In this document: positions 1 to 64,000 of the stretch, piece after piece
Position numbering within the stretch: the stretch's first letter is position 1
How the letters are laid out: every line of letters starts with the position of its first letter
Origin: an uncultured Thermotogae bacterium
GTDB taxonomy: Bacteria > Bipolaricaulota > Bipolaricaulia > UBA7950 > UBA9294
Direction: 5' to 3'
DNA: 64,000 nucleotides
Assembly: GCA_964570515.1 (NCBI GenBank)
Contig: CAZMYM010000006.1
Location: forward strand, 15,613 to 79,612
Made by a program: the position numbers and the translations under genes
Notes under the pieces: generated by a model
Databases searched by the model: none
The model's input: only the letters and a program-made list of their open reading frames with translations
What the model was told of the DNA's origin: nothing

Positions 1-1714
1 CCTGTCCCAATAGACCGTACAGGTATCCCAAGGCCATTCGATACGGTTTTCTGATGGCCGCGTCGCCTCCGGGCATGGGAACAGGTTCGAAGTGCCCCAC
101 CCGCTCGAAGCTCGCGTAGTCCGCAACCAGAAACTCGCCGCCCCAGATTGTGCCATCGGGACCGTATCCGGTTCCGTCGAGCGCGACGCCGATCACGGGC
201 CCGTCGACCTGATGGTCGACCAAGCAACTTGCGATGTGGGCATGATGATGCTGCACCGGGACACCCTGCAGTCCCTCCTTCGCTGCCAAGCCGAGGGCGT
301 ATTGCGTGGAGACGTAGTCGGGATGCATGTCGTAGGCCACGACCTCCGGATCGAGGCGGAAGAGCTGTCTGTACTCCTTGACGGTCTCCTCGAAATGCCG
401 GAGCGTCTCCTCACTTCCCATGTCCCCGATGTGCGGACTGAGAAACGCACGATTCTTGTCCGTCAGGCAGAATGTGCTCTTGAGCTCCGCACCGCATCCG
501 AGCACCGGCGACGCCTCGAACGGAAGAGGAATGGGATCCGGTGCATGGCCCCGCGCGCGGCGGATGATCTGTGGCGTCCGCTCGACGATCGTGCAGACAC
601 TGTCGTCGCAGCGTCGGCGTATGTCGCGATCGTGCAGAACGAAGTGGTCGGCGATCGCGCCCAGTCTTCTCACCGCTTCGTCGTTTTCCCTGACAAGCGG
701 TTCCCCGCTCAGGTTCCCGCTCGTCATCACCAGCGGTCGATCGGCCTCCGCAAGGAGAAGGCAGTGCAACGGAGTGTAGGGCAACATGACCCCGAGGCGG
801 TTTTGATTCGGCGCCACTGCGGAGGAAACGGATGAGGCCTCCCGTCTCCACTTCAACAGGACGATCGGGCACTCCGGGGACTCGAGCAGCCGTCCCTCCG
901 CCGGAGCGAGCATGCAGTGCGCCTCGGCGGCTTGCGCGTCGCGCAGCATGACGGCAAACGGCTTGGAGGGGCGTCCTTTCCGTTCACGCAGCCGCGAGAC
1001 CGCCTCTTCGTTCGTCGCATCACAGACGAGGTGGAACCCGCCCAGCCCCTTGACAGCGAGCACTCTTCCTTCCACGAGAAGCTTCGCCGCTTCATGGACC
1101 GCGTCGTCGACATCCTGTTTGACGCCCCGGCTGTCCGTTATCCACAGACGCGGTCCGCACTGCGCACAGGCGTTCGGCTGGGCGTGGAATCGCCTGTCAA
1201 GAGGGTCGTCGTATTCGCGCTGACACTCCTCGCACATGCGGAACGGGTGCATCGTTGTCCTGGGCCGGTCGTACGGAATGTCCTCGATGATGGTGAATCT
1301 CGGGCCGCAGTTGGTGCAGTTGGTAAACGGGTAGCGGTATCGCCTGTCGGCGGGGTCGAAGATCTCCGTTCGGCAATTCGCGCAGATCGCGATGTCCGGG
1401 GAGATGAGCTGGCTCGTTCCGGCTTCGTGGCGGCTCGGGAGGATGTCGAAGCCGGAATGGCCGACCGGAGGATGAAACGATGCTTCGACGTTCTCGATCC
1501 GCGCCCGAGGCGGCGCCTCGCCCTGAACGCATGCGAGAAAGGAGCGCAAGGCGGCTTCGTCTCCTTCGGCTTCGATCTCGACGCTCCCGGACGTGTTCCG
1601 CACCCAACCCGTGAGCTCATGCCGGCCCGCGAGGCGATACACGAACGGCCGGAAGCCCACGCCCTGCACCACGCCTTGAATTCGAACCCGTGCCAGCGTC
1701 AGACCGCCCATTGA
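1..1714 (-). CDS. hypF: [NiFe]-hydrogenase maturation carbamoyltransferase HypF (partial; 3' end runs off the window start)
   Basis: Own translation of the minus strand from ATG (1714..1712): MGGLTLARVRIQGVVQGVGFRPFVYRLAGRHELTGWVRNTSGSVEIEAEGDE (acylphosphatase domain). Two CxxC..CxxC zinc-finger motifs follow (CANCRTEIFDP.., CEECQREYDDP.., CAQCGPRLW), then a YrdC-like VKGLGGFHLVCDA motif and a Kae1-like region. More than 570 codons read without a stop down to position 1. Absent from the ORF track because it is open at the window edge. Confidence 0.9.
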
Positions 1715-2230
1715 TGCCTTCCTTGGATCTGCCTCAGTGTCTTCACGCAGCCTTCTTCTGTTCCCTTCCGTGCGCTTGCACGGCCTCCCGAAACGACACT
1801 TAGTGAGTAGCGCGCAACGTCGTGATGGCCTGGTACCTTACCAGGTAGACTGCTGACCCTGCCAGGGCGGCGGTCTCGGTCACCAACGGCACCGGGTAGT
1901 TGGCGCGCATCGGCGGCAATCGGTGGGACATGGAATCCAGATCGCTGAATGGCCTCTCAAGAGAACGTAAGGCGATGAACCGGCCGCGACGTGGGTCGTG
2001 CAGAACTCGAACCCGCGACCGCCGGGTCAAGAGATCGTCGTCCCCCTCGTCTCCCCTCTCGCGGCGGCTCGCAGCCAGCTTGCCGCGGGGTACCAGCTGG
2101 AACCGTACCAAGACCCTGACCGGCTTGCTCGGTCTGTCCGGCGTCCGAGTCAACTCCTGATCCGAGGATCGCCTACCGAGTGTCGCTGGCGCCGACGGGC
2201 CACCGCTCACGGCGAGCCAGGGCCTGCGTT

Positions 2231-2271
2231 GCGAAAGACGAGCCGCCGGACTGGACTGCCGGTCCGGCGGC
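2231..2271 (-). terminator. Putative intrinsic terminator downstream of gdh
   Basis: Perfect 10-bp GC-rich inverted repeat GCCGCCGGAC / GTCCGGCGGC (2242-2271) with a 9-nt loop. On the minus strand it is followed by UCGUCUUUCGC, about 95 nt after the gdh stop. Confidence 0.45.
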
Positions 2272-2364
2272 TTCGTGTTCGGAACACCGTGTGAGGTCGA
2301 GGGCCGAGCTAGCCTACGAAGCCACCTGCGCCGACCAACCGGCGCGGGAGACCTCAAGACACGA

Positions 2365-3621
2365 CTAGACCCACCCGCGAAGTCGCATAGCCTCCGCGAC
2401 GCGCGAGACGGCCACCATGTATGCGGCAGTGCGGTTGTCGACCCTCTGCGCCGTCGCCATCGAATGGGTCTCGTGGAAGGCGGTCCTGATCTTCTCCTTC
2501 AGCCGGCGATGGACTTCCTCGATCTCCCAATAGAAGCCACCGATGTTCTGAACCCATTCGAAGTAGGACACCGTCACGCCTCCGGCGTTGCAGAGGAAGT
2601 CCGGAATAACGTACTTGCCCGCCTTGTAGAGGATTTCGTCAGCCTCCGGCGTCGTGGGACCGTTGGCCGCTTCCGCCACGATCTGCGCCTTGATACATCC
2701 GGCGTTCTCCGCCGTGATGACATTCTCGATGGCAGCGGGGATGAGCACGTCGACGTCGAGCTCGAGAATCTCTTCGTTGGTGATCGGTGTGCCGCCTGCG
2801 AATCCGGCCACAGATCCGGCTTTCTCCTTGTGCTGCCTCGCCGCTTCCGGGTCGATCCCGTTCGCGTCGTGCACGCCCCCGCGCGAATCGGTGACCGCGA
2901 CGACGCGGCTTCCGGCGAGCTCTTCCATCAGCGTTGCGGTGTAATACCCCGCGTTTCCGTAGCCTTGAATAGCGACGGTTGCGCCCTTCAGGTCGACCCC
3001 GAGGACCTTCGCAGCTTCGATGATGCAGTAGACGACCCCTCGTGCCGTGGCGTCCATGCGGCCGAGCGACCCGCCCAACTGGATCGGCTTGCCGGTGATC
3101 ACGCCTGGAGCGTTGTACCCGACGATCTTCGAGTACTCGTCCATCATCCATGCCATGATCTGGGGGTTCGTGTACACGTCGGGCGCGGGGATGTCGGTCT
3201 CGGGGCCAATGAACCTGCCGACGGCTCGGACGTAGCCGCGGGCCACGCGTTCGGTTTCCCCTGGCGACAGCTCCTTCGGGTTACAGATCACGCCGCCTTT
3301 TCCACCCCCGTAGGGGATGCCGGCGATCGCGGTCTTCCAGGTCATCCACGCAGCAAGCGCCTTCACCGTGTCGATGGTTTCATCGGGGTGAAATCGCAGG
3401 CCGCCCTTGGTCGGGCCGAGGGCGTCGTTGTACTGCACGCGGAATCCCTTGAACGTACGGACGGTCCCGTCGTCCATTCGAACGGGGATACTGATCTCCA
3501 ACGTCCGCATCGGCGTACGCAGGAATTCGTGAACCTGAGGATCTAGGTCCAGCGCCTTCGCTGCCTTGTCGAGCTGCCGCTGTGAGATCTCGAACGGATT
3601 CAGTGTCGCCTTGTCGGTCAT
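2365..3621 (-). CDS. gdh: Glutamate dehydrogenase (Glu/Leu/Phe/Val dehydrogenase family, ~418 aa bacterial type)
   Basis: ORF 2365..3627. The translation carries the GDH hallmarks [18 protein letters not shown] and a Rossmann GYGNAGYY motif. The ATG at 3621 is preceded by AGGAGGTGCAG; the track's GTG at 3627 lies inside that SD. Confidence 0.93.
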
Positions 3622-4153
3622 CTGCACCTCCTGAACTCCAGAGTGGCGCCAAGCCCCTCTGCTCTCCCGTCAGGTGTCTGGAACCCCTGACGACGCCCGC
3701 GCACTGAGATTGCGACACGTCGCTGAAACGGGAGTCTTCCTTGCCCATGGCGCCGGCTACGGTGCGGCGCCATTTCCATCATCTCGAACCTACCAGTGGG
3801 CCGTGCGAGTTCGAAGCAGTCCACGGCGATTGGGGACTTGCAGTGATGGCACCGGTTATCATCCCAAGAGCACTCGCCGAGCGACGCTTCTCGTTTCGTT
3901 CTTCCCCTCGGCCCAGACGGGCCATACGCCCTCCTGTCTCGCTGCAATGTTATAGCGAGGCGCGTGCGCCCGCCGAGCCGAAACTCTACCGTCTGCGGTG
4001 GCGAATCTCCAGGTTTGTTGCGGGTTTGCGCGCGATTCGACGATGGGATACGATTTTCGCATTGTTCTTGCGGCCAGGACTTGTGATCCCGTCCCGGGAG
4101 CCCGACCGCACGGCGCCGTTCCGTGACGCGAGGTGACGAACGTGAGGAGTTTC

Positions 4154-4468
4154 GTGTGCCTGTCCTGCAGCGCTGTCTCCTGCTCGACGTGCGCTCGGGT
4201 ATCGTGCCCATCGTGCGGGGACGAGATGGAGCCGATCGACGGCTGCTTGTACATCTCGGTGCCTGACAAGCCGGGAGCGCTGGCCGAATTCCTGAAGAGC
4301 TTGGCGGAGAAAGGGATCAACGTGACCGCGCTTCGCGTGATTTCCCGGCGGGCGGAAGAGGCGCAAGTCCTGTTCTCGGTGGATCGGGTCGACGTTGCGC
4401 TTGGGCTCCCCGGCGTGCGGTATGCGGATGACGTGGTCTGCTTCTCCGACGCCGCCCGCATCGAGTGA
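4154..4468 (+). CDS. Small ACT-domain protein with N-terminal 4xCys (CxxC..CxxC..CxxC) zinc-ribbon-like segment
   Basis: ORF 4133..4468. GTG at 4154 is preceded by GAGGAG (4 nt spacer). N-terminus CLSCSAVSCSTCARVSCPSCGDEMEPIDGC. C-terminal ACT-like fold ISVPDKPGALAEFLKSLAEKGINVTALRVISRR..VLFSV. It lies 200 bp upstream of copA on the same strand. Confidence 0.55.
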   Translation: MCLSCSAVSCSTCARVSCPSCGDEMEPIDGCLYISVPDKPGALAEFLKSLAEKGINVTALRVISRRAEEAQVLFSVDRVDVALGLPGVRYADDVVCFSDAARIE

Positions 4469-4667
4469 GAATCTGCGGTTCAGCCCTGGCGTTGGGCGAT
4501 GGCCACGATCTGTTTCTCGCGGAGATCCTTCGCTTCGACAATGCCTTCAGGCGGAATCGCTGCACACGCATTCGCCACATCCTGTCCGCCGCCGGATTAC
4601 AGGTACGATCCATCCTGGCGGGACGCCGGAGGCATAGCGCCGTCGGAATCGGTGCGCGAGGTGATGA

Positions 4668-7199
4668 GTGATGCCCAGGAAGAGTGATGCGGTTCGCCTG
4701 GAACTGGCAATTGATGGGATGCACTGCGCTTCCTGCGCCCAGGCAGTCGAGCAGGCGTTGACGAGGATCGAGGGCGTCCAGTCCGCGAGCGTGAACCTGC
4801 TCTCCGAGCAGGCAAGTGTGGAGATGGAGTCGACTGTGCCGCTCAAGACGCTCGTCGACGCGGTCGAGAAGGCTGGGTACAGCGCCCGACGGCTCATGCC
4901 GGGCGGCTCGTCGGAGGCGCTGTCGCGGCGGCTCCCGATCACAGGGATGTCATGCGCGTCTTGTTCACTTGCGGTTGAGAAGGCACTGCTTTCGGTTCCC
5001 GGAGTGGAATCTGCAAGCGTCGCATTGGCGAGCGAAGAGGCGTTCATCGCGCTCTCCGAGCCCGTAGCGAATGACGTTCTTGCCGCCGCGGTGAGAGGCG
5101 CGGGTTTCGATGTGGCTCGCGATACAGAGCGAGAGGACGTCTTCGAGCGAGACAGGAAGCGAGTGCTTGAAGCCAAGCGGCGGGCACGCATCGCCTGGTT
5201 TCTGGCGATTCCGGTGGTCGGTTGGATGCTTCCCGAGATGGCGTTTGGCGTGATGTGGCCGTCTCCTCTGGTGTTCCATCTCGCCATGGTCGCGCTGGCT
5301 GCGCCTGTGCTCTTCTTGGCGGGACGCGCGACCCTCCGCTCGGGACTACGAGCGGCGATGGGGCTCGCGCCGACGATGGACACGCTGATCGCACTCGGCA
5401 CGCTCGCATCCTTCGTCACCGGGCTCGTCGCGGTGGCAGCCGCAGCGATGGGCGGATCGCCGATCCTCAACTATGCGGGCGTCTCGGCGATGATCATGGC
5501 ATTCCATCTCACCGGGAGACTGATCGAGACCCTGGCCAAGGGACGCGCTTCTCAAGCCATCAAGCGGCTGATGACGCTGGGTGCCAAGACGGCGCGAGTC
5601 TTGCGAGACGAGGTGGAGGTGGAGGTGCCGATCGAGGAACTCCTCATCGGAGATCTGATGATCGTGCGGCCCGGGGAGCGAATACCGACCGACGGGGTTG
5701 TGCTCGCAGGGGAGAGCCACGTCGATGAGTCGATCGTCACCGGAGAGTCGATGCCCGTCTCCCGACGTGAGGGCGATCGCGTTATCGGAGCGACGATCAA
5801 CGGTCTCGGCCTCCTCAGAGTCCGCGCTACCGGCGTCGGAGAAGAGACATTCCTCGCTTCGGTCATCCGCATGGTCGAGGAAGCCCAAGGAACGAAGGTG
5901 CCGATCCAAGCGCTCGCCGACCGGGTCACGGGCGTCTTCGTTCCCGCCGTGCTCGGTCTTGCTCTGCTGACGCTGCTCGTGTGGCTCGTGGCGCCGGGCG
6001 CGCTGGGCCCGATCGTCAAGGGAGCAAGCGGCATCCTGCCTTGGGTCAACGCGAGCCTGTCTCCGATCTCACTGGCGCTGTTTGCGGCGATTGCCGTCCT
6101 GGTGATTGCCTGTCCGTGCGCTCTCGGGCTCGCCACGCCAACGGCGCTGATGGTCGGGACAGGGCTCGGCGCGGAGCATGGCGTTCTCGTCCGTTCGGGC
6201 GAGGCGATCCAGGCCCTGCGGGGCGTGAGGACGATCGTCTTCGACAAGACGGGAACGATCACGGAGGGCAAGCCAGGGGTCACCGACATCGTTCCTGATC
6301 GAGGCGCCGACGAGGAGATCCTCAGGCTCGCAGGTGGCGTGGAAGTCGGCTCCGAGCACCCGATTGGCCGCGCGATCGTCGAGGCGGCTCGCGGCCGAGG
6401 AATCCCTCTTGCGGAGGCGGAAGGCTTCCGGGCGGAGGCGGGGAAGGGCGCCCTCGGGCGGATCGACGGTACCAGCGTGCAAGTCGGAAGTAGAGACTGG
6501 CTCGAAGCGTCCGGCTACTCTCTCGCCGCGGTCGCAGAGCCGATGGCGCGCCTCGAAGGGGAGGCAAAGACCGTCGTCGGCGTGGCGGCGGAAGGACGCG
6601 GACTGATCGGCCTGATCGCGGTGGCCGATCGCGTGAAGGCGGGCGCGCGGGATGCGATCGACGAGCTCCGGCATCTTGGATTGGAGCCGATCCTGCTGAC
6701 CGGCGACAACGAACGTACGGCTCGTGCCGTCGGTCGGGCTGTCGGCATCGATCAAGTGATCGCAGAGGTCCTTCCCGGAGACAAGCTCCGTGCGATCCAG
6801 GCGTTGCAGGATCACGGTGACGTCGTGGCGATGGTCGGCGACGGGGTCAACGATGCCCCCGCGTTGGAGGCGGCGGGAGTCGGAATCGCCATCGGAACGG
6901 GGACTGACATCGCGATGGAGGCGGCGGACATAACGCTTGCGTCGGGCGAGCTCGCTGCCATTGTTCGTGCCGTCCGGCTGTCCCGCGCGACGTTTCGCGT
7001 GATACGCCAGAATCTCTTCTGGGCCTTTTTCTACAACCTCTTCGCCATTCCTCTTGCCATCCTGGGACTGCTGCATCCGCTGATCGCGGAGGCGGCGATG
7101 GCGCTGTCGTCGGTGACCGTCGTCGGCAATGCGAATCGCCTTCGCCGAGCGAAGATCGAGCCGCGTGGAGCGGCAGCCTCCACCGGCCAAGACGCATAG
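4668..7199 (+). CDS. copA: Copper-translocating P1B-type ATPase with two N-terminal HMA domains
   Basis: 843 aa. Two GMxCxxC metal-binding motifs ([17 protein letters not shown]), a CPC transmembrane metal site ([11 protein letters not shown]), the DKTGTIT phosphorylation motif and a GDGVNDAP hinge. Confidence 0.95.
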
Positions 7200-7298
7200 C
7201 GACGGCGCGTTGCCTGGCCTGAGGAGCGCGGTATAATGCCGCGTGCCGACGGCGATCAAGTACCGTTGGCATCGATCCTTTCTGGAGGTCGATGCGAC

Positions 7299-8402
7299 AT
7301 GAGGGTGACGCTTACGGCGATCAAGGCGGACGTCGGGAGCATCGGGGGGCACCTGAAACCGAGTTCACAGCTTGTTGCAGCCGTAGAGGAGACCGTTGCG
7401 CAGGGCGGGAAGGGGCTGGTGAGCGACCACTTCATCACGACCACTGGCGATGACGTCGCGATCCTCTGCGCGCACGATCGGGGCGTAGACTGCGAAGCAG
7501 TGCACAAGCTGGCGTGGGACGCATTCCTCGCTGGAACCGAGACCGCGAAGAAGCAGGGCCTCTACGGCGCGGGACAGGATCTCCTGAAGGACGCGTTCTC
7601 CGGGAACGCCAAAGGGCTCGGACCGGCCGTCGCGGAGATGGAGTTCGAAGAGCGCCCGAACGAGCCATTTCTACTGTTTACCGCCGACAAGACCGAACCG
7701 GGCGCCTACAACCTCCCGCTCTACCTGGCATTCGCGGACCCGATGTACAACTCCGGCCTCGCCCTTTCGCCGGCCGTTGGCAAGGGGTTCACGTTCACGA
7801 TCATGGACGTCGACCACACCGAAGGCGATCGCGTCATCGAGCTTGTGACGCCGGAAGAGGCCTACGATCTTGTCGCTCTTCTTCGCGACAACGGGCGCTT
7901 CGTGGTCGAGTCGATCCGCTCGCGTCACGACGGGGACATCGCTGTGGCCAGTTGCACGACCCGACTCAAGAACATCGCAGGGAAATACGTCGGCAAGGAT
8001 GACCCGATCATGTTGGTGCGAACCCAGAAGAGCTTCCCGGCGACCGGTGAGGTGCTGGCGCCGTTCGAGATCTCGCACATGGTCTCCGGGTTCATGCGCG
8101 GAAGCCACATCGGCCCGCTGATGCCCGTCACGGCGAGGAGCGGCGTTTCCTTCTTCGATGGGCCGCCGATCGTCAGTTGCCTGGCGTTTTGCGTGAGAGA
8201 GGGTGTCTTCACCGAGCCGGTAGACGCGTTCGCCCATCCCTACTGGGACTGGGTTCGCGACAAGGCTGCTTCGAAAGCTCACGCGATCCGTGAACAGGGA
8301 TTCTCCGGCCCGGCGATGCTTGGGTATCACGAGTTGGAGTACGGCGGGATCCGGCACAGGATGAAGGACTTGGACGACCGTTTCATCGTTCGGAGTGAAT
8401 AG
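7299..8402 (+). CDS. fbp: Fructose-1,6-bisphosphate aldolase/phosphatase (archaeal-type class V bifunctional FBPase)
   Basis: ORF 7236..8402. ATG at 7299 is preceded by GGAGGT. The N-terminus MRVTLTAIKADVGSIGGH matches the FBP aldolase/phosphatase family signature, and the rest of the ~367-aa body is conserved. Confidence 0.85.
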   Translation: MRVTLTAIKADVGSIGGHLKPSSQLVAAVEETVAQGGKGLVSDHFITTTGDDVAILCAHDRGVDCEAVHKLAWDAFLAGTETAKKQGLYGAGQDLLKDAFSGNAKGLGPAVAEMEFEERPNEPFLLFTADKTEPGAYNLPLYLAFADPMYNSGLALSPAVGKGFTFTIMDVDHTEGDRVIELVTPEEAYDLVALLRDNGRFVVESIRSRHDGDIAVASCTTRLKNIAGKYVGKDDPIMLVRTQKSFPATGEVLAPFEISHMVSGFMRGSHIGPLMPVTARSGVSFFDGPPIVSCLAFCVREGVFTEPVDAFAHPYWDWVRDKAASKAHAIREQGFSGPAMLGYHELEYGGIRHRMKDLDDRFIVRSE

Positions 8403-8404
8403 TC

Positions 8405-8983
8405 ATGGATGATGAGGCACTGACAGACAGGGTTTCGCGGATCCTGTTTACGGCTGACCAGATCGATCGTCGGACGGGCGAACTCGGGACCGCGATCGTC
8501 AAGGACTACACAACGCGTGGCGCGGCAAAGGATGAGAAGGGGCGCCCGCTTCTTCTGGTATGCATCTTGCGCGGAGCACTCATCTTCGCTGCCGATCTCG
8601 CGCGCCGGATGATGATGCAGCTCGAGTACGATCTGATCAGCGTGTCCTCCTACGGGAACGGAACGGCCCCCGGTGCGGTCCGGCTGGCCAAGGATCTCGA
8701 GATGCCGATCATGGGCCGCGACGTTCTGATCGTCGAAGACATCATCGACACCGGGTACACGATCGACTACCTCAAGCGTAGTCTGGCAGCGCGCCGTCCT
8801 GCGTCGATTCGAGTCTGCACGCTGATCGACAAGGTGACCCGTAGGGAGATCCCGATCGACATTGACTACGCCGGATTCGCGCTCGAAGAAGACGCGTTCA
8901 TCGTAGGTTACGGGATGGATTACGCCGAGCTCTATCGGAACCTTCCCTTCATCGGGGTGCTCAAGCCTGAGTTCGTCCGATGA
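8405..8983 (+). CDS. hpt: Hypoxanthine-guanine phosphoribosyltransferase
   Basis: 192 aa. PRPP-binding motif VLIVEDIIDTGYT, type I PRTase fold, and the typical Hpt N-terminus (ILFTADQI..). Confidence 0.9.
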   Translation: MDDEALTDRVSRILFTADQIDRRTGELGTAIVKDYTTRGAAKDEKGRPLLLVCILRGALIFAADLARRMMMQLEYDLISVSSYGNGTAPGAVRLAKDLEMPIMGRDVLIVEDIIDTGYTIDYLKRSLAARRPASIRVCTLIDKVTRREIPIDIDYAGFALEEDAFIVGYGMDYAELYRNLPFIGVLKPEFVR

Positions 8984-9990
8984 GCGAGGACGCGGCTTTC
9001 CTGACCCTCGGCATCGAGACCTCGTGCGATGAAACGGCCGTCGCCGTCCTGCGCGGCGAGACGGACGTCCTCGTCAACCTGATCTACTCGCAGGCCGACC
9101 TGCACGCGCGCTACGGCGGCGTAGTCCCCGAGGTTGCCTCGCGCAATCACCTCGGGAAGCTGCCGTATCTCGTTCGGCAGGCGCTCGCAGAAGCGCGAGT
9201 CGGAATCTCCGACCTGTCCTTGATCGCGGCGACGTACGGACCGGGCCTCGTCGGGCCGCTCCTTGTCGGACTGTCCCATGGGAAGGGGCTCGCCTACGGG
9301 CTCGACATTCCGTTCATCGGGGTGAATCATCTCGAAGGGCACATCTTCGCCGATCGTCTGGCGGAGAAAGCGAGCGAGCCGCCGTTCATGGCGCTCGTCG
9401 TCTCCGGAGGGCACACGAGTCTGATCGAAGTCGAAGCGCTCGGTCGATACCGGACCGTAGGATCGACGGTCGACGACGCGGCGGGCGAGGCACTGGACAA
9501 GATTGGGAAGATGATCGGGATCGGATACCCGGCCGGCGCCGAGATCGATCGACTCGCTCGCGAGGGCGATCCCGCAGCCATCGCGTTTCCCCGACCGATG
9601 GCGACGTCCGCCGGATTTGACTTCAGCTTCGCCGGCCTGAAAACGGCCGTGCTTTACCACCTGAGGAAGAACCCGCGTGAACGGCAAGAGGATGTCGCGG
9701 CCTCGGTCCTCGCCAGCGTCGTGGAGACACTCACGAAGAAGTCGATCGAGGCGACGAGGCGATACCATCGCAGTCGACTCGTCGTCGTCGGCGGGGTCGC
9801 TGCGAACATGCACTTGCGGGAGAGTCTCGAGAAACATGGGGAAGAGCGCGGCATCGCGGTCTCGTTCCCGCCGCCGGCGTATTGCACCGACAACGCGGCG
9901 ATGATCGCTGCCGCGGGCGCGTACCGAAACCTGCGCTTCGGTGAGCATCACGAACCGTCCCTCGCGCCGGAACCGTCTTTGTCGCTCTGA
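8980..9990 (+). CDS. tsaD: tRNA N6-adenosine threonylcarbamoyltransferase TsaD (Kae1/Gcp family)
   Basis: 336 aa. LGIETSCDETAVAV N-terminus, HxxGH metal motif (VNHLEGH), and the Kae1 fold throughout. The start overlaps the hpt stop (ATGA). Confidence 0.93.
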   Translation: MSEDAAFLTLGIETSCDETAVAVLRGETDVLVNLIYSQADLHARYGGVVPEVASRNHLGKLPYLVRQALAEARVGISDLSLIAATYGPGLVGPLLVGLSHGKGLAYGLDIPFIGVNHLEGHIFADRLAEKASEPPFMALVVSGGHTSLIEVEALGRYRTVGSTVDDAAGEALDKIGKMIGIGYPAGAEIDRLAREGDPAAIAFPRPMATSAGFDFSFAGLKTAVLYHLRKNPRERQEDVAASVLASVVETLTKKSIEATRRYHRSRLVVVGGVAANMHLRESLEKHGEERGIAVSFPPPAYCTDNAAMIAAAGAYRNLRFGEHHEPSLAPEPSLSL

Positions 9991-10046
9991 GCCGCCTAGG
10001 GTCTGCGGCAGAGAGATGATGCGGCGATTCTCAGAACGTTTTGCCG

Positions 10047-10937
10047 CTAGCTCGCGGTGGACTCGTCGGTCGCTTCAGGTTCTTGCGCTTCGAGGACGCG
10101 CTGCATCGACGCGAGGGCGACTTCGAGCATGTCGTCGGTCGGCTCGGCGGTCGTCAATCGCTGAAGCCAGAGTCCCGGTTGGGCAAGAGCGCGGACCCAT
10201 CGGCGGTCGAAGGATCGCCCGCTGAAGCGAAGTGCCTCGTACGAGATGCCAGCGACGATGGGCAGGAGCAGAAGGCGCGACAGCGTTTTCAGCCACAGCG
10301 CGGGGTTGCCGACGAGCGAGAAGACGAGAATCGCAATCACGAACACGACCATCAGGAACGCCGTGCCGCATCGTGGATGGAGCCTCGTGTGCCGTCGCGC
10401 GTTTCCGACGGTCAGCTCCTCGCCTGCCTCGTACGTGTAAACGACTTTGTGTTCCGCACCGTGGTACTGAAAGACGCGGTGGATGTCTTTGAATCGCGAG
10501 ATGATCACCAGATAAAGGAAGAAGATCGTGAGGCGAATCATCCCTTCCACGAGGTTGAACAGGATGGTGTTTCCGAGGCGCAGCGAAGGGATCGCGTGGG
10601 TGGCGTAGAGCGGCAGCACGAAGAAAATGGCGACTGCGAAGACGATGGCGAACGCGAACGTGAAGAACGTGCCCTTCTTGCTGAGCTGCTCCTCCTCTGG
10701 AAACGCGAGTTGCGTCGAGAGGTTGAGGGCACGTATTCCAAGCGAGAGCATGTCGTACAGACGAAATGTACCTCGCAAGAACGGGATCTTCCCCAGGTGC
10801 TTGAAGCGCATCCTCGCGGGGATCGACCGGACGAGAACCTCACCGTCAGAGTGACGACGAACGGCGAGCGCGATCCGCTCGCCGTTCTGCATCATCACGC
10901 CTTCGATGACCGCTTGCCCGCCGATCGGCGGCTTCAC
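10047..10937 (-). CDS. DUF1385 (YqhQ-like) membrane protein
   Basis: ORF 10047..11036. Family signature GGQAVIEGVMM near the N-terminus and multiple TM helices. The true start is likely GTG about 10937, just after rpmE. The start codon is uncertain. Confidence 0.75.
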   Translation of the reverse strand: MKPPIGGQAVIEGVMMQNGERIALAVRRHSDGEVLVRSIPARMRFKHLGKIPFLRGTFRLYDMLSLGIRALNLSTQLAFPEEEQLSKKGTFFTFAFAIVFAVAIFFVLPLYATHAIPSLRLGNTILFNLVEGMIRLTIFFLYLVIISRFKDIHRVFQYHGAEHKVVYTYEAGEELTVGNARRHTRLHPRCGTAFLMVVFVIAILVFSLVGNPALWLKTLSRLLLLPIVAGISYEALRFSGRSFDRRWVRALAQPGLWLQRLTTAEPTDDMLEVALASMQRVLEAQEPEATDESTAS

Positions 10938-11149
10938 TTGCCGTCCTCGTCCACCTTGGCGTATCTTCTGTTGAATCGCTCGACGCGGCCCTCGGTATCG
11001 ACGAACCGCTCCTCGCCTGTGAAGAAGGGATGGCACTTCGAGCAGATGTCGACGTGCAGCTCCTCCACGGTCGCGAGCGTCTCGAATTCCGCGCCGCAGC
11101 CACAGCGGACCGTCGTTCTCTTCACTTCTGGATGGATTCCCTGTTTCAC
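10934..11149 (-). CDS. rpmE: 50S ribosomal protein L31
   Basis: 71 aa MKQGIHPEVKRTTVRCGCGAEFETLATVEELHVDICSKCHPFFTG: the L31 zinc-ribbon signature. Confidence 0.9.
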   Translation of the reverse strand: MKQGIHPEVKRTTVRCGCGAEFETLATVEELHVDICSKCHPFFTGEERFVDTEGRVERFNRRYAKVDEDGK

Positions 11150-11171
11150 GGGTCAGATCCTCCGATGCCGT

Positions 11172-11609
11172 CTAGCGCTTGGAGTACTGCTCGCTCTTGC
11201 GCGCCTTCCGGCGGTTGATCTTCTTTCGCTCGACTTCTCGTGCGTCGCGGGTGAGAAGCCCCGCCTTCCGGAGCGGCGTCTTGTACTCATCGGTCACGCC
11301 GCACAGGGCCCGGGAAATGCCGAGGCGAACGGCCTCGAGTTGACCGGTGAATCCCCCGCCTCGGACGGTGGCCTTGACGTCGTACTTCCCGACCGTTCCG
11401 GTCGCGTAAAATGGCGTCTTGAGCGTCTTTTCAAGGTGCTCGGCCGGGGTCTGGAACGAGGCGAAGTACTCCTCGGCAGGCCGCCTGTTGATCAGAAGAG
11501 TTCCTTCGCCTTCTGTTAGGTAGACGCGGGCCGTCGCGGACTTCCGCCGTCCGACGGCATGAACCGCGCCATGGACTCGCTTCGGTAATCGTCGTTCTCC
11601 TTGTTCCAC
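11172..11609 (-). CDS. rpsI: 30S ribosomal protein S9
   Basis: ORF 11172..11720. The GTG start at 11609 is preceded by AGGAGGTG. S9 body (..GGGFTGQLEAVRLGISRAL..) and C-terminal KKINRRKARKSEQYSKR. No rplM is found upstream. Confidence 0.88.
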   Translation of the reverse strand: MEQGERRLPKRVHGAVHAVGRRKSATARVYLTEGEGTLLINRRPAEEYFASFQTPAEHLEKTLKTPFYATGTVGKYDVKATVRGGGFTGQLEAVRLGISRALCGVTDEYKTPLRKAGLLTRDAREVERKKINRRKARKSEQYSKR

Positions 11610-11734
11610 GGAAAGGATTGCACCTCCTGGAGGCTCGCTCTCACAGCGAGCGCGTGAATGATAGCCAAGGGGACGGAGCGTGTCAACGCCGCTTCCTGTA
11701 GGCACAACCGGCAAGGCCATCGAGTGCTACATCT

Positions 11735-13141
11735 TCAGAACAGGAGGCGCACCATCCGACGAAGGAGCGGACTCTCCATGCGCTTCATCATCCACCCCTC
11801 GGCTACGCGCTTGCTGAGGAACGACATCGACGGGAAGCTGTGCTGAAGGAACATGATCTTGTGGATCCGGAGGCGGTTCTGGATTGCCAGTCCCCATTCA
11901 TTGATCATCTCGCCGGCACCCTCTCCGATAATGCGGACGCCGTAGATTCGTCCGCTGTCGCTGACAAACGCCTTCACCGATCCGACCGCGACGTCCTCGG
12001 CGATCGCTGCGCCGTAGTCTTCGTACTTCGATTCGATCATCTCGTAGGGCGCGTCGTTTTCCTTGAGATCGCGTTCGAGCCAGCCAACGTGGGCGATCGG
12101 CGGATCGGTGAATACGGTCCATGGTACGACGTACCGACGAAAGTCCAGCTTGATCGGCCACGGGGCCATCGCGTTCATCAACGCGATCATTCCTTGGTGC
12201 ATCGCGGCGTGCGAGAACAGGTAGGTGCCGTTGCAGTCGCCGGGCGCGTAGATACTCCGACACGTCGTGCGGAGCGTCTTGTCGACGCGGATTCCCAATT
12301 CCGTGTACTCCACTCCGGCGTTTCCGAGATTCAAACCGGAGACCTCGTGTTGTCGCCCGGCAGCGACGAGGAGACGATTTCCCCGCAAGGTCTCGCCCCG
12401 ATCGGTGCGAAGGGCGATCGATCCGTCCTCATCCCAAACGCGCTGAATGGTTCTTTCGTTGCAGACGAAGATCTCCTCGCCCTCGAAGACGCTCTCGAGG
12501 AACCTGCCTGCGTCCGGGTCGCCATGCGGAAGCAAGTGTCTATCCTTGTGCACGACGGAGACGCGGGAACCGAGCCTCCGAAACGCCTGTGCCATCTCAC
12601 ACCCGATCGCGCCGCCGCCGAGGATGAGTAGGCTGTCCGGGATCTCGTCGAGATCGAAGATCGTCTCGTTGGTCAGGAAGTCGACCGAGTCGAGCCCCGA
12701 GATCGCGGGGACGGCCGGGCGCGTGCCGGTGCAGACGAAGATCTTCTTCGCGGTGTATCGCTGGTCGCCAACGGCCAAGGTGTGGGGATCGACGAACGAT
12801 GCCGGGCCCTCCCGCAGTTTGAGATCGACCTTCTCGAACATCTGGGTGGTCTTCTTCTCGTCGATGAACCGCAGGTGCTCCGCGATGCGGGCAAACGGCT
12901 TCGTCGGGTCCGGAGGCTCGATCTCGGAGAGGGCGAGCGATGAGAGCTTGGTGACCGCGTGGCGCGCGTGCGCCATCCGAAGCAGCGCCTTCGACGGGAT
13001 GCAGCCGACGCTCATGCACTCGCCGCCGAGACTCCGCTGCTCGATTCCGAGGGCCTTCAGCCCCATGTGCGATGCCATGATCGAGACCGCCATCCCGGCC
13101 GGCCCGAGACCGATCACGCCAACATCGTAATCGTAGCGCAT
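11735..13141 (-). CDS. Class I pyridine nucleotide-disulfide oxidoreductase (dihydrolipoamide dehydrogenase / mercuric reductase-like, FAD-dependent)
   Basis: ORF 11735..13219. ATG at 13141 is preceded by GGAAGGAAGG. The N-terminus MRYDYDVGVIGLGPAGM is an FAD Rossmann fold. Redox-active disulfide motif GGECMSVGCIPSK, an NAD-binding GGGAIGCE motif, and a C-terminal dimerisation domain. Confidence 0.85.
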   Translation of the reverse strand: MRYDYDVGVIGLGPAGMAVSIMASHMGLKALGIEQRSLGGECMSVGCIPSKALLRMAHARHAVTKLSSLALSEIEPPDPTKPFARIAEHLRFIDEKKTTQMFEKVDLKLREGPASFVDPHTLAVGDQRYTAKKIFVCTGTRPAVPAISGLDSVDFLTNETIFDLDEIPDSLLILGGGAIGCEMAQAFRRLGSRVSVVHKDRHLLPHGDPDAGRFLESVFEGEEIFVCNERTIQRVWDEDGSIALRTDRGETLRGNRLLVAAGRQHEVSGLNLGNAGVEYTELGIRVDKTLRTTCRSIYAPGDCNGTYLFSHAAMHQGMIALMNAMAPWPIKLDFRRYVVPWTVFTDPPIAHVGWLERDLKENDAPYEMIESKYEDYGAAIAEDVAVGSVKAFVSDSGRIYGVRIIGEGAGEMINEWGLAIQNRLRIHKIMFLQHSFPSMSFLSKRVAEGWMMKRMESPLLRRMVRLLF

Positions 13142-13325
13142 GATTCCTTCCTTCCGTGTCGCGCACCCCCGCACGAGCCCGAAGAGTATACCAGTCAGGA
13201 TCGCCGTCCTCATTTGCATCCTGTGCCAATCCGTCGGTCAGAGAAGCCATCGGATTCGGACCCGCCGGCGCTTCGCGTGTCGGTCGAGCGCAACGCGTGC
13301 TATCATCGGCCGGAGGAGGTTCGAT

Positions 13326-13673
13326 GTGGAAACGAAGATGATCGCTGTCTGTGGCATCACCTGTACGGAATGTCCCGCGTATGTCGCGACGCAAGGCGGG
13401 GACGAAGAGGCACTGGCTCGAGTCACCGCCGAGTGGAGCGAGGCGTACGGAGGAGATCTCTCGGCAGACGACTGTCGGTGCAACGGGTGTCTAGCGACCG
13501 AGGGCCCGTGGATGTCTCACTGCAGCGAGTGCAAGATGCGGGCGTGCGGGACGGAGAACATGGTCGAGAACTGCGCACATTGCGCCGAATACGCCTGCGA
13601 GAAGCTGACCGAGTTCTTCGGCTTTGCGCCCGAGGCAAAAGCAACACTCGACACGATTCGAAGCGAACTCTAG
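13326..13673 (+). CDS. DUF3795-like Cys-rich small protein
   Basis: ORF 13140..13673. GTG at 13326 (or ATG at 13338) follows GGAGGAGG. The 115-aa product has several Cys pairs (CGITCTECP, CRCNGC, CSECKMRAC, CAHCAEYAC). The upstream 60 codons of the track ORF are Arg-rich filler. Confidence 0.55.
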   Translation: METKMIAVCGITCTECPAYVATQGGDEEALARVTAEWSEAYGGDLSADDCRCNGCLATEGPWMSHCSECKMRACGTENMVENCAHCAEYACEKLTEFFGFAPEAKATLDTIRSEL

Positions 13674-13848
13674 CCCGTCGCGGCCGCGTTTCCTGCTGCT
13701 TTGAGGGAGCCTCTCGCGGTTGGATTGACGTTGCGTCTCCGGGTGCTTACCCTAATCCGTCAGTCTGTCTGACAGCTTGACGTCCGTTTCCCGCGCGGGC
13801 AATCCTGGCGAGGATCGGCGATTTCGGATGTAGCGGAAAGGAGTGGGC

Positions 13849-14544
13849 ATGGCATACGTTAGCGAATTGGAAGCGTCTCTTCGCCCGCCGGCGATGGAGA
13901 TGCCTCCGTACCCACCCAAGGTGATCACCTTGGCGAGCGGAGAAGAGATGGTCGTTCGGCAGGTTGAGCGGAAGGAGATTCCGACCCTGCTGGAGGCGAT
14001 CTACCCGCTCTTGTGGGTCGAGCGGGACTTCTACGACATCGTGGCCGCACGTCTGTTCGGCGAGCTCCTTGCCTACAAGCGGCATCGCGTCAAGGATGAG
14101 TACGTGCTTGCAGGGATGATCGACGGTGTTCTCGCCGGGATGGTCAACGGCCGCCTCGTCGATGAGAAGACCGGGATGAGCTACCACACGTTGACGATTC
14201 GACGAGGCCTTCGAGTGGGCTCGCACTTGTTCGCGGCCAAGATGGAGTATCACATCGAGCACTTGGGCCAGGACGAGGTCCTCATCGTCGCCGAGAGCCC
14301 GATCGGCTTTCGACGCTGGATGATCGAATACCCGCTTGAGAAGCGGTTCGAGGTTCAGCATGAGTTGGGTGGCGTGCCGTCGTGGGTGCTGACGAGCGAG
14401 ACGTACTACAAGGCCAAACCAAGGCTCGCCGCGGGGCGGCGCCCAGTGTCGGAGGCGCTGTTGCGAGGAGCCGAGACGATCGCGCTCCCCGTCGAGGAGA
14501 TCGTCGTACGGCAGGTCGCCGGCGAGAAGGAAGGTGCGGAATGA
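13849..14544 (+). CDS. Putative GNAT-fold acyltransferase (hypothetical protein)
   Basis: ORF 13843..14544. ATG at 13849 is 5 nt after GGAAAGGAG. Weak GNAT-like motifs (..IRRGLRVGSHLFAAKMEYH..). Its stop overlaps the thiolase start (ATGA at 14541), so the two are translationally coupled. Confidence 0.55.
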   Translation: MAYVSELEASLRPPAMEMPPYPPKVITLASGEEMVVRQVERKEIPTLLEAIYPLLWVERDFYDIVAARLFGELLAYKRHRVKDEYVLAGMIDGVLAGMVNGRLVDEKTGMSYHTLTIRRGLRVGSHLFAAKMEYHIEHLGQDEVLIVAESPIGFRRWMIEYPLEKRFEVQHELGGVPSWVLTSETYYKAKPRLAAGRRPVSEALLRGAETIALPVEEIVVRQVAGEKEGAE

Positions 14545-15722
14545 AACCTGTCTACATCGCCGGGGCGGGGATGACAAAGTTCGGCCGCTCGGAGTGGTCG
14601 CTCCTTCAGCTTGCCAGCGTGGCGTCTCTCGCTGCCCTTCATCATGCGGACCTGGGTGAGATCCCGGTCGATGGCGTCGTCGTCGCCAACATGGGCGCGG
14701 CGCGAATCAACCGCCAGACCGCCCTCGGCAGTGCACTCGTCGATCAGCTCGCGCTCTACCCGGCGGCCGCGGAAGCGGTCGAGAACGGGCCGGCGTCGGG
14801 GGCATCGGCGTTCAAAGTCGGCGTTCAGGCGATCGCGTCGGGAATGGCCGACGTGGTTCTCGTCACCGGCGTTGAGCGGATGCGCGTCGTGAACGGGCTG
14901 GAAGGGACCGATTTCGTCGCCAGCCTGTCACAGCCGGAGGTGGAGTATATCTACGGGGTGACCCTTCCATCGCTCGCTGGGATGTTCGCTCGGCTGTTCA
15001 TGGATCGATTCGGGGTCGAGCGGAAGCACCTGGCGATGATCGCGATCAAGAATCACGAGAACGCAACGAAGAACCCGTATGCCCACATCCAACAGACCGT
15101 GACGATGGAGGGGATCCTGACGGCGCCGGAGGCGGTGGTGAACAACCCGCCGATTGCCGAGCCGCTTCACATGTTCGACTGCTGTCCCGTCAGCGACGGC
15201 GCGGCGTCGATCGTTCTCGTCTCCGAGGAGGTCGCGGGGAAGCTTGGTGGACCGATGGTCCGCGTCGCCGGGATCGGGCAGGCGACGGACACGCACGCGG
15301 TGCATGAGCGCGAAGATCCCACCGATCTCAAGGCGGTTCGGATCGCGAGCGAGAAGGCGTTCGCGATGGCCGGGGCACAACCGGCTGACGTAGACGTCGC
15401 CGAGCTCCACGACGCGTTCACGATTCTCGAGATCGCCGAAAGCGAAGCGGCCGGCTTCTTCGCGAAAGGCGAAGGGCACAAGGCGCTCGAACGCGGCGAG
15501 ACGAAGCTCGACGGAACGCTGCCGATCAATCCATCAGGCGGGTTGAAGGCGAAAGGACACCCGGTCGGTGCGACCGGCGTGGCTCAGCTCGTCGAGCTGA
15601 CCTGGCAGTTGCGAGGCGAGGCCAAGGAGCGTCAGATCAAGGACGCGAAGATCGGCTACGCCTGCAACTTTGGCGGATTCGGGAACAACGTGGTGGCGAC
15701 CGTGCTTCGGAGGGAGGCATGA
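14541..15722 (+). CDS. Archaeal/SCP2-type thiolase (acetyl-CoA C-acyltransferase family)
   Basis: ORF 14382..15722. ATG at 14541 gives MKPVYIAGAGMTKFGR. Thiolase catalytic signatures GFGN and NPSGGLKAKGHPVGATG. 393 aa. Confidence 0.9.
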   Translation: MKPVYIAGAGMTKFGRSEWSLLQLASVASLAALHHADLGEIPVDGVVVANMGAARINRQTALGSALVDQLALYPAAAEAVENGPASGASAFKVGVQAIASGMADVVLVTGVERMRVVNGLEGTDFVASLSQPEVEYIYGVTLPSLAGMFARLFMDRFGVERKHLAMIAIKNHENATKNPYAHIQQTVTMEGILTAPEAVVNNPPIAEPLHMFDCCPVSDGAASIVLVSEEVAGKLGGPMVRVAGIGQATDTHAVHEREDPTDLKAVRIASEKAFAMAGAQPADVDVAELHDAFTILEIAESEAAGFFAKGEGHKALERGETKLDGTLPINPSGGLKAKGHPVGATGVAQLVELTWQLRGEAKERQIKDAKIGYACNFGGFGNNVVATVLRREA

Positions 15723-16060
15723 TGGGCCAGAAGGTGTTCGGCGCGAAGTGCACATCCTGCGGTACGGTGAGCTATCCGAGGCACGCGGTCTGCCCGAACT
15801 GTCGGGCCGAGTCGTTCGAAGATGTCGAGATTTCCGGTACAGGGAAAGTGCTTACCTACACCGACGTCTACGCTCTCGCCATCGACTACGAGACGCGATA
15901 CTTGCGCTTGGCGATCGTCGAGCTGGAGAGCGGGCAACGGGTCACCGGTCAGCTCCTCGATGATGACCCGAAGCTTGGCAAGGCGGTGAAGACGCAGATC
16001 GGCGTCGTCCGCGAACAGGGAGAACGCCAAATGTACGGGTTCCAGTTCGTTCCAGCCTAG
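15719..16060 (+). CDS. DUF35 OB-fold / zinc-ribbon protein (thiolase partner)
   Basis: 113 aa with a Zn ribbon CTSCGTVSYPRHAVCPNCR and an OB-fold. The ATGATGG overlap with the thiolase stop mirrors the conserved thiolase-DUF35 pairing of archaeal-type acetoacetyl-CoA thiolase complexes. Confidence 0.85.
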   Translation: MMGQKVFGAKCTSCGTVSYPRHAVCPNCRAESFEDVEISGTGKVLTYTDVYALAIDYETRYLRLAIVELESGQRVTGQLLDDDPKLGKAVKTQIGVVREQGERQMYGFQFVPA

Positions 16061-16144
16061 TTGAGCGATGGACTCATCCTGTTCTGTACGACTGTCCGAT
16101 CCCTGCTCCATCTGCCGCGGGGATGGGGTGAATCGGGTCGTCGC

Positions 16145-16173
16145 GTGACGTCGGAACTCGAGTTCGCTAGAAT
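16145..16173 (+). promoter_or_regulatory. Putative xpt-guaA promoter with overlapping palindromic operator
   Basis: -35-like GTGACG (16145-50) and -10 TAGAAT (16168-73) are separated by 17 nt. Within that spacer is a perfect 12-bp palindrome GAACTCGAGTTC (16154-65). It lies about 45 nt upstream of the xpt GTG start. Confidence 0.35.
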
Positions 16174-16215
16174 GCAAACGGTGTTCGATCGAGCGAGGAA
16201 GAGGGGGGAGGACGG

Positions 16216-16830
16216 GTGCATCTCTCAGATTGGGTTCGACGTGAAGGGCAAGTCTTGTCCGATGAGTTCCTGCGAGTCGACGGGTTTCTCAACCATCGCA
16301 TTGCGCCCGCGTTCATCGAAGCGGCAGGTCTTCAAGTTGCATCACGGTTCGCCGACGAGGACGTGACGCTCGTTCTGACCGCCGAGGCGGCCGGGAACGT
16401 CGTTGCCTACGAGATCGCTCGCTGCTTGGAGGCGCGGGCCGTCTACGCAAAGAAGGGGAAAGCAGCGACAATGGCCCGACCCATCGTCCGTTCCCTCCGA
16501 TCGCCGACCAAGGGAACGGAGACCGTGATTGCCGTCTCGCAGGACTACCTGACGCCCGCAGAGCGAGTGCTGATCGTCGACGACTTCCTCTATCAAGGAA
16601 CGACGAGCTCCGCTCTCGCCGACATGGTGATCGAGATCGGGGCCACGCTGGTGGGTTTTGCGTTCATCATCGAGAAGGGATTCGCTGGCGGACGGAAGGC
16701 GTTGTCGCGCTACCCCGTTCCGATCGAGAGCCTCCTCTGTGTCCAACGGATGGATCCCGCGACGGGCACGATCACGTTCGCCGACACGTCGGTGTCTGCA
16801 AGGGCGGGCGGAGAAGACGGCGAGACGTGA
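16216..16830 (+). CDS. xpt: Xanthine phosphoribosyltransferase
   Basis: 204 aa. N-terminal region ..[21 protein letters not shown].. is collinear with Bacillus Xpt (REEGKVLGDGILKVDSFLNHQI) and the PRPP motif is [16 protein letters not shown] start at 16216. The stop overlaps the guaA start. Confidence 0.85.
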
Positions 16831-18341
16831 GCGTCGTCGTTCTCGACTTCGGCTCGCAATACACGAGACTGATCCTACGTCGGCTGCGGGAGCTGGGGAC
16901 GATGTCCGTCACGCTCCCGGGCACGGCGTCCATCGAACGCATCCGATCCGAGGACCCCGAAGCGGTGATCCTTTCTGGCAGTCCGCGGTCTGCGTGTGAG
17001 GCGGAGGCGCCGCGCCCGGAGGACGGCATCTACGATCTTGGGGTTCCGGTTCTTGGCATCTGTTACGGTTTCCACCTTCTCGTTCGGCGCGCCGGCGGAC
17101 GGGTCGTTGCGACGTCCTCGCACGAGTATGGACGTGCACGTCTCACACAGGCCGACGGCCCGCTTTTCGAGGGTATCGATCCGGGAGCGCAAGTCTGGAT
17201 GAGCCACGCCGATTCCGTCGACGAACTCCCGGAGGAATGGACCCCGATTGCCGCGACCTCCGAGAATGCGGTCACGGGCGCGTCCTCGCCCGACAACCGG
17301 CTCATGGGCGTTCAGTTTCACCCGGAGGTTTCTCACACGCCGGCGGGCGCTCGCGTGCTGGCGAACTTCCTCGATTGTGCTGGCGTCGACCGCAACTGGA
17401 CGCCCGGTGCCGTTCTCGACCGCCTCGTCGCGGAGACTGCCGATCGCGTCGGCGGTGCGCGCGTTCTCCTCGCGATCTCAGGTGGCGTCGATTCGAGCAC
17501 CTTGGCGCTTCTTCTCGCCCGTGCCGGGGCCGATCACCTTGGCGTGTTTGTTGATCATGGTCTTCTCCGTGCGGGAGAGAAGGAACAGGTTACGGATGCC
17601 CTGACGGAACTCGGCGTGAAGCTTCACGTGGAGGACGCGAGCGCGAGCTTCCTCGAGGCGCTGCGAGGCGTGTCCGACCCCGAGACGAAGCGCCGGATCA
17701 TCGGGTGGGAGTTCGTTCGCGTCTTTGCGGAGTCGGCAGGGCGGTACGGACCGTTTCGTTTCCTCGCGCAGGGAACGCTCTATCCCGACGTCATCGAGTC
17801 CGCGGGAGGGGAGGGTGCGGCGAACATCAAGAGCCACCACAACGTGGGAGGGCTGCCGGAGCGTCTCGGATTCGAACTGATCGAGCCGTTCCGATTTCTA
17901 TTCAAGGACGAGGTTCGCGAGGTGGCAGGCCTTCTCGGCCTGCCGGATGCGATCCGCGGACGGCATCCCTTCCCGGGACCGGGGTTGGCGATCCGAATCC
18001 TCGGGGAGATCACGCAAGACAAGGTCGAACTGGCGCGGGAGGCCGACCGCGTCTTCGTCGAGGGGCTGCGTGACGCGGGGTGGTACGAGAAGGTCTGGCA
18101 GGCTCTCGCGGTCCTCATCCCCGTCCGGAGCGTGGGTGTGGCGGGAGATGAGCGACGCTACGGGTTCGTCGTCGCTCTCCGCGCGGTGACGAGCGTTGAC
18201 GGGATGACCGCGGACTGGGCGCGTCTTCCGGGCGATCTCCTCGATCACATTTCTTCTCGGATCACGCGGGAGATCCCGGAGATTGGACGCGTCGTGTACG
18301 ACACCACCAGCAAGCCGCCGGCGACGATCGAATGGGAGTAG
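16827..18341 (+). CDS. guaA: GMP synthase (glutamine-hydrolysing)
   Basis: 504 aa. GATase1 domain (GICYGFHLL, Cys-His triad), ATP-PPase SGGVDSS P-loop, and the C-terminal dimerisation domain ending ..TIEWE. Confidence 0.95.
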
Positions 18342-18452
18342 TCGTTGAGGGGCTGCCGGCGCCTTTCGTTTTGCTTTCGCCGGCGTTCCTGTTACGATGC
18401 CGTTTCGGCTTCTCGGCAGAGAAGGACTCCACCCCTTTGGGAGCAGAGGATC

Positions 18453-19781
18453 ATGGATTACGACGTAGTGATTGTCGGCGCCGGCTCTGCCGGTTTGTTC
18501 GCTGCGATGATTCTGTCGGAGGCGGATCTGCGCGTACTCGTCATCGAGCGTGGGCTGGCCCCGAAGGAGCGAGAGAGCATCACCTACGGCGTCGGAGGTG
18601 CGGGCACATTCTCTGATGGAAAGCTGAACCTCACCTCCAAGATCGGCGGAGACCCGAGTGCCATCGGATGTAGCGAGGATGAACTCCTGCAGCTGATCGG
18701 TCAGGTCGACGAGGTGTTCACTCGGTGTGGCGCGCCCGAAACCTACTCGGGCGAGGACGCGGCCGCCTTGGGGCTGCTCTACCAAGCGGCAGCCCAGGCC
18801 GGGATCGAGTTCATCGCCGGACGGCAGCGCCACATCGGAACGAGTAGGATCCGCGAGGTGATCGACGCGCTCTACCACGATCTCCTCGATCGGGGGATCG
18901 AGTTTCGACTTGGGACGCGCGTTGAGGGAATCGCAACGGATAACGACGGATTCCGTGTCGCGACGGAGGGCGAGGAGATCTCGTCGCACTTCGTGATCGC
19001 CGCTCCCGGGCGAAGTGGCGCCTACTGGCTGCGCGAGATCGCTCGATCGCTGGGTGTCGGGCCGGAGTTCGGCCCGTTGGACGTCGGCGTCCGGCTGGAG
19101 TTCCCGGCGGAGTTGTACGAACCGATCGAAGGGATCATGTACGACGCCAAGTTCCGCGTGCGAACGCCCACGTACGACGACATGGTTCGCACGTTCTGCA
19201 CTAACCCACGCGGCTTTGTCGTTCGCGAGGACTTCGACCAGTTCGCGCTCGTCAACGGACACGCGGAGAACAAACGGAAGTCGAGCAATACGAACTTCGC
19301 TTTGCTCGTGCACGTTGAGTTGACCGATCCCGTCGAAGACACAACCCACTATGGACGCGCGATTGCCGAGCTGGCGACGACGATTGGTGGCGGCCGGCCG
19401 ATCCTACAGCGGTTGAAGGACCTTCAGCAAGGACGGAGATCGACGTCGGAGCGGATCAAGCGGGTCCCGATCGATCCGACGCTCCGCGAGTTCACGCCAG
19501 GTGACGTCTCGATGGCGCTTCCCCAGAGGATCGTTGTCGACATCCTCGAAGCCATCGACCGGCTCGACCGGATTCTCCCCGGTCTCGCGGCGGACGGAAC
19601 GTTGATCTATGCCCCGGAAATCAAGTTCTACGACACGCGCTACCAGGTCCTCAGCGGGATGGAGACAACGCTCCCCGGCTTCTACGTCGTTGGGGACGCG
19701 TCCGGCCATTCGCGTGGAATCGTTTTCGCTGCGGTAACCGGGATCCTGTCCGCTCAGCACATCCTCTCTCGCGGCCTCTGA
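18453..19781 (+). CDS. FAD-dependent oxidoreductase (NAD(FAD)-utilising dehydrogenase, COG2509-like)
   Basis: ORF 18345..19781. ATG at 18453 gives MDYDVVIVGAGSAGLFAA (FAD Rossmann). Conserved C-terminal FAD-dependent domain with GFYVVGDASG. Confidence 0.85.
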   Translation: MDYDVVIVGAGSAGLFAAMILSEADLRVLVIERGLAPKERESITYGVGGAGTFSDGKLNLTSKIGGDPSAIGCSEDELLQLIGQVDEVFTRCGAPETYSGEDAAALGLLYQAAAQAGIEFIAGRQRHIGTSRIREVIDALYHDLLDRGIEFRLGTRVEGIATDNDGFRVATEGEEISSHFVIAAPGRSGAYWLREIARSLGVGPEFGPLDVGVRLEFPAELYEPIEGIMYDAKFRVRTPTYDDMVRTFCTNPRGFVVREDFDQFALVNGHAENKRKSSNTNFALLVHVELTDPVEDTTHYGRAIAELATTIGGGRPILQRLKDLQQGRRSTSERIKRVPIDPTLREFTPGDVSMALPQRIVVDILEAIDRLDRILPGLAADGTLIYAPEIKFYDTRYQVLSGMETTLPGFYVVGDASGHSRGIVFAAVTGILSAQHILSRGL

Positions 19782-19884
19782 TTGGCCGTGCACATGGAAG
19801 GGCCAATCAGCCGGAAACCCTTCCCATTCGAGAATACAGGAGGGCCTCCCCCGGACGCGACGCGCACGGGGGAGGTACGATCCG

Positions 19885-20217
19885 TCAGTTGATGGATCGC
19901 GCGTGGTTGAGTTCCTCAGCGGGCGTTGGCTCGTCGTCTTCCGCTGGGAAGACGAGCGTGCCGCCTTCGGCGAGTTTGCGATCGATCGTCACCAGCAAAG
20001 GGTCGTCGTATCCGTAGGTGAGGACACGGCCCGCGGCTCGTAGTACCCGTCGGCGGACCTCCTCGAAGACGATCGGAGCTTCCGATTTCAATGCGTCGAT
20101 GAAGTCCTGGAACTGCGCATCGGCCGGAAGCTTCACCCGACCCTCCAGCTTGGTGGAAGCCGGTCTGTCCGACGTGTACACCACCACCCGGAGGTCTTTC
20201 TCGCGTTCAGATGTCAT
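19885..20217 (-). CDS. Hypothetical small soluble protein (110 aa)
   Basis: Strong SD AAAGGGAGGAATCCCC before ATG 20217. Protein-like composition. No recognised domain. Confidence 0.55.
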   Translation of the reverse strand: MTSEREKDLRVVVYTSDRPASTKLEGRVKLPADAQFQDFIDALKSEAPIVFEEVRRRVLRAAGRVLTYGYDDPLLVTIDRKLAEGGTLVFPAEDDEPTPAEELNHARSIN

Positions 20218-20462
20218 GGGGATTCCTCCCTTTGTTCGGCGTCTCGAAGTGCGTCAAGTGAGACGTCGGGCGTTCCGCCGCTTTCGCGTTCGGTGAGGTC
20301 GAGACACGAGCGTCGATTGCGCATCTGAAGAGAGAAGACGCAGACTGTGGCAATCGCCGCGGTCGCCGCGATCTTGCGATGGAGGCCAAACGGCCACGGA
20401 ACCTGCGTGTGCTGGGCACGCTTTGCAGCTCGGACCATCGTTTGGTTCGTTGTTTTGAACAT
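20214..20462 (-). CDS. Hypothetical small protein (82 aa) with one predicted TM segment
   Basis: Internal ATG at 20462 is preceded by GACAGGAGGTAGTC. Sequence MFKTTNQTMVRAAKRAQ...IAATAAIATVCVFSL. Its stop overlaps the start of the downstream 110-aa gene (ATGA). The upstream part of track ORF 20214..20966 is Arg-rich filler. Confidence 0.45.
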   Translation of the reverse strand: MFKTTNQTMVRAAKRAQHTQVPWPFGLHRKIAATAAIATVCVFSLQMRNRRSCLDLTERESGGTPDVSLDALRDAEQREESP

Positions 20463-20860
20463 GACTACCTCCTGTCTTCTCCCTGTCGGGAGAAACCGTT
20501 GAGACGTCACACACGGCCGTCCGTGCGCGAAACAAGCAATAGCCCTTCCTCCGAAGCGGATCTCCCTGTCGCATTCCCCGTCCAGCCTGGGCGCGACGGC
20601 CGAAGCCGAAGCGCCCTGTTGGCTGGCGGAGTCAAGGAGGTGCTGCAGAGGAGTGAGGCTTGCAGCCCTTTCAGCGGGAAGCGGGAACGACCATTCCGAA
20701 GTGTGGGCGCGCAAGGTTGCGGCGGCTTCTTCGTGGCGGCCGTCGGCCCGAGAGCCACGGTCGTTTTGGCATCCGAAGGTGTTCCTTCTCTCTGCCATTC
20801 TCGCTTCCTTTCGTCTGTTCGTGCTTTCCCCTGACTTCGCACTTGCGCGAAGCCGTCTTG

Positions 20861-20890
20861 GCAACACAAAACGCAGGCCGAAGCCTGCGT
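20861..20890 (-). terminator. Intrinsic terminator (minus strand)
   Basis: ACGCAGGC-TTCG-GCCTGCGT: an 8-bp GC stem with a tetraloop, followed on the minus strand by TTTGTGTTGCC. It lies about 200 nt downstream of the GNAT gene stop (21091). Confidence 0.5.
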
Positions 20891-21090
20891 CTCTGTCGGG
20901 TTTTCTGTGCTTAGTGGCTCGTTGGTTAGCCCAGCACAGCCCGCCCGACGTGCATACGAATAACACGAAGCGGGAAGAGGACGCGCGTTCCCTTGTCTTC
21001 GGCGCACCACTTCTCGCTTCTCATGACCCGAGCATTATAAGTGAGAAGGGGTGCGTGTCAAGACCCCCTGACTTCGCGTGCGATGCGACC

Positions 21091-21666
21091 TCAGCCATCC
21101 CGTTTCGCGTTCCACTCTTCGGCAAGGATGGCGTAGACGTACTCATCACACCACGTGCCGTCGTGGTAGCAGTTCTTGACGAAGTGCGCTTCGCGGCGCA
21201 TGCCGAGTCGCTCCATCAGGCGCCACGATCCGGCATTGTCCGGGGACGTCATCGCGTAGGCGCGGTGGAATCCTTCGACACAGAACAGGTAGTCGAGCAG
21301 GGCCGCGGCCGCCTCGGTCATGTAACCGTTTCCCTCGAACGCCTTCCCGAGCGTCCATCCGATCATCCCCTGGCGTTGCTCTTCGATCTTCTTCGTGCTG
21401 AACCCGGTGTTCCCTACGACCCGTCCGAGTTCTTTCACCTCGATGACGAGTGCGAGCCAGTTCGTCGCCTCATCGACGGTCATCGTCATCATCGGCGTCC
21501 ACCATTTGCGCACGCTCTCCTCGGTGAACTCCCAGCCGATGTTGAAGCGACGGTGCTGGTCATCTTCTTCGTGTCTCGAGTAGTCGAGGATGTCGGGAAT
21601 GTCACGTTCCTCGAACCGCCGAACGATCAGCCGCTTGGTCTCCAGGCTGGGAGGCAGGTCGCTCAT
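21091..21666 (-). CDS. GNAT family N-acetyltransferase (RimJ/RimL-like)
   Basis: ORF 21091..21702. N-terminal LETKRLIVRRFEERDIPDILDY and an acetyl-CoA-binding motif around GRVVGNTGFS. Start at ATG 21666 or GTG 21702. Confidence 0.8.
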   Translation of the reverse strand: MSDLPPSLETKRLIVRRFEERDIPDILDYSRHEEDDQHRRFNIGWEFTEESVRKWWTPMMTMTVDEATNWLALVIEVKELGRVVGNTGFSTKKIEEQRQGMIGWTLGKAFEGNGYMTEAAAALLDYLFCVEGFHRAYAMTSPDNAGSWRLMERLGMRREAHFVKNCYHDGTWCDEYVYAILAEEWNAKRDG

Positions 21667-21744
21667 GGCGGGATTGTACTCCCGCGAGCTTCCCGTAGAC
21701 ACGTCCCCGGATCTCGCGCGGAGCGATGCGTTGTCCGCTACAGG

Positions 21745-22683
21745 TCAAGCGCCTTGAGACTGTCCCGCTCGCCAAGCGTCGATGGCGGGCCGATCGAGTT
21801 CGCGTGCCTCGTTCACCCGCTGACGCATCGCCTCGAGTGGATCCTCGGGCTCTGACTGGAAAAGGCCGCCGGCCTCTTGTGCGGCCGGCATCAGGGCGTC
21901 GAGGCTCAGGAGCTGTTTCATCCGCAGGGCGTCGATGATGCTCGCCCCCATGCGGCAGTTGTTGGTGAACGCGAAGACCATGTCGACGTGCGGACGCATC
22001 TCCTCGATCCGGTCGGTCCAGCCTTTCAGCTCCTCGTCGTTGTACGAGTAGTCGTACCGATGGCTCGGCGTTGGATGTTTCCACCACATCTCGGCGTTGC
22101 GGCCGTGGAGGCGGTAGTAGGCGATCGGCGACGTCGCGACGTTCGACGGACGGGGCAGTTTCGACAGACGCGGGAGATCGACATTGACGAATCCGAGACC
22201 GAGCGCGCGTAGCTTCGAAAACGTCTCTTCCTGACACCAGCCATCGTGGCGGAATTCGACGTTGACCGGGATCCCGGCGCCGACGAGTGCCCCGGCCAGC
22301 TTCTCCAGATGCATCATCGAAGCGGAGCTCGGTTTGAATGCGTACGGGAACTGCGCCAGCAGACCGCTCATCCGTCCGGCATCTCTGAACGGCTCGATAG
22401 CGGCCAGGAACGGCTCGATGACCTTGTCGAACTGCTCCCGCTGGTGGGTCATCTCCTTGGGTGTCTTGACGACGAATGCGAACCCTTCCGGGACCTTGTT
22501 CAGCATCCCCTCGAACAGTCCTGGACCTGGCACGCGGTAGTACGTCGTGTTGATCTCGACGCAGTCGAACATCTGCGCGTAGTAGGGCAAGAACTCGCCC
22601 GACGGCATCCCCTGCGGATAGATCGTCCCGACCCAGTCCCTGAAGTGATAGCCCGACGTTCCGACATGTGCTTCAGCACCCAT
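21745..22683 (-). CDS. DUF72 (UPF0759, YecE-like) family protein
   Basis: 312 aa. Family-typical N-terminus ..HVGTSGYHFRDWVGTIYP.. and a conserved body. Confidence 0.85.
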   Translation of the reverse strand: MGAEAHVGTSGYHFRDWVGTIYPQGMPSGEFLPYYAQMFDCVEINTTYYRVPGPGLFEGMLNKVPEGFAFVVKTPKEMTHQREQFDKVIEPFLAAIEPFRDAGRMSGLLAQFPYAFKPSSASMMHLEKLAGALVGAGIPVNVEFRHDGWCQEETFSKLRALGLGFVNVDLPRLSKLPRPSNVATSPIAYYRLHGRNAEMWWKHPTPSHRYDYSYNDEELKGWTDRIEEMRPHVDMVFAFTNNCRMGASIIDALRMKQLLSLDALMPAAQEAGGLFQSEPEDPLEAMRQRVNEARELDRPAIDAWRAGQSQGA

Positions 22684-22770
22684 GCGGTCATGATATCATG
22701 GTGCTCTTAGCGGCGGGTACCCTGGGATGCGGCAAGTCTGCCACTTGGAGATTCGACCCGGGACGCGACG

Positions 22771-24378
22771 CTACGAGCAGTGCAGTATGTCGCAAGCGAT
22801 GTTCAAGGCATGGTCGCCTGTGCGCTCCAGGTTGTGAAGGATTTCGACGAACAGGATGCCCGACTCGGGATCACATTCGCCTTGCTCCGACCTCTGCAGG
22901 TGTCGCTCCCTGTAGACGCGCTCCAGCCGGTCGACTTCGCCCTCCTGATCGAGGGCCTCGCGAGCAACCTGCGGATCGTCTGTCTGCAGCGCTTGTACTG
23001 TCTGTGCGTAGAATGCGTACGTCTTCTCGAACATATCAGCGAGATCCGCCCTTGCCTCTTCCGAGAACTGAAACCCTTGCCGGAGTAGCGTCTTCGTCCG
23101 CTCGGCGATGTTGACCGCTTGGTCGCCGACTCTCTCGACGTCCCCCGTAACGTGCCGGAGGACGTGAAGCCGCGCTTCTTCTCTGCTCGACAGACCCTCC
23201 GCCGGAATCCGATCGAGATACTCCTCGATCGATCGCTTCAGGCCGTCGACGGCCGTCTCCGTCTCGAAGACAGTGTGGACCTCGGATCGATCTCGGGAGA
23301 GAAGGCCGTGCTGACAGTTGCGGAGCATTGCGCCCGACATCTCCGCCATCCGCAGCAGCTCGCGGCGCGCCTGGTTGAGGGCCATCGAGGGGGCTGACAG
23401 GAATTGCGAGGACAGGTACTGGGGCGCAGCCGAGTTTGCCGACTCGCGGCCGCGAACCAGCCGCTTCGTCAGCCAGACCAGTCCGCCGACGGTCGGCAGG
23501 AAGGCCAACGTGACGGCGACGTTGAAAAACGTGTGCGCGTTGGCAATCTGCCGTGGCAGGGAGGCCGCCGTCCCCTCGACGAGCCCAGCGAAGAGCGGGA
23601 CAAACGGGATGAACACGGCTACGCCGATCACGTTGGTGAGGAGCTGCGCCACGGCCAAACGTCTCGACGAGAGGGACGACCCGATCGACGCGATCTGTGC
23701 CGTGATCGTTGTCCCGATGTTGGCGCCGAGGATCAGGGCAATTGCCGCGGGGAGCGTGAGGACCCCGGCCGCTCCCATCGCGATCACCATCGCCGTCATC
23801 GCCGACGAGCTTTGAATGACGGCCGTAACACCCGCGCCGACGAGAACGCCGAGCAACACGTTCGAACTGCACGATTCGAGCAAACGCAGGATCGCGGGAC
23901 TCTCCGCCAACCCCTTCAGTCCGCCCGAAAGGATGCTCATCCCGAGGAAGAGAAGGCCGAAGCCGAGGATGATTCTGCCTACGTCTCCGAGTTTGCGCCT
24001 TCGGAAGATCTCGGACAGCAAGAAGCCGATGGCGATGATCGGGAGGTAGTACGCGCCGATCTTGAACGCAATGATTTGCGCGGTCAGCGTCGTGCCGATC
24101 TCGGAACCGAGCATCACGCCGATCCCCTGGGCCAGCTTGAGAGCCCCCGCGTTGATCAGCCCAATCAACAGGACCATTGTCATGCTGCTCGACTGGAGGA
24201 TGCCGGACGTCACCGCGCCGACGATCGCGCCGCGATAGGCACGGTCCGTCAGCCGCTCGAGGAGTGACCGCATTCGTTCGCCGATGGCACGTTTCAACGC
24301 GGAACTGAGGATTCGAAGGCCGTACAAGAAGAGAGCGAGCCCGCCCAACGTGCTCATCACGACTGACACGACGTCCAC
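22771..24378 (-). CDS. Na/Pi cotransporter family protein with C-terminal PhoU-like domain
   Basis: 535 aa. Duplicated Na/Pi cotransporter motifs (GxxIGTTxTAQI twice), about 8 TM helices, and a C-terminal PhoU-like helical domain. Confidence 0.88.
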   Translation of the reverse strand: MDVVSVVMSTLGGLALFLYGLRILSSALKRAIGERMRSLLERLTDRAYRGAIVGAVTSGILQSSSMTMVLLIGLINAGALKLAQGIGVMLGSEIGTTLTAQIIAFKIGAYYLPIIAIGFLLSEIFRRRKLGDVGRIILGFGLLFLGMSILSGGLKGLAESPAILRLLESCSSNVLLGVLVGAGVTAVIQSSSAMTAMVIAMGAAGVLTLPAAIALILGANIGTTITAQIASIGSSLSSRRLAVAQLLTNVIGVAVFIPFVPLFAGLVEGTAASLPRQIANAHTFFNVAVTLAFLPTVGGLVWLTKRLVRGRESANSAAPQYLSSQFLSAPSMALNQARRELLRMAEMSGAMLRNCQHGLLSRDRSEVHTVFETETAVDGLKRSIEEYLDRIPAEGLSSREEARLHVLRHVTGDVERVGDQAVNIAERTKTLLRQGFQFSEEARADLADMFEKTYAFYAQTVQALQTDDPQVAREALDQEGEVDRLERVYRERHLQRSEQGECDPESGILFVEILHNLERTGDHALNIACDILHCS

Positions 24379-24825
24379 CGTTCACCACCCCGGAGATATG
24401 GACTTCGGATCGCATGTTAATATGAAGTCGAGCCAATATCAAGACCGTTCGCCAAGGATGTAGTTGCGGGACCGATCGTCGCGAGTTTCGGTGCCGGACT
24501 TCGTTGACTGCAGGCCGCTGCACTGCCGGAATCCTCCTACGCTGGCGGTGCGAATCACGCTGATCCTGTGGAGGAGGCTGCAATGACAGACGAGTATGCG
24601 TTCAGAGCGCGTATCGACGCGCCATATGCGGCAGCGTTGGCGCGCGACAGACTGCGACGAGTTGCCGAGGCAATCCAGGACTGAGTGACCGTCCGCCTCG
24701 GAGCTCAGCTTGTATGCGCCAAGAACAGCGACCTGACGACGTGTACTTGCGGAGTTGAGCCCATTTCGTCAGGCTCGACTCGAAAGAAAGGGTTCGACCA
24801 CGCGCCACTGCTGGGGGTCAAGGAC

Positions 24826-25198
24826 GCGACTCCGATTCACTGGCTTGTTCGTATGATGTAATGTATACTGCACCCACCCGAAACGGCAAACCTAGCGAAA
24901 GCTGGAGGCGCAAAGTTACGGGCCTAAGGGAGGAATCCTATGGTCGCCGAACTGCCAAAGGCCATCGAGCGTGGTGCACTTAGCACCACGCGATGTTGTC
25001 TTGCGCGACTCGCTGGTTTCTCCTCCTTAGAACGAGAGCTCTGCTTTTCCTGTTCCAGCCAGTGCGCTGAGCACGGTGGAGAGGCCGTCGCGCTCTTCGG
25101 GTCGTGTGAAGGGTGAGAGGGAGAACAAACGTGTCGCCTCCTTGCGACTCAGCCACGAGCGCAGCATGAGGGGGATGCCTCACTAGCATCCCCCGCTG
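24826..25198 (+). repeat. Direct repeat A, copy 1 (~373 bp; partner at 31734-32117)
   Basis: The two copies are about 85-90% identical by eye. Shared blocks: cttgtt..gtatgatgNaatgtatactgcacc, cccgaaacggcaaacctag, cgcaaagttacgggccta, gggaggaatcct, ggtgtgaagggtgagaggg, ctccttgcgactcagccacgagcgcagcatgaggggg, and a terminal GGGGGATG..CATCCCCC hairpin whose loop differs between the copies. Confidence 0.85.
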
Positions 25199-25399
25199 CG
25201 CGCCTTAAGCTGCTTCTGATTCGCCAGAGCGCCTTCCCGATTGGAAACCGAAGATCCGACTCCGCACGACCTCGCGATAGGGTCTGTGCCCTCCGATCTA
25301 CGAAGCCGACCTGCGCGTGATTAGCGCTCGCATGCCGGGCATCATCTAGCGGACGAAGGAGACGCTCGGTGCTCGGCAGGCGATGAAGGGGGAGCTTCG

Positions 25400-26761
25400 A
25401 TGTTGCAGGGTGGTGGGAGTCCGAAACGTCCGACCGGTATGGTCGGGTTCACGTTTGTCTGGGCGGGACAGATCCTGTCGGTTCTGGCGTCGAGCGCGAC
25501 AAGCTTCGCGTTGACGATCTGGGCCTACCAGACGTACGGGAGTGCGACCGCTCTCGGCGTCATCAGTACCTCGTTCCTGATTCCGTTCATGCTCCTCTCG
25601 CCGGTCGCCGGGGTTCTCGTCGACCGGCACAGCCGGAAGCTGATGATGATGGTCAGCGACGTCGTCGCTGTCGTCGCCACGGTCGGGATTCTGGTGATGC
25701 TCAGCACGGGCGGCCTGCAGATCTGGCATCTGTTCACTGCCGCGGCAGTGATGGGGCTGGGTCACACGTTCCAGTGGCCCGCGTACTCGGCCGCGATCAC
25801 GACGATGCTTCCCAAGGAGCAGTACAACCGCGCCAACGGGATGATGTCGCTGGTCGAGTCCGGCCCAGCCGTCTTCGCTCCGATTCTCGCTGGCGCCCTC
25901 TACCCGATCCTCGGGTTGCGGGGGATCCTCATCCTCGACATCGCGACGTTCTTCATCGCGATTGGCGCGCTCGTCTTCGTCCACATCCCACCGCCCCCGA
26001 AGACGGTCGAGGGACAGGCGGGGAGGGGAAGCATGCTCAAGGAGGCCGTCTACGGCTTCCGCTACATCTTCCAGCGAAAGGGCCTGCTGCACCTGTTGCT
26101 GTTCTTCCTCGCGCTCAACCTCGTGATCGGCCTCGCGTTCAACGTCTTCGACCCGTACATCCTCGAGCGGACGGGAAACAACAGCGCGCATCTCGGCTAC
26201 GTCCGCTCGGCCGCCGCCATCGGCGCGGTGATCGGCGGACTGCTCGTGAGTCTGTGGGGCGGCTTCAAGAGGAAGATGAAGAGCATCCTCCTTGGCGAAG
26301 CGCTGACGGGTGTCACCGCCATGATTTGCTTCGGCGTCGTTCGAAGCCTGCCGTTCTGGATCCTGGCCGCCGGCGTTGGCGCGATCTTCGGCCCCTTCGT
26401 CAACGGGGCAAGCCAGTCGATCTGGCAAGCGAAGGTGGCGCCCGACGTCCAGGGCCGCGTCTTCTCGGCGAGGCGGATGATCGCGTTCGGGATTGGACCG
26501 GTCGTACCCGTCCTCGCCGGCATGCTCGCTGACTACGTAACGGAGCCGGCGATGACCTCGGCAACGTGGCTCTCACGAACGTTCGGTTGGCTGGTCGGCA
26601 CGACGCCCGGATCGGGGATGGCGCTGCAGTTTGTGGTTGCCGGCGTGCTCTACGTTTTGATCGTGCTTGCCGCTGTCTTCTTCATTCCCTCCATTCGCAA
26701 CCTCGAGGACCATCTCCCCGACCACGACGAGATGGAGACTGCCGAGGGGGCAGAAGGATGA
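25400..26761 (+). CDS. MFS transporter (EntS/MFS_3-like efflux family)
   Basis: 453 aa, about 12 TM helices. SD AAGGGGGAG precedes ATG 25400. The stop overlaps the ATG of the downstream APRT-like gene (ATGA). Confidence 0.85.
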   Translation: MLQGGGSPKRPTGMVGFTFVWAGQILSVLASSATSFALTIWAYQTYGSATALGVISTSFLIPFMLLSPVAGVLVDRHSRKLMMMVSDVVAVVATVGILVMLSTGGLQIWHLFTAAAVMGLGHTFQWPAYSAAITTMLPKEQYNRANGMMSLVESGPAVFAPILAGALYPILGLRGILILDIATFFIAIGALVFVHIPPPPKTVEGQAGRGSMLKEAVYGFRYIFQRKGLLHLLLFFLALNLVIGLAFNVFDPYILERTGNNSAHLGYVRSAAAIGAVIGGLLVSLWGGFKRKMKSILLGEALTGVTAMICFGVVRSLPFWILAAGVGAIFGPFVNGASQSIWQAKVAPDVQGRVFSARRMIAFGIGPVVPVLAGMLADYVTEPAMTSATWLSRTFGWLVGTTPGSGMALQFVVAGVLYVLIVLAAVFFIPSIRNLEDHLPDHDEMETAEGAEG

Positions 26762-27282
26762 AGCCGTATCTGGCCAAGATCGACACGAATACCACCGGGA
26801 ACCGCAACGATGTCACGCCGCTGTTCGCGGACCGAGACAGCTTCCGTCAGCTTGTCGACGACCTGGCGCGTCCGTTTCTGAGCGTGGGCATCGACGCGGT
26901 CGTGGCGATCGACGCGCTCGGCTTCATCCTCGGGACGGCGATCGCAGAGCGCCTCGGCGTTGGACTGGTCCCGGCGCGCAAAGGCGGGAAGCTGCCGGTC
27001 GAGGCCATTCATGAGACGTTCGTCGACTACTCCGGAGACCCGAAGGCCCTCGAGATGCGGCGGGATGCGCTGAAGCCGGGGATGAACGTGCTGGTGGTCG
27101 ACGAGTGGGTGGAGACCGGCGCTCAGGTCACGGCGGCGATTGCCCTGGTCGAGTGTCTCGGAGCCCACGTGCGCGGGATCGCCACCATCTGCATGGATCG
27201 CAAAGCAGACACCTCGGAACTGCGCCGAGACTACGCCGTCCACGACGCCTGGAATGACAAGAAGGAAGTCGACGGGAGATAG
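26758..27282 (+). CDS. Adenine phosphoribosyltransferase-family protein (divergent; paralog 1)
   Basis: ORF 26566..27282. ATG at 26758 gives MKPYLAKIDTNTTGNRNDVTPLF... APRT-like core GFILGTAIAERLGVGLVPARKGGKLP and a PRPP-binding loop VLVVDEWVETGAQV (canonical APRT has VLVVDDLLATGGT). 174 aa. Confidence 0.8.
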   Translation: MKPYLAKIDTNTTGNRNDVTPLFADRDSFRQLVDDLARPFLSVGIDAVVAIDALGFILGTAIAERLGVGLVPARKGGKLPVEAIHETFVDYSGDPKALEMRRDALKPGMNVLVVDEWVETGAQVTAAIALVECLGAHVRGIATICMDRKADTSELRRDYAVHDAWNDKKEVDGR

Positions 27283-27334
27283 GAGGAATCCTGGTTCTTG
27301 CGAACTAAGGTACGTGTCCCTCGATCTTACCGAT

Positions 27335-27427
27335 CTGCATGGATCGAACGCGAGCACGTCGGAGCTGCGGCGTGAATACATGGTCCACGACGTCTGGGAT
27401 GACGAGCAAGGTCCCGTGGAGAGATAG
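27335..27427 (+). pseudogene. C-terminal fragment of a third APRT-like gene copy
   Basis: The tail of track ORF 27140..27427 reads ..DLHGSNASTSELRREYMVHDVWDDEQGPVER*. It is collinear with the last ~30 aa of both APRT-like genes (..ICMDRKADTSELRRDYAVHDAWNDKKEVDGR*), and the DNA atctgcatggatcg.. is also shared. Confidence 0.6.
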
Positions 27428-27798
27428 GGTACGTGTCCCCCGATCTCCTGAGAGGTGCAGGAATGCATGTTCGCATCTTGGGTGTGAAAGCAGAGGCAGC
27501 CTAGTTCGTCCGGGTGCTGGCTGAAATCATCGACGTGCCTCCTTTGAAGAAGGCTCGGTGTCACGCCGAGCCGGGCGAGAAGATACCTGATGTTCTCCGG
27601 CGCCTCAAGACGGCCCGAAACGTCCACAGGCATGGGATGCCAATCGGTTGGCGCGGGTTGGCAGCAGTTCGTATCACGAGAAGAAAGAGACTAGAATCAC
27701 AACCCACTGACGCGCTTGACGTCGACGGGTCCCTTAGCACGGAGGATCGGCTTGAGACCAGCGCTTCAGACGCTGTGTCGTACAGAGGAGAGTGGGCA

Positions 27799-28923
27799 AT
27801 GCCCGAGACTGACCGAAGACCGCTCGAGATTCACAGCATCGCGTTCCGCTTCGACGGAAGCGACGTGATCCCGCTGAAGCATCATGCCTTGAGCGACATC
27901 CCACCCCCTTCGATCGGTCGGCCGACCCGCCTTGAGCCCGACTTGCTCGAACTCCCCGTCGATCTCGACCTGGGCAAGCCGGTCCCGACCCCAGAGTACA
28001 TCGAAGGTGAGCGGAACGAGCCGGCGGCGTTCGTGATGGGCGCCCGTCCGAAGATCCAGGTCATCTTCCGCCAGCTTCCGGCGTACGCGGACGAAGCCCT
28101 CTCGATCGGTGCGTCGGGAAACAAGGGCGGGGTGGTCGAGCGAAGCGTCACGCCGGCTTTCGGAGCGTCAGGATTGAGCGATCCTGTCGAGTTCGAGTTG
28201 GCGTCTCCGCTGCCGCAGACCGTGGGCAAGCTGACGCTCTCGCTCGCGTGGTCCGCTGGCAACGCGGGGACGCCGGACGCTTCGATTCCGATCGGATCGA
28301 CGGAACACATGATCTACCTGACCGTCGATCGCCCGGTTGCGCCGTGGGAGAACGAGACTCCGTGGGTCGATGCGCTCGACCTCTCCTGCGAATGGGGAAG
28401 CGGCGCTACGGACAGAGATACGGCTGCAGCGGCGATCACCCGAGGGCTGAACGCGAGTCCGTACCTTCGCTACCACGGGACCACGACGTTTGGGGCGTCG
28501 ACCTTCTTCCTCTCCAGCTTCCTCATGCTGTTCCGCAAGGAGGCCGTCTTCCATCTGAACTGCACCGACTGCGCGGACATGATCGTCACGCTCGCGAACC
28601 TGCTCGGGTGCGACCTGCATCAAGGCAAGGTGTTCGACCTCGAGACGCGGAGGTTCCTGAAGCTTGCCGGAGATCCAGCCGACGACGCGGACTGGGTCTC
28701 GTGTGAATGGAACTTCCACGAGATGGCATGGCTGCACGGCATCGGACCGCAGGCGAGCGTGTACGACGGTTCTCTGCAACTCGACACGGACAAGAACGAT
28801 GCGGACACCGTTCACGTCCCGCAGCTTCCGGCCAAGATGGCGTTCAAGAACTACAAGGCCCTGTTGGTCGAAGACGGACCCTGCAAGCCCGCCAGCTCCG
28901 GTTCCCGGCGGGCTGTGGCCTAG
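27799..28923 (+). CDS. Hypothetical protein with C-terminal transglutaminase-like (papain-fold) Cys-His-Asp core
   Basis: ORF 27514..28923. ATG at 27799 follows GAGGAGAG; alternative starts lie upstream (e.g. ATG 27637). Putative catalytic triad: NCTDCADMIVTLANLLGC (Cys), about 46 aa later NFHEMAWLHG (His), about 15 aa later VYDGSLQLD (Asp). Spacing and motifs resemble transglutaminase-like enzymes. This is my pattern recognition, not a database hit. Confidence 0.6.
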   Translation: MPETDRRPLEIHSIAFRFDGSDVIPLKHHALSDIPPPSIGRPTRLEPDLLELPVDLDLGKPVPTPEYIEGERNEPAAFVMGARPKIQVIFRQLPAYADEALSIGASGNKGGVVERSVTPAFGASGLSDPVEFELASPLPQTVGKLTLSLAWSAGNAGTPDASIPIGSTEHMIYLTVDRPVAPWENETPWVDALDLSCEWGSGATDRDTAAAAITRGLNASPYLRYHGTTTFGASTFFLSSFLMLFRKEAVFHLNCTDCADMIVTLANLLGCDLHQGKVFDLETRRFLKLAGDPADDADWVSCEWNFHEMAWLHGIGPQASVYDGSLQLDTDKNDADTVHVPQLPAKMAFKNYKALLVEDGPCKPASSGSRRAVA

Positions 28924-28932
28924 GAGCGGATC

Positions 28933-29679
28933 ATGAAGAGAGATCTCAAGGCACGATACGGCTTCGGCTCATGGGGAGAACGGCGGGGCGGAGGCGAACG
29001 CCTGCTGGTCCAAGGGTTTGACCCATGGAAGAAGGACTGCATGAACTGGCGCCGAGAGGAGAGACGTGCGCTCCGGGAACCGAAGCAGCGCCTACTCCGC
29101 CGGAGCATGTGGTCTCCTCCGGGCAACCCGAAACAGCGGATTCTCATCGAGGTGAGGGAGACCGCGTCGGCTGAGGCCGCCGCCGAGTGCCTTCTCGACG
29201 TTCTCGGTCAGCACGAGCTCAAGCGCCTTCCGAACGGCTCGAACGACATCGGCGACGTCTGCTTCGTTCACCCGGAGGGGCAGACGCCCGCGATCTTCTG
29301 GACGACCGGGAATCTGTGCATCAGCGTCGTGAGCATCGGACTCAAGCCGATGCCCGTCCTCGATTGGGCACGCCGCCTCAACGCGCGCACCAGCACGAAG
29401 CCGAGAGCACAGGCGTTCGATCTGGCTCTGAAGCCGTCGAAAGGTGACTTGGCGGTGAAGAAGGAGAAGGTCGTGGGAATCGAGCGTCCGAAGGACCTCA
29501 GCGACGAAGCCTTCCTCCAGGTCTTCTCCGAGGGTGCCGATCTCAGCCTGAAGAAGGGCGAGATCCGCATCTGCGCCGCCCAGGAAGGTCCGGTCGCCGT
29601 CGAAGCCTTCGTCGTCGAGCCCGCCCGCCCGCCCCGAGCAGGTCGCCTGGACCTCTCCGCGCGGAAGACTCCGAAGTAA
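28933..29679 (+). CDS. Hypothetical protein (248 aa), operonic with the transglutaminase-like gene
   Basis: SD TAGGAGCGG overlaps the stop of the upstream gene; ATG at 28933. No recognised domain. Confidence 0.55.
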   Translation: MKRDLKARYGFGSWGERRGGGERLLVQGFDPWKKDCMNWRREERRALREPKQRLLRRSMWSPPGNPKQRILIEVRETASAEAAAECLLDVLGQHELKRLPNGSNDIGDVCFVHPEGQTPAIFWTTGNLCISVVSIGLKPMPVLDWARRLNARTSTKPRAQAFDLALKPSKGDLAVKKEKVVGIERPKDLSDEAFLQVFSEGADLSLKKGEIRICAAQEGPVAVEAFVVEPARPPRAGRLDLSARKTPK

Positions 29680-29810
29680 CCTCGCGCCGTGCCTAAGTCG
29701 AGAGGCCCCAAGCGCATGTCTCCGTTCTGTTCACAAGGAACCGCAGTGCTCGGCGCTGCAGGGCACGATCTGATCCCGCTGTCGATCCATCCTCTACAAT
29801 CGGAGCACCG

Positions 29811-30335
29811 ATGAAGCCGTATCTGGCCAAGATCGACACGGACACCACTGGAAACCGCAACGACGTCACGCCGCTGTTCGCGGATCGGGAGAGCTTCAGC
29901 CAACTTGTCGACGATCTGGCTCGGGCGTTTCTGGACGCGGGCATTGATGTGGTCGTCGCGATCGATTCGTTGGGCTTCATCCTTGGGACTGCGATTGCGG
30001 AGCGCCTTGGGGTTGGGCTGGTGCCGGCGTGCAAGGAAGGCAAGCTCCCCGTGCCAGCCGAGCGGGTCGAGTTCGTCGACTACTCCGGACATCAGAAGGC
30101 ACTCGAGATGCGGCGGGACGCACTGAAGACGGGCATGAACGTGCTGATCGTGGACGAGTGGGTCGAAACCGGCGCCCAAGTCAAGGCAGCCATCCTGTTG
30201 GTCGAGCGTCTCGGAGCCTACGTCGGCGGGATTGCCACCATCTGCATGGATCAGAACGCGAGCACGGACGTTCTGCGCCGGGACCACGCCATCCACGACG
30301 TCTGGAATGACGAGAAGGGAGTCGACGGGATATGA
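29811..30335 (+). CDS. Adenine phosphoribosyltransferase-family protein (divergent; paralog 2, ~85% aa identical to paralog 1)
   Basis: MKPYLAKIDTDTTGNRNDVTPLF..VLIVDEWVETGAQV... It is collinear with 26758..27282 over its full length. Confidence 0.8.
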   Translation: MKPYLAKIDTDTTGNRNDVTPLFADRESFSQLVDDLARAFLDAGIDVVVAIDSLGFILGTAIAERLGVGLVPACKEGKLPVPAERVEFVDYSGHQKALEMRRDALKTGMNVLIVDEWVETGAQVKAAILLVERLGAYVGGIATICMDQNASTDVLRRDHAIHDVWNDEKGVDGI

Positions 30336-30622
30336 GGTACGTGTCTCCCTAACTCGCCACACCAGTAGGGCGCGAGGCCTCGAACCCCGTACGAGCGCGG
30401 AAACCGGCTTCAAGCGACCGCATGTCAAACATGCAATCTGTAGTTGTGTCTGCTAACATGATCGAAGCGAGTGGGACGCTACTGGTCTGGATTTGGACTC
30501 CAGCCCGCAAGCAGGGCAGCTCACTCGGACAGGTTGTGGACACCTGTCCTATCCATTAGCTTGCCCAGCCTGCTGCAGCGCCCCCTCAGTGATTCCCGGT
30601 TTTGTGCTATCGTGCCCATACG

Positions 30623-31015
30623 CTAGGCACCGTCGTTCCTGATCTGGCGGAAGGCATTATCTAAGACAACAACAAGCATCTCACCTTTCTGCGTGGGAAC
30701 GAATCTCCTGGCCGATCCGATGTCACTCAGTCCCAATACTCTCGCCAGCTTCCTTCCCGAGACAAAGACACCCAAACTCGTCTTCTGCTTCCTTGTCGGA
30801 TACGAATTCGCATCACCCTCGGATGCTGGGCAAATCGCAAACGCCTTCTTCCCCTCGTCCACAAGGATACTCACAAATCTCGGATTACCAAGCATCTCAA
30901 AAGCCGCCCGGTTGATTGCAAGAGTACCGCCTTTATGCATCGACACGAGAGGCTCTTTGGAACGTCCTCCCCGGGCTCCCCTCTCAAGAGGTCGAAACAT
31001 GTACGTATCGCTCAT
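30623..31015 (-). CDS. Hypothetical protein (130 aa)
   Basis: ORF 30623..31033. Internal ATG at 31015 follows AGAGGGGTGATCAGT. Protein-like composition (..TLAINRAAFEMLGNPRFVSILVDEGKKAFAICPASEG..). No recognised domain. Confidence 0.5.
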   Translation of the reverse strand: MSDTYMFRPLERGARGGRSKEPLVSMHKGGTLAINRAAFEMLGNPRFVSILVDEGKKAFAICPASEGDANSYPTRKQKTSLGVFVSGRKLARVLGLSDIGSARRFVPTQKGEMLVVVLDNAFRQIRNDGA

Positions 31016-31372
31016 ACTGATCACCCCTCTCATGTTGTGGGATTCTACTTCGTTTCTTGCTCCATGTCAAGCCTCACGCAAGAAAAACCTCACTTCGGCA
31101 TACATTTCACTCGCGTCTCTGCTCCGCAAACCACCACCTAGTCTTGGGTTCGGGGACATCTCGGAAAGCGCGCTGTTTGTCAAGGGAGATAACCTCGGTG
31201 CACCCCCTGTGTAGTCGTTTTACGCAGCCGCTTGTCCGGTGAGTCGGAGTCATCTCTTCGCTGTCCAGGCAGCAATAGGTTGTTCGGGTGACGTGTCGCA
31301 ATCACATACGGGAACCTCTTCGGGTTCATGTCCCCGCCGCGCTCACGCCTCCCTCTTCGACTCTACCTATGT

Positions 31373-31615
31373 GGGAGTTCCGGAGACAGGGGAGTTCCGG
31401 GGACACAGTACGAGGGGAGTTCTAGGGACGCAGTACGAAACTCCGGTGTTCGTGAGTGCACCGTGTTGGGCAGGCGTGACGTCGCAGGCGGGTCCTAGAT
31501 GGGATCCCAATTGGTGGTGAAACCCGAGCGTATCTCCTACGCGGATTGCACCCTCATACGGGATCGGCTTCGGGATCGTCAGCCCGGAGTCGTACGCATT
31601 CAGAACGTGGTCCCG
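31373..31615 (+). repeat. Repeat B' (degenerate copy of the 3' end and downstream region of the methyltransferase-like gene at 32487..33704), beginning with a triplicated ~24-27 bp unit
   Basis: Units gggagttccggagacagg / ggagttccggggacacagtacgag / gggagttctagggacgcagtacgaaact. The following ~170 bp match 32450-32632. The minus-strand frame still reads ..YDSGLTIPKPIPYEGAIRVGDTLGFHHQLGS.., homologous to the intact gene's C-terminus. Confidence 0.75.
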
Positions 31616-31733
31616 GCGGATGGGGCTCCAAAGGCAGAACAGGCTCTAGAGGAATCATGATGCAAGCTCCGATCCAGGGTTCAACTGGGTTCTGCCGCAA
31701 TTCACGACGAAGTGCAGAGCTTTGAAACTCGCC

Positions 31734-32117
31734 GGGACTGCGCAGTCTTGCTTGTTTGCCCGTATGATGGAATGTATACTGCACCTACCCGAAACGGCAA
31801 ACCTAGTAAAAGCTAGGGACGCAAAGTTACGGGCCTACGGGAGGAATCCTAAGGTCGCCGAACTGCCGAAGGTCGTCGAACATGGCGCTCCGCGTGCTGT
31901 GTGACGCGTTCCTGAGAGACTCGCTGGCCTTCCTTCCCTCCTTAGAAGAAGAGAGCTCTGCGATTCCTGTTTCAGCCAGTGCGCTGGGCGCGGTGGAGAG
32001 GCCGTCGCGCTCTTCGAGTGGTGTGAAGGGTGAGAGGGGGCAGAAAGACGCGCAACCTCCTTGCGACTCAGCCACGAGCGCAGCATGAGGGGGATGTATC
32101 GGCAGCATCCCCCGCTG
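31734..32117 (+). repeat. Direct repeat A, copy 2
   Basis: See copy 1 at 24826-25198. It sits between repeat B' and the RHH gene. Confidence 0.85.
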
Positions 32118-32207
32118 TGCCTCCCGAGCTCTTTCTGTGTCGCTTGCGCGCGTTCTTCTTTCGGATACCGGGAGGTCGGACCACTAACTCGGACAGAGGA
32201 GGCTGGC

Positions 32208-32387
32208 ATGGCAAGGGAAACGAAGCAACAGCGGGCCACGATGAGCGTCTACATCCCGCAAAGCAAGGCGAGCAAGTGTCTAGTGGGGCGCCTCAGCAGG
32301 CTGGCTGAGAAACGGGACCGCTCAGTCAACTACCTCGTCATCGAGGCGATCTGCGAGTACCTCGATCGCGTGGAGAAGAAAAAGTAG
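32208..32387 (+). CDS. Ribbon-helix-helix (CopG/Arc/MetJ-like) DNA-binding protein, 59 aa
   Basis: ATG at 32208 follows GGACAGAGGAGGCTGGC. MARETKQQRATMSVYIPQSKASKCLVGRLSRLAEKRDRSVNYLVIEAICEYLDRVEKKK shows the beta-strand (SVYIP), helix, helix pattern typical of RHH antitoxins and repressors. It is the tail of track ORF 32061..32387. Confidence 0.7.
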   Translation: MARETKQQRATMSVYIPQSKASKCLVGRLSRLAEKRDRSVNYLVIEAICEYLDRVEKKK

Positions 32388-32419
32388 GAAACCGCAGCAC
32401 TTGCATGTGGTCTCCCCAT

Positions 32420-32632
32420 TGCCATTGGCGGAGTTCCCGGGACACAGTACGAAACTTGCGTACTCACATCTGGCGAGTATGTTGCGTCAGGCGCGCGTAA
32501 CGTCACAGACGAGTCCTGGATGAGATCCCAATTCGTAGTGGAACTCGAGCGTATCTCCGCCGCGGATCGCACCATCGTACGGGATCGGCTTCGGGATCGT
32601 CAGCCCGGAATCGTACGCGCGAAGAACGTAAT
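32420..32632 (+). repeat. Repeat B (single ggagttcccgggacacagtacgaaact unit plus the 3' end of the methyltransferase-like gene)
   Basis: Matches 31391-31615. Contains the palindromic core TCCCGGGA and a hairpin AGTACG-AAACTT-GCGTACT immediately downstream of the minus-strand gene. Confidence 0.75.
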
Positions 32633-33704
32633 CCCGATGGACGGTGACCGTTGTGAGCAGCATCGGAGTGTATCGCCCCTCCAGGGAGTGAGGGATGTGG
32701 ATCGAAGCCGCGGGCAATCGATCATCACTCAAGTCGGTCCACTCCGTGATTGTCGCGGCGTTCAGCTCGAAGACGGTACCCAGGAAGAGGCGATCGCGCT
32801 CGGGTGGGACAGGCTCGGCGGCCTCATTACCCAACTTGCTCCTGTTGTTTCCTAGGAAACTGAACTCCTTCGAGACATCGACCAAGTACGCATCGACACG
32901 AACCGACTCGGGAATGAGGGTCGCTAGGGGAGCCTGAGCCAGGAGGTGCCGCGCGATGGGAACCTGGGGCTCCTTCTTCAGACACACGTTCATCGTTTCG
33001 CTCAGGAGGATGTCGGGCGGCCGATCTGCCAAGACTTCGTAGTGGCAGGCGTCGACCGCTTCGTACGCCCGAATGCGACCACTCAGCCCGAGTGCATCGA
33101 TGACCGTTCTGGCCGAGTCGACCGAAGCTTCGTGAATGTCGAGGAGTGTGACCTGTAGCTCGTCTGGGCCGAAGAGGGCCATCGACGGGAGGGCGAGCAC
33201 GGCGTACGGTCCACAGCCGGCGTACAGCAGGTGGGTCGGTCGATCCGGATGAGCAACCCTCACTTCTTGGATCGCCTGCTGCACGCCGCGGGCGAAGACG
33301 ACCGTCCGCACGATGTCGTCGGCACACCGGCCGGCCATGGTCGGAGACAATGCGAGTCCGCTGGAAGTGAAGGTCTCACCATCACCACGGACCTCGGTCG
33401 GCTCGATCCGAACCGTGGCGTGGTCTCGCAGGAGATCCGTCAAGAGACCCAACTCCGCTCTCAAGGCGAAGGCGGGCGTCTGTTCGTCAAGGATCGTGCT
33501 CGCGAGCTGTCGAAGCCGCTCGTCGGACATCATGTGTGCAAGAGTACATCGTGTGTGGCCGCCGCCGGTCAGTGGATCTCGAATCGCGGGGGCCACTCTG
33601 AGCATCCCAACGGGGTCCGCACCGGCGAGAAGATCAATCCAGAGGTGACGATTAGTACATCCTCCCCGTAGGCGACGGGGGACTGGGCGGGGAGAATGTA
33701 ACAC
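32487..33704 (-). CDS. Putative class I SAM-dependent methyltransferase-like protein
   Basis: 405-aa ORF. Motif I-like LLYAGCGPYAVLAL, an acidic post-motif II segment VTLLDIHEASVD, and AYEAVDACHYEV. The start is uncertain (several in-frame Met). The function is inferred from motifs only. Confidence 0.6.
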   Translation of the reverse strand: MLHSPRPVPRRLRGGCTNRHLWIDLLAGADPVGMLRVAPAIRDPLTGGGHTRCTLAHMMSDERLRQLASTILDEQTPAFALRAELGLLTDLLRDHATVRIEPTEVRGDGETFTSSGLALSPTMAGRCADDIVRTVVFARGVQQAIQEVRVAHPDRPTHLLYAGCGPYAVLALPSMALFGPDELQVTLLDIHEASVDSARTVIDALGLSGRIRAYEAVDACHYEVLADRPPDILLSETMNVCLKKEPQVPIARHLLAQAPLATLIPESVRVDAYLVDVSKEFSFLGNNRSKLGNEAAEPVPPERDRLFLGTVFELNAATITEWTDLSDDRLPAASIHIPHSLEGRYTPMLLTTVTVHRDYVLRAYDSGLTIPKPIPYDGAIRGGDTLEFHYELGSHPGLVCDVTRA

Positions 33705-33730
33705 GCATCACCGTCGGAAGGAGCGGTTCC

Positions 33731-34597
33731 ATGATTCGTGTCTCTCGCTCGCTCGTGTTGCTGTTGGTCCTCGGTCTTCTCGCGCTCGGCGGATTCGTCA
33801 CCGCCCAGGGAACGGAATCACCGGATGACCTCATCGCACAAGCCGACCTGGCCTACATGACGCGGCACGTCCTGGAGAGCATGACCGAAGCGATCGCGCT
33901 CTACGAAGCTGTCCTGCCGAATCTGCAGACGCTCTCGGTCTCGTCTCAGGCGTACGTGCTCAATCGCCTGTCGCAGCTGTGCTATGAAGCCGCCATGTTC
34001 ACCGAAGGGAACACGCCCGAGGACAAGGAGCTGTTCACCAACGGCATGGAGTACGGGTTCCAGAGTCTTCGGCTGAACGAGGAATTCGGTGCCCACGAGC
34101 CGGCCGGGCTCGAAGCGGCTTTGCCCTATGCGACCAACGCGATGGCAATGCACTGGACGGCGAACAACTGGGGGATGCTTCTCGAGATGAACCCGAGGCA
34201 GGGACTCTTCGAGCAGGGTTCCGTGATGGCCCTCTTCGAGCGAACCATCGAGGTCGATCAGGGCTTCTGGGGCGGGAGCGCGGCGAGCGCGCTCGGTTCT
34301 CTTCTCATCATGGTCCCCGGAATCATGGGCGGCAACGCCGAACGGGGACTGACTCTCGTCGAGGATTCGATCGAGATGGATCTCTCCTACTTGCATAACC
34401 GGATCATCCTCGCCGAGTACTGGGGGTTCACCTACAACATGTTCGGTGCGCTGACCGGCGTGCGCGATGCCGAGCTGATCGAACGGGAGTGTGCTGTCAT
34501 CCTCGCAGGTGAGATCGGCGACTGGCCGTTCTGGAACCGTCAGGCCAAGCTCGAGGTGGAGCGGCTGTTGGCGCAACTCGCGGAGCGGACCGACTAA
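33731..34597 (+). CDS. Secreted hypothetical protein (signal peptide; helical/TPR-like?)
   Basis: The N-terminus MIRVSRSLVLLLVLGLLALGGFVTAQG is a classic signal peptide. 288 aa. Confidence 0.7.
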   Translation: MIRVSRSLVLLLVLGLLALGGFVTAQGTESPDDLIAQADLAYMTRHVLESMTEAIALYEAVLPNLQTLSVSSQAYVLNRLSQLCYEAAMFTEGNTPEDKELFTNGMEYGFQSLRLNEEFGAHEPAGLEAALPYATNAMAMHWTANNWGMLLEMNPRQGLFEQGSVMALFERTIEVDQGFWGGSAASALGSLLIMVPGIMGGNAERGLTLVEDSIEMDLSYLHNRIILAEYWGFTYNMFGALTGVRDAELIERECAVILAGEIGDWPFWNRQAKLEVERLLAQLAERTD

Positions 34598-35736
34598 CTG
34601 GCGAGCGGCTCGTAGCCGAACGTGTCGAACGCGAAGCGCCAGTGGCGGTTCACCTTCTCGATGACGACCGGATCGAACTCGTAGGAATTCTTCTTGTAGC
34701 CGGCCACGCTCTCCAGGTACGTGCGCAGGCGCGGCTCCGCGGCGACGAATCCCGGCAGATCCAGTTCCTCGTAGATGCGGCGCAGTTGATCCATCGGCGC
34801 GGCCTGTAGATCGTCGAATCGAAGCTCGACGAAGTTGCGCTCGGGGATCAGCGATCGGTCGGCCAGGAAGCGCTCCATCAGCCGGGCGTAGGTGCGCAAG
34901 ACGGAGGACTCAAGGTCGTCGGGCTCAATTCGCTGAAGCTGCGATCGCAGAAGGACCGTGTTCAGCATGTGCAGGGTCGAGAGGAAGACCTTGTACGGAT
35001 TGCGGTGGATGTGGATGAACTTGGCCTCCGGGAACCGCTCGAGCAGGATCGGAATCCTGGCGCTGTGCGCGCAGTTCTTGACCACCTGCCGGCGCCCGCC
35101 ACTCGCCAGGCTCGCCTTCCGCAGAAGCTTCAGATAGGCGTCGACCCATCGTTTGCGCGCTCGCGGGGACAGCCCCTCGAGGAGAACCGAGCGCTCGAAG
35201 ATCTCTTCGGCCTGCCGAGGGAGGGAGAAGGTGTGGATGTACGAGTGCTCGGACACGTTCGCCAGACCGAACTCGTCTTCCTGCGGAGCATCCATGTCGA
35301 GAGGAATGTTGTCGATCAGACGGGTCGGATAGTGGGACGCGGCAAACCGGGCGATCGACCGCTTGATCGCCCCGTCGCCGATGAGACAGAAGCCGGGAGC
35401 CATTGCCTGAAAGGTCGTGAGCGACCCGAGATTCTCATCCTGGCACAGGAGGTTGTGGAGATGGGTGGTCCCGCTTCGCCAGTGGCCGACGATGAAGATC
35501 GGCGACGGGTGAATGGCCGTTCTCCGAACGGCTTGGCCGTACCGGGCACGTTCCCAGATGCGCAAGGGACTTGTCAGCAGCGTCGTACAGGTGACGAACA
35601 GCGCGCGAGGAAGGAAGGCGCGGTCGATGCCCTCGCTGAAACGCAGCAGGCGCATCCAGTTGCGGAACGAGCCGAGAGCGATGGGATGTTCGGCGTTTGT
35701 CGGGCGCGTGGCGTTCGTCATGCAACAATCTCCCAT
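34594..35736 (-). CDS. Sulfotransferase family protein
   Basis: The 5'-PSB motif IFIVGHWRSGTTHLHNLL (PAPS 5'-phosphosulfate-binding loop) and a 3'-PB-like region. 380 aa. Confidence 0.8.
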   Translation of the reverse strand: MGDCCMTNATRPTNAEHPIALGSFRNWMRLLRFSEGIDRAFLPRALFVTCTTLLTSPLRIWERARYGQAVRRTAIHPSPIFIVGHWRSGTTHLHNLLCQDENLGSLTTFQAMAPGFCLIGDGAIKRSIARFAASHYPTRLIDNIPLDMDAPQEDEFGLANVSEHSYIHTFSLPRQAEEIFERSVLLEGLSPRARKRWVDAYLKLLRKASLASGGRRQVVKNCAHSARIPILLERFPEAKFIHIHRNPYKVFLSTLHMLNTVLLRSQLQRIEPDDLESSVLRTYARLMERFLADRSLIPERNFVELRFDDLQAAPMDQLRRIYEELDLPGFVAAEPRLRTYLESVAGYKKNSYEFDPVVIEKVNRHWRFAFDTFGYEPLAS

Positions 35737-35752
35737 CTACCGGCCGGCTGCG

Positions 35753-37276
35753 CTACGGACCCGCATCCGCCATCCGCACCAATCCGAAGATCGTCGTCGT
35801 GTAGGCGACGCCGCCATCCGGGTGGAGGAAGAGCGCACCGGCCCAGTTGTTGTATCCCTGGCCGGTGCCGGTCAGCTTCCGGAACACGGTCTCCCCGGTT
35901 TCGAAGTCGACGGCGGTCAGATACCACTCGGAGACCGGGGAATCCTCATCCCGCCAGTACGTGTAGACGAGGCCGCTTCCGAACGAGAGCTTGAACACAC
36001 AGATCCCGCGCACCGGATTCGTCCAGGCGGTCTGGCAGGTGTAGGTGCCGTCGTCGTGTCGTGTGAGATCGACGCGTGTCAGTCCCGGTTCCGGATGCGA
36101 GGTGGGGAAGCGGTGATGTCCCCAGTTGTTCTCGACGAGCACCGAGTAGACGCCGGTTCCCGCGCCGACTTTGTCGGCATGCTCGAAGCAGGCGGCGCTG
36201 ATGTCGGTTCCGCTCTTGCCCTCCTCGAAGAGCGGCGTACGGCAAACCACGGCGCCGTCGGAACGGTTGACGAACAGCAGGCTGATTCGAGGCTCGGCGT
36301 TGTCGGTGATCGCGACCAGTCCATCCGCCTCGCCCATGAGCGAAACGGACGTGCCCGAGCCGCGGGTGATGTGGCCGGGCTTCGCCGCCGGCCCTCGCTC
36401 GTATTCGGTTCGCCAGTCGGTCGAGATGCGTCCCGTGCCGTCCTGGCTGAATCGATAGAGGGCGTAATCCGAAACGATGTAGACGCCTTCCTCGGAGACA
36501 GCGAACGAGTTTTCGATGATCTCGCTCTCCAGGTGGATTGTCTGAACCTCGCCCGTCTCGATGTTGACGGTTCCAACCACGCCGCCGGTGGTGGCATACC
36601 AGTAGAAAGCGCCCCCCCAGTCAGGGAGAACCCAGGCGACGGAGTCTCTGTGAGGCCAGCGCATCGGTACGACGTGATCGCTCAGGTCGTACTCCCTGAT
36701 GAGTTCGAAGTCGCCGTCGGCTTCGGGCGTCTGAATGACTTGGATCGTGTTCTTCGTCGTTGGGACGACCGCGCGGTCCTGGTCGTCGAGAACGAAGTAC
36801 ATCCCGGCGCCGATGTACTTCCACGGCAAGATGCCCTGTAGAAGCCAGTACCAAGGACGTCCGGGGAGGGGATGGGAAGCGAACTCTTCGAGCGTCTCCG
36901 GATCCATCAGCTCGAGTTTGAAGCCTCGGCCGTTGCTGTAAACGGCAACGATCCGCCCGAGTCGATCGAAGGTGACCGTTCCGTAGCCGCCGAAGCCTTG
37001 TGTTCTCGAAGAGACGTTCAGGTTCGGCCCCACGGGTCCTGCCGCCTCGTAGGCGTCGCTCATGTAGGCATCGCAGTGCATGTTGCTGCCCCGGCCGGAA
37101 GCCATGAACGGGTGTTGTGCGATGGCGAGGTGAGCAATCGGACCCGAACGCTCGGCCAACATGACGTCCGTCGCGTCCTCTGCCGAGAGATCCGAGGCGC
37201 CGCCGTGGGCGATCGCCCGCCAGGTGGCTCGGAAGAACTCCGCCGGCGTGAGGAGTCGATCGGAGATGGGGCGCAC
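35753..37276 (-). CDS. Hypothetical protein (507 aa; W/Y/G-rich, possibly beta-propeller), co-directional with and immediately upstream of the sulfotransferase
   Basis: Long ORF with protein-like composition. GTG start as listed; the start is uncertain. No recognised domain. Confidence 0.65.
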   Translation of the reverse strand: MRPISDRLLTPAEFFRATWRAIAHGGASDLSAEDATDVMLAERSGPIAHLAIAQHPFMASGRGSNMHCDAYMSDAYEAAGPVGPNLNVSSRTQGFGGYGTVTFDRLGRIVAVYSNGRGFKLELMDPETLEEFASHPLPGRPWYWLLQGILPWKYIGAGMYFVLDDQDRAVVPTTKNTIQVIQTPEADGDFELIREYDLSDHVVPMRWPHRDSVAWVLPDWGGAFYWYATTGGVVGTVNIETGEVQTIHLESEIIENSFAVSEEGVYIVSDYALYRFSQDGTGRISTDWRTEYERGPAAKPGHITRGSGTSVSLMGEADGLVAITDNAEPRISLLFVNRSDGAVVCRTPLFEEGKSGTDISAACFEHADKVGAGTGVYSVLVENNWGHHRFPTSHPEPGLTRVDLTRHDDGTYTCQTAWTNPVRGICVFKLSFGSGLVYTYWRDEDSPVSEWYLTAVDFETGETVFRKLTGTGQGYNNWAGALFLHPDGGVAYTTTIFGLVRMADAGP

Positions 37277-37506
37277 CGGGAGATCGGCGAGGGGCCCGTA
37301 GGTCCAAATGGAGTTTGAGGGCGTGATGGAGAAGGGCAGGATGAGCGAGATCGCTCCGAGGAAAAACCTCCTTGCCCGATGTCCCTTGCGTCCACCCCTA
37401 CGTTCCAGCCTGGATCACCCGGCCCTCAGTGTACCGGAATCACTCCGAATCGTGGGAAGGCCCAAACCCATCGCCTGAGTTGAGTCGGGGAACATCTCAG
37501 GTGACC

Positions 37507-39246
37507 ATGCGGAACACTCGGGCAAATGAGGGAGGCTACAGCGTGGGCTCAGCAAGAGAGGGATTCGTTCTTTGGTTCACCGGTCTTTCCGCCTCGGGCA
37601 AGACGACGCTCGCCAAGGCCGTCGAACGCGAGCTGATCGAGCGCGGGATCCACGACGTCCAGCGGCTCGACGGGGACGTCGTCCGGCAGGATCTCACACG
37701 GGATCTCGGCTTCTCGAAAGAGGATCGCGACGAGAACATCCGTCGCATCACGTTTGTCGCGGAGCTCCTGTCCAACAACGGCGTGGCCACCATGTGTTCC
37801 TTCATCTCGCCATATCGAAACGCACGTGCCAATGCTCGTGCGCGGTGCCGCAACTTCATCGAGGTCTTCGTCGAGTGCCCGATGGACACTCTCGTGGAGC
37901 GAGATCCCAAAGGGCTCTACAAGAAGGCCTTGGCAGGGGAGATCCAGGGGTTCACCGGCGTCGACGATCCGTACGAGACGCCCGAATCTCCCGAGGTCAT
38001 CGTTCACACCTGTGCTGAGACCGTCGACGAGTCCACGCAGGTGATCATCGACTACTTGGAGAGCCGAGAGCTGATCCACGTTGTCGAAGATCGCTCGGTG
38101 GCCCGTGCGGCTCCGACCGACCTTGTGAATCGAATCGCCGAGAACGCCGAGAACTTGCCGCAGCCGAGTGGACCCGCGATCGAACTCTCCTCGGCACACC
38201 TCTGCGAGCTCGATGCGATCGGATGTGGGCTCTACACCCCGCTGACAGGGTTCATGACCGAAGCGGAGTACGAGCGCGTCGTCGACGCGATGCGGCTTCC
38301 CGATGGCACGGTGTGGGCGGTACCGGTGACGCTTCCCGTTCCGACCGGGCTTCTGGAGGAGATCAAGCACGGCATGATCCTTCCGCTGTGCGACGAGGGA
38401 GGCGAGACCTACGGCCTCATCGAGGTCAAGGACGTGTTCGTCAGAGACCTGGAGAAGGAGGCAGAAGCGGTCTACGGAACCGCCGACCCGGACCATCCCG
38501 GCGTCAGCCGGCTGCTCTCGGAATCCAGGACGACCGTCGGCGGCGACATCCACCTGCTCCGGCGTGCGCCGATCACGAGCCACGGCTCCCACATGGATCC
38601 CGCGGAGACACGGGCAGCCTTCGCCGAGAAAGGCTGGGAAACGATTGTCGCGTTCCAGACTCGCAACCCGATTCATCGGGCGCACGAGTATCTACAGAAG
38701 TGCGCGCTCGAGATGGTCGACGGACTGTTCATCCATCCGCTCGTCGGCGAGACGAAGGCGGGAGATATCCCGGCTGACGTTCGATGGCGCTGCTACGAGG
38801 AGGCCCTTGCCGGCTTCTATCCGGCCGACCGCACGATGCTGGCTCCGTTCCCCATCCCCATGCGATACGCGGGGCCTCGAGAGGCTCTCCATCACGCCAT
38901 CTGTCGCAGGAACTACGGCTGCACGCACATCATCATCGGACGCGATCACGCCGGCGTCGGGAGCTACTACGGAACCTACGATGCCCAGCAGATCTTCGAT
39001 CGCTTCTCTCCCCACGAGCTGGGCATCGTGCCTCTCAGATTCGAGCGCGCCTTCTACTGCGAGACATGCGGCCAGATGGCGAGCACGAAGACCTGCCCGC
39101 ATGGGGTGGAGGATCATGTCTTCCTATCGGGGACAAAGGTTCGAGGGATGCTGGCCGATGGGGACGCCATTCCGGAGGAGTTCACACGCCCGCCCGTCGC
39201 CGAGATCCTCCGCAAGGCCTACCGGGAAGACCCGCAGAGTGAATGA
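37507..39246 (+). CDS. Bifunctional adenylylsulfate kinase (N-terminal) / sulfate adenylyltransferase (C-terminal): PAPS synthase-like fusion
   Basis: ORF 37372..39246; ATG at 37507. The N-terminal APS kinase P-loop is GLSASGKTTLA. The C-terminal ATP sulfurylase has QTRNPIHRAHE and HIIIGRDHAGVG. Confidence 0.88.
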   Translation: MRNTRANEGGYSVGSAREGFVLWFTGLSASGKTTLAKAVERELIERGIHDVQRLDGDVVRQDLTRDLGFSKEDRDENIRRITFVAELLSNNGVATMCSFISPYRNARANARARCRNFIEVFVECPMDTLVERDPKGLYKKALAGEIQGFTGVDDPYETPESPEVIVHTCAETVDESTQVIIDYLESRELIHVVEDRSVARAAPTDLVNRIAENAENLPQPSGPAIELSSAHLCELDAIGCGLYTPLTGFMTEAEYERVVDAMRLPDGTVWAVPVTLPVPTGLLEEIKHGMILPLCDEGGETYGLIEVKDVFVRDLEKEAEAVYGTADPDHPGVSRLLSESRTTVGGDIHLLRRAPITSHGSHMDPAETRAAFAEKGWETIVAFQTRNPIHRAHEYLQKCALEMVDGLFIHPLVGETKAGDIPADVRWRCYEEALAGFYPADRTMLAPFPIPMRYAGPREALHHAICRRNYGCTHIIIGRDHAGVGSYYGTYDAQQIFDRFSPHELGIVPLRFERAFYCETCGQMASTKTCPHGVEDHVFLSGTKVRGMLADGDAIPEEFTRPPVAEILRKAYREDPQSE

Positions 39247-39264
39247 TGCCTGTCGCGCCAGGCT

Positions 39265-40284
39265 TCAAGGTTCGGTCTGACTTTCACCAAAGGCGGCCCC
39301 CTGCTTCGGCCATGTGATGGTCGAAGGCTCTGGGTTAATGATCCACCGGTCGCTTTCGAGGCGAGCGTAGCTTGCGCTCAGCTGCGTGGCCTCACCGGCG
39401 AGGAACGAAGAGTAGACCTCTCGCGCCGTCATCGTCTCTGTGAGTGGCATGAGGACTGCGTGCATCTGCAGCGATGTTCGGATGAAGACTAGCGCGCCCC
39501 ATGGGTCCGCGGATGGGATTCGACAAAGGAGCAGGTTGCCGTCTGATACCGTTCCCCTGAAGCCAATTGGGACCTTCATGACAGGTCTCACCATGTGCTG
39601 TACTGGACTGAAGAAGCGTTTGGCCAGCTCGCGGATCTCGCGCTTCGGTCTTCTGCCGTATCGCAGGAAGAACTCCCCAAGCATTCCGCGGCCGATGAAG
39701 GCACCATCAGCTGAGAGGGCATATTGGTATCCCAGGAGCTTGAACATCGTCAGGTACGCGGCTTTGAGAAGGGACACGAACGCTTCGATAGTGACGTCCT
39801 TGCTGGCCCACACCTCCCAATTGGCGGCCGCCTTTGCTTGTGCCTCAGTCGGGGGTATCTTGAGACCGAGGAAGACCGATTCCTCCTCAGTCTCAAGCTT
39901 GAAGCCGGTGAAGCGCACTGGCATCGGGCCCTTAGCATAGAAGTGCTCTATTGGCTCTCCGTCTGCGGTGATAGTGATGTTGAAGAGCCTCGATTGCGTA
40001 GGATCGAGCAACACCGAAATGGGACTGCCGCTCTCCTTGTACAGAATCTGGACGAAGTCCGACTCGAATCTCGAACCATAGAACTCATCCACGTCTTTCC
40101 TCTGTACAACCCACTGCCGATCTGAATCGGGGAAGGCGGAGTTGACTACATGGCCACGGCAGAGCTTCGTTTGCTCGTCTGTGTGGAGAACGGGGCAGTA
40201 GAAGTGCGAGAAGGAGCTTCCTGTCAGAGCATTGAAGTCACTCTTCAGCTCACTCAGACTTCGAAGCAGCTCCTTGTCTCGCAT
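39265..40284 (-). CDS. Hypothetical protein with N-terminal Cys/His motif (CPVLH-x7-CRGHVVN)
   Basis: ORF 39265..40386. ATG at 40284 follows GGCGGAGACAACACGCG. 339 aa. No recognised domain beyond the Cys/His cluster. Confidence 0.55.
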   Translation of the reverse strand: MRDKELLRSLSELKSDFNALTGSSFSHFYCPVLHTDEQTKLCRGHVVNSAFPDSDRQWVVQRKDVDEFYGSRFESDFVQILYKESGSPISVLLDPTQSRLFNITITADGEPIEHFYAKGPMPVRFTGFKLETEEESVFLGLKIPPTEAQAKAAANWEVWASKDVTIEAFVSLLKAAYLTMFKLLGYQYALSADGAFIGRGMLGEFFLRYGRRPKREIRELAKRFFSPVQHMVRPVMKVPIGFRGTVSDGNLLLCRIPSADPWGALVFIRTSLQMHAVLMPLTETMTAREVYSSFLAGEATQLSASYARLESDRWIINPEPSTITWPKQGAAFGESQTEP

Positions 40285-40682
40285 CGCGTGTTGTCTCCGC
40301 CTAGGTTCTTCCAACTTCGTGGAGGTGCAGTTCCCGGGACATGGTGACGAACTCAGCTGCGATTCCCATGCACTGGATGTTCCCACTCACAGATCTCGAT
40401 GTCTGTTCTTCCCACACCGATCATCCTAAGGAGATGGTACTGCGGGTCAGGCGCCTACGGAAGCTCTTCGAAGGTCCGTCGGGGCCCTGGCGTCAGGCTT
40501 CTGCTTTCGAATCTAGGGTTATCCGGATGCCCAGCGTGTTCTTCCGCGCTCTAGAGAGCGAGCAGGATTCGCAAACGTTCGTCGACGTCCGCCATGGTTT
40601 TTCCTCAGCGTTTCCGAGGATCTCGGCAAGGCGGTCCTTCAGGATCCATCGAGGCCCGCTTTGTCGCCTGTCCGACGTCCGA

Positions 40683-41096
40683 CTATTCGAAGCTCGCCTT
40701 CTCGACCTGCCTCTTGACCCAGGCTCGGAAGGTGCTCATACGCTCGATCAGATCGTCGACCTCTGCCTCGCTCGCGACGTTGACCTGCTCGTAGGCGGCG
40801 ATATTGCGCTTGCGACGTGCACGGTCGAAGTACTCCGCGAAGTGCCGCTGATCCTCAGGAAGTCGGTCCTTCAGTTCCGCGAAGGTGCGAGCGTGGAACG
40901 CCTGCTTTCGCACGCGGATTCCGTGAAGACGCAGGACGACCGTCGCCAGCTGCAAGGCCGCGTTGTAGGCGAGTGCGTAACGTGTGTCGAGATGAAGGAC
41001 CTTCACTCTGGCCTGGCCGAGATCGCGCTCGGCGATTCCGAGGAGGCGTTCGACCTCGATGCCGGAAGGGACGACAGGCCTTGTCGCGTCACTCAT
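40683..41096 (-). CDS. hepT: HEPN-domain toxin (HepT-like) of a HEPN/MNT type VII toxin-antitoxin pair
   Basis: 137 aa, helical. Rx4-6H-like HEPN motif region (..ARRKRNIAAYE..). The start overlaps the stop of the upstream MNT gene (ATGA). Confidence 0.75.
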   Translation of the reverse strand: MSDATRPVVPSGIEVERLLGIAERDLGQARVKVLHLDTRYALAYNAALQLATVVLRLHGIRVRKQAFHARTFAELKDRLPEDQRHFAEYFDRARRKRNIAAYEQVNVASEAEVDDLIERMSTFRAWVKRQVEKASFE

Positions 41097-41758
41097 GACA
41101 ACAGCCCCTGAAGTGCCTCCTGATCCCCGATCAGGAAGATCATGTGCTCTCGCATTACGGACTCAATGAACGGGTCGTTCTGTGTCCGCCTTTCGGCAAG
41201 TTCGGATGCGGAGAACAGCGAGACATTGATTTCTCTGCTCAAGGATCTCTCGAGGCTGGTGATTGCTGGTGAGATCTTGCTTAACTTCACGGTTCCGACA
41301 ATGAACAAGTCGATGTCGCTCTCCGGCGTATCCAGGCCCGCAGCGACCGAGCCGTAGATGAAGGCGATGTCGATCCCGCTGCCCTTCGCAAGCTCCTCGC
41401 GGATCGGATCGGCCAGTGCGACAGTCTTGAGAAAGAGCATCCGCAGATCTCCGAAGATCGGATTCCCTTGGTTCGCGCGATAGTAGACCTGGTTCCCCCG
41501 CGGCTCTCGGTGGAGGAGACGGATGGCGGTCAGCCGTTCGAGTTCACGTTGAACCGCACGGGGGAGGAGTCCCGTGAGACGGACGATCTCGCGAACGTAA
41601 AACGACTGATCCGCGTGTCGAAGGAGCAGCGCAAGTACCTTGACGCGGGCCTCGGATCCCAGGAGCTCGTTAAGCATGAGGCCTCCGTATACAGAAAGTA
41701 TACGATCGTATACAGATCGTAGACGGAGGTCAAGTACCTCGTCCAATCTGGCTGTCAC
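41093..41758 (-). CDS. mntA: Nucleotidyltransferase (MNT/MntA-like antitoxin) with N-terminal wHTH
   Basis: The minimal nucleotidyltransferase motif GS..x..DIDL is present (FIYGSVAAGLDTPESDIDLFIV). There is an N-terminal ArsR-like wHTH (VKVLALLLRHADQSFYVREIVRLTGL). 221 aa as listed; the start is uncertain. Confidence 0.75.
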   Translation of the reverse strand: MTARLDEVLDLRLRSVYDRILSVYGGLMLNELLGSEARVKVLALLLRHADQSFYVREIVRLTGLLPRAVQRELERLTAIRLLHREPRGNQVYYRANQGNPIFGDLRMLFLKTVALADPIREELAKGSGIDIAFIYGSVAAGLDTPESDIDLFIVGTVKLSKISPAITSLERSLSREINVSLFSASELAERRTQNDPFIESVMREHMIFLIGDQEALQGLLS

Positions 41759-41819
41759 TACGTCCGATTCGGCTCCCGAGGTCGAAGAAGCCTCGCACGC
41801 AGGGCGTATCTAGCAGACG

Positions 41820-42689
41820 CTAGGTGCGCCCGATTTCGTGCAGATGTAGATTCTTGGCGCCGGCGACGTCGCCGAACTTGGTCAGGACGCACTCGGCCTT
41901 GATCTTCATCAGCTCGTCGTAGCGCTCGTCATCGACCATGGCGACGATCCGACAGATCGAACTCTCGCCGTCGACGAAGCGCCACGGGAAGCAGCCGATC
42001 GTCGCTCGCTGGTTCAAGAGAAGGTCGATGTCGCCGCCAAGGCACTCGGCGTGGATGATCCCGTGCGGGAACAGCTCGATGTGCATCAGCTGGTACTTGG
42101 ACGCGTCGAAGCGTTCGGCGAGAGACTGACCGTACTTCTTCTGGAAGTGCGCGTCGGCTTCCTTCGCCTGGCGCGGCATCCAGTCGCGGATGATCGTGTT
42201 CATCGGATGGTCGGCGCTGCCGCAGTCGAGGCCGATCCAGCGGATCTTCTTCTCACGGCACCAGAGGGCGAACTCACGATCCGGGCCCGGGTGCTTGACC
42301 ATGTAGCGGATCTCGTCGGCCGTCGGCTGATCGAACCCGTAGTGGTGGTAGCCGGTGTGGATGATCAGGATGTCGCCCTCCTTGACCTCGACGCGTTCCT
42401 CGATCATCTCCGGCGTGTAGATGTCGTAGTCCCCGGCAGCGTCGGACAGGTCGACGATGACGCCCTCATGAACGAGGAAGTCGAAGTCAAGCTCGGCGAT
42501 GTCCTTACCCGGCGTGTAGAAGTGGATCTCGCCGTCGAGGTGCGTGCCGACGTGGTTGGAGTGGGTCAACAGCTGCCCGTTCGCTCCGTTTGGCGCGAGG
42601 CGCTTGAAGTACTTCACCTGGAGCGGCTCGTAGGTCGGCCATGGCGGCGTGGCAATCGACAGCGGAATCGTCAGATCGATCATCTTCAT
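41820..42689 (-). CDS. Cyclase family protein (kynurenine formamidase/arylformamidase-like)
   Basis: The HxGTHxDxxxH motif (HVGTHLDGEIH) and downstream conserved His/Asp. 289 aa. Confidence 0.85.
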   Translation of the reverse strand: MKMIDLTIPLSIATPPWPTYEPLQVKYFKRLAPNGANGQLLTHSNHVGTHLDGEIHFYTPGKDIAELDFDFLVHEGVIVDLSDAAGDYDIYTPEMIEERVEVKEGDILIIHTGYHHYGFDQPTADEIRYMVKHPGPDREFALWCREKKIRWIGLDCGSADHPMNTIIRDWMPRQAKEADAHFQKKYGQSLAERFDASKYQLMHIELFPHGIIHAECLGGDIDLLLNQRATIGCFPWRFVDGESSICRIVAMVDDERYDELMKIKAECVLTKFGDVAGAKNLHLHEIGRT

Positions 42690-42860
42690 CGTTCTACCTC
42701 CTTGAGTAGGTCAACTACTCATCTCGCGCAGAGGCGCAGAGTTCGTAGGGAACAGCCTTCTCCCTGGCCGAAACCCTCCTGCCTTGGTTTCTCCGCGTGC
42801 TCAGCGCCTCTGCGCGATACGCTTGTTTTGGTCTCCGGGTCTTCGACAGCTTGGATTCGC

Positions 42861-44297
42861 TCATTCGGTATCCAGCCCTTCTGCAAGAGCCTTTGCGGCA
42901 TTGGCGAAGACGGAGAAGGGCGGGGTGACAAGGCCGGCACCGACCATGCCGACGCCCGGCTCCTTGTGCGCGATCCCGGTGTTGATCGCCGGGACGATTC
43001 CCGATTCGACGACCTTCAGTACATCGATTCCCGTCGGCGTTCCGCGGAAGCCGAGGGCCGGGATCTGATAGGCGCGGCTCTCGGCGAGGGTGATCTTGCC
43101 CATTCGCTTGGTCGTCTCGAGGGCCAGGCTTGGGCTGCCGCCGACGAACTGCACGATCGCTGGGGACGCGGCCATCGCGAAGCCTCCGTAGCCGGCCGTC
43201 TCCGTGATCGCCGAGTCGCCGATGTCGGGTGCTGCGTCCTCAGCGCTAAAGCCTGGCAGGTAGAGTCCGTCGACGATCGGTGCCGGGGCTGTGAACCAGC
43301 GGTCGCCGGTTCCCGACACGCGGATTCCGAACTCGGTCCCGTTGCGGGCCATCACTGTCACGAGCGAACTCCCCTCGATGCCTGCGGCGGCATCGAGCGC
43401 GCACTTGCCGGCCGGCATCGTCAGGTTGAGGAAGAAGTGGTCGTTGGCGTTGAGAAACTCGAGAACGCGGGCCATCGCCTCCTTGGGCGCGTCGAGGCGC
43501 ACTAACGCCGGCGCCAGCTCGCGGATGAGGAGCGACGTGCCGGCGCGATTCCGGTTGTGCCCCTCGTCGCCCATCTGCAGTGCCTGGGCGATCAGCGAGC
43601 GCAGATCGATCGGGCCGGTTGATTCAATGACGGCGGACAGAATCGGCGCTAGCTCATCCCGCATCCAGTTGAGACGCTCGATGACCTCGTCCGCGAACGC
43701 GCCGTAGCGGAGAACCTTCCCGAGGCCCTCGTTCAGCGTGCAGTAGGCGCGGTTGCCGGCGGTCGCGTTCTCGATGATCCAAACTGGCATCGAAGCCGTT
43801 GTGACACCGGCCATCGGTCCAACCGCGTCGTGGTGGTGGCATGGCTCAAACGTTATGTCGCCGCTTGCGGCGAGGGTTTCTGCTTCCGCAGAGGATGCGG
43901 CCGCCTGTTCATAGATCAGTCCGCCGATGACGCCGCCTCGCATCGGTCCACACATCCGATCCCACGTAACTGGCGGTCCGGCGTGAAGGATCGTCTTATC
44001 GGTCATTCCGGGAATCACGTCGCGTGCGATCCCGATGCCGACCACGCGAGGCTCGGCGGACAGTAGCTTTTCGATTGCTGCGGCGTTGGCCGTCTCGATC
44101 CGCTCGATCCAGGCCTCTCCACTCTTGGCGCGGAGGCCATCGACGAGATCGGCCAACCCGCTGTCCCCGCCGGCTGGCGGACGCCAGTCGATGTCGATGA
44201 CCGGTGAGCCGATGTCGCGAAGGGTCTCGGCGAACGTCGCGAGGCCGAGGTTGATCACGCGGAGTTCCTCGGAGAAGAGCTTCTGAATCGCACTCAC
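42861..44297 (-). CDS. ylbE: DUF1116 protein YlbE-like (oxamate carbamoyltransferase subunit AllG-like)
   Basis: Track ORF 42861..44798 has a long Arg-rich N-terminal extension that overlaps fdrA. The real start is GTG at 44297, overlapping the fdrA stop (GTGA). The N-terminus ..IQKLFSEELRVINLGLATFAETL..IDIDWRPPAGG aligns with E. coli YlbE (..LNVINVGIAMFSDDL..VTQLDWTPPGQG). Confidence 0.75.
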   Translation of the reverse strand: MSAIQKLFSEELRVINLGLATFAETLRDIGSPVIDIDWRPPAGGDSGLADLVDGLRAKSGEAWIERIETANAAAIEKLLSAEPRVVGIGIARDVIPGMTDKTILHAGPPVTWDRMCGPMRGGVIGGLIYEQAAASSAEAETLAASGDITFEPCHHHDAVGPMAGVTTASMPVWIIENATAGNRAYCTLNEGLGKVLRYGAFADEVIERLNWMRDELAPILSAVIESTGPIDLRSLIAQALQMGDEGHNRNRAGTSLLIRELAPALVRLDAPKEAMARVLEFLNANDHFFLNLTMPAGKCALDAAAGIEGSSLVTVMARNGTEFGIRVSGTGDRWFTAPAPIVDGLYLPGFSAEDAAPDIGDSAITETAGYGGFAMAASPAIVQFVGGSPSLALETTKRMGKITLAESRAYQIPALGFRGTPTGIDVLKVVESGIVPAINTGIAHKEPGVGMVGAGLVTPPFSVFANAAKALAEGLDTE

Positions 44298-45829
44298 GAC
44301 TTGGCTCCTTGAAGAAGCTCGATGGTCATCCGAACGGCGGCGGCGTTGCTCTCGGCGACCTGAACGCCCGCGTCCTCCAGCGTGGCTCGCTGCTCGGAAG
44401 CGTTCTGCGGATCGAGGTCCGTGCCCGTCACCGAAGCGACGATGTGCAGGTCGCGGCCCTGCTGCCGCGCCGCTCCGATGGCCGATTGAGCGGCGATCGC
44501 GAGGCTTCCTGCAGGATTCCGGTGAGCCCCGTAGCCGATGACGCAGTCGACGAGAACGATGCCCACGGTCGAATCCGAGCCGGCTTGGGCGACGCGTTCG
44601 TCTCGCAACGATGGCTCTATCATCGGATGCGGGCGTCCGATGGTGAAGGCATCGTCGCCGAGATCCCAGAGAACGTTCGCGGCGACTTGTGCCTCTGGAT
44701 GAACCTTCTCGGCCGGATTGGCGGCGACGTTGGAGACGACATCGACCCCGGCTTGGTTCATCAGGCTCCATGCCTCTTGGCAGAGTGTGCCGCCGCAAAA
44801 GAGGCCGATCGTTCGACCGAAGGTCGAGCGATCTGTCGGAGTTCCGGCGAAGACCGGAACTCCCGCCGACGGCGTAGCAGTCGGCGCAAGGCCGGCTGCG
44901 CTGCAGGCGAGCGTAGCTGCCTCAGCGAGCGTGTCGGCGAACTGAACGGCCCATTCGGGGCTTCTCGCTTCGCCTGCGACGAAGTGCACGACGCCAGGTT
45001 TCCCGGCCGCCGCCAGCGACTCGACAACAGCCTTCGCCACGTCGGGGGCCGGCGCCTTGGAGACGACGACGATGACCTCGGTACTCGGATCCTGGGCGAG
45101 GGCCTCGATGCCGAAGCGCGTCATCGCAGCGCCCACGTCGCTCGACAGGTCGCGCCCCCCGGTTCCGATCGCCTGAGAGATCCCGCCTCCGAGCTGATGG
45201 ACGAGCGAGCTGATCTCCTGGATCCCGGTGCCTGAAGCACCGACGATGCCGACTGTGCCGCGACGGCACGTATTGGCAAACCCGAGAGGGACGCCGTTGA
45301 GGATGGCGGTTCCGCAGTCGGGTCCCATCATCAGGAGGCCTCTCTCGACGGCTTCTTCCTTGAGCGCGACTTCGTCTTCGACGGACACGTTGTCGGAGAA
45401 GAGCATCACGTGCAATCCCTGCCGGAGAGCCTGTCGCGCCTCGCGAGCGGCGTAGGTGCCAGGAACCGAGATCAGCGCGAGGTTGGCGGTCGGATCGATC
45501 TCGACCGCTTCGCGGAGGGTGCTCGGACGGTCGGCTGCGGCTTCGCCGTCCTCGGTGGTCCCGGCAAGCAGCTTCTCGAGACGTTCGCTTGCTGCGTCGA
45601 AGACTTCCTGCGACTCCGCGTCGATCGCAATCAGGAGGGAATCCGGACGAATCCGCGATGTGGACTCCTCTAACGTGAAGCCGACACGCCGTAGGCTGTC
45701 GGTGTTTGACGGCGTCCCCATCGCGACGATCGCCTGGCTCACGCCGGGAAGGCCTTCCAGTTCTTGGCTGATCCGCATCAGGAAAACCGAATCGAAGTAG
45801 CGATTCGGCTCGACCAAGACCCGCTTCAT
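44294..45829 (-). CDS. fdrA: FdrA (acyl-CoA synthetase/succinyl-CoA synthetase alpha-like; oxamate carbamoyltransferase subunit AllF-like)
   Basis: 511 aa. N-terminal FdrA-type domain followed by a CoA-ligase/SucD-like fold (GIVGASGTG, LFCGGTL). Confidence 0.8.
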   Translation of the reverse strand: MKRVLVEPNRYFDSVFLMRISQELEGLPGVSQAIVAMGTPSNTDSLRRVGFTLEESTSRIRPDSLLIAIDAESQEVFDAASERLEKLLAGTTEDGEAAADRPSTLREAVEIDPTANLALISVPGTYAAREARQALRQGLHVMLFSDNVSVEDEVALKEEAVERGLLMMGPDCGTAILNGVPLGFANTCRRGTVGIVGASGTGIQEISSLVHQLGGGISQAIGTGGRDLSSDVGAAMTRFGIEALAQDPSTEVIVVVSKAPAPDVAKAVVESLAAAGKPGVVHFVAGEARSPEWAVQFADTLAEAATLACSAAGLAPTATPSAGVPVFAGTPTDRSTFGRTIGLFCGGTLCQEAWSLMNQAGVDVVSNVAANPAEKVHPEAQVAANVLWDLGDDAFTIGRPHPMIEPSLRDERVAQAGSDSTVGIVLVDCVIGYGAHRNPAGSLAIAAQSAIGAARQQGRDLHIVASVTGTDLDPQNASEQRATLEDAGVQVAESNAAAVRMTIELLQGAKS

Positions 45830-48180
45830 GACGGCGATCCCTTCTCGACCTTCTCCTCGAGAATCCGCAGCAGAATCCGTTCGTAGGAGAGCGGCAGCGT
45901 GGAGAACTCGATCCCGAGGGCATCGTAGAGCGCGTTCCCGACGGCCGAGGGAACCGAGATCATCGGATGCTCGGCGACGCCGCGCGCGCCGTACGGACCA
46001 CCCGGCTGCGGGTTCTCGAGGAAGATCTGCTCCGTCTCGCGCGGCAGGTCCTTGGCCGTTGGGATCTTGTAGTCGGCGAGCGACGGATTGAGGAAGCGGC
46101 CGCTCTCATCGAACAAGAATCCTTCCGAGAGAGCGGAGCCTAGCCCTTGGACGACGCCGCCAACGACCTGACCGACGACGAGCTTCGGGTTGAGGATCTT
46201 GCCCGCGTCGATGGCGGTCACGATCTTGAGGATCTCGATCTCGCCGGTCTCGGTGTCGATCTCGACCTCGACCGCGTGCGCCCCGTAGGTCCAATACTGC
46301 GCCGGCAGACCTTGCCCGGTCTCCGGGTCGAGGTGCGTCAGCCCCGTCGCGATGAAGCGTCCACGGCCGATGACCGGTCCGCCGATCGAGTTTCCGTTGG
46401 GGAACGTATAGCCGAGCGAAAGCCGGCTGTAGGGGATGCGCTTGTCGGGGCGTTCTCGGGCGAAGACTTCTCCGTTCTCGCAGACGATGTCCGCGGGGTC
46501 GGCGTCGAGTGCCTTTCCGGCGACATCGCGGATCTGGCGGAGGCAGTCGGCGGCGGCTTCGATGACCGCGTTTCCGCCCATGTACGCGAAGCGGCTGGCG
46601 ACCGTTTGCCAGTCGTAGGGCGAGAAGGCGGTGTCGCACTCCCACGTGACGTGTGCGCGCTCGATCGGAATCTTCAGCTCCTCGGCCGCGATCTGCCGCA
46701 GCACGGTGTAGGTCCCCTGACCGTAGTCGACGCCGGAGACGAGGATGTCGGCTGCGCCGTCTTCGTCGAGCTTGATGACCGCGGCACAGCTGGTATAGGT
46801 CGGCATGGCCGGCGCCTTGTGGAGCACCGCGATCCCCTTACCGCGGACCTTGTTCGGCTCGGCCGGCGCTTCGCTCGGCGCCTCCCAGTCGATCGCTTCG
46901 GCGGCCGCTTCGAGGCAGCCGACAGGACTTCCGTGGCCGGACGTGAACGGCTCGCCGGTGATCGTCGTGTCCCCCTCCTTGAGAAGATTTGTGCGACGGA
47001 GCTTCACCGGATCCATGTCGAGCTTCCGGGCCATCATGTCGACCGCTCGCTCGACTCCCCACAACACCTCCAGGTGGCCGAACCCTCGGTACGCGGTGCC
47101 GAAGACCTTGTTGGTGTAGACGACGAAAGAATCGATCCAGCAGTTGTCAATGGCGTACGGACCGGCGCCGGCGTACGCGGCGGCGCGGCCGATGTTGACG
47201 CCGTAGTCTGCGTATGCGCCCGCGTCCCAGACGTAGGTTGACTTGAGGGCCTCGATCTTCCCGGCTGTCGTGCAGCCGATCTCGATTGTCGAGTGCAAAC
47301 CCTGCCGCGAAGGGAGCGTGTTGAACTCCTCCTCGCGGGTCGCGACGACCTTCACCGGCCGCCCGCCGGCCGCCCGCGACAGGACGTAGGCGAGCGGCTC
47401 GAGTCCCAGCCCCGCCTTTCCGCCGAACCCGCCCCCGACGTACGGGACGTGCACGCGGATGTTCGCGTGAGGCATGTCGAACGCGTCGCTCATCAAGTGG
47501 CGGACGGTGTACGGCGATTGGCTCGACGTCCAGATCTCGGCGCGCCCGCCGGGCAAGACCTGGGCGATGGTCGCGTGCGTCTCCATCGGGACGTGCTGGA
47601 CGGGCGGGTTGTAGAAGCTGGCCGTCAGCTGAACGTCCGCGTGTCCGAACGCTGCATCGAAGTCGCCCTTCCGGATCTTCTGGTGATGGGCGATGTTCGT
47701 GTGCTCCTTGGGGAAGAAGACGCCCTTCATGTGCTCGTAGTCGGCGAGGTCGGGATGGACGAGGTGTGCGCCTTCGGCCATCGCGTCTCGCGGATCGAGG
47801 ACGGCGTCGAGAGGCTCGTACTCGACCTCGATTTGCGAGCAGGCTTCGCGTGCGATGTCGAGGCTGTCGGCTGCGACGGCAACGACGGCCTCTCCCTGGT
47901 AGCGCACGACCTCCCGAGCAAGGATGCATTTGTCTTGCATGTAGAGGCCGAGGCGATAGCAGAGACTGTCTCCTGTGAGAATCGCGCGCACGCCGGGCAG
48001 TGCCTCGGCCGCTTCGGTGGCGACGCGCACGATGCGCGCCGACGCGTGCGGCGACTTCACGAGGGCCGCGTGGAGCATTCCGGGGACAACAAGGTCGTGG
48101 GTGTAGCGTGCCGTTCCGGCGACCTTGTCAATGCCATCTTCACGGGCAACGCCCTTGCCCACGTAGCGCAGCTCACTCAC
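45826..48180 (-). CDS. Xanthine dehydrogenase family molybdopterin-binding large subunit
   Basis: 784 aa with aldehyde oxidase/xanthine dehydrogenase a/b-hammerhead and MoCo-binding domains (GGGFGGK, ..GQGLHST..). It follows the 2Fe-2S and FAD subunits in an M-S-L order. Confidence 0.88.
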   Translation of the reverse strand: MSELRYVGKGVAREDGIDKVAGTARYTHDLVVPGMLHAALVKSPHASARIVRVATEAAEALPGVRAILTGDSLCYRLGLYMQDKCILAREVVRYQGEAVVAVAADSLDIAREACSQIEVEYEPLDAVLDPRDAMAEGAHLVHPDLADYEHMKGVFFPKEHTNIAHHQKIRKGDFDAAFGHADVQLTASFYNPPVQHVPMETHATIAQVLPGGRAEIWTSSQSPYTVRHLMSDAFDMPHANIRVHVPYVGGGFGGKAGLGLEPLAYVLSRAAGGRPVKVVATREEEFNTLPSRQGLHSTIEIGCTTAGKIEALKSTYVWDAGAYADYGVNIGRAAAYAGAGPYAIDNCWIDSFVVYTNKVFGTAYRGFGHLEVLWGVERAVDMMARKLDMDPVKLRRTNLLKEGDTTITGEPFTSGHGSPVGCLEAAAEAIDWEAPSEAPAEPNKVRGKGIAVLHKAPAMPTYTSCAAVIKLDEDGAADILVSGVDYGQGTYTVLRQIAAEELKIPIERAHVTWECDTAFSPYDWQTVASRFAYMGGNAVIEAAADCLRQIRDVAGKALDADPADIVCENGEVFARERPDKRIPYSRLSLGYTFPNGNSIGGPVIGRGRFIATGLTHLDPETGQGLPAQYWTYGAHAVEVEIDTETGEIEILKIVTAIDAGKILNPKLVVGQVVGGVVQGLGSALSEGFLFDESGRFLNPSLADYKIPTAKDLPRETEQIFLENPQPGGPYGARGVAEHPMISVPSAVGNALYDALGIEFSTLPLSYERILLRILEEKVEKGSPS

Positions 48181-48710
48181 GGCTCTCCGCTCGCTTTCTC
48201 AGCTTTCGTCTGCTCATCATCTGCGAGAAGCGCAGGCGCTTCTCGCGTAAGTTGCCGCGATGCGTTCCGTATCGCGGCAACGACAGCTTCATACCCGGTG
48301 CAGCGACACAGGTTTCCGGCGATTGCTTCGATGATCTCCTCGTCGGACGGGTTCGGACTCCTCGTTAGCAAAGCCCTGGCCGACATGATCATCCCCGGCG
48401 TGCAGAATCCACACTGAATTGCTCCGGCGTCGATGAACGCCTGCTGCAGCGCCGAAAGTTCACCGCCGGTCGCTTCGCCCTCGATGGTTCGTACGTCGTG
48501 TCCGTCGGCCTCAACAGCCAGAACGAGACAGGCTGTGACCGGTGCGCCATCGAGGAGAACGGTGCACGCGCCGCACTCGCCGACTCCGCACCCTTCCTTT
48601 GTACCGGTCAGATGAAGGCGATCTCGAAGGAGTTCGAGGAGCGTCGTCGCTGCCGGGACACTCACGGTCTGCGGTTCGCTATTGACGCGGAACGAAACGG
48701 TGTGCATCAC
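48177..48710 (-). CDS. (2Fe-2S)-binding small subunit of the xanthine dehydrogenase family enzyme
   Basis: 177 aa. Plant-type ferredoxin motif CGVGECGAC and a second cluster motif CGFCTPGM..CRCTGY. Confidence 0.9.
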   Translation of the reverse strand: MMHTVSFRVNSEPQTVSVPAATTLLELLRDRLHLTGTKEGCGVGECGACTVLLDGAPVTACLVLAVEADGHDVRTIEGEATGGELSALQQAFIDAGAIQCGFCTPGMIMSARALLTRSPNPSDEEIIEAIAGNLCRCTGYEAVVAAIRNASRQLTREAPALLADDEQTKAEKASGEP

Positions 48711-49564
48711 GCGCCTCCCTTCGCGTCCAACAGACGCGCGATCAGTCGGCGGATGAGAACGGGCAGGACGGCGCTTCGGTACGTGGCCGACGCACGCACA
48801 TCGCTGATCGGCGAGACGGCGGCCTTCGCCGAGCGAACGGCCTCTTCAGCCAGCGTTTCGGGCGAGTGCGATCCGAGGTCGATGGGCTCGAGGAGCACCG
48901 GCGTGGGTCCGCAGCTCCCGATGGCGATCTTGAGCATCTTGTCCCCCGGCAAGAAGGCACCGGCGACATTGACCACCGCCAGATCGTGCCCCCGGATCCG
49001 TTGTTGCTTGATGAATCCAGTCCTCGCGCCGTCTTGCAGCTGCGGGATTCGTACTTCGGTGACGATTTCATCGGCGCGAAGACATGTCTGCTTGACGTCG
49101 GTACAAAACGCGCGGAGTGGGATCACGCGCTCGCCTTCCTCGCCATGTACGTAGATCTGCGCGCCGAGTACGAGGAGAGGGGGGAGAGAGTCCGAGGCGG
49201 GAGACGCGTTGCACAGATTGCCGACGAGGGTGGCGCGATTGCGGAGCTGATACGTCGCGATGCTGAGGGCCGCCTCGCTCAGCGCGGGGAAGAGCCTGCG
49301 GATCGCCGCGTCCTCGGCGATTCGATTCAGCGGTACGCTCGCTCCGATGACGGCCGTCCGGTCGTTCTCGGAGACTTCAAGGCGGCCGAGCGCCTCGATT
49401 CCCTTGATGTCGACAAGAAGGGCCGGTGTCGTGAGTCCGTTGCGCACGTTCACGAGAAGGTCCGTCCCGCCGGCAAGGATGGCGGCGTGCCCTTCGGCGT
49501 CGGCCAAGTGGCGGGTGGCCTCGCCGATCGAACGTGTGTGCACGTACTCGAAGTTGCCCCGCAC
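48707..49564 (-). CDS. FAD-binding medium subunit (CO dehydrogenase flavoprotein-like) of the xanthine dehydrogenase family enzyme
   Basis: 285 aa. FAD-binding fold AILAGGTDLLVNVR (GxxDL motif). Confidence 0.85.
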   Translation of the reverse strand: MRGNFEYVHTRSIGEATRHLADAEGHAAILAGGTDLLVNVRNGLTTPALLVDIKGIEALGRLEVSENDRTAVIGASVPLNRIAEDAAIRRLFPALSEAALSIATYQLRNRATLVGNLCNASPASDSLPPLLVLGAQIYVHGEEGERVIPLRAFCTDVKQTCLRADEIVTEVRIPQLQDGARTGFIKQQRIRGHDLAVVNVAGAFLPGDKMLKIAIGSCGPTPVLLEPIDLGSHSPETLAEEAVRSAKAAVSPISDVRASATYRSAVLPVLIRRLIARLLDAKGGA

Positions 49565-49818
49565 GGTCGCTCCTTTGCGCGTTCACTGGTACGAAGTGCG
49601 AGACGCCCGTCTGAAACGAGAAAAGACGAGCGTGACGCCTCGTCAAAGGCCCATGATAGGCGACGAGAGAGAATCTGCCAAGTCGTTTGACAGGTTGACC
49701 GATTGGTCGGGATGCACACCGGCAGGAGGACTTGCTGTTCGCTGCGAGAGACGGATTGCGTCGAACCGATCGCGATCAGGCCGACGACATGCGGACTGCT
49801 GCTCGGGAGCTTGGGGGC

Positions 49819-50250
49819 TCAGACGATGAACGTGATGGCGTCGGAGTCGCCGGGTCGTAGGTACTCGACCTCCACACGCGTGACACGAATGAGGCAGAAG
49901 GCCGGGTCGTCCGCGCCCGCCCAATACTGCTTCAAGAACGGGATGTTGGCACCGATCGTCTCCCGCGTCTGCTGGTCGGTCACGACGTTTGCGACGCCGG
50001 CGACGCGGATGTACCCGTTTCCACACTCCTCCGTCAGGGGAAGACAGAACTCAACGTTCGGGTTGCGCAGCATCTGGTGCGCCTTGGCGCTGCGGGTGTG
50101 TGTCGCGACCCAGAACTTCTCGTCGAGATTCAGAAGCGTCATCGGGCGAACCCTCGGCTGATTCGCCTCGGCGGTCGCCAGATAGACGCACTGCAAGTCC
50201 TCGAGCCTCTGCCAGACCTCTTCTTTGATGCGTTCGATTGACGAGCCCAT
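49819..50250 (-). CDS. Pyridoxamine 5'-phosphate oxidase-like FMN-binding split-barrel protein
   Basis: ORF 49819..50286. ATG at 50250 follows GGAGGAGGTTGGTTTC. PNPOx-like fold (..ERIKEEVWQRLEDLQCVYLATAE..RPMTL..). Confidence 0.7.
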   Translation of the reverse strand: MGSSIERIKEEVWQRLEDLQCVYLATAEANQPRVRPMTLLNLDEKFWVATHTRSAKAHQMLRNPNVEFCLPLTEECGNGYIRVAGVANVVTDQQTRETIGANIPFLKQYWAGADDPAFCLIRVTRVEVEYLRPGDSDAITFIV

Positions 50251-50339
50251 GAAACCAACCTCCTCCGCGCGATGTCGATGATCCATTCTACCGTCTTGCA
50301 GAGGTGGCGGTCCCGTTTCGGCTCAAGCGCTGCCTTGTA

Positions 50340-51338
50340 TCAGGTACTGAATGGATTCGCCGACGACGCATCGAGCGCGCTTTCGGCGATGTTGAACCCG
50401 TATTCCCGAATTCGCAGCAGGCTGTCCAGCACGATGCTGACCGATGGAGCATCGTCAGGCTGTTTCTCCGCTGCCGCGGAGCGAGTGAGCTCGAACAGCT
50501 GCTCCGAACGCTCTTTCTCTTGCAGAACGTGATCAGCGAGTTCGGTGTCGGCCTCCTCGAACGACCGGACGGCGCGCTCGAGAATGCTGGTCGAATCTTC
50601 CGCTCGCTCCTGGATCTCCTTCGCCACGGCCGTGACGACCGGGCTTCCCAGCGCAAGAGTTGCTTCGGAGATCTTCCAGGCGTGGTCGGCGACACGCTCG
50701 AGCTGACTGGAGACGGCACGGTAGTGCTGGAACTGCAGCCGCGACAAGCCGTAATCCTCCTCGAGGACGAGGTCCCGCAGAAGCAGACTAAACTGGCGGG
50801 CGACGAGGAGGGCCAGGCGGTCGACGTCGCCGTCGCGCTCGACGACATCGCGGGCCAGCTCCTCATCATGTTGGCAGAAAGCGGTGACGGCATCGGTCAA
50901 CATTGCCCGTGTGATGTCGAAGATCCGCCGCAGCGTCTTTGGCACGGGGAAATCGCGGACGTTGACCAGCGCGTGAAGAACGACAGAGCTTTGGGTCTCT
51001 TCGAAGATCTCAAGCCCGATCAACCCGTGCGCGATCTCTCGAACCATCCGGCGCTGATCCGGACGAATCCTTTCGGCCCGGATCTCGATCATGTCGAAGC
51101 CGGCGATGTATCGCGAGATAATTTCGCGTTGGAACCGTTCGAAGGGCCACTCTTTCAGATCGATGGTGCAGTGGTTCCTGCGAGCGAGGCTCTCCGGAAC
51201 GAGAAGGAGCGTGCCCGAGGCGTTCGGGAGCAGCGTCACGATCGTTCCGGGGGCGATGCCCACGCCCTCCGCCCACGCTTTGGGGAGCGTGACGAAGTAC
51301 GTCGATCCGCCCGTCTTCTGAACTTTCCTCCTGTACAC
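50340..51338 (-). CDS. PhoU-domain phosphate-uptake-regulator-like protein with N-terminal AbrB/SpoVT-type domain
   Basis: The N-terminus KVQKTGGSTYFVTLPKAWAEGVGIAPGTIV is an AbrB/MazE-like swapped-hairpin. Two PhoU-like helical repeats follow. 332 aa. Confidence 0.8.
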   Translation of the reverse strand: MYRRKVQKTGGSTYFVTLPKAWAEGVGIAPGTIVTLLPNASGTLLLVPESLARRNHCTIDLKEWPFERFQREIISRYIAGFDMIEIRAERIRPDQRRMVREIAHGLIGLEIFEETQSSVVLHALVNVRDFPVPKTLRRIFDITRAMLTDAVTAFCQHDEELARDVVERDGDVDRLALLVARQFSLLLRDLVLEEDYGLSRLQFQHYRAVSSQLERVADHAWKISEATLALGSPVVTAVAKEIQERAEDSTSILERAVRSFEEADTELADHVLQEKERSEQLFELTRSAAAEKQPDDAPSVSIVLDSLLRIREYGFNIAESALDASSANPFST

Positions 51339-51619
51339 GATACCTCCATCGGCTGGTTGAGAGTCGTACGGATGCTATAGAAAACCGGCTAGGAAGACAA
51401 AGATTCTCCAGCACGCTATTCCTGGAGAGCTCGAGTCCGCAGTTCATCCGACAGACACTCCCTCCGATCTTCGGCCCGCTGGCCGGTCGGCCCATGTAGC
51501 GGCTCTGGGAAGCTCGTTCGCATCATCAAAGCACCGTCGCTTGCCGGTCCACGTTCCGGTGGGTACGGGCCTCGTTGTCGCCATTTGCCGCCGTCCGTTG
51601 CCCCGCCTATGCTCGGCAC

Positions 51620-52159
51620 ATGACGCCTTCTCTCCGCTCCGTGGACACCGGCCTGAGACCGAGAGCGGTCGTCGTCAACGATCGCATGCAGCAGCACTAC
51701 CGCTACCTGCTGACGGAACGAACGGGGAAGAGCTTCGATTCCGAGTTCCTCCCGGAGCTGACGCCTAAGGAGATGCTCGATCTTGGCATTTTCGGTGGGA
51801 AGTACATGACCGACTGTCGAGACGAATTCCCGGCGAACTGGTTCGCGCACGCGAGGCTCTCACCTGCCCGCCGCGATCCTTCGCTCAACTTCTTCGGGGT
51901 CAATGCGTCGAAGTCCCTCACCTATTGGCGCCAGAAGGGATGGATCCACCCTGACGATCCGAGAGGATGGTTCCAGTGGTATTGCCGCTATTACATGGGA
52001 AGGCGCTGTTCGGACGATGACTGGCAGATCAAGCGCTGGAAGGCGATGAAGCGTCACGCGGCACAAGTCCGCGATCACTGCCTCCCCGGCGACCTCGATT
52101 GCCGCCCGCGACAGCGGCAGGCCTTACTGCACTGGGCATACGACAGTCGCAGGATCTAG
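51620..52159 (+). CDS. Conserved hypothetical protein (180 aa)
   Basis: ORF 51575..52159; ATG at 51620. Protein-like, Trp/Tyr-rich motifs (GIFGGKYMTDC, DPRGWFQWYCRYYMGRR). No confident family assignment. Confidence 0.55.
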   Translation: MTPSLRSVDTGLRPRAVVVNDRMQQHYRYLLTERTGKSFDSEFLPELTPKEMLDLGIFGGKYMTDCRDEFPANWFAHARLSPARRDPSLNFFGVNASKSLTYWRQKGWIHPDDPRGWFQWYCRYYMGRRCSDDDWQIKRWKAMKRHAAQVRDHCLPGDLDCRPRQRQALLHWAYDSRRI

Positions 52160-52183
52160 TCACGACGAACCGATCGTCTTCGC

Positions 52184-53164
52184 CTAGCCGAGAGCTCGCC
52201 CTTTTCCCGAATCGAGGACCTCGACGAGATCTTGCGGGTACGGCTCGAAGTAGACCTGATCCGCGAGGTACCCGACGTCGAACCGGATGATCCACGATCG
52301 GATGATGCTCGTCGGCACCGAAAGCGGGACGTGCCGGTTGCGGTACTGCTCGAGCGCATCGAGGAAGAACGCCTTCTCCTCTGAGGTCAGCGCATCGGAG
52401 ACGTAGCCGAGCGCGTGCATCAGCACGTTGATCGCCGACGTGCGGCGCGGCGCCTTCTCCAGTGCGAGATGCAGGCCGTCGGCGTAGGCAGCGAAGATCT
52501 CCGGCGCCGTTTTCTTCTCCGGGTTTGCGACGATGCGGCCCAGCTCCCGCATCTTCGTTTGGTTGTACGCCATCAACAGCAGCTTGTGCTGAGCGTGGAA
52601 GCCCACGATGTCTCGCATTTCCCCGGAGGTGCGGACACCGCGAAACCGTGCCCATGCAAACAGACGCGTCAGGAAGTGCTGTCGGATGTCGAAGCTCTTC
52701 AACCTTCCTTCGTCCTCGATCGCGCAATGCGGGAACCGCTCAGCGACGGCGCCGCCGAAGACCCCGTGCGTCTTGCTGAATGCTGCGCCCTTCTTGTCAT
52801 TGACGTACAGCTTCACCTCGCGTGGACCGCACGATGGTGACGCGTACTTGAGGATGACCCCATCCGGCGCTTCGAGTTCGGTCAGCCGGCGATCGACGAA
52901 CGTCCGCATCGTCTCGGTGAGATCGCGGCCGGTCTCCGGCTGGACGAGTTTCGGCGCCGCCTCGTCTCCGATGAGACGGATCGGTTGTCGCGGCACGCCG
53001 AGACCGATCTCCACCTCCGGGCAGACCGTCTCCGCGTTAACGAACGGCTTCAGATGCTCGACAACAGGCTCGTTGATGATGTTCCCGTTGTAGCGACAGG
53101 GCTCGAAGCCGAGGCAACGGCTGAACAGGACTCTCGGCGGAACGTGGTCGATCTTCGACGTCAT
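52184..53164 (-). CDS. DUF523/DUF1722 (YbgA-like) protein
   Basis: ORF 52184..53227; ATG at 53164. N-terminal DUF523 (..PRVLFSRCLGFEPCRYNG..) and C-terminal DUF1722 helical domain. Confidence 0.75.
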   Translation of the reverse strand: MTSKIDHVPPRVLFSRCLGFEPCRYNGNIINEPVVEHLKPFVNAETVCPEVEIGLGVPRQPIRLIGDEAAPKLVQPETGRDLTETMRTFVDRRLTELEAPDGVILKYASPSCGPREVKLYVNDKKGAAFSKTHGVFGGAVAERFPHCAIEDEGRLKSFDIRQHFLTRLFAWARFRGVRTSGEMRDIVGFHAQHKLLLMAYNQTKMRELGRIVANPEKKTAPEIFAAYADGLHLALEKAPRRTSAINVLMHALGYVSDALTSEEKAFFLDALEQYRNRHVPLSVPTSIIRSWIIRFDVGYLADQVYFEPYPQDLVEVLDSGKGRALG

Positions 53165-53314
53165 GGTGCGTTCACACGCTCGGCGCGCATTGTCCCATAG
53201 CCTGATGGAAGCGCCGGCTGTTGTCAAGAGTGGAGACCAACCAGAGACTGTCCCAAGGGAAAGCGGCGTCCGGTCGTCGAACCGGAGCCGTTTCGGCTTT
53301 CGTGATGGCTTCTG

Positions 53315-54670
53315 CTACTGGAGCGGCGGGATGATCCCGGTTTCCATCAGGATCTTCACCTCGGCCTGTGCGTGCCGGATCTTGGTCTCGGCCTGTTCAC
53401 GGAGGGCGTCCTCGGAGAGCGGGCGGCGGGCGATCCCCTGTTCAATCGCCTTCATGCCGACGGCGACGGCCTCGTTGACGAAGACCTCGGTCTCCATCAT
53501 CGTCGGCACGATGTACTCCTCAGCGAGCCCCTTGGCCTCCGCCGTCTGTGCGATGGCATAGGCCGCGGCGATCGCCATCTCGTCGGTGATGGTGGCGGCG
53601 AAAACGTCGAGCGCTCCGCGGAAGATGCCGGGAAAGCCGATCGAGTTGTTGATCTGATTCGGGAAATCGGACCGGCCGGTCCCCACGATCCGCACGCCGG
53701 CCTCCTTCGCTTCCCACGGCCAGATCTCGGGGATCGGGTTCGCCATGATGAACGCGATCGCGTCCGGGTTCATTGCTTCGAGCCACTCTTTCTCGATCGT
53801 TCCCGGCCCGGGCCTCGAGGCGGCGATCAGAACGTCGGCGCCGGCGATCGCCTCGGCCGCCCCGCCGGTCCGTCCCTCGGCGTTTGTTTCGTTCGCGTAC
53901 TGCCACTTGTAGGGGTTCTTCTCTTGGTCGGCCTCGAGATCCTCGCGATCCGGGTAAAGGATCCCCTTGGAGTCGACGAGGATGACGTGACCCACCGGAA
54001 CGCCCGCTTGGACGAGAACACGAACGAACGCGATGTTCGCCGCGCCGGAGCCGATGACGGCGTAGGTCGCCTTCGTCATCTCTTTGCCGACGAGCTTCAA
54101 CGCATTGATCACGCCGGCGAGCGTGATCGAGGCTGTCCCCTGCTGGTCGTCATGCCAGACCGGAATGTCGAGCTTCTCGCGCAGTTGATCGAGGATGGCG
54201 AAGCACTTCGGCGTGGCGAAGTCCTCGAGATTGATCCCGCCGAATCCCGGCGCGATCCATTGGACGGCCTGGATGATCTCGTCGGCGTCTTGCGTGTCGA
54301 GGACGATCGGGAAGGCGTCGACGCCTCCTAGGTACTTGAACAGGAGCGATTTACCCTCCATCACCGGGAGCCCCGCCATCGGGCCGATGTTCCCGAGCCC
54401 GAGAACGCGGGAGCCGTCCGAGACGACGGCGATAGCGTTTGCCTTGTTCGTGTAGTCGAAGACCTTGGCGGGATCGGCGTGGATCTCCTTGCACGGCGCA
54501 GCGACTCCAGGTGTGTACCAGATGCCGAAGTCGTCGCAGGTCGATACGGCGCACTTGAGGGTCATCGCGATCTTCCCTCGGTAGAACGCGTGCATCCCCG
54601 GGGCCATCTTCCCCGGCAACTTGGCTCGTTCGAGCCTCTCCTCGACGGTCAGGTTCCGATCCTCGGCCAT
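53315..54670 (-). CDS. NAD(P)-dependent malic enzyme
   Basis: ORF 53315..54715; ATG at 54670. Malic enzyme N-terminal domain (..YTPGVA..VVSDGSRVLGLGNIG..) and an NAD-binding domain GSGAANIA. Confidence 0.88.
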   Translation of the reverse strand: MAEDRNLTVEERLERAKLPGKMAPGMHAFYRGKIAMTLKCAVSTCDDFGIWYTPGVAAPCKEIHADPAKVFDYTNKANAIAVVSDGSRVLGLGNIGPMAGLPVMEGKSLLFKYLGGVDAFPIVLDTQDADEIIQAVQWIAPGFGGINLEDFATPKCFAILDQLREKLDIPVWHDDQQGTASITLAGVINALKLVGKEMTKATYAVIGSGAANIAFVRVLVQAGVPVGHVILVDSKGILYPDREDLEADQEKNPYKWQYANETNAEGRTGGAAEAIAGADVLIAASRPGPGTIEKEWLEAMNPDAIAFIMANPIPEIWPWEAKEAGVRIVGTGRSDFPNQINNSIGFPGIFRGALDVFAATITDEMAIAAAYAIAQTAEAKGLAEEYIVPTMMETEVFVNEAVAVGMKAIEQGIARRPLSEDALREQAETKIRHAQAEVKILMETGIIPPLQ

Positions 54671-54707
54671 TCTGCTGACATTCTCCTTTCGGTGAGTGAA
54701 CTCGCGA

Positions 54708-55316
54708 TCACGCATCGATGCGAGCCGCGACTGCCTTCATGTTCTCGGTGATCATCGGTTCCAACGCCTTGTACAGATTTCCGCCTGCGCTGTCCATCGT
54801 GACAAGCAGGGGCCCGAATTCCCTCACAGTGAAGATCCACACTGCGTCGGCCATCCCGAGTTCATCGAGCCAATGGACGCCGTCCACCCGCTCGATCCGC
54901 TTGGCGGCGAGGGCGCCGGCGCCGCCGGTGTAGTGAGCGTAGACAGCGCCGATTCTCTCCAGCGCGGTCTGGGTTCGATCGCCCATACCGCCCTTGCCGA
55001 TGGTAATCCGAGGTGCGAATGCTTCGAGAAATCGATCCTCGAACGGCTCCATTCGGGCGCTCGTCGTCGGGCCGGCTGCGATCACGCCCCAGCCGGCGCC
55101 GTCGTTGCGAACGATCGGTCCGCAGTGAAAGAGGGCCATCTCACGAGGATCGAACGGAAGCCTGTCACCTCCATCGTGCGCATCGAGCATCGCCCGGTGC
55201 GCACCGTCTCGCGCGGTGAAGACGCGGCCGGTCAGGAAGACGATGTCCCCGACTCGAAGCTCGCGAGCCTGGGTCTCGCTGATGGGCAGGGTCAGGCGCT
55301 TCGGTTCCTGCGTCAT
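54708..55316 (-). CDS. Class I fumarate hydratase / L(+)-tartrate dehydratase family, beta subunit
   Basis: ORF 54708..55361; ATG at 55316. Fe-S hydro-lyase C-terminal-domain family (..RVGDIVFLTGRVFTARDGAHRAM..). Confidence 0.8.
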   Translation of the reverse strand: MTQEPKRLTLPISETQARELRVGDIVFLTGRVFTARDGAHRAMLDAHDGGDRLPFDPREMALFHCGPIVRNDGAGWGVIAAGPTTSARMEPFEDRFLEAFAPRITIGKGGMGDRTQTALERIGAVYAHYTGGAGALAAKRIERVDGVHWLDELGMADAVWIFTVREFGPLLVTMDSAGGNLYKALEPMITENMKAVAARIDA

Positions 55317-55317
55317 G

Positions 55318-56217
55318 TCACGCCGCCACAGTGGTCCCGGCGGCACCGACGGCGGCATCAACCCTGATGGTCCCGTCGGCCTTGAGAGTTACTCGCGCGC
55401 GCCGATCGGCCCAACACTGGACGGCAATTCCGAGCGGCAGGGACGCCGGGTGCCGATGCGCGTACTCGACGTGGACGGCGAGACAGGTCGTTTCGCCCCC
55501 GAGCCCCATTGGGCCGACCCCGCTCATGTTGATCAGTTCGAGCAGCTCGCGCTCTAGTTCGGCGGCTTGGGGTTCCGGGTTCGCGGAGCCGATCGCCCGC
55601 AGCAGGGCTTTCTTGCCGAGCTTCATCGCGACGTCTGCGCCTCCGCCGATTCCGACTCCGACGATCGTCGGCGGACAGGGTTTCCCCCGACAAGAGACGA
55701 CGTGCTCGACGACGGCCCTCTTGACCCCTGTCAGGCCCGCGCTGGGCGAAAGCATCACCAGTGTGCTCATGTTCTCGCTTCCACCGCCCTTCGGTAGAAC
55801 CGTGATCTGGATCTCGTCTCCGTCGACGATCTCCCAGTCGATGATCGGCATGCAGCGCCCGGTGTTGTCGCCCGGGTTCACACCGGTGAACAGGTCGACG
55901 GTGTTCGGACGAAGGGGGATCCGTTCGGTTGCCTCGATGACGGCCGATGCGATGAAGCCGCGGATCTTGGCGAGGAATGGGCTCGCTGCGCCGGCCTCGA
56001 CGAAGAACGTCAGGACTCCCGTGTCCTGGCAAATCGGGATCGAGTCTTCGTGTGCGATCGCCACGTTCTCGAGGATCGCGTCGAGCTGAGCCGCCGCAAG
56101 GTCAGAGGTTTCGCGAGCTCGCGCGCGCTTCAGCGCCTCGACGACATCGCACGGCAGAATCGTCGCCGCGACCCGAAGCGCGTCGGTCACCGCATCTTGA
56201 ATCCTGTCGCTGCTCAC
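55318..56217 (-). CDS. Class I fumarate hydratase / L(+)-tartrate dehydratase family, alpha subunit
   Basis: 299 aa. The CQDTG motif and Fe-S cluster-ligating Cys residues. Confidence 0.85.
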   Translation of the reverse strand: MSSDRIQDAVTDALRVAATILPCDVVEALKRARARETSDLAAAQLDAILENVAIAHEDSIPICQDTGVLTFFVEAGAASPFLAKIRGFIASAVIEATERIPLRPNTVDLFTGVNPGDNTGRCMPIIDWEIVDGDEIQITVLPKGGGSENMSTLVMLSPSAGLTGVKRAVVEHVVSCRGKPCPPTIVGVGIGGGADVAMKLGKKALLRAIGSANPEPQAAELERELLELINMSGVGPMGLGGETTCLAVHVEYAHRHPASLPLGIAVQCWADRRARVTLKADGTIRVDAAVGAAGTTVAA

Positions 56218-56396
56218 GTCACTCCTTGTTGTCTCATGGCCTTGCCGATCCCAGTGGCTGGCGGGCCACGTCGCGAAGGTATGCGAACAGGTCGCCGCGA
56301 TTCAAGTGTGCGGGCCGAGGCACACTCACTTCGGAGGAGCTTTGCAGTCGGTCGAGGCGTCCGGTACTGTAGATCGGGTCAGAGAGGAAGTGGATC

Positions 56397-57647
56397 ATGA
56401 AGGGGATTCTGGTCATTGCGGATGGGCTCGGCGGACGCCCGACAGACGTTGACGGAAAGACGTGTCTCGAGGCGGCAAGAACGCCGGTCGTCGACGAGCT
56501 GGCCGCGCGAGGCGCGCTCGGGCTTGTCGATCCTATCGGGCCCGGCATACGTCCCGGAAGTGACACCGCACACCTCTCCCTCCTCGGCTACGACCCGTAC
56601 GCGGTGTACACGGGACGAGGTGTCTTCGAGTGCCTAGGGATCGGAATGGACGTTCGCGAAGGCGACGTCTGTTTCCGCGCCAACTTCGCTGCCGTCGAGA
56701 CGCGCGGCTCGGAGTTCATCGTCACCGATCGGCGCGCTGGGCGGATCGAGTCCGGACAGGACGCACTGGCCTCCGCGTTGAACGAGATCTCTCTCGAGAG
56801 CGTGCCGGGCGTGTCGTTCGAATTCCGGGCGAGCACACAGCACCGAGGAGCCCTGTTGCTTCGAGGTGACGGCCTATCGCGGCACGTGACCGAGAACGAT
56901 CCCCACGGCACGGGGAAACCGGCGCCTCCGTTCGAGGCAGAAGCGGGCCACGACGACGAAGCGGCGCGGCGGACGGCCGCTGCCCTCAATGAATTCGTCC
57001 AACGCGCCCACGACGCGCTGCGCGATCACCCCGTGAATCTCCGTCGCATCGAGGAGGGCAAACCGCCCGCCAACTTCGTCTTGGCCCGAGGCGCGGCCGA
57101 CCATCCTCGAATCGAATCGATCGACTCGATCTACGGAGTGCGGGGAGCCGTGATCTCAGGGGGTGCTCTCTATCGCGGCGTCGCGCTGGCCTGCGGGTTG
57201 ACGCCGATCGACGTCGCCGGAGCGACGGGCGGTCTCGACACGGACTTGCGTGCGAAGGCGGCCGCGACGCTGGCAGCGCTCAAGTCGTTCGACTACGTCT
57301 TCACGCACATCAAAGGAACCGACAACGCCGGGCACGACCAGGATGCACCTGCGAAAACTGCGTTCATCGAGCGGATCGATCGCGAGTTCTTCGGACCGCT
57401 GCTCGAAGGGCTGGACGCGTCGATCACGCACCTCGCTTTCACCGGCGATCACACGACGCCGATCGACTTCGGCGATCACACGCACGAGCCGGTTCCGGTA
57501 CTGTTCTTCGGACCGAATGTCCTGCTGGATCAGACGACGGCCTTCGGCGAGAGAGAGGCGGGACGAGGAGGCCTCGGCCGGTGGAGCGGCCGCGTGCTTC
57601 CGATGCTGCTCGGCTACAACAACTGGTCTCCCAAGTTCGGCTCGTAG
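56397..57647 (+). CDS. apgM: Cofactor-independent phosphoglycerate mutase, archaeal type (ApgM)
   Basis: 416 aa. MKGILVIADGLGGRP N-terminus, metal-binding His/Asp motifs (TGDHTTP, DHTHEPVP). Confidence 0.88.
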   Translation: MKGILVIADGLGGRPTDVDGKTCLEAARTPVVDELAARGALGLVDPIGPGIRPGSDTAHLSLLGYDPYAVYTGRGVFECLGIGMDVREGDVCFRANFAAVETRGSEFIVTDRRAGRIESGQDALASALNEISLESVPGVSFEFRASTQHRGALLLRGDGLSRHVTENDPHGTGKPAPPFEAEAGHDDEAARRTAAALNEFVQRAHDALRDHPVNLRRIEEGKPPANFVLARGAADHPRIESIDSIYGVRGAVISGGALYRGVALACGLTPIDVAGATGGLDTDLRAKAAATLAALKSFDYVFTHIKGTDNAGHDQDAPAKTAFIERIDREFFGPLLEGLDASITHLAFTGDHTTPIDFGDHTHEPVPVLFFGPNVLLDQTTAFGEREAGRGGLGRWSGRVLPMLLGYNNWSPKFGS

Positions 57648-57684
57648 TCGGGGGCACGTGACACCGGATCGAGGCTTCTAGTTT

Positions 57685-58176
57685 CTACTCGAGGGCGAGA
57701 AGCTGGCCGTTGAGCAGGGCGACGTGGCTCTTCTCCTCGTCGATGATTCGCGCCACTCGATCCCGGCCGAGGCGTGTCGAGACCAGATCCTTGAGGCCCA
57801 AGTAGAAGAGAATCGACTCCTTCTCCAGGCCGATGGCGATACGCAGCACCTCGGCCGGAGAGCTTGTCTGCGCGACGAGCTCGGCCGGATCGTTCGAGTT
57901 GTCGAAGATCTCCGAGTTGGCCATCGCGGCGAGGTAGGCTTGCGTCTCGTCTTGTGGGTCGAACGCCGTCTGCCCCTTCTCATCTGAGGAGAGTTCCTGT
58001 CGGATGGCGGCGAACGTCTGCTCGTGGGTGATTTCCATCTCGGCCAGCTCGACGAACCTCTCCTTGAACGCCGGGTCCGCCGTCGCCTCGGCCGCGGCGC
58101 GATAGAAGCGCACGCCGTTCCGCTCGATCCGCTCGGCCATCTGAAGAATCTCGTCTGCGTTGAATCCGAACGACAT
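57685..58176 (-). CDS. Rubrerythrin/ferritin-like domain protein
   Basis: 163 aa. ExxH di-iron-type motifs (EMEITHEQ, EEKSHVALL). Confidence 0.65.
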   Translation of the reverse strand: MSFGFNADEILQMAERIERNGVRFYRAAAEATADPAFKERFVELAEMEITHEQTFAAIRQELSSDEKGQTAFDPQDETQAYLAAMANSEIFDNSNDPAELVAQTSSPAEVLRIAIGLEKESILFYLGLKDLVSTRLGRDRVARIIDEEKSHVALLNGQLLALE

Positions 58177-58365
58177 GTCGGCTCCTCTCTGATCTGTGCC
58201 GTCTGATCATACCGCCAACGGTCGGGCGGTTGTAGGACCGCGGAGGCGGGAGGCGCTGACGTATCCCCGGTCCTCGCGGAACGATCACGGGTCAGCTTGC
58301 GTCGGTACCCCTTGAAACGGGGAAGAAGGCCGTCTATTCTGGATTGCACGGGGCCGGAGGTGGGC

Positions 58366-59736
58366 ATGCACAAGGAGATTTCACCGCTCGACGGGCGATA
58401 TCGAGAACGCTTGAGCCGACTCGGGGAATCCTTCTCCGAGTTCGCGTTGGTGAAGGCTCGATGCGAAGTCGAGCTCTGCTTTCTGGAAGCGCTCGACGCG
58501 ACCGGCCTCTTCCCTCCGTTGACGGAAGAAGAGAAGTCTCGGGTTGTTGCGCTGAGAGACTCCTTCGGCGGGGAGGACTTCGCGTGCGTCAAAGCGATCG
58601 AGGCCGAGATCCGCCACGACGTCAAGGCTTGCGAGCGGTTCCTGAGGGAGAAGCTAGCGCTCGCGAATCCCAACCTCATCCACTTCGGCCTGACGTCCGC
58701 CGACGTCAACAACCTCGCCTACGGCCTGCTCTTGGCGCGATACCGCGACGAGATCCAGCTCCCGCAGCTGCGCAATCTAATCGAAGAGCTTTCCGTCTTG
58801 GCCGAACGCTGGAAGGCGATCGCGTTCCCCGCACGGACGCACGGGCAGCCGGCGTCCCCGACGACGGCCGGGAAGGAGATCGCCGTCTTCGTCTCGCGGC
58901 TCGTGCGGCAGGGGAAGCAGCTCGAGGCGCACAGGTTCCGCGGGAAGCTGACCGGGGCGACCGGCACCTTCGCGTCGTTCGACGCGCCCTACCCTGACTT
59001 CGATTGGATCGGCTTCTCGGAACGCTTCGTGTCGAGCCTCGGCCTCGAACCGAACTCGTGCACGACGCAGATCGAAGACCACGATGGGCTGGCCGAGTAC
59101 TTCGGGATCGTGTCGAGAATCAACAACATCGTCCTGGATCTGGATCTTGATCTCTGGGAGTACTTGTCCCGCGGCGACATGGTCCAGCGGGCGGATGACG
59201 GCGAGATCGGCTCCTCGACGATGCCGCACAAGGTGAACCCGATCCGGTTCGAGAACAGCGAAGGGAACTTGACCATCTCGAATGCGCTCCTGCACGCGTT
59301 CTCCGAGAAGCTGACCCGCTCCCGAATGCAGCGCGATCTCTCAGACACGACGGTCAAGCGCAACATCGGCGTGGCCCTTGCGCACGGCTACCTCGCGGTC
59401 GCCGAGACAATCGGGGGCCTCGCCGAGATCGAGATCGACGAGGCGACGGCGCGGGCTCACGTCGATGCCTCGCCCGCGGTCCTGGCGGAGGCGATCCAGA
59501 CGATCCTCCGCGCCGAGGGGATTGACGATCCCTACGAGCTGCTTCGGACCGCGACGCGGGGCAGGCAGATCACTATCGAGGGTCTTCGCGATCTGGTCGA
59601 CGGCATCGACGTTTCGGAGAAGGTCAAAGAGCGGCTGAACGAGCTCGTGCCGACGGACTATGTCGGACTGGCCGCTCGCGTGTGCGAACTTGCCCTCGCG
59701 GATGCGCGCGCGTGGCTTGGAGCGTCGGAAGCCTAG
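58366..59736 (+). CDS. purB: Adenylosuccinate lyase
   Basis: ORF 58297..59736. ATG at 58366 follows GGAGGTGGGC. N-terminus MHKEISPLDGRYRERL (cf. E. coli MELSSLTAVSPVDGRYG..) and a fumarate-lyase signature region. Confidence 0.9.
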   Translation: MHKEISPLDGRYRERLSRLGESFSEFALVKARCEVELCFLEALDATGLFPPLTEEEKSRVVALRDSFGGEDFACVKAIEAEIRHDVKACERFLREKLALANPNLIHFGLTSADVNNLAYGLLLARYRDEIQLPQLRNLIEELSVLAERWKAIAFPARTHGQPASPTTAGKEIAVFVSRLVRQGKQLEAHRFRGKLTGATGTFASFDAPYPDFDWIGFSERFVSSLGLEPNSCTTQIEDHDGLAEYFGIVSRINNIVLDLDLDLWEYLSRGDMVQRADDGEIGSSTMPHKVNPIRFENSEGNLTISNALLHAFSEKLTRSRMQRDLSDTTVKRNIGVALAHGYLAVAETIGGLAEIEIDEATARAHVDASPAVLAEAIQTILRAEGIDDPYELLRTATRGRQITIEGLRDLVDGIDVSEKVKERLNELVPTDYVGLAARVCELALADARAWLGASEA

Positions 59737-59768
59737 CTTCGTTCCTGACGCAAACGGGCGCTACTCGA

Positions 59769-60566
59769 TCAGGTGTCGGTCAGTTTCCCACGGAGCACGG
59801 TCACGGCCCGGCCTCCGAGGATCACTCGATCCCCGCTGACGCGCACGCGGACGACGCCTCCGCGCTTCGACGCCTGGTATCCGACCATCTCCGTCATCCC
59901 CAGCTTCTTGCCCCAGTAGGGAGCAAGGGCGCAGTGGGCCGAACTGGTAACCGGGTCCTCCTCGATCCCTGCGCCGGGGGCGAAGAAGCGAGAGACGAAG
60001 TCGTAATCCGCCGTTTCGCCTTCCGCGGTCACGATCACGCCGCGAACGCCGAGCCTTTTGAGGTTTCCGAAGTCGGGCGCGACGCCTCGGACGATCGATT
60101 CGCTCTCGACTTCAACGAGGTAGTCGAACCGCGTCCGCCCGACGTGGGCTGCGGCGACGCCGAGGGCGTCGAGGAGGCCGTCCGGCGGGTCGACAGCCTC
60201 TGGCGGATTCGCCGGGAAGTCGAGTTCGATCCGGTCGCCGTTCCGATCGGCCGTCAGCAGGCCGCTGGCGGTGTGGAATCGGGCCCGGGTATCAGGTGAG
60301 AGGGTCCCGGTCTCCCACAGGATGTGCGCCGTGGCGAGCGTCGCGTGGCCGCATAGCTCGACTTCGACCGCCGGCGTGAACCAGCGAAGGTCGAAGTCGC
60401 CAACGGCCCGCCTGGAGACGAACGCCGTCTCAGCCAGATTCATCTCCATCGCGACATTCTGCATCCAGGCATCGTCTCGCGGTTCCTTCAGGATGCAGAC
60501 CCCGGCCGGATTTCCCTTGAACGCCTCCGCCGTGAACGCGTCGACTTGATAGATCGGGACGGCCAT
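59769..60566 (-). CDS. PhzF-family isomerase (phenazine biosynthesis-like protein)
   Basis: 265 aa. MAVPIYQVDAFTAEAFKGNPAGVC is the PhzF N-terminus. Catalytic Glu region ETAFV. Confidence 0.85.
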   Translation of the reverse strand: MAVPIYQVDAFTAEAFKGNPAGVCILKEPRDDAWMQNVAMEMNLAETAFVSRRAVGDFDLRWFTPAVEVELCGHATLATAHILWETGTLSPDTRARFHTASGLLTADRNGDRIELDFPANPPEAVDPPDGLLDALGVAAAHVGRTRFDYLVEVESESIVRGVAPDFGNLKRLGVRGVIVTAEGETADYDFVSRFFAPGAGIEEDPVTSSAHCALAPYWGKKLGMTEMVGYQASKRGGVVRVRVSGDRVILGGRAVTVLRGKLTDT

Positions 60567-60965
60567 GAGATCCCCCTTTCAGGTCCCAAAGAGTGGCGGA
60601 ATCCTACGCGATCTGAGCGGTCTGATCTCGCGACGAGACGCGCCGTGTGTTTCTGTGACCCGTCTCAGATGCCCGTGCGTCGGCCGAGGGCGGTTCTTCG
60701 TCGTGGCGGAGTGGGTGAGCGTAGAACCCATCCTCGTTCGGGGTTTCCCGTGAGGTTTCCGCGAAGTGAGTGTGACACGCGTCACACCGCCCTCGCACCT
60801 TTGGGCGGGCGGTGTGTGATGAACAACACACTCCCCCCATCCCCCGGTCCCAACTTCCCGAGTGTGACAGACATAACATCGTGGCGGAGTGCCCCGGCGA
60901 GGCATTCCGCCTCGCTGCTCGATAGAGCAGCGAGCGTCTGCAACGGAAAGCGAAGGAAGTCGGAA

Positions 60966-62030
60966 ATGATCGACCGACTCCGGGTGGTACGTAGATTGGG
61001 AATGGTGCTGTCGGTCGCGGTTGCCATCGCGTTTCTTCCGGTGGTCGCAAGTGCCGAAGACCCGTGCACGAAGCGACCGGATCTGTGGCTCCCGCCCGAT
61101 GGAACGCCGGGACTGGAAGGCGGCGGGATCTCCGTCCAGAAGACGAGCGGCGACGTTTGCGAGAGTGACGTGGTCACGATCACGGTCACCATTGACAACC
61201 TCAGCTGCGGCGACGCGGGACCATTCGACGTCACCGTGTACTACGACGATCTGAGTCACATCATCGGAACGCAGCACGTCGACGGGCTTCTAGGCTGCGA
61301 ATTCACCGTGTTGACGTTCACGTGGGACACAAGCGGCGCTCCGACCGGCGAGCATGAGATCATCGCCTGTGCGGACACCGGCGGTGACGTCATCGAACTG
61401 AATGAGGGGAACAACTGTCTCACGGTCGACACGAGTCTGATTGTTCGGCCGAATGCGCCGATGATCGAGGCAACCAAGATCGGCATCGATGCAAACGGTG
61501 GTACGGTGCAGCCGGGCGACGAGATTCGTTACGAAATCGTGATTCGCAATCTTGGGTGCGCCGATCTGGAAGACAACCCCGGGCATGAATTCACCGACAC
61601 GCTCCCCGCCGGGCTGACGGCAACAGGTTTCGCGACCGCGAGCCGCGGAACCATTGCCGTGACCGGGAACCAGATCGTCTGGGACGGCGACATCCCGGCC
61701 GGGGGCGAGGTGATCCTCGTGTTCCGAACTCAAGTCGACGCCGACGTCGAGGAGTTCACCTCGATCTGCAATCAAGGGTCCGTTCAGTGGGACAGCAACG
61801 GTGACGGCACCAACGACAGCGTGGAGCCGACGGACGATCCGGATACGCCGGAGGACGACGACCCGTCATGCTTCACCGTCGAAAGCACTCCTGAGCCGCC
61901 GATGCTGACGGGAACGGTCGACGCGCCGACGCTGTCCGAATGGGGAATGATCCTTCTTTCGATGCTACTTGCGCTCGCCTTTCTGCGGAAGGTCACCGCG
62001 CGCCGTGTCACGGCGACGAGGGGCGGGTGA
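60966..62030 (+). CDS. Secreted CARDB/DUF11-like repeat protein with IPTL-CTERM exosortase sorting signal
   Basis: ORF 60546..62030. ATG at 60966 gives the signal peptide MIDRLRVVRRLGMVLSVAVAIAFLPVVASA. The C-terminus ..APTLSEWGMILLSMLLALAFLRKV matches the IPTL-CTERM pattern (xPTLSEWG, TM helix, basic tail). Confidence 0.8.
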   Translation: MIDRLRVVRRLGMVLSVAVAIAFLPVVASAEDPCTKRPDLWLPPDGTPGLEGGGISVQKTSGDVCESDVVTITVTIDNLSCGDAGPFDVTVYYDDLSHIIGTQHVDGLLGCEFTVLTFTWDTSGAPTGEHEIIACADTGGDVIELNEGNNCLTVDTSLIVRPNAPMIEATKIGIDANGGTVQPGDEIRYEIVIRNLGCADLEDNPGHEFTDTLPAGLTATGFATASRGTIAVTGNQIVWDGDIPAGGEVILVFRTQVDADVEEFTSICNQGSVQWDSNGDGTNDSVEPTDDPDTPEDDDPSCFTVESTPEPPMLTGTVDAPTLSEWGMILLSMLLALAFLRKVTARRVTATRGG

Positions 62031-62051
62031 TCGGAGCATGCTGGTGCGTGG

Positions 62052-62561
62052 GTGGTCTCGGCTGAGGGTACTAGCCCGCAGCCGACGTTTCTGGGCGACC
62101 GGAGCCGTTCTCTTGGCAACCGTTGTGGGGCTGCTCTGGGTGTCGGGAAGCCCCGGCTGCATGGCCGTCATCCAGCGGGGCTTGCTCGGGTCACCGGCAC
62201 GCTGCTCAACGTCCTGGGGCACTCGACTTCGGTCAGCGGCAACACCGTGGCAACTGAATCCTTCGGGATCTCCGTCGTCACGGCGTGCACGGGGATCTTC
62301 GTCCTGGGCCTCTACCTGGTGGCCGTGATCGCGTATCCGTGCCGGTGGATCTCCAAGCTTCTCGGCGTGCTTCTGGGCATCGGCGGCGTCTTCATGCTGA
62401 ACCTCATTCGCCTGATCTCGCTCTTCTACGTTGGGATGCACATGCCGCAGCACTTCGATGCCGTGCATCAGCTGGTCTGGCAGTCGCTGATGATCGCCTT
62501 TGTTGTCTTGCTCTGGCTCTTCTGGGTCGGGAGGTGGACGCATGCTCCGCACAAGGCGTGA
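62052..62561 (+). CDS. Exosortase/archaeosortase family protein (short; probable frameshift with the upstream frame 61969..62190)
   Basis: The frame of ORF 62052 encodes LARVTGTLLNVLGHSTSVSGNTVATESFGISVVTACTGIFVL (cf. exosortase ..TA..SA.LLNLLG....EGN...L....L.V..ACSGi..) plus three TM helices. The expected N-terminal TM helix FWATGAVLLATVVGLLWVSG is in the +1 frame ORF 61969..62328. Confidence 0.6.
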   Translation: MVSAEGTSPQPTFLGDRSRSLGNRCGAALGVGKPRLHGRHPAGLARVTGTLLNVLGHSTSVSGNTVATESFGISVVTACTGIFVLGLYLVAVIAYPCRWISKLLGVLLGIGGVFMLNLIRLISLFYVGMHMPQHFDAVHQLVWQSLMIAFVVLLWLFWVGRWTHAPHKA

Positions 62562-63147
62562 ACGCACTGGCTCCTTCTGGAAGCCGGCCCTGCGCTTTGG
62601 GGGCATCTTTGCGCTGTGCCTCATCGCTTTGGCCGTAGCCTGGCCGAGAATCTCAGGCCCGTACGCCGCCGCGATCGAGCAGGTGGTGCGCCCGACATTG
62701 CACGCGGTCGAAGCGACCGATCCGACCGTCGTGCATCGCGACGGAGATGAGATTTGGGTCCACCGGCAGATCGGGGAGGGACGCGTCACTCCGGTGGTCT
62801 GGTTCGACCGCTACGCGTTCTTCGCCATCGTTCCGCTGCTGGCGCTTCTCATGGCGACGCCCGGCCTCGGGCTGCGCAGCCGCGTGTTCCGAACTGTGAG
62901 GGCGCTCACGGCGCTCTTCCTGTTCCACATCACGTACATCGTCGTGTCCGTCGAGCTGCTCTACGCAGCATCCTGGACGCGGTCCCTCGGCAGCGTGCAG
63001 CTGATCGTCCGCATGCTCTGGGAGGCGGCCCCCGTAGCCATCTGGATTGCTTTCACGGCGGGCACATGGCGGCTTCAGTTTAGACGTTGGATGGCCGGAT
63101 CGAAAACCCGCTGTCCGGCTGCAGCACCGATAGGAGTTAGCGGATGA
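62542..63147 (+). CDS. Hypothetical polytopic membrane protein (exosortase-associated?)
   Basis: ORF 62500..63147. ATG at 62542 follows GGGAGGTGG. About 4 TM helices. It overlaps the exosortase stop. Confidence 0.55.
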   Translation: MLRTRRERTGSFWKPALRFGGIFALCLIALAVAWPRISGPYAAAIEQVVRPTLHAVEATDPTVVHRDGDEIWVHRQIGEGRVTPVVWFDRYAFFAIVPLLALLMATPGLGLRSRVFRTVRALTALFLFHITYIVVSVELLYAASWTRSLGSVQLIVRMLWEAAPVAIWIAFTAGTWRLQFRRWMAGSKTRCPAAAPIGVSG

Positions 63148-64000
63148 ACGCACGACGGAAGCAGGGGGAGCAGTGTGGGATGGTGAGGATCGGACGTGCA
63201 GGGATTGCGGCCATCGCACTCCTCGCAGTTGCGATCACTCCGCTTGTCTTGATGGCGTCTGACGCGGAGCTCTTCTTCTCGACCGACAAGCACGGTGAGG
63301 ACAGGGTGACGAAGATTCGCGAGGGAGACCAGATCTGGATTGTCGTCCACGATCCGGATGAGGACATCGACTGCGACGTTCGAGACAAGGTCTGGACTGA
63401 CATCAAGGTCATGGACGTGAAGACCGGCGCGCACATCGTCTGGAAGAGCTACATCGACGCCGGCGGAGCCGACACGAACAACGACGGACTCGGCGACGTC
63501 CTGTGGGGCCAAGTCGGCTACGTTCCGCACAAGGGCCACTGGCCAGGCCCGACAGCTGGCTGGCTGCAGGAAGACTTCCTGGAGGAGACGGATCACGGCA
63601 CCGGGCTCTTCGTGAGCATTCGTCCATTTCAGATCGGGACGCGCGTCAACTACTCCACGAAGGGGATCGATCACGCCCACATCCCGGGACCGTTCACGCC
63701 TGCGGCACCGTTCGTCAATCCGACGGATTTCCACTGGGGTGGGTATCTCTATGCAGTTCCAACGTGGCCGGCCCCGCTTGCTCCGCCGCCTGCTCCGCCT
63801 CCCTTCGGCGACAGCCGCGTGTGGGTTGCTCCAAACTCCGGAACGGTTGCCGCAGCGGCGGTTGTGGCGCCGGGAGGGAACGCCTACACGTCGCCCGGCG
63901 TGGTTGGAGCTCCGGCGGGAAGCTACATGCTCGGCCGGTTCGAGAACAACGACACGATCACCGGCCTCTACGTTGATCAGGACGACATGTCCGACGTGGG
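63144..64000 (+). CDS. Secreted hypothetical protein (partial; runs off the window end)
   Basis: Own translation from ATG 63144 (SD AGGAG 7 nt upstream, ATGA overlap with the previous stop): MNARRKQGEQCGMVRIGRAGIAAIALLAVAITPLVLMASDAELFFSTDKHGEDRVTKIREGDQIWIVVHDPDEDIDCDVRDKVW... More than 285 codons read without a stop. There is a Pro-rich linker PAPLAPPPAPPPFG. Not in the ORF track because it is open-ended. Confidence 0.6.
   Translation, partial: MNARRKQGEQCGMVRIGRAGIAAIALLAVAITPLVLMASDAELFFSTDKHGEDRVTKIREGDQIWIVVHDPDEDIDCDVRDKVWTDIKVMDVKTGAHIVWKSYIDAGGADTNNDGLGDVLWGQVGYVPHKGHWPGPTAGWLQEDFLEETDHGTGLFVSIRPFQIGTRVNYSTKGIDHAHIPGPFTPAAPFVNPTDFHWGGYLYAVPTWPAPLAPPPAPPPFGDSRVWVAPNSGTVAAAAVVAPGGNAYTSPGVVGAPAGSYMLGRFENNDTITGLYVDQDDMSDV

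Follow-up and report, generated by a model that had tools for sequence, protein, structure and literature searches.

The two direct repeats A1 and A2 in the 64-kb window (the whole stretch of DNA analysed) are, with a probability of about 0.75, cis-acting c-di-GMP riboswitch leaders of ~360 bp whose conserved expression platform is unusually long and whose coupling to expression we infer. The module would comprise, in this order, a sigma-70-type promoter, a GEMM-I aptamer and a ~230-nt structured 3' domain serving as the expression platform. All features given below are on the + strand unless stated.

Comparison of the window with itself by blastn aligned 24840-25236 with 31747-32155 (80.4% identity over 409 columns, E = 6e-102), and a repeat search resolved the pair into three blocks, 24840-24977/31751-31888 (86%), 25034-25129/31951-32046 (90%) and 25115-25236/32034-32155 (76%), confirming the two direct repeats of ~380 bp described in the earlier note. 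The 85-90% identity given there holds only for the aptamer (90%) and the 3' blocks (86-93%), the overall figure being about 80% and that of the post-aptamer hairpin 55%. A block of 41 nt (25137-25177 in A1) is identical in the two copies. The likeness sets in at the -35 region (about 24840/31750) and is gone 10-40 nt past the terminal hairpin GGGGGATG..CATCCCCC, which closes both A1 and A2 with its stem kept and its loop diverged, as had been noticed before. The AT-rich promoter-like segment reported earlier was likewise recovered, and so was the leader after it: in A1 (24840-24869) the promoter consists of a weak -35 CTGGCT, an 18-nt spacer and the -10 TATACT (24864-24869), and in A2 (31752-31780) of the -35 TTGTTT (31752-31757), a 17-nt spacer and the -10 TATACT (31775-31780). 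The conserved spacer motif of A1, ATGATGTAATGTATA (24853-24867), and its A2 counterpart ATGATGGAATGTATA (31764-31778) are, within the window, confined to these two promoters. Judged by these elements the promoter is sigma-70-like in both copies, and a promoter-like site stands at an identical offset in all seven units of the family, whereas none was found in the leader or the T2-to-gene linker of any of the seven, the 199-nt linker between A1 and its downstream gene included.

Both repeats contain, by sequence and structure, the known c-di-GMP-I (GEMM-I) riboswitch class, which the earlier note had not recognised. The aptamers of A1 (24875-24959) and A2 (31786-31870) matched the RF01051 covariance model over its full length (1-87 of 87) with 73.8 and 76.0 bits, about twice the gathering score of 35 bits, and the homologous aptamers at five further loci (L018, L021, L027, L031 and L034) scored 76-79 bits. 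As in GEMM-I riboswitches such as Vc2 of Vibrio cholerae, they form two hairpins with covarying stems and lie in the 5' leader of co-oriented downstream genes; among the seven sequences the helices are 93-100% paired, with two-sided changes at columns 22:37, 25:34 and 48:81. The GNRA tetraloop and 11-nt receptor typical of type I, GAAA and CCUAAG/UAUGG, are present in 6/7 members, namely at the five other loci and in A1; in A2 they are altered to AAAA and CCUACG/UAAGG. Because both tetraloop and receptor are altered, the ligand response of A2 may be weaker; in a sister strain, L036, the receptor strand of A2 is the canonical CCUAAG. The ligand contacts of this class are G20, A47 and C92 (PMC6140456, PMC11218506), corresponding to G11, A38 and C81 of Bc1 (PMC11218506), and a G rather than an A at position 20 sets c-di-GMP sensors apart from cGAMP sensors (PMC6140456). 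Vc2 numbering, which we mapped through the Rfam consensus and which agrees with the equivalences in PMC11218506, placed the contact equivalents in 7/7 units, namely the G at the G20 position, the adenines of GCAAA and the CC of GCCGAA; A1 reads GCCAAA where the others have GCCGAA, with the CC retained. What the earlier note had taken for a Shine-Dalgarno sequence (SD), GGGAGGAATCCT, and a start codon turned out to belong to the aptamer, as its P2 stem-loop and as one half (UAUGG) of its tetraloop receptor. No GGDEF, EAL or HD-GYP gene was found within the 64-kb window.

The aptamer is followed by a structured 3' tail of ~230 nt that has not been described before and is tied to one GEMM-I subfamily. 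Its first element, hairpin T1 (24963-24995 in A1; 31874-31906 in A2, from folding and covariation), abuts the aptamer 3' end in A1, where it is terminator-like and followed by the T-rich tail GATGTTGTCTT. The conserved middle (24996-25158 in A1, 31907-32077 in A2) carries in A1 a pyrimidine-rich stretch (25017-25029), GUGAGA, the invariant motif CUCUUCGGG (25093-25101) and an anti-SD-like CCUCC (25137-25141), and in A2 the motif CUCUUCGAG (32010-32018) and CCUCC (32056-32060). Across the family CUCU(C/U)CG(G/A)G is invariant and each unit has one or two CCUCC, which in the predicted folds of A1 and A2 lie in a hairpin loop. T2 (25159-25201 in A1, 32078-32120 in A2) is a highly stable two-tier hairpin, GGGGGAUG..CAUCCCCC, built in A1 from GCGCAGC, an internal loop, GGGGGAUGC, a loop, GCAUCCCCC and GCUGCGC; the T2 segment folds with -37 to -45 kcal/mol in 7/7 sequences. 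Compensatory changes occur in T1, the aptamer helices and T2: T1 shows four two-sided compensatory changes between A1 and A2 and compensation at 5/6 pairs across the seven sequences, and T2 covaries in its basal and upper stems. In the structure 93.9% of cells were paired, slid controls reaching 36-46%, and two-sided changes occurred in 19 pairs, against 2-7 in the controls; the alignment comprises seven sequences in three tight subgroups, between which the central part aligns poorly. Fold z-scores of the 3' domain were weak (A1 -2.4, A2 +0.7), and nothing in Rfam matched it, even at E <= 5. T1 and T2 are spaced roughly 165-190 nt apart, with no consistent U-tract after either, a T-rich tail occurring only at T1 of A1 and T2 tails not being U-rich in most members; U-tract terminators are not enriched in the genome (12 found versus 12.1 expected, and 5 versus 6.0 in a second scan). 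Measured from just downstream of the -10 box through T2, all seven units are 321-348 nt long.

Comparison with strain L036 revealed 10/109 differences in the flank, 3/374 in the unit and 1/252 from T1 to T2 (p = 4e-5), the sole T1-T2 difference from A2 falling in the T1 loop and none in 31907-32077; T1 of A1 is the site of three strain SNPs. By this measure the T1-T2 segment is under strong purifying selection, and the alignments establish RNA-level constraint on the unit and its membership in a family.

A2 precedes a 59-aa RHH gene (32208-32387; weak RHH_1 match), and A1 precedes an MFS transporter gene (25400-26761) followed by an APRT-like gene, PRTase1 (26758-27282). The five further loci, all Bipolaricaulota-type, have the module 310-400 nt upstream of a 59-aa RHH orthologue, so that at six independent loci an RHH gene follows T2 at 85-185 nt on the same strand; the window protein is 70% identical to its L018 orthologue. 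Because five other loci pair the module with an RHH orthologue, A2-RHH is, on this gene order, the ancestral or orthologous arrangement, and A1 a paralogous copy before the MFS-PRTase operon. The RHH gene is followed by a convergent gene or by no credible ORF (window, L018, L021 and L031), and the module appears to form a family confined to this lineage, in which the native cargo is a lone RHH DNA-binding protein of 59 aa. Assignment of this protein as a RelB-like antitoxin of a type II toxin-antitoxin system was rejected (25.9 bits versus a cutoff of 50, and no co-oriented toxin gene next to it at these loci). The 3' domain occurs always with this aptamer (7/7) and not elsewhere in about 300 kb; it is likewise missing from the ten RHH homologue loci that have no aptamer. 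Across the units the post-T2 linkers are unconserved and 85 to 199 nt long; the duplication boundary lies exactly after T2, an arrangement that would fit a standalone RNA as well.

According to the mechanism that we propose, transcription would start a few nt past TATACT and read through T2 into the gene. Binding of c-di-GMP would lock the aptamer P2 3' strand and 3' tail; without ligand, these could base-pair with the CCUCC region and with the H3-loop motif. By its state, the 3' domain would then control either the masking of the SD by CCUCC or the stopping of transcription at T1/T2, and either way the switch could be ON or OFF. The SDs downstream are AAGGAGG (RHH) and AAGGGGG (MFS), and their in silico partner is a pyrimidine-rich or CCUCC motif of the leader, which one varying between loci. 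Candidate switching helices at columns 78-82:238-242, 90-93:280-283 and 52-56:90-94 have one compensatory change each, and are 4-5 bp long against a background of about ten similar ones in the same scan. A1, as a promoter-to-T2 copy 200 nt upstream of the MFS-PRTase operon, would place both transcription units under c-di-GMP.

A broader reading, which we put forward tentatively as possible and rather improbable, takes the aptamer and the 230-nt domain as one undescribed composite riboregulator of ~340 nt. The 3' domain would itself be a functional RNA (a sensor in addition to the aptamer, a platform for protein binding, or a trans-acting RNA gated by c-di-GMP with CCUCC seed loops), and the module, as a portable cassette from promoter to T2, could be copied to bring new operons under c-di-GMP.

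Riboswitch-controlled non-coding RNAs are exemplified by the B12 riboswitch-EutX/Rli55 system and by SreA/SreB, which share with the module an aptamer, a structured non-coding body and a strong end hairpin as module boundary. With EutX/Rli55 as precedent, the unit might be a standalone c-di-GMP-controlled sRNA, with T1 as regulated terminator, a ~200-nt body bearing CCUCC seed loops and T2 as terminator, the neighbouring genes being expressed separately. Such an RNA would fit a conserved and duplicated unit that spans exactly promoter to T2, the extreme stability of T2, the unconserved linkers, and a CCUCC placed in a hairpin loop as in SD-targeting sRNAs. We consider it unlikely, however: unlike in those systems a same-strand protein gene is present at every locus and has no detectable promoter of its own, and the linkage to RHH genes at six loci, the promoter-free linkers and the absence of the 3' domain from the ten aptamer-free loci together show a coupled unit but do not demonstrate independent expression.

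That the 3' domain senses a second input, as an orphan aptamer or protein-binding RNA that would make the leader a two-input tandem riboregulator, is suggested by invariant motifs (CUCU.CG.G, CAGCC.C and GCGCAG) in loops and junctions between covarying stems, and agrees with the strong purifying selection and the missing Rfam match. This seems to us quite doubtful, since the motifs are explained equally well as switching or anti-SD elements, gene context suggests no candidate ligand, and the seven sequences fall into three subgroups whose central parts are poorly alignable.

The repeats are very improbably neutral remnants of segmental duplication that serve mainly as recombination substrates around a cassette that could be deleted or amplified, or members of a REP/MITE-like family. 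PRTase1 and its paralogue PRTase2 (29811-30335) share 81% nucleotide identity, close to the 80% of A1 and A2, suggesting one duplication episode, and local gene content is unlike that of relatives; nevertheless, divergence between the copies is strongly non-uniform with pairing preserved, and the L036 comparison indicates purifying selection. The A2-RHH segment is flanked by two copies of a fragment from the 3' end of a 348-aa gene on the - strand (31416-31623, a copy of 32430-32644, 76%). The earlier suggestion of a cassette deleted or amplified through the repeats was not upheld, as seven population contigs share the arrangement wholly or in part with no deletion junction, and the 374/248 gene pair, which the repeats bracket here, is also conserved in relatives lacking them. 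A dispersed REP/MITE-like element (the earlier note had named a REP-like one) was rejected as well: the window holds two copies and no more, a core 20-mer had no match beyond chance in 185,579 genomes, no copies were found in a plasmid collection or among called ORFs, neither terminal inverted repeats nor target-site duplications were seen around the repeats, and the association with the RHH gene is fixed, so the element is locus-specific.

Finally, it is hardly credible that the unit encodes a small Cys-rich peptide (A1, 58 codons) or, on the reverse strand, a protein of 69 or 93 aa that some gene finders call, although ORFs open in A1 (24940-25116, described earlier as Cys-rich) and A2 (31827-32108, - strand) were called as genes in metagenome annotations, because in A2 the ATG is replaced by AAG and a TGA interrupts the frame, a 2-nt indel shifts the reverse frames between A1 and A2, synonymous excess is absent in every frame of that comparison, ORFs from the aptamer AUG run to 58, 0, 9, 70, 107, 41 and 23 codons in the seven homologues, and homologues of the 93-aa ORF are confined to its own cluster. 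Of the earlier claim that A2 has AAG at the A1 start and does not conserve the frame, the substitution stands, whereas the frame is kept, with an in-frame 6-nt indel and the same stop, and is non-coding through the lost start and the internal TGA. By these alignments coding is absent from the repeats, and the preference for an RNA or regulatory element over a protein gene was justified, no conserved ORF being present.

Among described systems, the cis-acting leader proposed here departs from GEMM-I (RF01051) in its extra ~230-nt conserved domain, which lies outside any described GEMM-I model, in having no adjacent canonical terminator or SD-sequestering helix, and in its cargo, a small RHH regulator, and its host, an uncultured phylum (Bipolaricaulota-type). 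Bc1 of Bacillus thuringiensis also has a class I type I aptamer with a long platform; its dual terminators T1 and T2 are 28 bp apart with poly(U) on both, its cargo is mcpE (chemotaxis), and dual transcription-translation control with a dominant downstream hairpin has been proposed (PMC11218506). The family resembles Bc1 in combining such an aptamer with a conserved platform of >200 nt and two hairpins far from the RBS. The platforms have no sequence similarity, however, and here the cargo is RHH, the hairpins are far more widely spaced with conserved motifs between them, and U-tracts are not consistent; on the last two counts a Bc1-type platform of closely paired rho-independent terminators was rejected.

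A full-text literature search found no paper that mentions riboswitches together with Bipolaricaulota, and the leaders provide evidence at the sequence level for c-di-GMP-responsive gene control in this uncultured phylum. Their identification also explains the spurious ORF calls in annotations. In L018, a close relative (Cyclase 94% identical), a PRTase gene lies beside the riboswitch-RHH unit; in the window, duplication of the regulatory module as a unit would have rewired a transporter and PRTase operon. Apparently, c-di-GMP is linked here with the gene of a transcription factor, which implies a cascade from riboswitch to regulator, and the selected 230-nt extension offers a specific candidate for a new long-range expression-platform mechanism.

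Sensitive self-BLAST of the window gave a single match between the two copies of the direct repeat, A1 (24840-25236), which precedes the MFS-PRTase1 operon, and A2 (31747-32155), which precedes a 59-aa ribbon-helix-helix (RHH) gene, with 80.4% identity over 409 columns (E = 6e-102), and repeat finding in the window returned three collinear blocks (A1/A2 24840-24977/31751-31888, 86%; 25034-25129/31951-32046, 90%; 25115-25236/32034-32155, 76%). The two direct copies proposed in the earlier note are thus real, as is their shared terminal hairpin with a diverged loop, both ending in GGGGGAUG..CAUCCCCC around different loops. Identity was uneven along the repeat, at 90% in the aptamer region, 55% in the hairpin just 3' of it, 86-93% in the 3' blocks and near random in the flanks, and the longest run free of any difference, 41 nt (25137-25177), lay inside the 3' domain and not in the aptamer. 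Scanning the 64-kb window at Rfam gathering thresholds yielded two RNAs and no others, each a full-length c-di-GMP-I (GEMM-I, RF01051) aptamer: one lies at 24875-24959 in A1 (73.8 bits) and the other at 31786-31870 in A2 (76.0 bits), the gathering score being 35. Each is an ordinary RF01051 member. What had been read as a GGGAGGAATCCT Shine-Dalgarno sequence (SD) is the P2 stem-loop of the aptamer, and the supposed ATG start codon belongs to UAUGG, which we take to be one half of the GAAA-tetraloop receptor. In our own alignment to the Rfam consensus, the equivalent of Vc2 G20 was G in all copies, and those of A47 and C92 were kept; a G at the G20 position marks sensors of c-di-GMP, not of cGAMP (PMC6140456).

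Peptide coding by the repeats was contradicted on four counts. The frame and stop codon of the 58-codon A1 ORF are kept in A2, yet there the ATG is AAG and a TGA interrupts the frame; on the reverse strand, the ORFs of 69 and 93 aa, of which some gene finders call the second as a gene, are mutually out of frame between the copies through a 2-nt indel; no frame showed an excess of synonymous differences between A1 and A2; and the ORF from the aptamer AUG runs for 58, 0, 9, 70, 107, 41 and 23 codons in seven homologous leaders. A protein search with the 93-aa pseudo-ORF, used as a proxy for such units, matched its own cluster alone. Public metagenome annotations place protein genes on both leaders, 58 aa at 24940-25116 (+) and 93 aa at 31827-32108 (-), and these calls across the riboswitch leaders are spurious.

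Relatives of the unit were found through its RHH gene. In L018, a contig of a Bipolaricaulota MAG, a very similar aptamer (76.3 bits) lies about 400 nt upstream of a same-strand RHH gene 70% identical to that of the window, and a PRTase adjoins this riboswitch-RHH unit. With the two RHH proteins as bait, 15 loci were retrieved from metagenome contigs, four of which (L021, L027, L031 and L034) carry a c-di-GMP-I aptamer of 77-79 bits 310-360 nt upstream of RHH on the same strand, while ten other RHH loci from this search had no aptamer. Together with L018 and these four loci, A2-RHH thus makes six independent cases in which the arrangement is conserved, and A1 is a seventh leader copy fronting a different operon. 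The resulting family of seven sequences falls into three tight subgroups. A1 and A2 (80%) are more alike than either is to L018, so their duplication is younger than the L018 split; its divergence is about that of the PRTase1/PRTase2 duplication (81% nt). No riboswitch was present at the loci of 374-aa-gene orthologues (L007-L014) or at PRTase loci (L017, L019, L020), and neither gene is therefore the conserved cargo. An RF-1-domain gene (ArfB-like, GGQ motif) diverges from the riboswitch promoter in two loci (L018 3364-3708 (+); L021 2112-2516 (-)) and is a second recurring neighbour of the module. Another locus, L022, holds an unrelated c-di-GMP-I aptamer (1063-978 (-), 71.7 bits) with a short leader and no 3' domain; an SD follows about 40 nt downstream, and it fronts a predicted secreted protein gene convergent with the RHH homologue. 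An exact 24-mer from the 3' domain gave 0 matches in metagenome contigs, itself included, exact words being insensitive to diverged copies. The exact 20-mer CCTCCTTGCGACTCAGCCAC gave two matches in genome contigs, both within one and the same unrelated gene where similarity ended with the 20-mer, and these were discarded as chance. A REP-like family is contradicted by the presence of only the two copies in the window, and blastn of the unit against a plasmid collection gave no match. Full-text literature searches found nothing linking c-di-GMP riboswitches to RHH gene regulation, or naming riboswitches together with Bipolaricaulota.

All seven units share a common anatomy. A sigma-70-like promoter stands at the same offset in each (-35 TTGATT/TTGTTT/TTGTCA/GTGTCA, 17-nt spacer, -10 TATAGT/TATACT), A1 having a weak -35, CTGGCT, and an 18-nt spacer. 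The spacer motif ATGATG(G/T)AATGTATA is common to five of the seven, occurs in the window at the two A promoters only, and, as ATGATGGAATGTATA / ATGATG(G/T)AATGTATA, is a possible operator. Every unit measures 321-348 nt when counted from just past the -10 box through the terminal hairpin. The aptamer is followed by hairpin T1, a pyrimidine-rich, G-poor stretch, a poorly alignable centre and an invariant CUCU(C/U)CG(G/A)G, and then by GUGAGA (5/7), one or two CCUCC, CAGCC(U/A)C, an invariant GCGCAG and the two-tier hairpin T2, whose segment folds at -37 to -45 kcal/mol.

Several lines of evidence show constraint on the 3' domain as an RNA. We ran RNAalifold on the seven-sequence alignment, with partners slid by 1-3 columns and 500 column shuffles as controls. 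In the predicted structure 93.9% of cells were paired, against 36-46% in the slid controls, 19 pairs showed two-sided changes, against 2-7, and none of the 500 shuffles reached the observed covariation. Five of the six T1 pairs are compensated across the seven sequences, the basal and upper stems of T2 covary, and so do two central helices, on shakier alignment. A profile of the domain matched solely beside the module-family aptamer (7/7) and nowhere else in the window and related loci, some 300 kb in all, riboswitch-less RHH loci included; an Rfam search at E <= 5 returned noise only, and z-scores from folding the domain as single sequences were weak, at -2.4 for A1 and +0.7 for A2. In the slightly diverged strain L036, the 109 positions of the upstream flank of A2 include 10 differences from the window, the 374 of the promoter-to-T2 unit include three, and the 252 spanning T1 to T2 include one (flank versus unit, Fisher p = 3.7e-5; flank versus T1-T2, p = 3.8e-5). 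Two candidate elements were set aside: a local hairpin 'H3' around CUCU.CG.G, whose stems differ by subgroup and whose 3' arm is uncompensated within L027/L031/L034, and an RNAalifold pairing of 5'-flank CCCG with motif CGGG, whose nearly invariant columns show no compensatory change. In a second strain, L001, four of eight differences over 21 kb fall inside A1, one at 25023 and three in T1, where 24963 C>T and 24988 A>G leave wobble pairs and 24992 G>A breaks a pair; only two of the four are A2-like, against gene conversion as their source. As T1 is also the part most diverged between A1 and A2, it looks like a fast-evolving tuning element.

These features fit a cis-acting c-di-GMP riboswitch whose expression platform would be the whole 230-nt domain, and we infer the coupling of aptamer to expression. 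Neither a canonical terminator/antiterminator nor an SD-sequestering helix was found beside the aptamer, and T1 and T2 have no consistent U-tracts; the latter carries little weight, since terminator-like sites with U-tracts are no commoner than expected in this genome (12 versus 12.1 expected; 5 versus 6.0 expected). A scan for conserved alternative helices gave three short candidates with one compensatory event each, similar short candidates arising as background. Taken together as a hypothesis, they would form a coherent switching picture. GGCCU, the partner of the receptor strand AUGGUC, would instead be paired by the 3' tail AAGG(U/C) (columns 52-56:90-94). The P2 3' strand CCG(A/G)A, once freed, would form a helix with U(U/C)CGG, the invariant loop motif (78-82:238-242); column 81 covaries with column 239 as well as with column 48, its partner in the aptamer. 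The tail AGG(U/C) would bind (A/G)CCU within CCUCC (90-93:280-283). With ligand bound, the aptamer would be locked and these 3'-domain elements released. CCUCC is complementary to the SDs of RHH (AAGGAGG) and MFS (AAGGGGG), and in silico the SD pairs with the pyrimidine-rich or CCUCC motifs of the leader.

A standalone riboswitch-gated sRNA would fit the module boundary from promoter to T2, and the 85-199 nt between T2 and the start codon are not conserved; however, the RHH gene is fixed on the same strand and none of the seven linkers holds a promoter-like site, making this reading unlikely. A second sensor housed in the 3' domain seems less probable still. A neutral duplication or recombination substrate, the latter suggested earlier as a route to cassette deletion or amplification, is highly improbable given the constraint on the unit and six metagenome contigs (ENA and JGI samples; 99.8-100% identical to the window) in which the segment between the repeats, where covered, is unrearranged.

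The window is chromosomal, and its source is probably a member of Bipolaricaulota/Bipolaricaulia: PRTase homologues with 71-78% identity bear that label, a syntenic contig is labelled Bipolaricaulia SPBW01, and the Cyclase of L018 is 94% identical to that of the window. The gene order runs Na/Pi-PhoU (-), A1, MFS, APRT-like PRTase1 (operon 25400-27282), unknown 374-aa and 248-aa genes and PRTase2, followed by a 130-aa gene (-), A2, RHH (59 aa, 32208-32387), a 348-aa gene (-), a TAtT-like protein and a sulfotransferase. In a relative at about 73% nt identity without riboswitch, MFS, PRTase or RHH, the 374/248 pair lies directly beside the 341(-)/TAtT/sulfotransferase block, so the bracketed segment is not a simple island. 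PADLOC found nothing among the genes between the repeats. The 374-aa and 248-aa genes (27799-29679) are a conserved pair (L007-L014) matching nothing in Pfam, NCBIfam or PADLOC, and the family is rare, with 23 clusters out of 5.8 billion, from Bipolaricaulia, NC10 and unnamed metagenome contigs. Some members reach about 600-630 aa; in L010 the 630-aa protein still precedes a separate 248-aa gene, so there at least the added length does not come from fusing the two genes. Between PRTase2 and A2, a low-GC segment (30400-31400; 52-55% versus 63%) contains the 130-aa (-) ORF, which matches no family, and, at 31070-31042 (-), the promoter-like sequence TTGACA-17-TAGAAT, which is close to consensus. 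Short repeats past PRTase1 (27187-27265 with 27333-27411, 79%; 27333-27447 with the PRTase2 3' end at 30240-30355, 75%) are relics of the PRTase duplication. About 210 bp belonging to the 3' end of the 348-aa (-) gene occur twice (31416-31623 and 32430-32644, 76%), one copy on each side of the A2+RHH segment of about 800 bp, which looks like the scar left by an insertion or duplication.

Among described systems the nearest is Bc1 of Bacillus thuringiensis, which has a class I type I aptamer (type-I tetraloop with receptor) followed by a 220-bp expression platform with terminators T1 and T2, and which combines transcriptional and translational effects (PMC11218506). The module platform is longer than that of Bc1, its T1-T2 gap is roughly 165-190 nt whereas that of Bc1 is 28 bp, it lacks poly(U) tails, it shares no sequence similarity with Bc1, and its cargo is an RHH regulator. 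Among the seven family aptamers, A2 alone has AAAA for the GAAA tetraloop and changes in both receptor halves (CCUACG, UAAGG), and this receptor site is polymorphic, strain L036 having the canonical CCUAAG (31838 C>A). Judged from sequence, the derived copy A1 keeps the canonical tetraloop-receptor contact, and the copy at the ancestral locus, A2, may have an altered ligand sensitivity.

Follow-up and report, generated by a model that had tools for sequence, protein, structure and literature searches.

A probable mosaic of riboswitch-led and transglutaminase-like gene units in a Bipolaricaulota-like metagenomic genome

Do the five co-directional genes found between positions 25400 and 30335 of the window (the whole 64-kb stretch of DNA that was analysed, from a Bipolaricaulota-like metagenomic genome) belong to a single system? 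They encode an MFS exporter, two phosphoribosyltransferases (PRTases), a transglutaminase-like enzyme and its partner, and the original prediction grouped them in a dedicated, repeat-bounded cassette. The sequence features described there are largely present. The dedicated system is not, since the gene types are unlinked elsewhere: the transglutaminase-like pair, the PRTase and the MFS gene each occur apart from the others, an observation which the prediction itself had named as evidence against its reading. The region is probably a rearrangement-prone mosaic of independent units and not a single system, comprising an exporter/APRT-like operon led by a riboswitch, another APRT-like gene and a transglutaminase-like pair that is complete in itself; all genes are under purifying selection (dN/dS 0.08-0.36). 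What endures from the analysis is an extensive two-component family of transglutaminase-like proteins that lacks annotation.

The two direct repeats, originally described as approximately 380 bp in length, are present (about 400 bp, 76-90% identical). Comparison with Rfam identifies both as paralogous c-di-GMP-I riboswitch leaders rather than anonymous duplication scars, and both fall outside the 25400-30335 span that they were said to bound. Leader repeat A (24840-25236, + strand; direct-repeat families D4-D6) comprises a promoter-like stretch, an aptamer (24875-24959, +; match to the full-length RF01051 model at 73.8 bits, gathering score 35) and a conserved structured leader of about 280 nt. 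A terminator-like hairpin after the aptamer (24969-24991, +), with a nine-pair stem and then GATGTTGTCTT, is a candidate expression platform, and its pairing is kept by compensatory changes across four leader copies. Leader repeat B (31751-32155, +) likewise contains a promoter-like stretch, an aptamer (31786-31870, +; RF01051, 76 bits) and the conserved leader. Both aptamers cover model positions 1-87 of 87, with RF01051 the best match within clan CL00126. They carry G, A and C at positions which we take to match the Vc2 ligand contacts G20, A47 and C92, and c-di-GMP would, judging from sequence, be their actual ligand.

Copy A lies upstream of the MFS gene and copy B upstream of a small gene encoding a 59-aa ribbon-helix-helix protein (32208-32387, +; Pfam RHH_1, E 0.0024, below cut-off). 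Leader A can be aligned with copy B and with the leaders of L017 and L038. The same aptamer and leader precede a 71%-identical ribbon-helix-helix homologue in L017, and a DUF302-MFS-PRTase gene series in L038 and L039. Copy A retains the ribosome-binding site and first codons of DUF302 and then joins sequence upstream of the MFS gene, indicating that the DUF302 gene was deleted.

The MFS gene itself (25400-26761, +) was confirmed (Pfam MFS_1, E 4e-34), and its product, predicted to be an efflux pump, resembles DHA3/Mef-type pumps. Its stop codon overlaps the start of the first PRTase gene as ATGA at 26758-26761, again as predicted. The transporter has more than 558 metagenomic relatives and a dN/dS of 0.08 in comparison with L038. 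Its adjacency to a PRTase is limited to relatives with an MFS at least 82% identical: none of some 70 MFS homologues at 54-81% identity has a PRTase nearby (some of the contigs are short), and relatives with 78-83% MFS identity show other gene orders. The first unit would consist of a c-di-GMP-I riboswitch with its long leader, the MFS exporter and the overlapping APRT-like PRTase gene, derived from the riboswitch-DUF302-MFS-PRTase order of the closest relatives by loss of the DUF302 gene. Cellular c-di-GMP probably controls transcription read-through into the exporter/PRTase pair.

PRTase1 (26758-27282, +) and PRTase2 (29811-30335, +) belong to different lineages of the same APRT-like subfamily. 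Both pass the Pfam Pribosyltran model for type I phosphoribosyltransferases (36.7 and 41.3 bits, gathering score 26.3). They had been called near-identical; at 80% protein identity, 82-83% DNA identity and a dS of 0.60 (dN/dS 0.22), and with different closest relatives, they are not. A rough neighbour-joining tree places PRTase1 next to the MFS-linked PRTase from L038 and PRTase2 next to P0040 of L017, and PRTase2 carries the substitutions R74C, G76E and A53S at near-invariant positions. The third unit would be a second, older paralogue, part of the adjoining riboswitch-B/ribbon-helix-helix unit, as in a related genome. The predicted C-terminal fragment of a third copy was confirmed as a 3'-end remnant at about 27331-27427 (+; repeat D7, 73% identical to 30254-30355, tblastn match to PRTase2 residues 149-170), with a repeated 19-nt 3' flank (GGTACGTGTCCC.CGATCT) at about 27308 and 27427. 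The canonical PRPP loop DDLLATGGT is absent from both proteins, which have VDEWVETGAQ instead. DEWVETGAQ is not peculiar to this locus, being invariant in 24 of 24 aligned proteins sampled from an APRT-like family of more than 1,100.

None of the NCBIfam apt equivalog cut-offs is reached (best scores 113.7 against 170, 111 against 125 and 108.6 against 185.85), and among solved structures the best relatives are genuine APRTs (E 1e-22). The PRTases presumably differ at the adenine-contacting positions of characterised APRTs, and the adenine-stacking Phe of Apt is, we assume, not conserved in them. Taken with the low apt scores, this makes a non-adenine base a possible substrate. Close homologues in four genomes stand alone beside a GNAT gene, with neither an MFS nor a transglutaminase-like gene nearby, and in two of the four the neighbours include AllFGH/xanthine-dehydrogenase genes of purine catabolism. 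Both proteins are members of a large APRT-like subfamily and most likely serve purine salvage in this lineage. No canonical apt was found within the 64-kb window. Canonical hpt and xpt had both been reported there: hpt is present (8405-8983), and the gene at 16216-16830 is xpt-like, falling just under the NCBIfam cut-off (156.3 against 164.45).

The transglutaminase-like gene (27799-28923, +; 374 aa) and its partner (28933-29679, +; 248 aa) form the predicted two-gene operon: the reading frames lie 9 nt apart, and an AGGAG motif overlaps the first stop codon. Neither protein matches a Pfam, NCBIfam or PADLOC model, in agreement with their description as lacking a recognisable family. The assignment of the 374-aa protein as transglutaminase-like also held. 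It has an N-terminal beta-sandwich and a Cys255-His307-Asp323 core, with the motifs NCTDCAD, HEMAW and DGSLQLD, and the putative catalytic Cys opens a helix that packs on the beta-sheet bearing the His and Asp. The putative triad is conserved (C255 and H307 in 150 of 150 sequences, D323 in 146 of 150, with gaps in the remaining four). Pfam Transglut_core (PF01841) gave no match even at E 10 with 23 family members, and searching the PDB sequences by profile retrieved no transglutaminase. The enzyme is apparently cytoplasmic, since no signal-peptide-like N-terminus is visible. The partner consists of a Mog1/PsbP/PknH-sensor-like domain and a C-terminal Ig-like domain.

The two genes adjoin in about 24 loci, which are spread over at least 10 lineages, the hosts including Bipolaricaulia, NC10, Planctomycetota, Myxococcota, Thermoanaerobaculia, Gemmatimonadota, Proteobacteria and a Thermoplasmatales archaeon, and enzyme and partner are fused into one polypeptide in about one third of the top family representatives. 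The searched pair loci contain no PRTase or MFS gene in flanking DNA (up to 8 kb) and no third conserved gene. With at least 2,100 clusters (50% identity), the family extends over bacteria and archaea and has both split and fused forms. The second unit of the locus would be this bicistronic pair, with a cytoplasmic transglutaminase-fold Cys-His-Asp enzyme. Such an enzyme would form a thioester acyl-enzyme and so attack an amide of a protein or peptide, with transamidase, deamidase or isopeptidase activity. Its 248-aa partner would be a non-catalytic subunit which regulates the enzyme or recruits its substrate, the comparison being with the C-terminal beta-barrels found in animal transglutaminases.

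The DNA between the repeats additionally holds a minus-strand gene for a 136-aa protein (30623-31033), with no match in Pfam, NCBIfam or PADLOC and with a strong sigma-70-like promoter (TTGACA-17-TAGAAT at 31070-31042), and a duplicated 3'-end fragment of a 405-aa gene (31469-31623; repeat D3, 83% identical to 32490-32644, tblastn match to residues 355-405), which is a duplication scar. Such fragments, the G+C dip at 30-32 kb and the presence of two direct repeats, each about 400 bp long and 76-90% identical to the other, might suggest a transposed cassette delimited by mobile-element ends or by a recent segmental duplication. However, both repeats are riboswitch leaders in full, promoter-like stretch included, correctly oriented before a gene and likewise conserved before genes in other genomes; transposase and integrase genes and a tRNA were sought without success; and the divergence of the repeats exceeds that of a recent duplication. 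This origin is scarcely credible. It is also very improbable that all five genes, with the riboswitches, serve one dedicated purpose, whether defence or the production and export of a modified nucleobase or nucleoside, in a scheme where the PRTase would make the product, the exporter secrete it and the transglutaminase-like pair act as helper. The genes are co-directional, with no terminator-like site detected on the + strand from 24991 to 31733, so that transcription from riboswitch A may run through into the transglutaminase-like pair and PRTase2. The overlap of the MFS and PRTase1 genes, the PRTase scores below the apt cut-offs and an arrangement identical in several metagenome samples of one population fit the same idea. 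In spite of this, linkage was not seen beyond that population: comparison of PRTase, MFS and transglutaminase-pair loci found no co-occurrence of the five genes across genomes, with no PRTase or MFS in the searched flanks (up to 8 kb) of the roughly 24 pair loci, neither an MFS nor a transglutaminase-like gene near the PRTase homologue in any of the four genomes, and different gene orders in the MFS relatives mentioned above. PADLOC-DB 2.0 returned no match for six proteins at E up to 0.1, and the PRTase remnant and other scars indicate that rearrangement brought the genes together. The PRTase-exporter-peptidase combination is not a real unit and does not merit pursuit as one.

For the pair itself, strict pairing and a patchy distribution would be consistent with a horizontally spread toxin-immunity or toxin-antitoxin module, in which a toxic protease or deamidase is neutralised by the 248-aa protein. 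This seems unlikely, as toxin and antidote are not usually fused in the way noted above, the pair neighbourhoods are of housekeeping type and free of mobile-element, secretion or defence genes, PADLOC matches are again lacking and both proteins are under ordinary purifying selection. More tentatively than the mosaic reading of the locus, the pair may stand for a large and so far undescribed class of two-component transglutaminase-like enzymes of the cytoplasm, with a dedicated Mog1/PsbP-plus-Ig subunit that gates or targets an animal-type beta-sandwich and core. If so, this would be a prokaryotic protein-modifying machine (transamidating, deamidating or isopeptidase) with a new mode of regulation, and possibly related to the way in which the animal transglutaminases are built from several domains.

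Each unit can be set against a known system. The transporter shares full-length MFS_1 and MFS_3 matches with DHA3-type pumps (TIGR00900; Mef, Tet(V), Tap, EntS), TIGR00900 being its best NCBIfam match (E 5e-63), but it scores 213.6 bits against a cut-off of 319.6 and falls far under every resistance-gene model. Like Apt (TIGR01090 / PRK02304), the PRTases are type I enzymes of about 174 aa; Apt provides their best family and PDB matches (E 1e-33 and 1e-22), and they retain the RKGGKLP segment as well as the two acidic residues of the PRPP motif. They differ in their scores (104-114 bits against cut-offs of 125-243) and in the family signature MKxYLxxIDTxTxGNRxDVTPLF ... DYSG ... VDEW[IV]ETG[AT]Q, where Apt has DDLLATGGT.

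With 74-76 bits, roughly double the gathering score, both aptamers fit the full RF01051 covariance model; they match it better than the variant families of the same clan, and each has a terminator-like hairpin on its 3' side. In contrast, the leaders run about 280 nt further, with 340-440 nt between aptamer and start codon, and this extension is conserved among paralogous copies preceding different genes. A long platform with two terminators is described for Bc1 of Bacillus thuringiensis (PMC11218506). In this uncultured lineage the leaders have been copied ahead of an exporter/APRT-like operon, of a DUF302 gene and of the gene for a small regulator of ribbon-helix-helix type, which points to c-di-GMP targets beyond the usual motility and biofilm set.

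The 374-aa family differs from the rest of the transglutaminase-like superfamily (animal TG2/TG3/FXIII, LapG, PeiW/PeiP, protein-glutaminase, arylamine N-acetyltransferases) in that no sequence model recognises it, and from the animal enzymes in having no C-terminal barrels. Its apparent cytoplasmic location is a further difference. This sizeable family, whose fold is confidently of transglutaminase type and whose triad is intact, has escaped the Pfam, NCBIfam and PADLOC models. It has an obligate Mog1/PsbP-like and Ig-like partner, separate or fused, and this constant association with a specific partner domain offers an experimental handle on a new protein-modification activity.

The genes named in the original prediction are present, as ORF listing and family scans show, and that observation was largely correct. 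The MFS transporter gene (25400-26761, plus strand) is followed on the same strand by a gene for a 174-aa APRT-like phosphoribosyltransferase, PRTase1 (26758-27282), whose ATG, read directly in the sequence, overlaps the MFS stop codon TGA. Next comes a remnant of one more PRTase gene (about 27331-27427), reduced to its 3' part; it has its own stop codon, and the 19-nt 3' flank recurs directly after it. The 374-aa ORF (27799-28923), whose stop is overlapped by an AGGAG motif, and, 9 nt after it, the 248-aa ORF (28933-29679) precede a second 174-aa PRTase gene, PRTase2 (29811-30335). A 136-aa protein without family match is encoded on the minus strand (30623-31070 including the promoter) in a G+C dip of 57-58%; the sigma-70-like promoter just upstream of the gene is TTGACA-17-TAGAAT (11 of 12 matches). 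Farther along lie a 59-aa ribbon-helix-helix gene (32208-32387) and a gene for a 405-aa protein of no known family (32487-33704, minus strand). Elsewhere in the window, hpt (8405-8983) and guaA (16827-18341) were confirmed, and a xanthine-dehydrogenase-type gene occurs at 45826-48180. The supposed canonical xpt (16216-16830) falls just under the NCBIfam cut-off and is only xpt-like. The genes of the prediction and those listed elsewhere in the window all have dN/dS values of 0.08-0.36 against homologues, indicating purifying selection.

The proposal that five of these genes, at 25400-30335, form one dedicated, repeat-bounded system is not supported. Among the best 80 metagenomic loci of more than 558 with MFS homologues, a PRTase gene, apparently frameshifted, lies directly 3' of the MFS gene only in loci L038 and L039 (93% MFS identity). 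In L042 and L044 (83%) the order is MFS, 405-aa gene on the opposite strand, PRTase; in L040 (90%) MFS fragments stand in place of the PRTase; and at 81% identity or below no PRTase was found beside the MFS gene in the sequence at hand, some contigs being short. Since the PRTase follows only the MFS genes of the closest relatives, the coupling is confined to one narrow clade. The PRTase homologue (71-78% identical) was without a nearby MFS gene in all four related genomes examined. Finally, the 374-aa/248-aa pair has no third conserved gene beside it: all-against-all clustering of ORFs from 24 loci returned only out-of-frame shadows of the pair itself. In the L038 PRTase (3406-3915) the in-frame ORF ends at 116 aa and the tblastn match runs on to residue 170, so that the gene is a pseudogene or the assembly is wrong at this point.

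The PRTases themselves belong to a separate APRT-like subfamily with over 1,100 members. A family search with an E threshold of 1e-10 recovered 1,167 proteins, and members (P0035-P0153) come from Bipolaricaulota, Eisenbacteria, Sabulitectum and a Thorarchaeota MAG. Among curated families and solved structures the best matches are true Apt proteins (E 1e-33 and 1e-22), and the PRTase scores fall below every NCBIfam Apt cut-off. The DEWVETGAQ loop, taken for a local oddity, is in fact a family signature: in an alignment of 24 diverse members VDEW[IV]ETG[AT]Q and the N-terminal MKxYLxxIDTxTxGNRxDVTPLF are invariant or nearly so. Among the four related genomes, a GNAT acetyltransferase gene is close to the homologue in three, and AllH, cyclase, AllG, AllF and xanthine-dehydrogenase genes follow it in two; genes of the AllH/AllG/AllF/xanthine-dehydrogenase cluster also occur 10-18 kb downstream in the window. 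The second PRTase had been described as near-identical to the first. The two are 80% identical with a dS of 0.60, and a rough NJ tree separates them: PRTase1 clusters with L038's MFS-linked copy, and PRTase2 with P0040, the copy in the Bipolaricaulota MAG locus L017 that adjoins a riboswitch/ribbon-helix-helix unit. They are two paralogue lineages of long standing, which keep different conserved neighbours, and not a recent duplication bracketing a cassette. PRTase2 departs from the subfamily at three positions with 90% conservation or more (R74C, G76E and A53S), among them the Arg of RKGGKLP, and is still under purifying selection (dN/dS 0.22); these substitutions suggest that its activity may be altered or reduced.

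The flanking direct repeats (24840-25236 and 31751-32155) are real and 76-90% identical, and lie outside the interval assigned to the cassette. Each opens with a conserved promoter-like stretch followed by a complete c-di-GMP-I aptamer detected with Rfam (24875-24959, 73.8 bits, in copy A; 31786-31870, 76 bits, in copy B; gathering score 35), and in both c-di-GMP-I outscores the variant families of the same clan. A terminator-like hairpin (24969-24991 in copy A) follows the aptamer, and its pairing is kept via compensatory changes, weak evidence given only four leader copies. Beyond it each repeat continues as a conserved, hairpin-rich leader of about 280 nt, perhaps an expression platform of unusual length, perhaps an RNA element in its own right. 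This long leader (24960-25240 and 31871-32155 in the window; 2790-3086, minus strand, in L017; 973-1290 in L038) is common to the paralogous copies before MFS, ribbon-helix-helix and DUF302 genes and contains a GGGGGAUGC...GCAUCCCCC hairpin. The order of copy B, aptamer, leader, ribbon-helix-helix gene, recurs in L017, where the ribbon-helix-helix gene is 71% identical, and in L038 and L039 aptamer and leader precede DUF302, MFS and PRTase genes. Given the Rfam aptamers, the leader structure and the same leaders in relatives, the repeats are not cassette boundaries; they are paralogous regulatory leaders. In copy A the ribosome-binding site and first codons of DUF302 are still there, joined straight to the sequence upstream of the MFS gene, so the position of this copy directly before that gene is the product of a deletion. 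In L040 (6706-7839) two MFS gene fragments follow the MFS gene and are succeeded by an aptamer whose best model is the c-di-GMP-I-GGC variant (RF03167, 62.8 bits). No riboswitch was found upstream of the pair in five other loci (L007, L008, L009, L011 and L018), and a literature search returned nothing relevant linking APRT with c-di-GMP riboswitches.

The same genes (MFS, PRTase, 405-aa gene and pair) occur in three different orders in three related genomes, and the window holds gene fragments at 27331-27427 and 31469-31623. The latter, upstream of riboswitch B, copies the 3'-terminal part of the 405-aa gene (83% identical to 32490-32644) and is another rearrangement scar. A tRNA search of the window came up empty, and none of the ORFs near the repeats was recognised as a transposase or integrase. 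From the gene orders and fragments, the region is probably a recombination hot spot in which independent units have been brought side by side. The 405-aa gene marks the ancestral neighbourhood (window 32487-33704, minus strand, and 33731-34597, plus strand) around which the rearrangements occurred. It lies directly beside the MFS gene in L042-L044, and in L009 its homologue (60% identity) adjoins a TAtT-family gene and a sulfotransferase gene. No terminator-like site was predicted on the plus strand from 24991 to 31733, so transcriptional read-through across the units may occur.

The lasting value of the locus lies in an unannotated two-component transglutaminase-like family and, secondarily, in the duplicated c-di-GMP riboswitch leaders. 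Neither the 374-aa nor the 248-aa protein has a match in Pfam, NCBIfam or PADLOC. An AlphaFold model of the 374-aa protein with 23 homologues is confident (pLDDT 90, pTM 0.88) and places C255 at the start of helix 255-268, H307 within strand 303-312 and D323 after strand 320-322. All 150 sequences compared (149 diverse representatives and the window protein) have C255 and H307, and 146 have D323. Pfam Transglut_core matches none of the family members tested, and a PDB profile search for a sequence link to solved transglutaminases produced nothing beyond chance hits. The transglutaminase-like assignment originally made from motifs is therefore right at the level of the predicted fold, and the family itself is unannotated. 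With an E threshold of 0.001, an exhaustive HMMER search recovered 2,159 cluster representatives, of which 522 reach 1e-30 or better. Other variants carry an extra N-terminal beta-propeller, Laminin_G_3 or TSP3 module, and a signal peptide is not visible in most. Some Thermoanaerobaculia and Kiritimatiellae loci have two transglutaminase-like genes in tandem or nearby (L026, 6727-8819; L027, 6919-8819; L037, 28-1071 and 2684-4009).

The 248-aa gene lies downstream of the enzyme gene, mostly no more than tens of bases away. This order was seen in the three loci nearest to the window, in 16 of 20 genome loci (at least nine lineages) and in another three contigs. About 50 of the top 149 representatives have both as a single polypeptide of 530-720 aa, enzyme first and 248-like domain second; P0196 is one of the fused homologues. 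These fusions turned up only in the exhaustive search; homologues of about 600 aa first taken for them have 250 extra N-terminal residues, which form a beta-propeller of NHL/SGL type and bear no relation to the 248-aa protein. An F111-x-H113-P114 loop is invariant in the partner. C129 of the 248-aa protein, considered as a catalytic Cys, is not conserved across the wider family, and Foldseek of its model against the PDB gave only two-domain look-alikes of low TM-score. The literature search found no described transglutaminase-like/Mog1-PsbP pair.

Since the triad is invariant, the enzyme would work covalently, forming a Cys thioester with an amide substrate, possibly in transamidation, deamidation or isopeptide/peptide cleavage. 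The pair might instead be a toxin with its immunity protein, as its patchy distribution would allow, but this fits poorly with the natural enzyme-partner fusions, the ordinary gene neighbourhoods and the absence of PADLOC defence matches. The partner is obligate, often fused and of a binding-type fold, and the simplest reading makes it a subunit that regulates the enzyme or recruits its substrate. It would then bear a loose analogy to the C-terminal barrels by which animal transglutaminases are gated.
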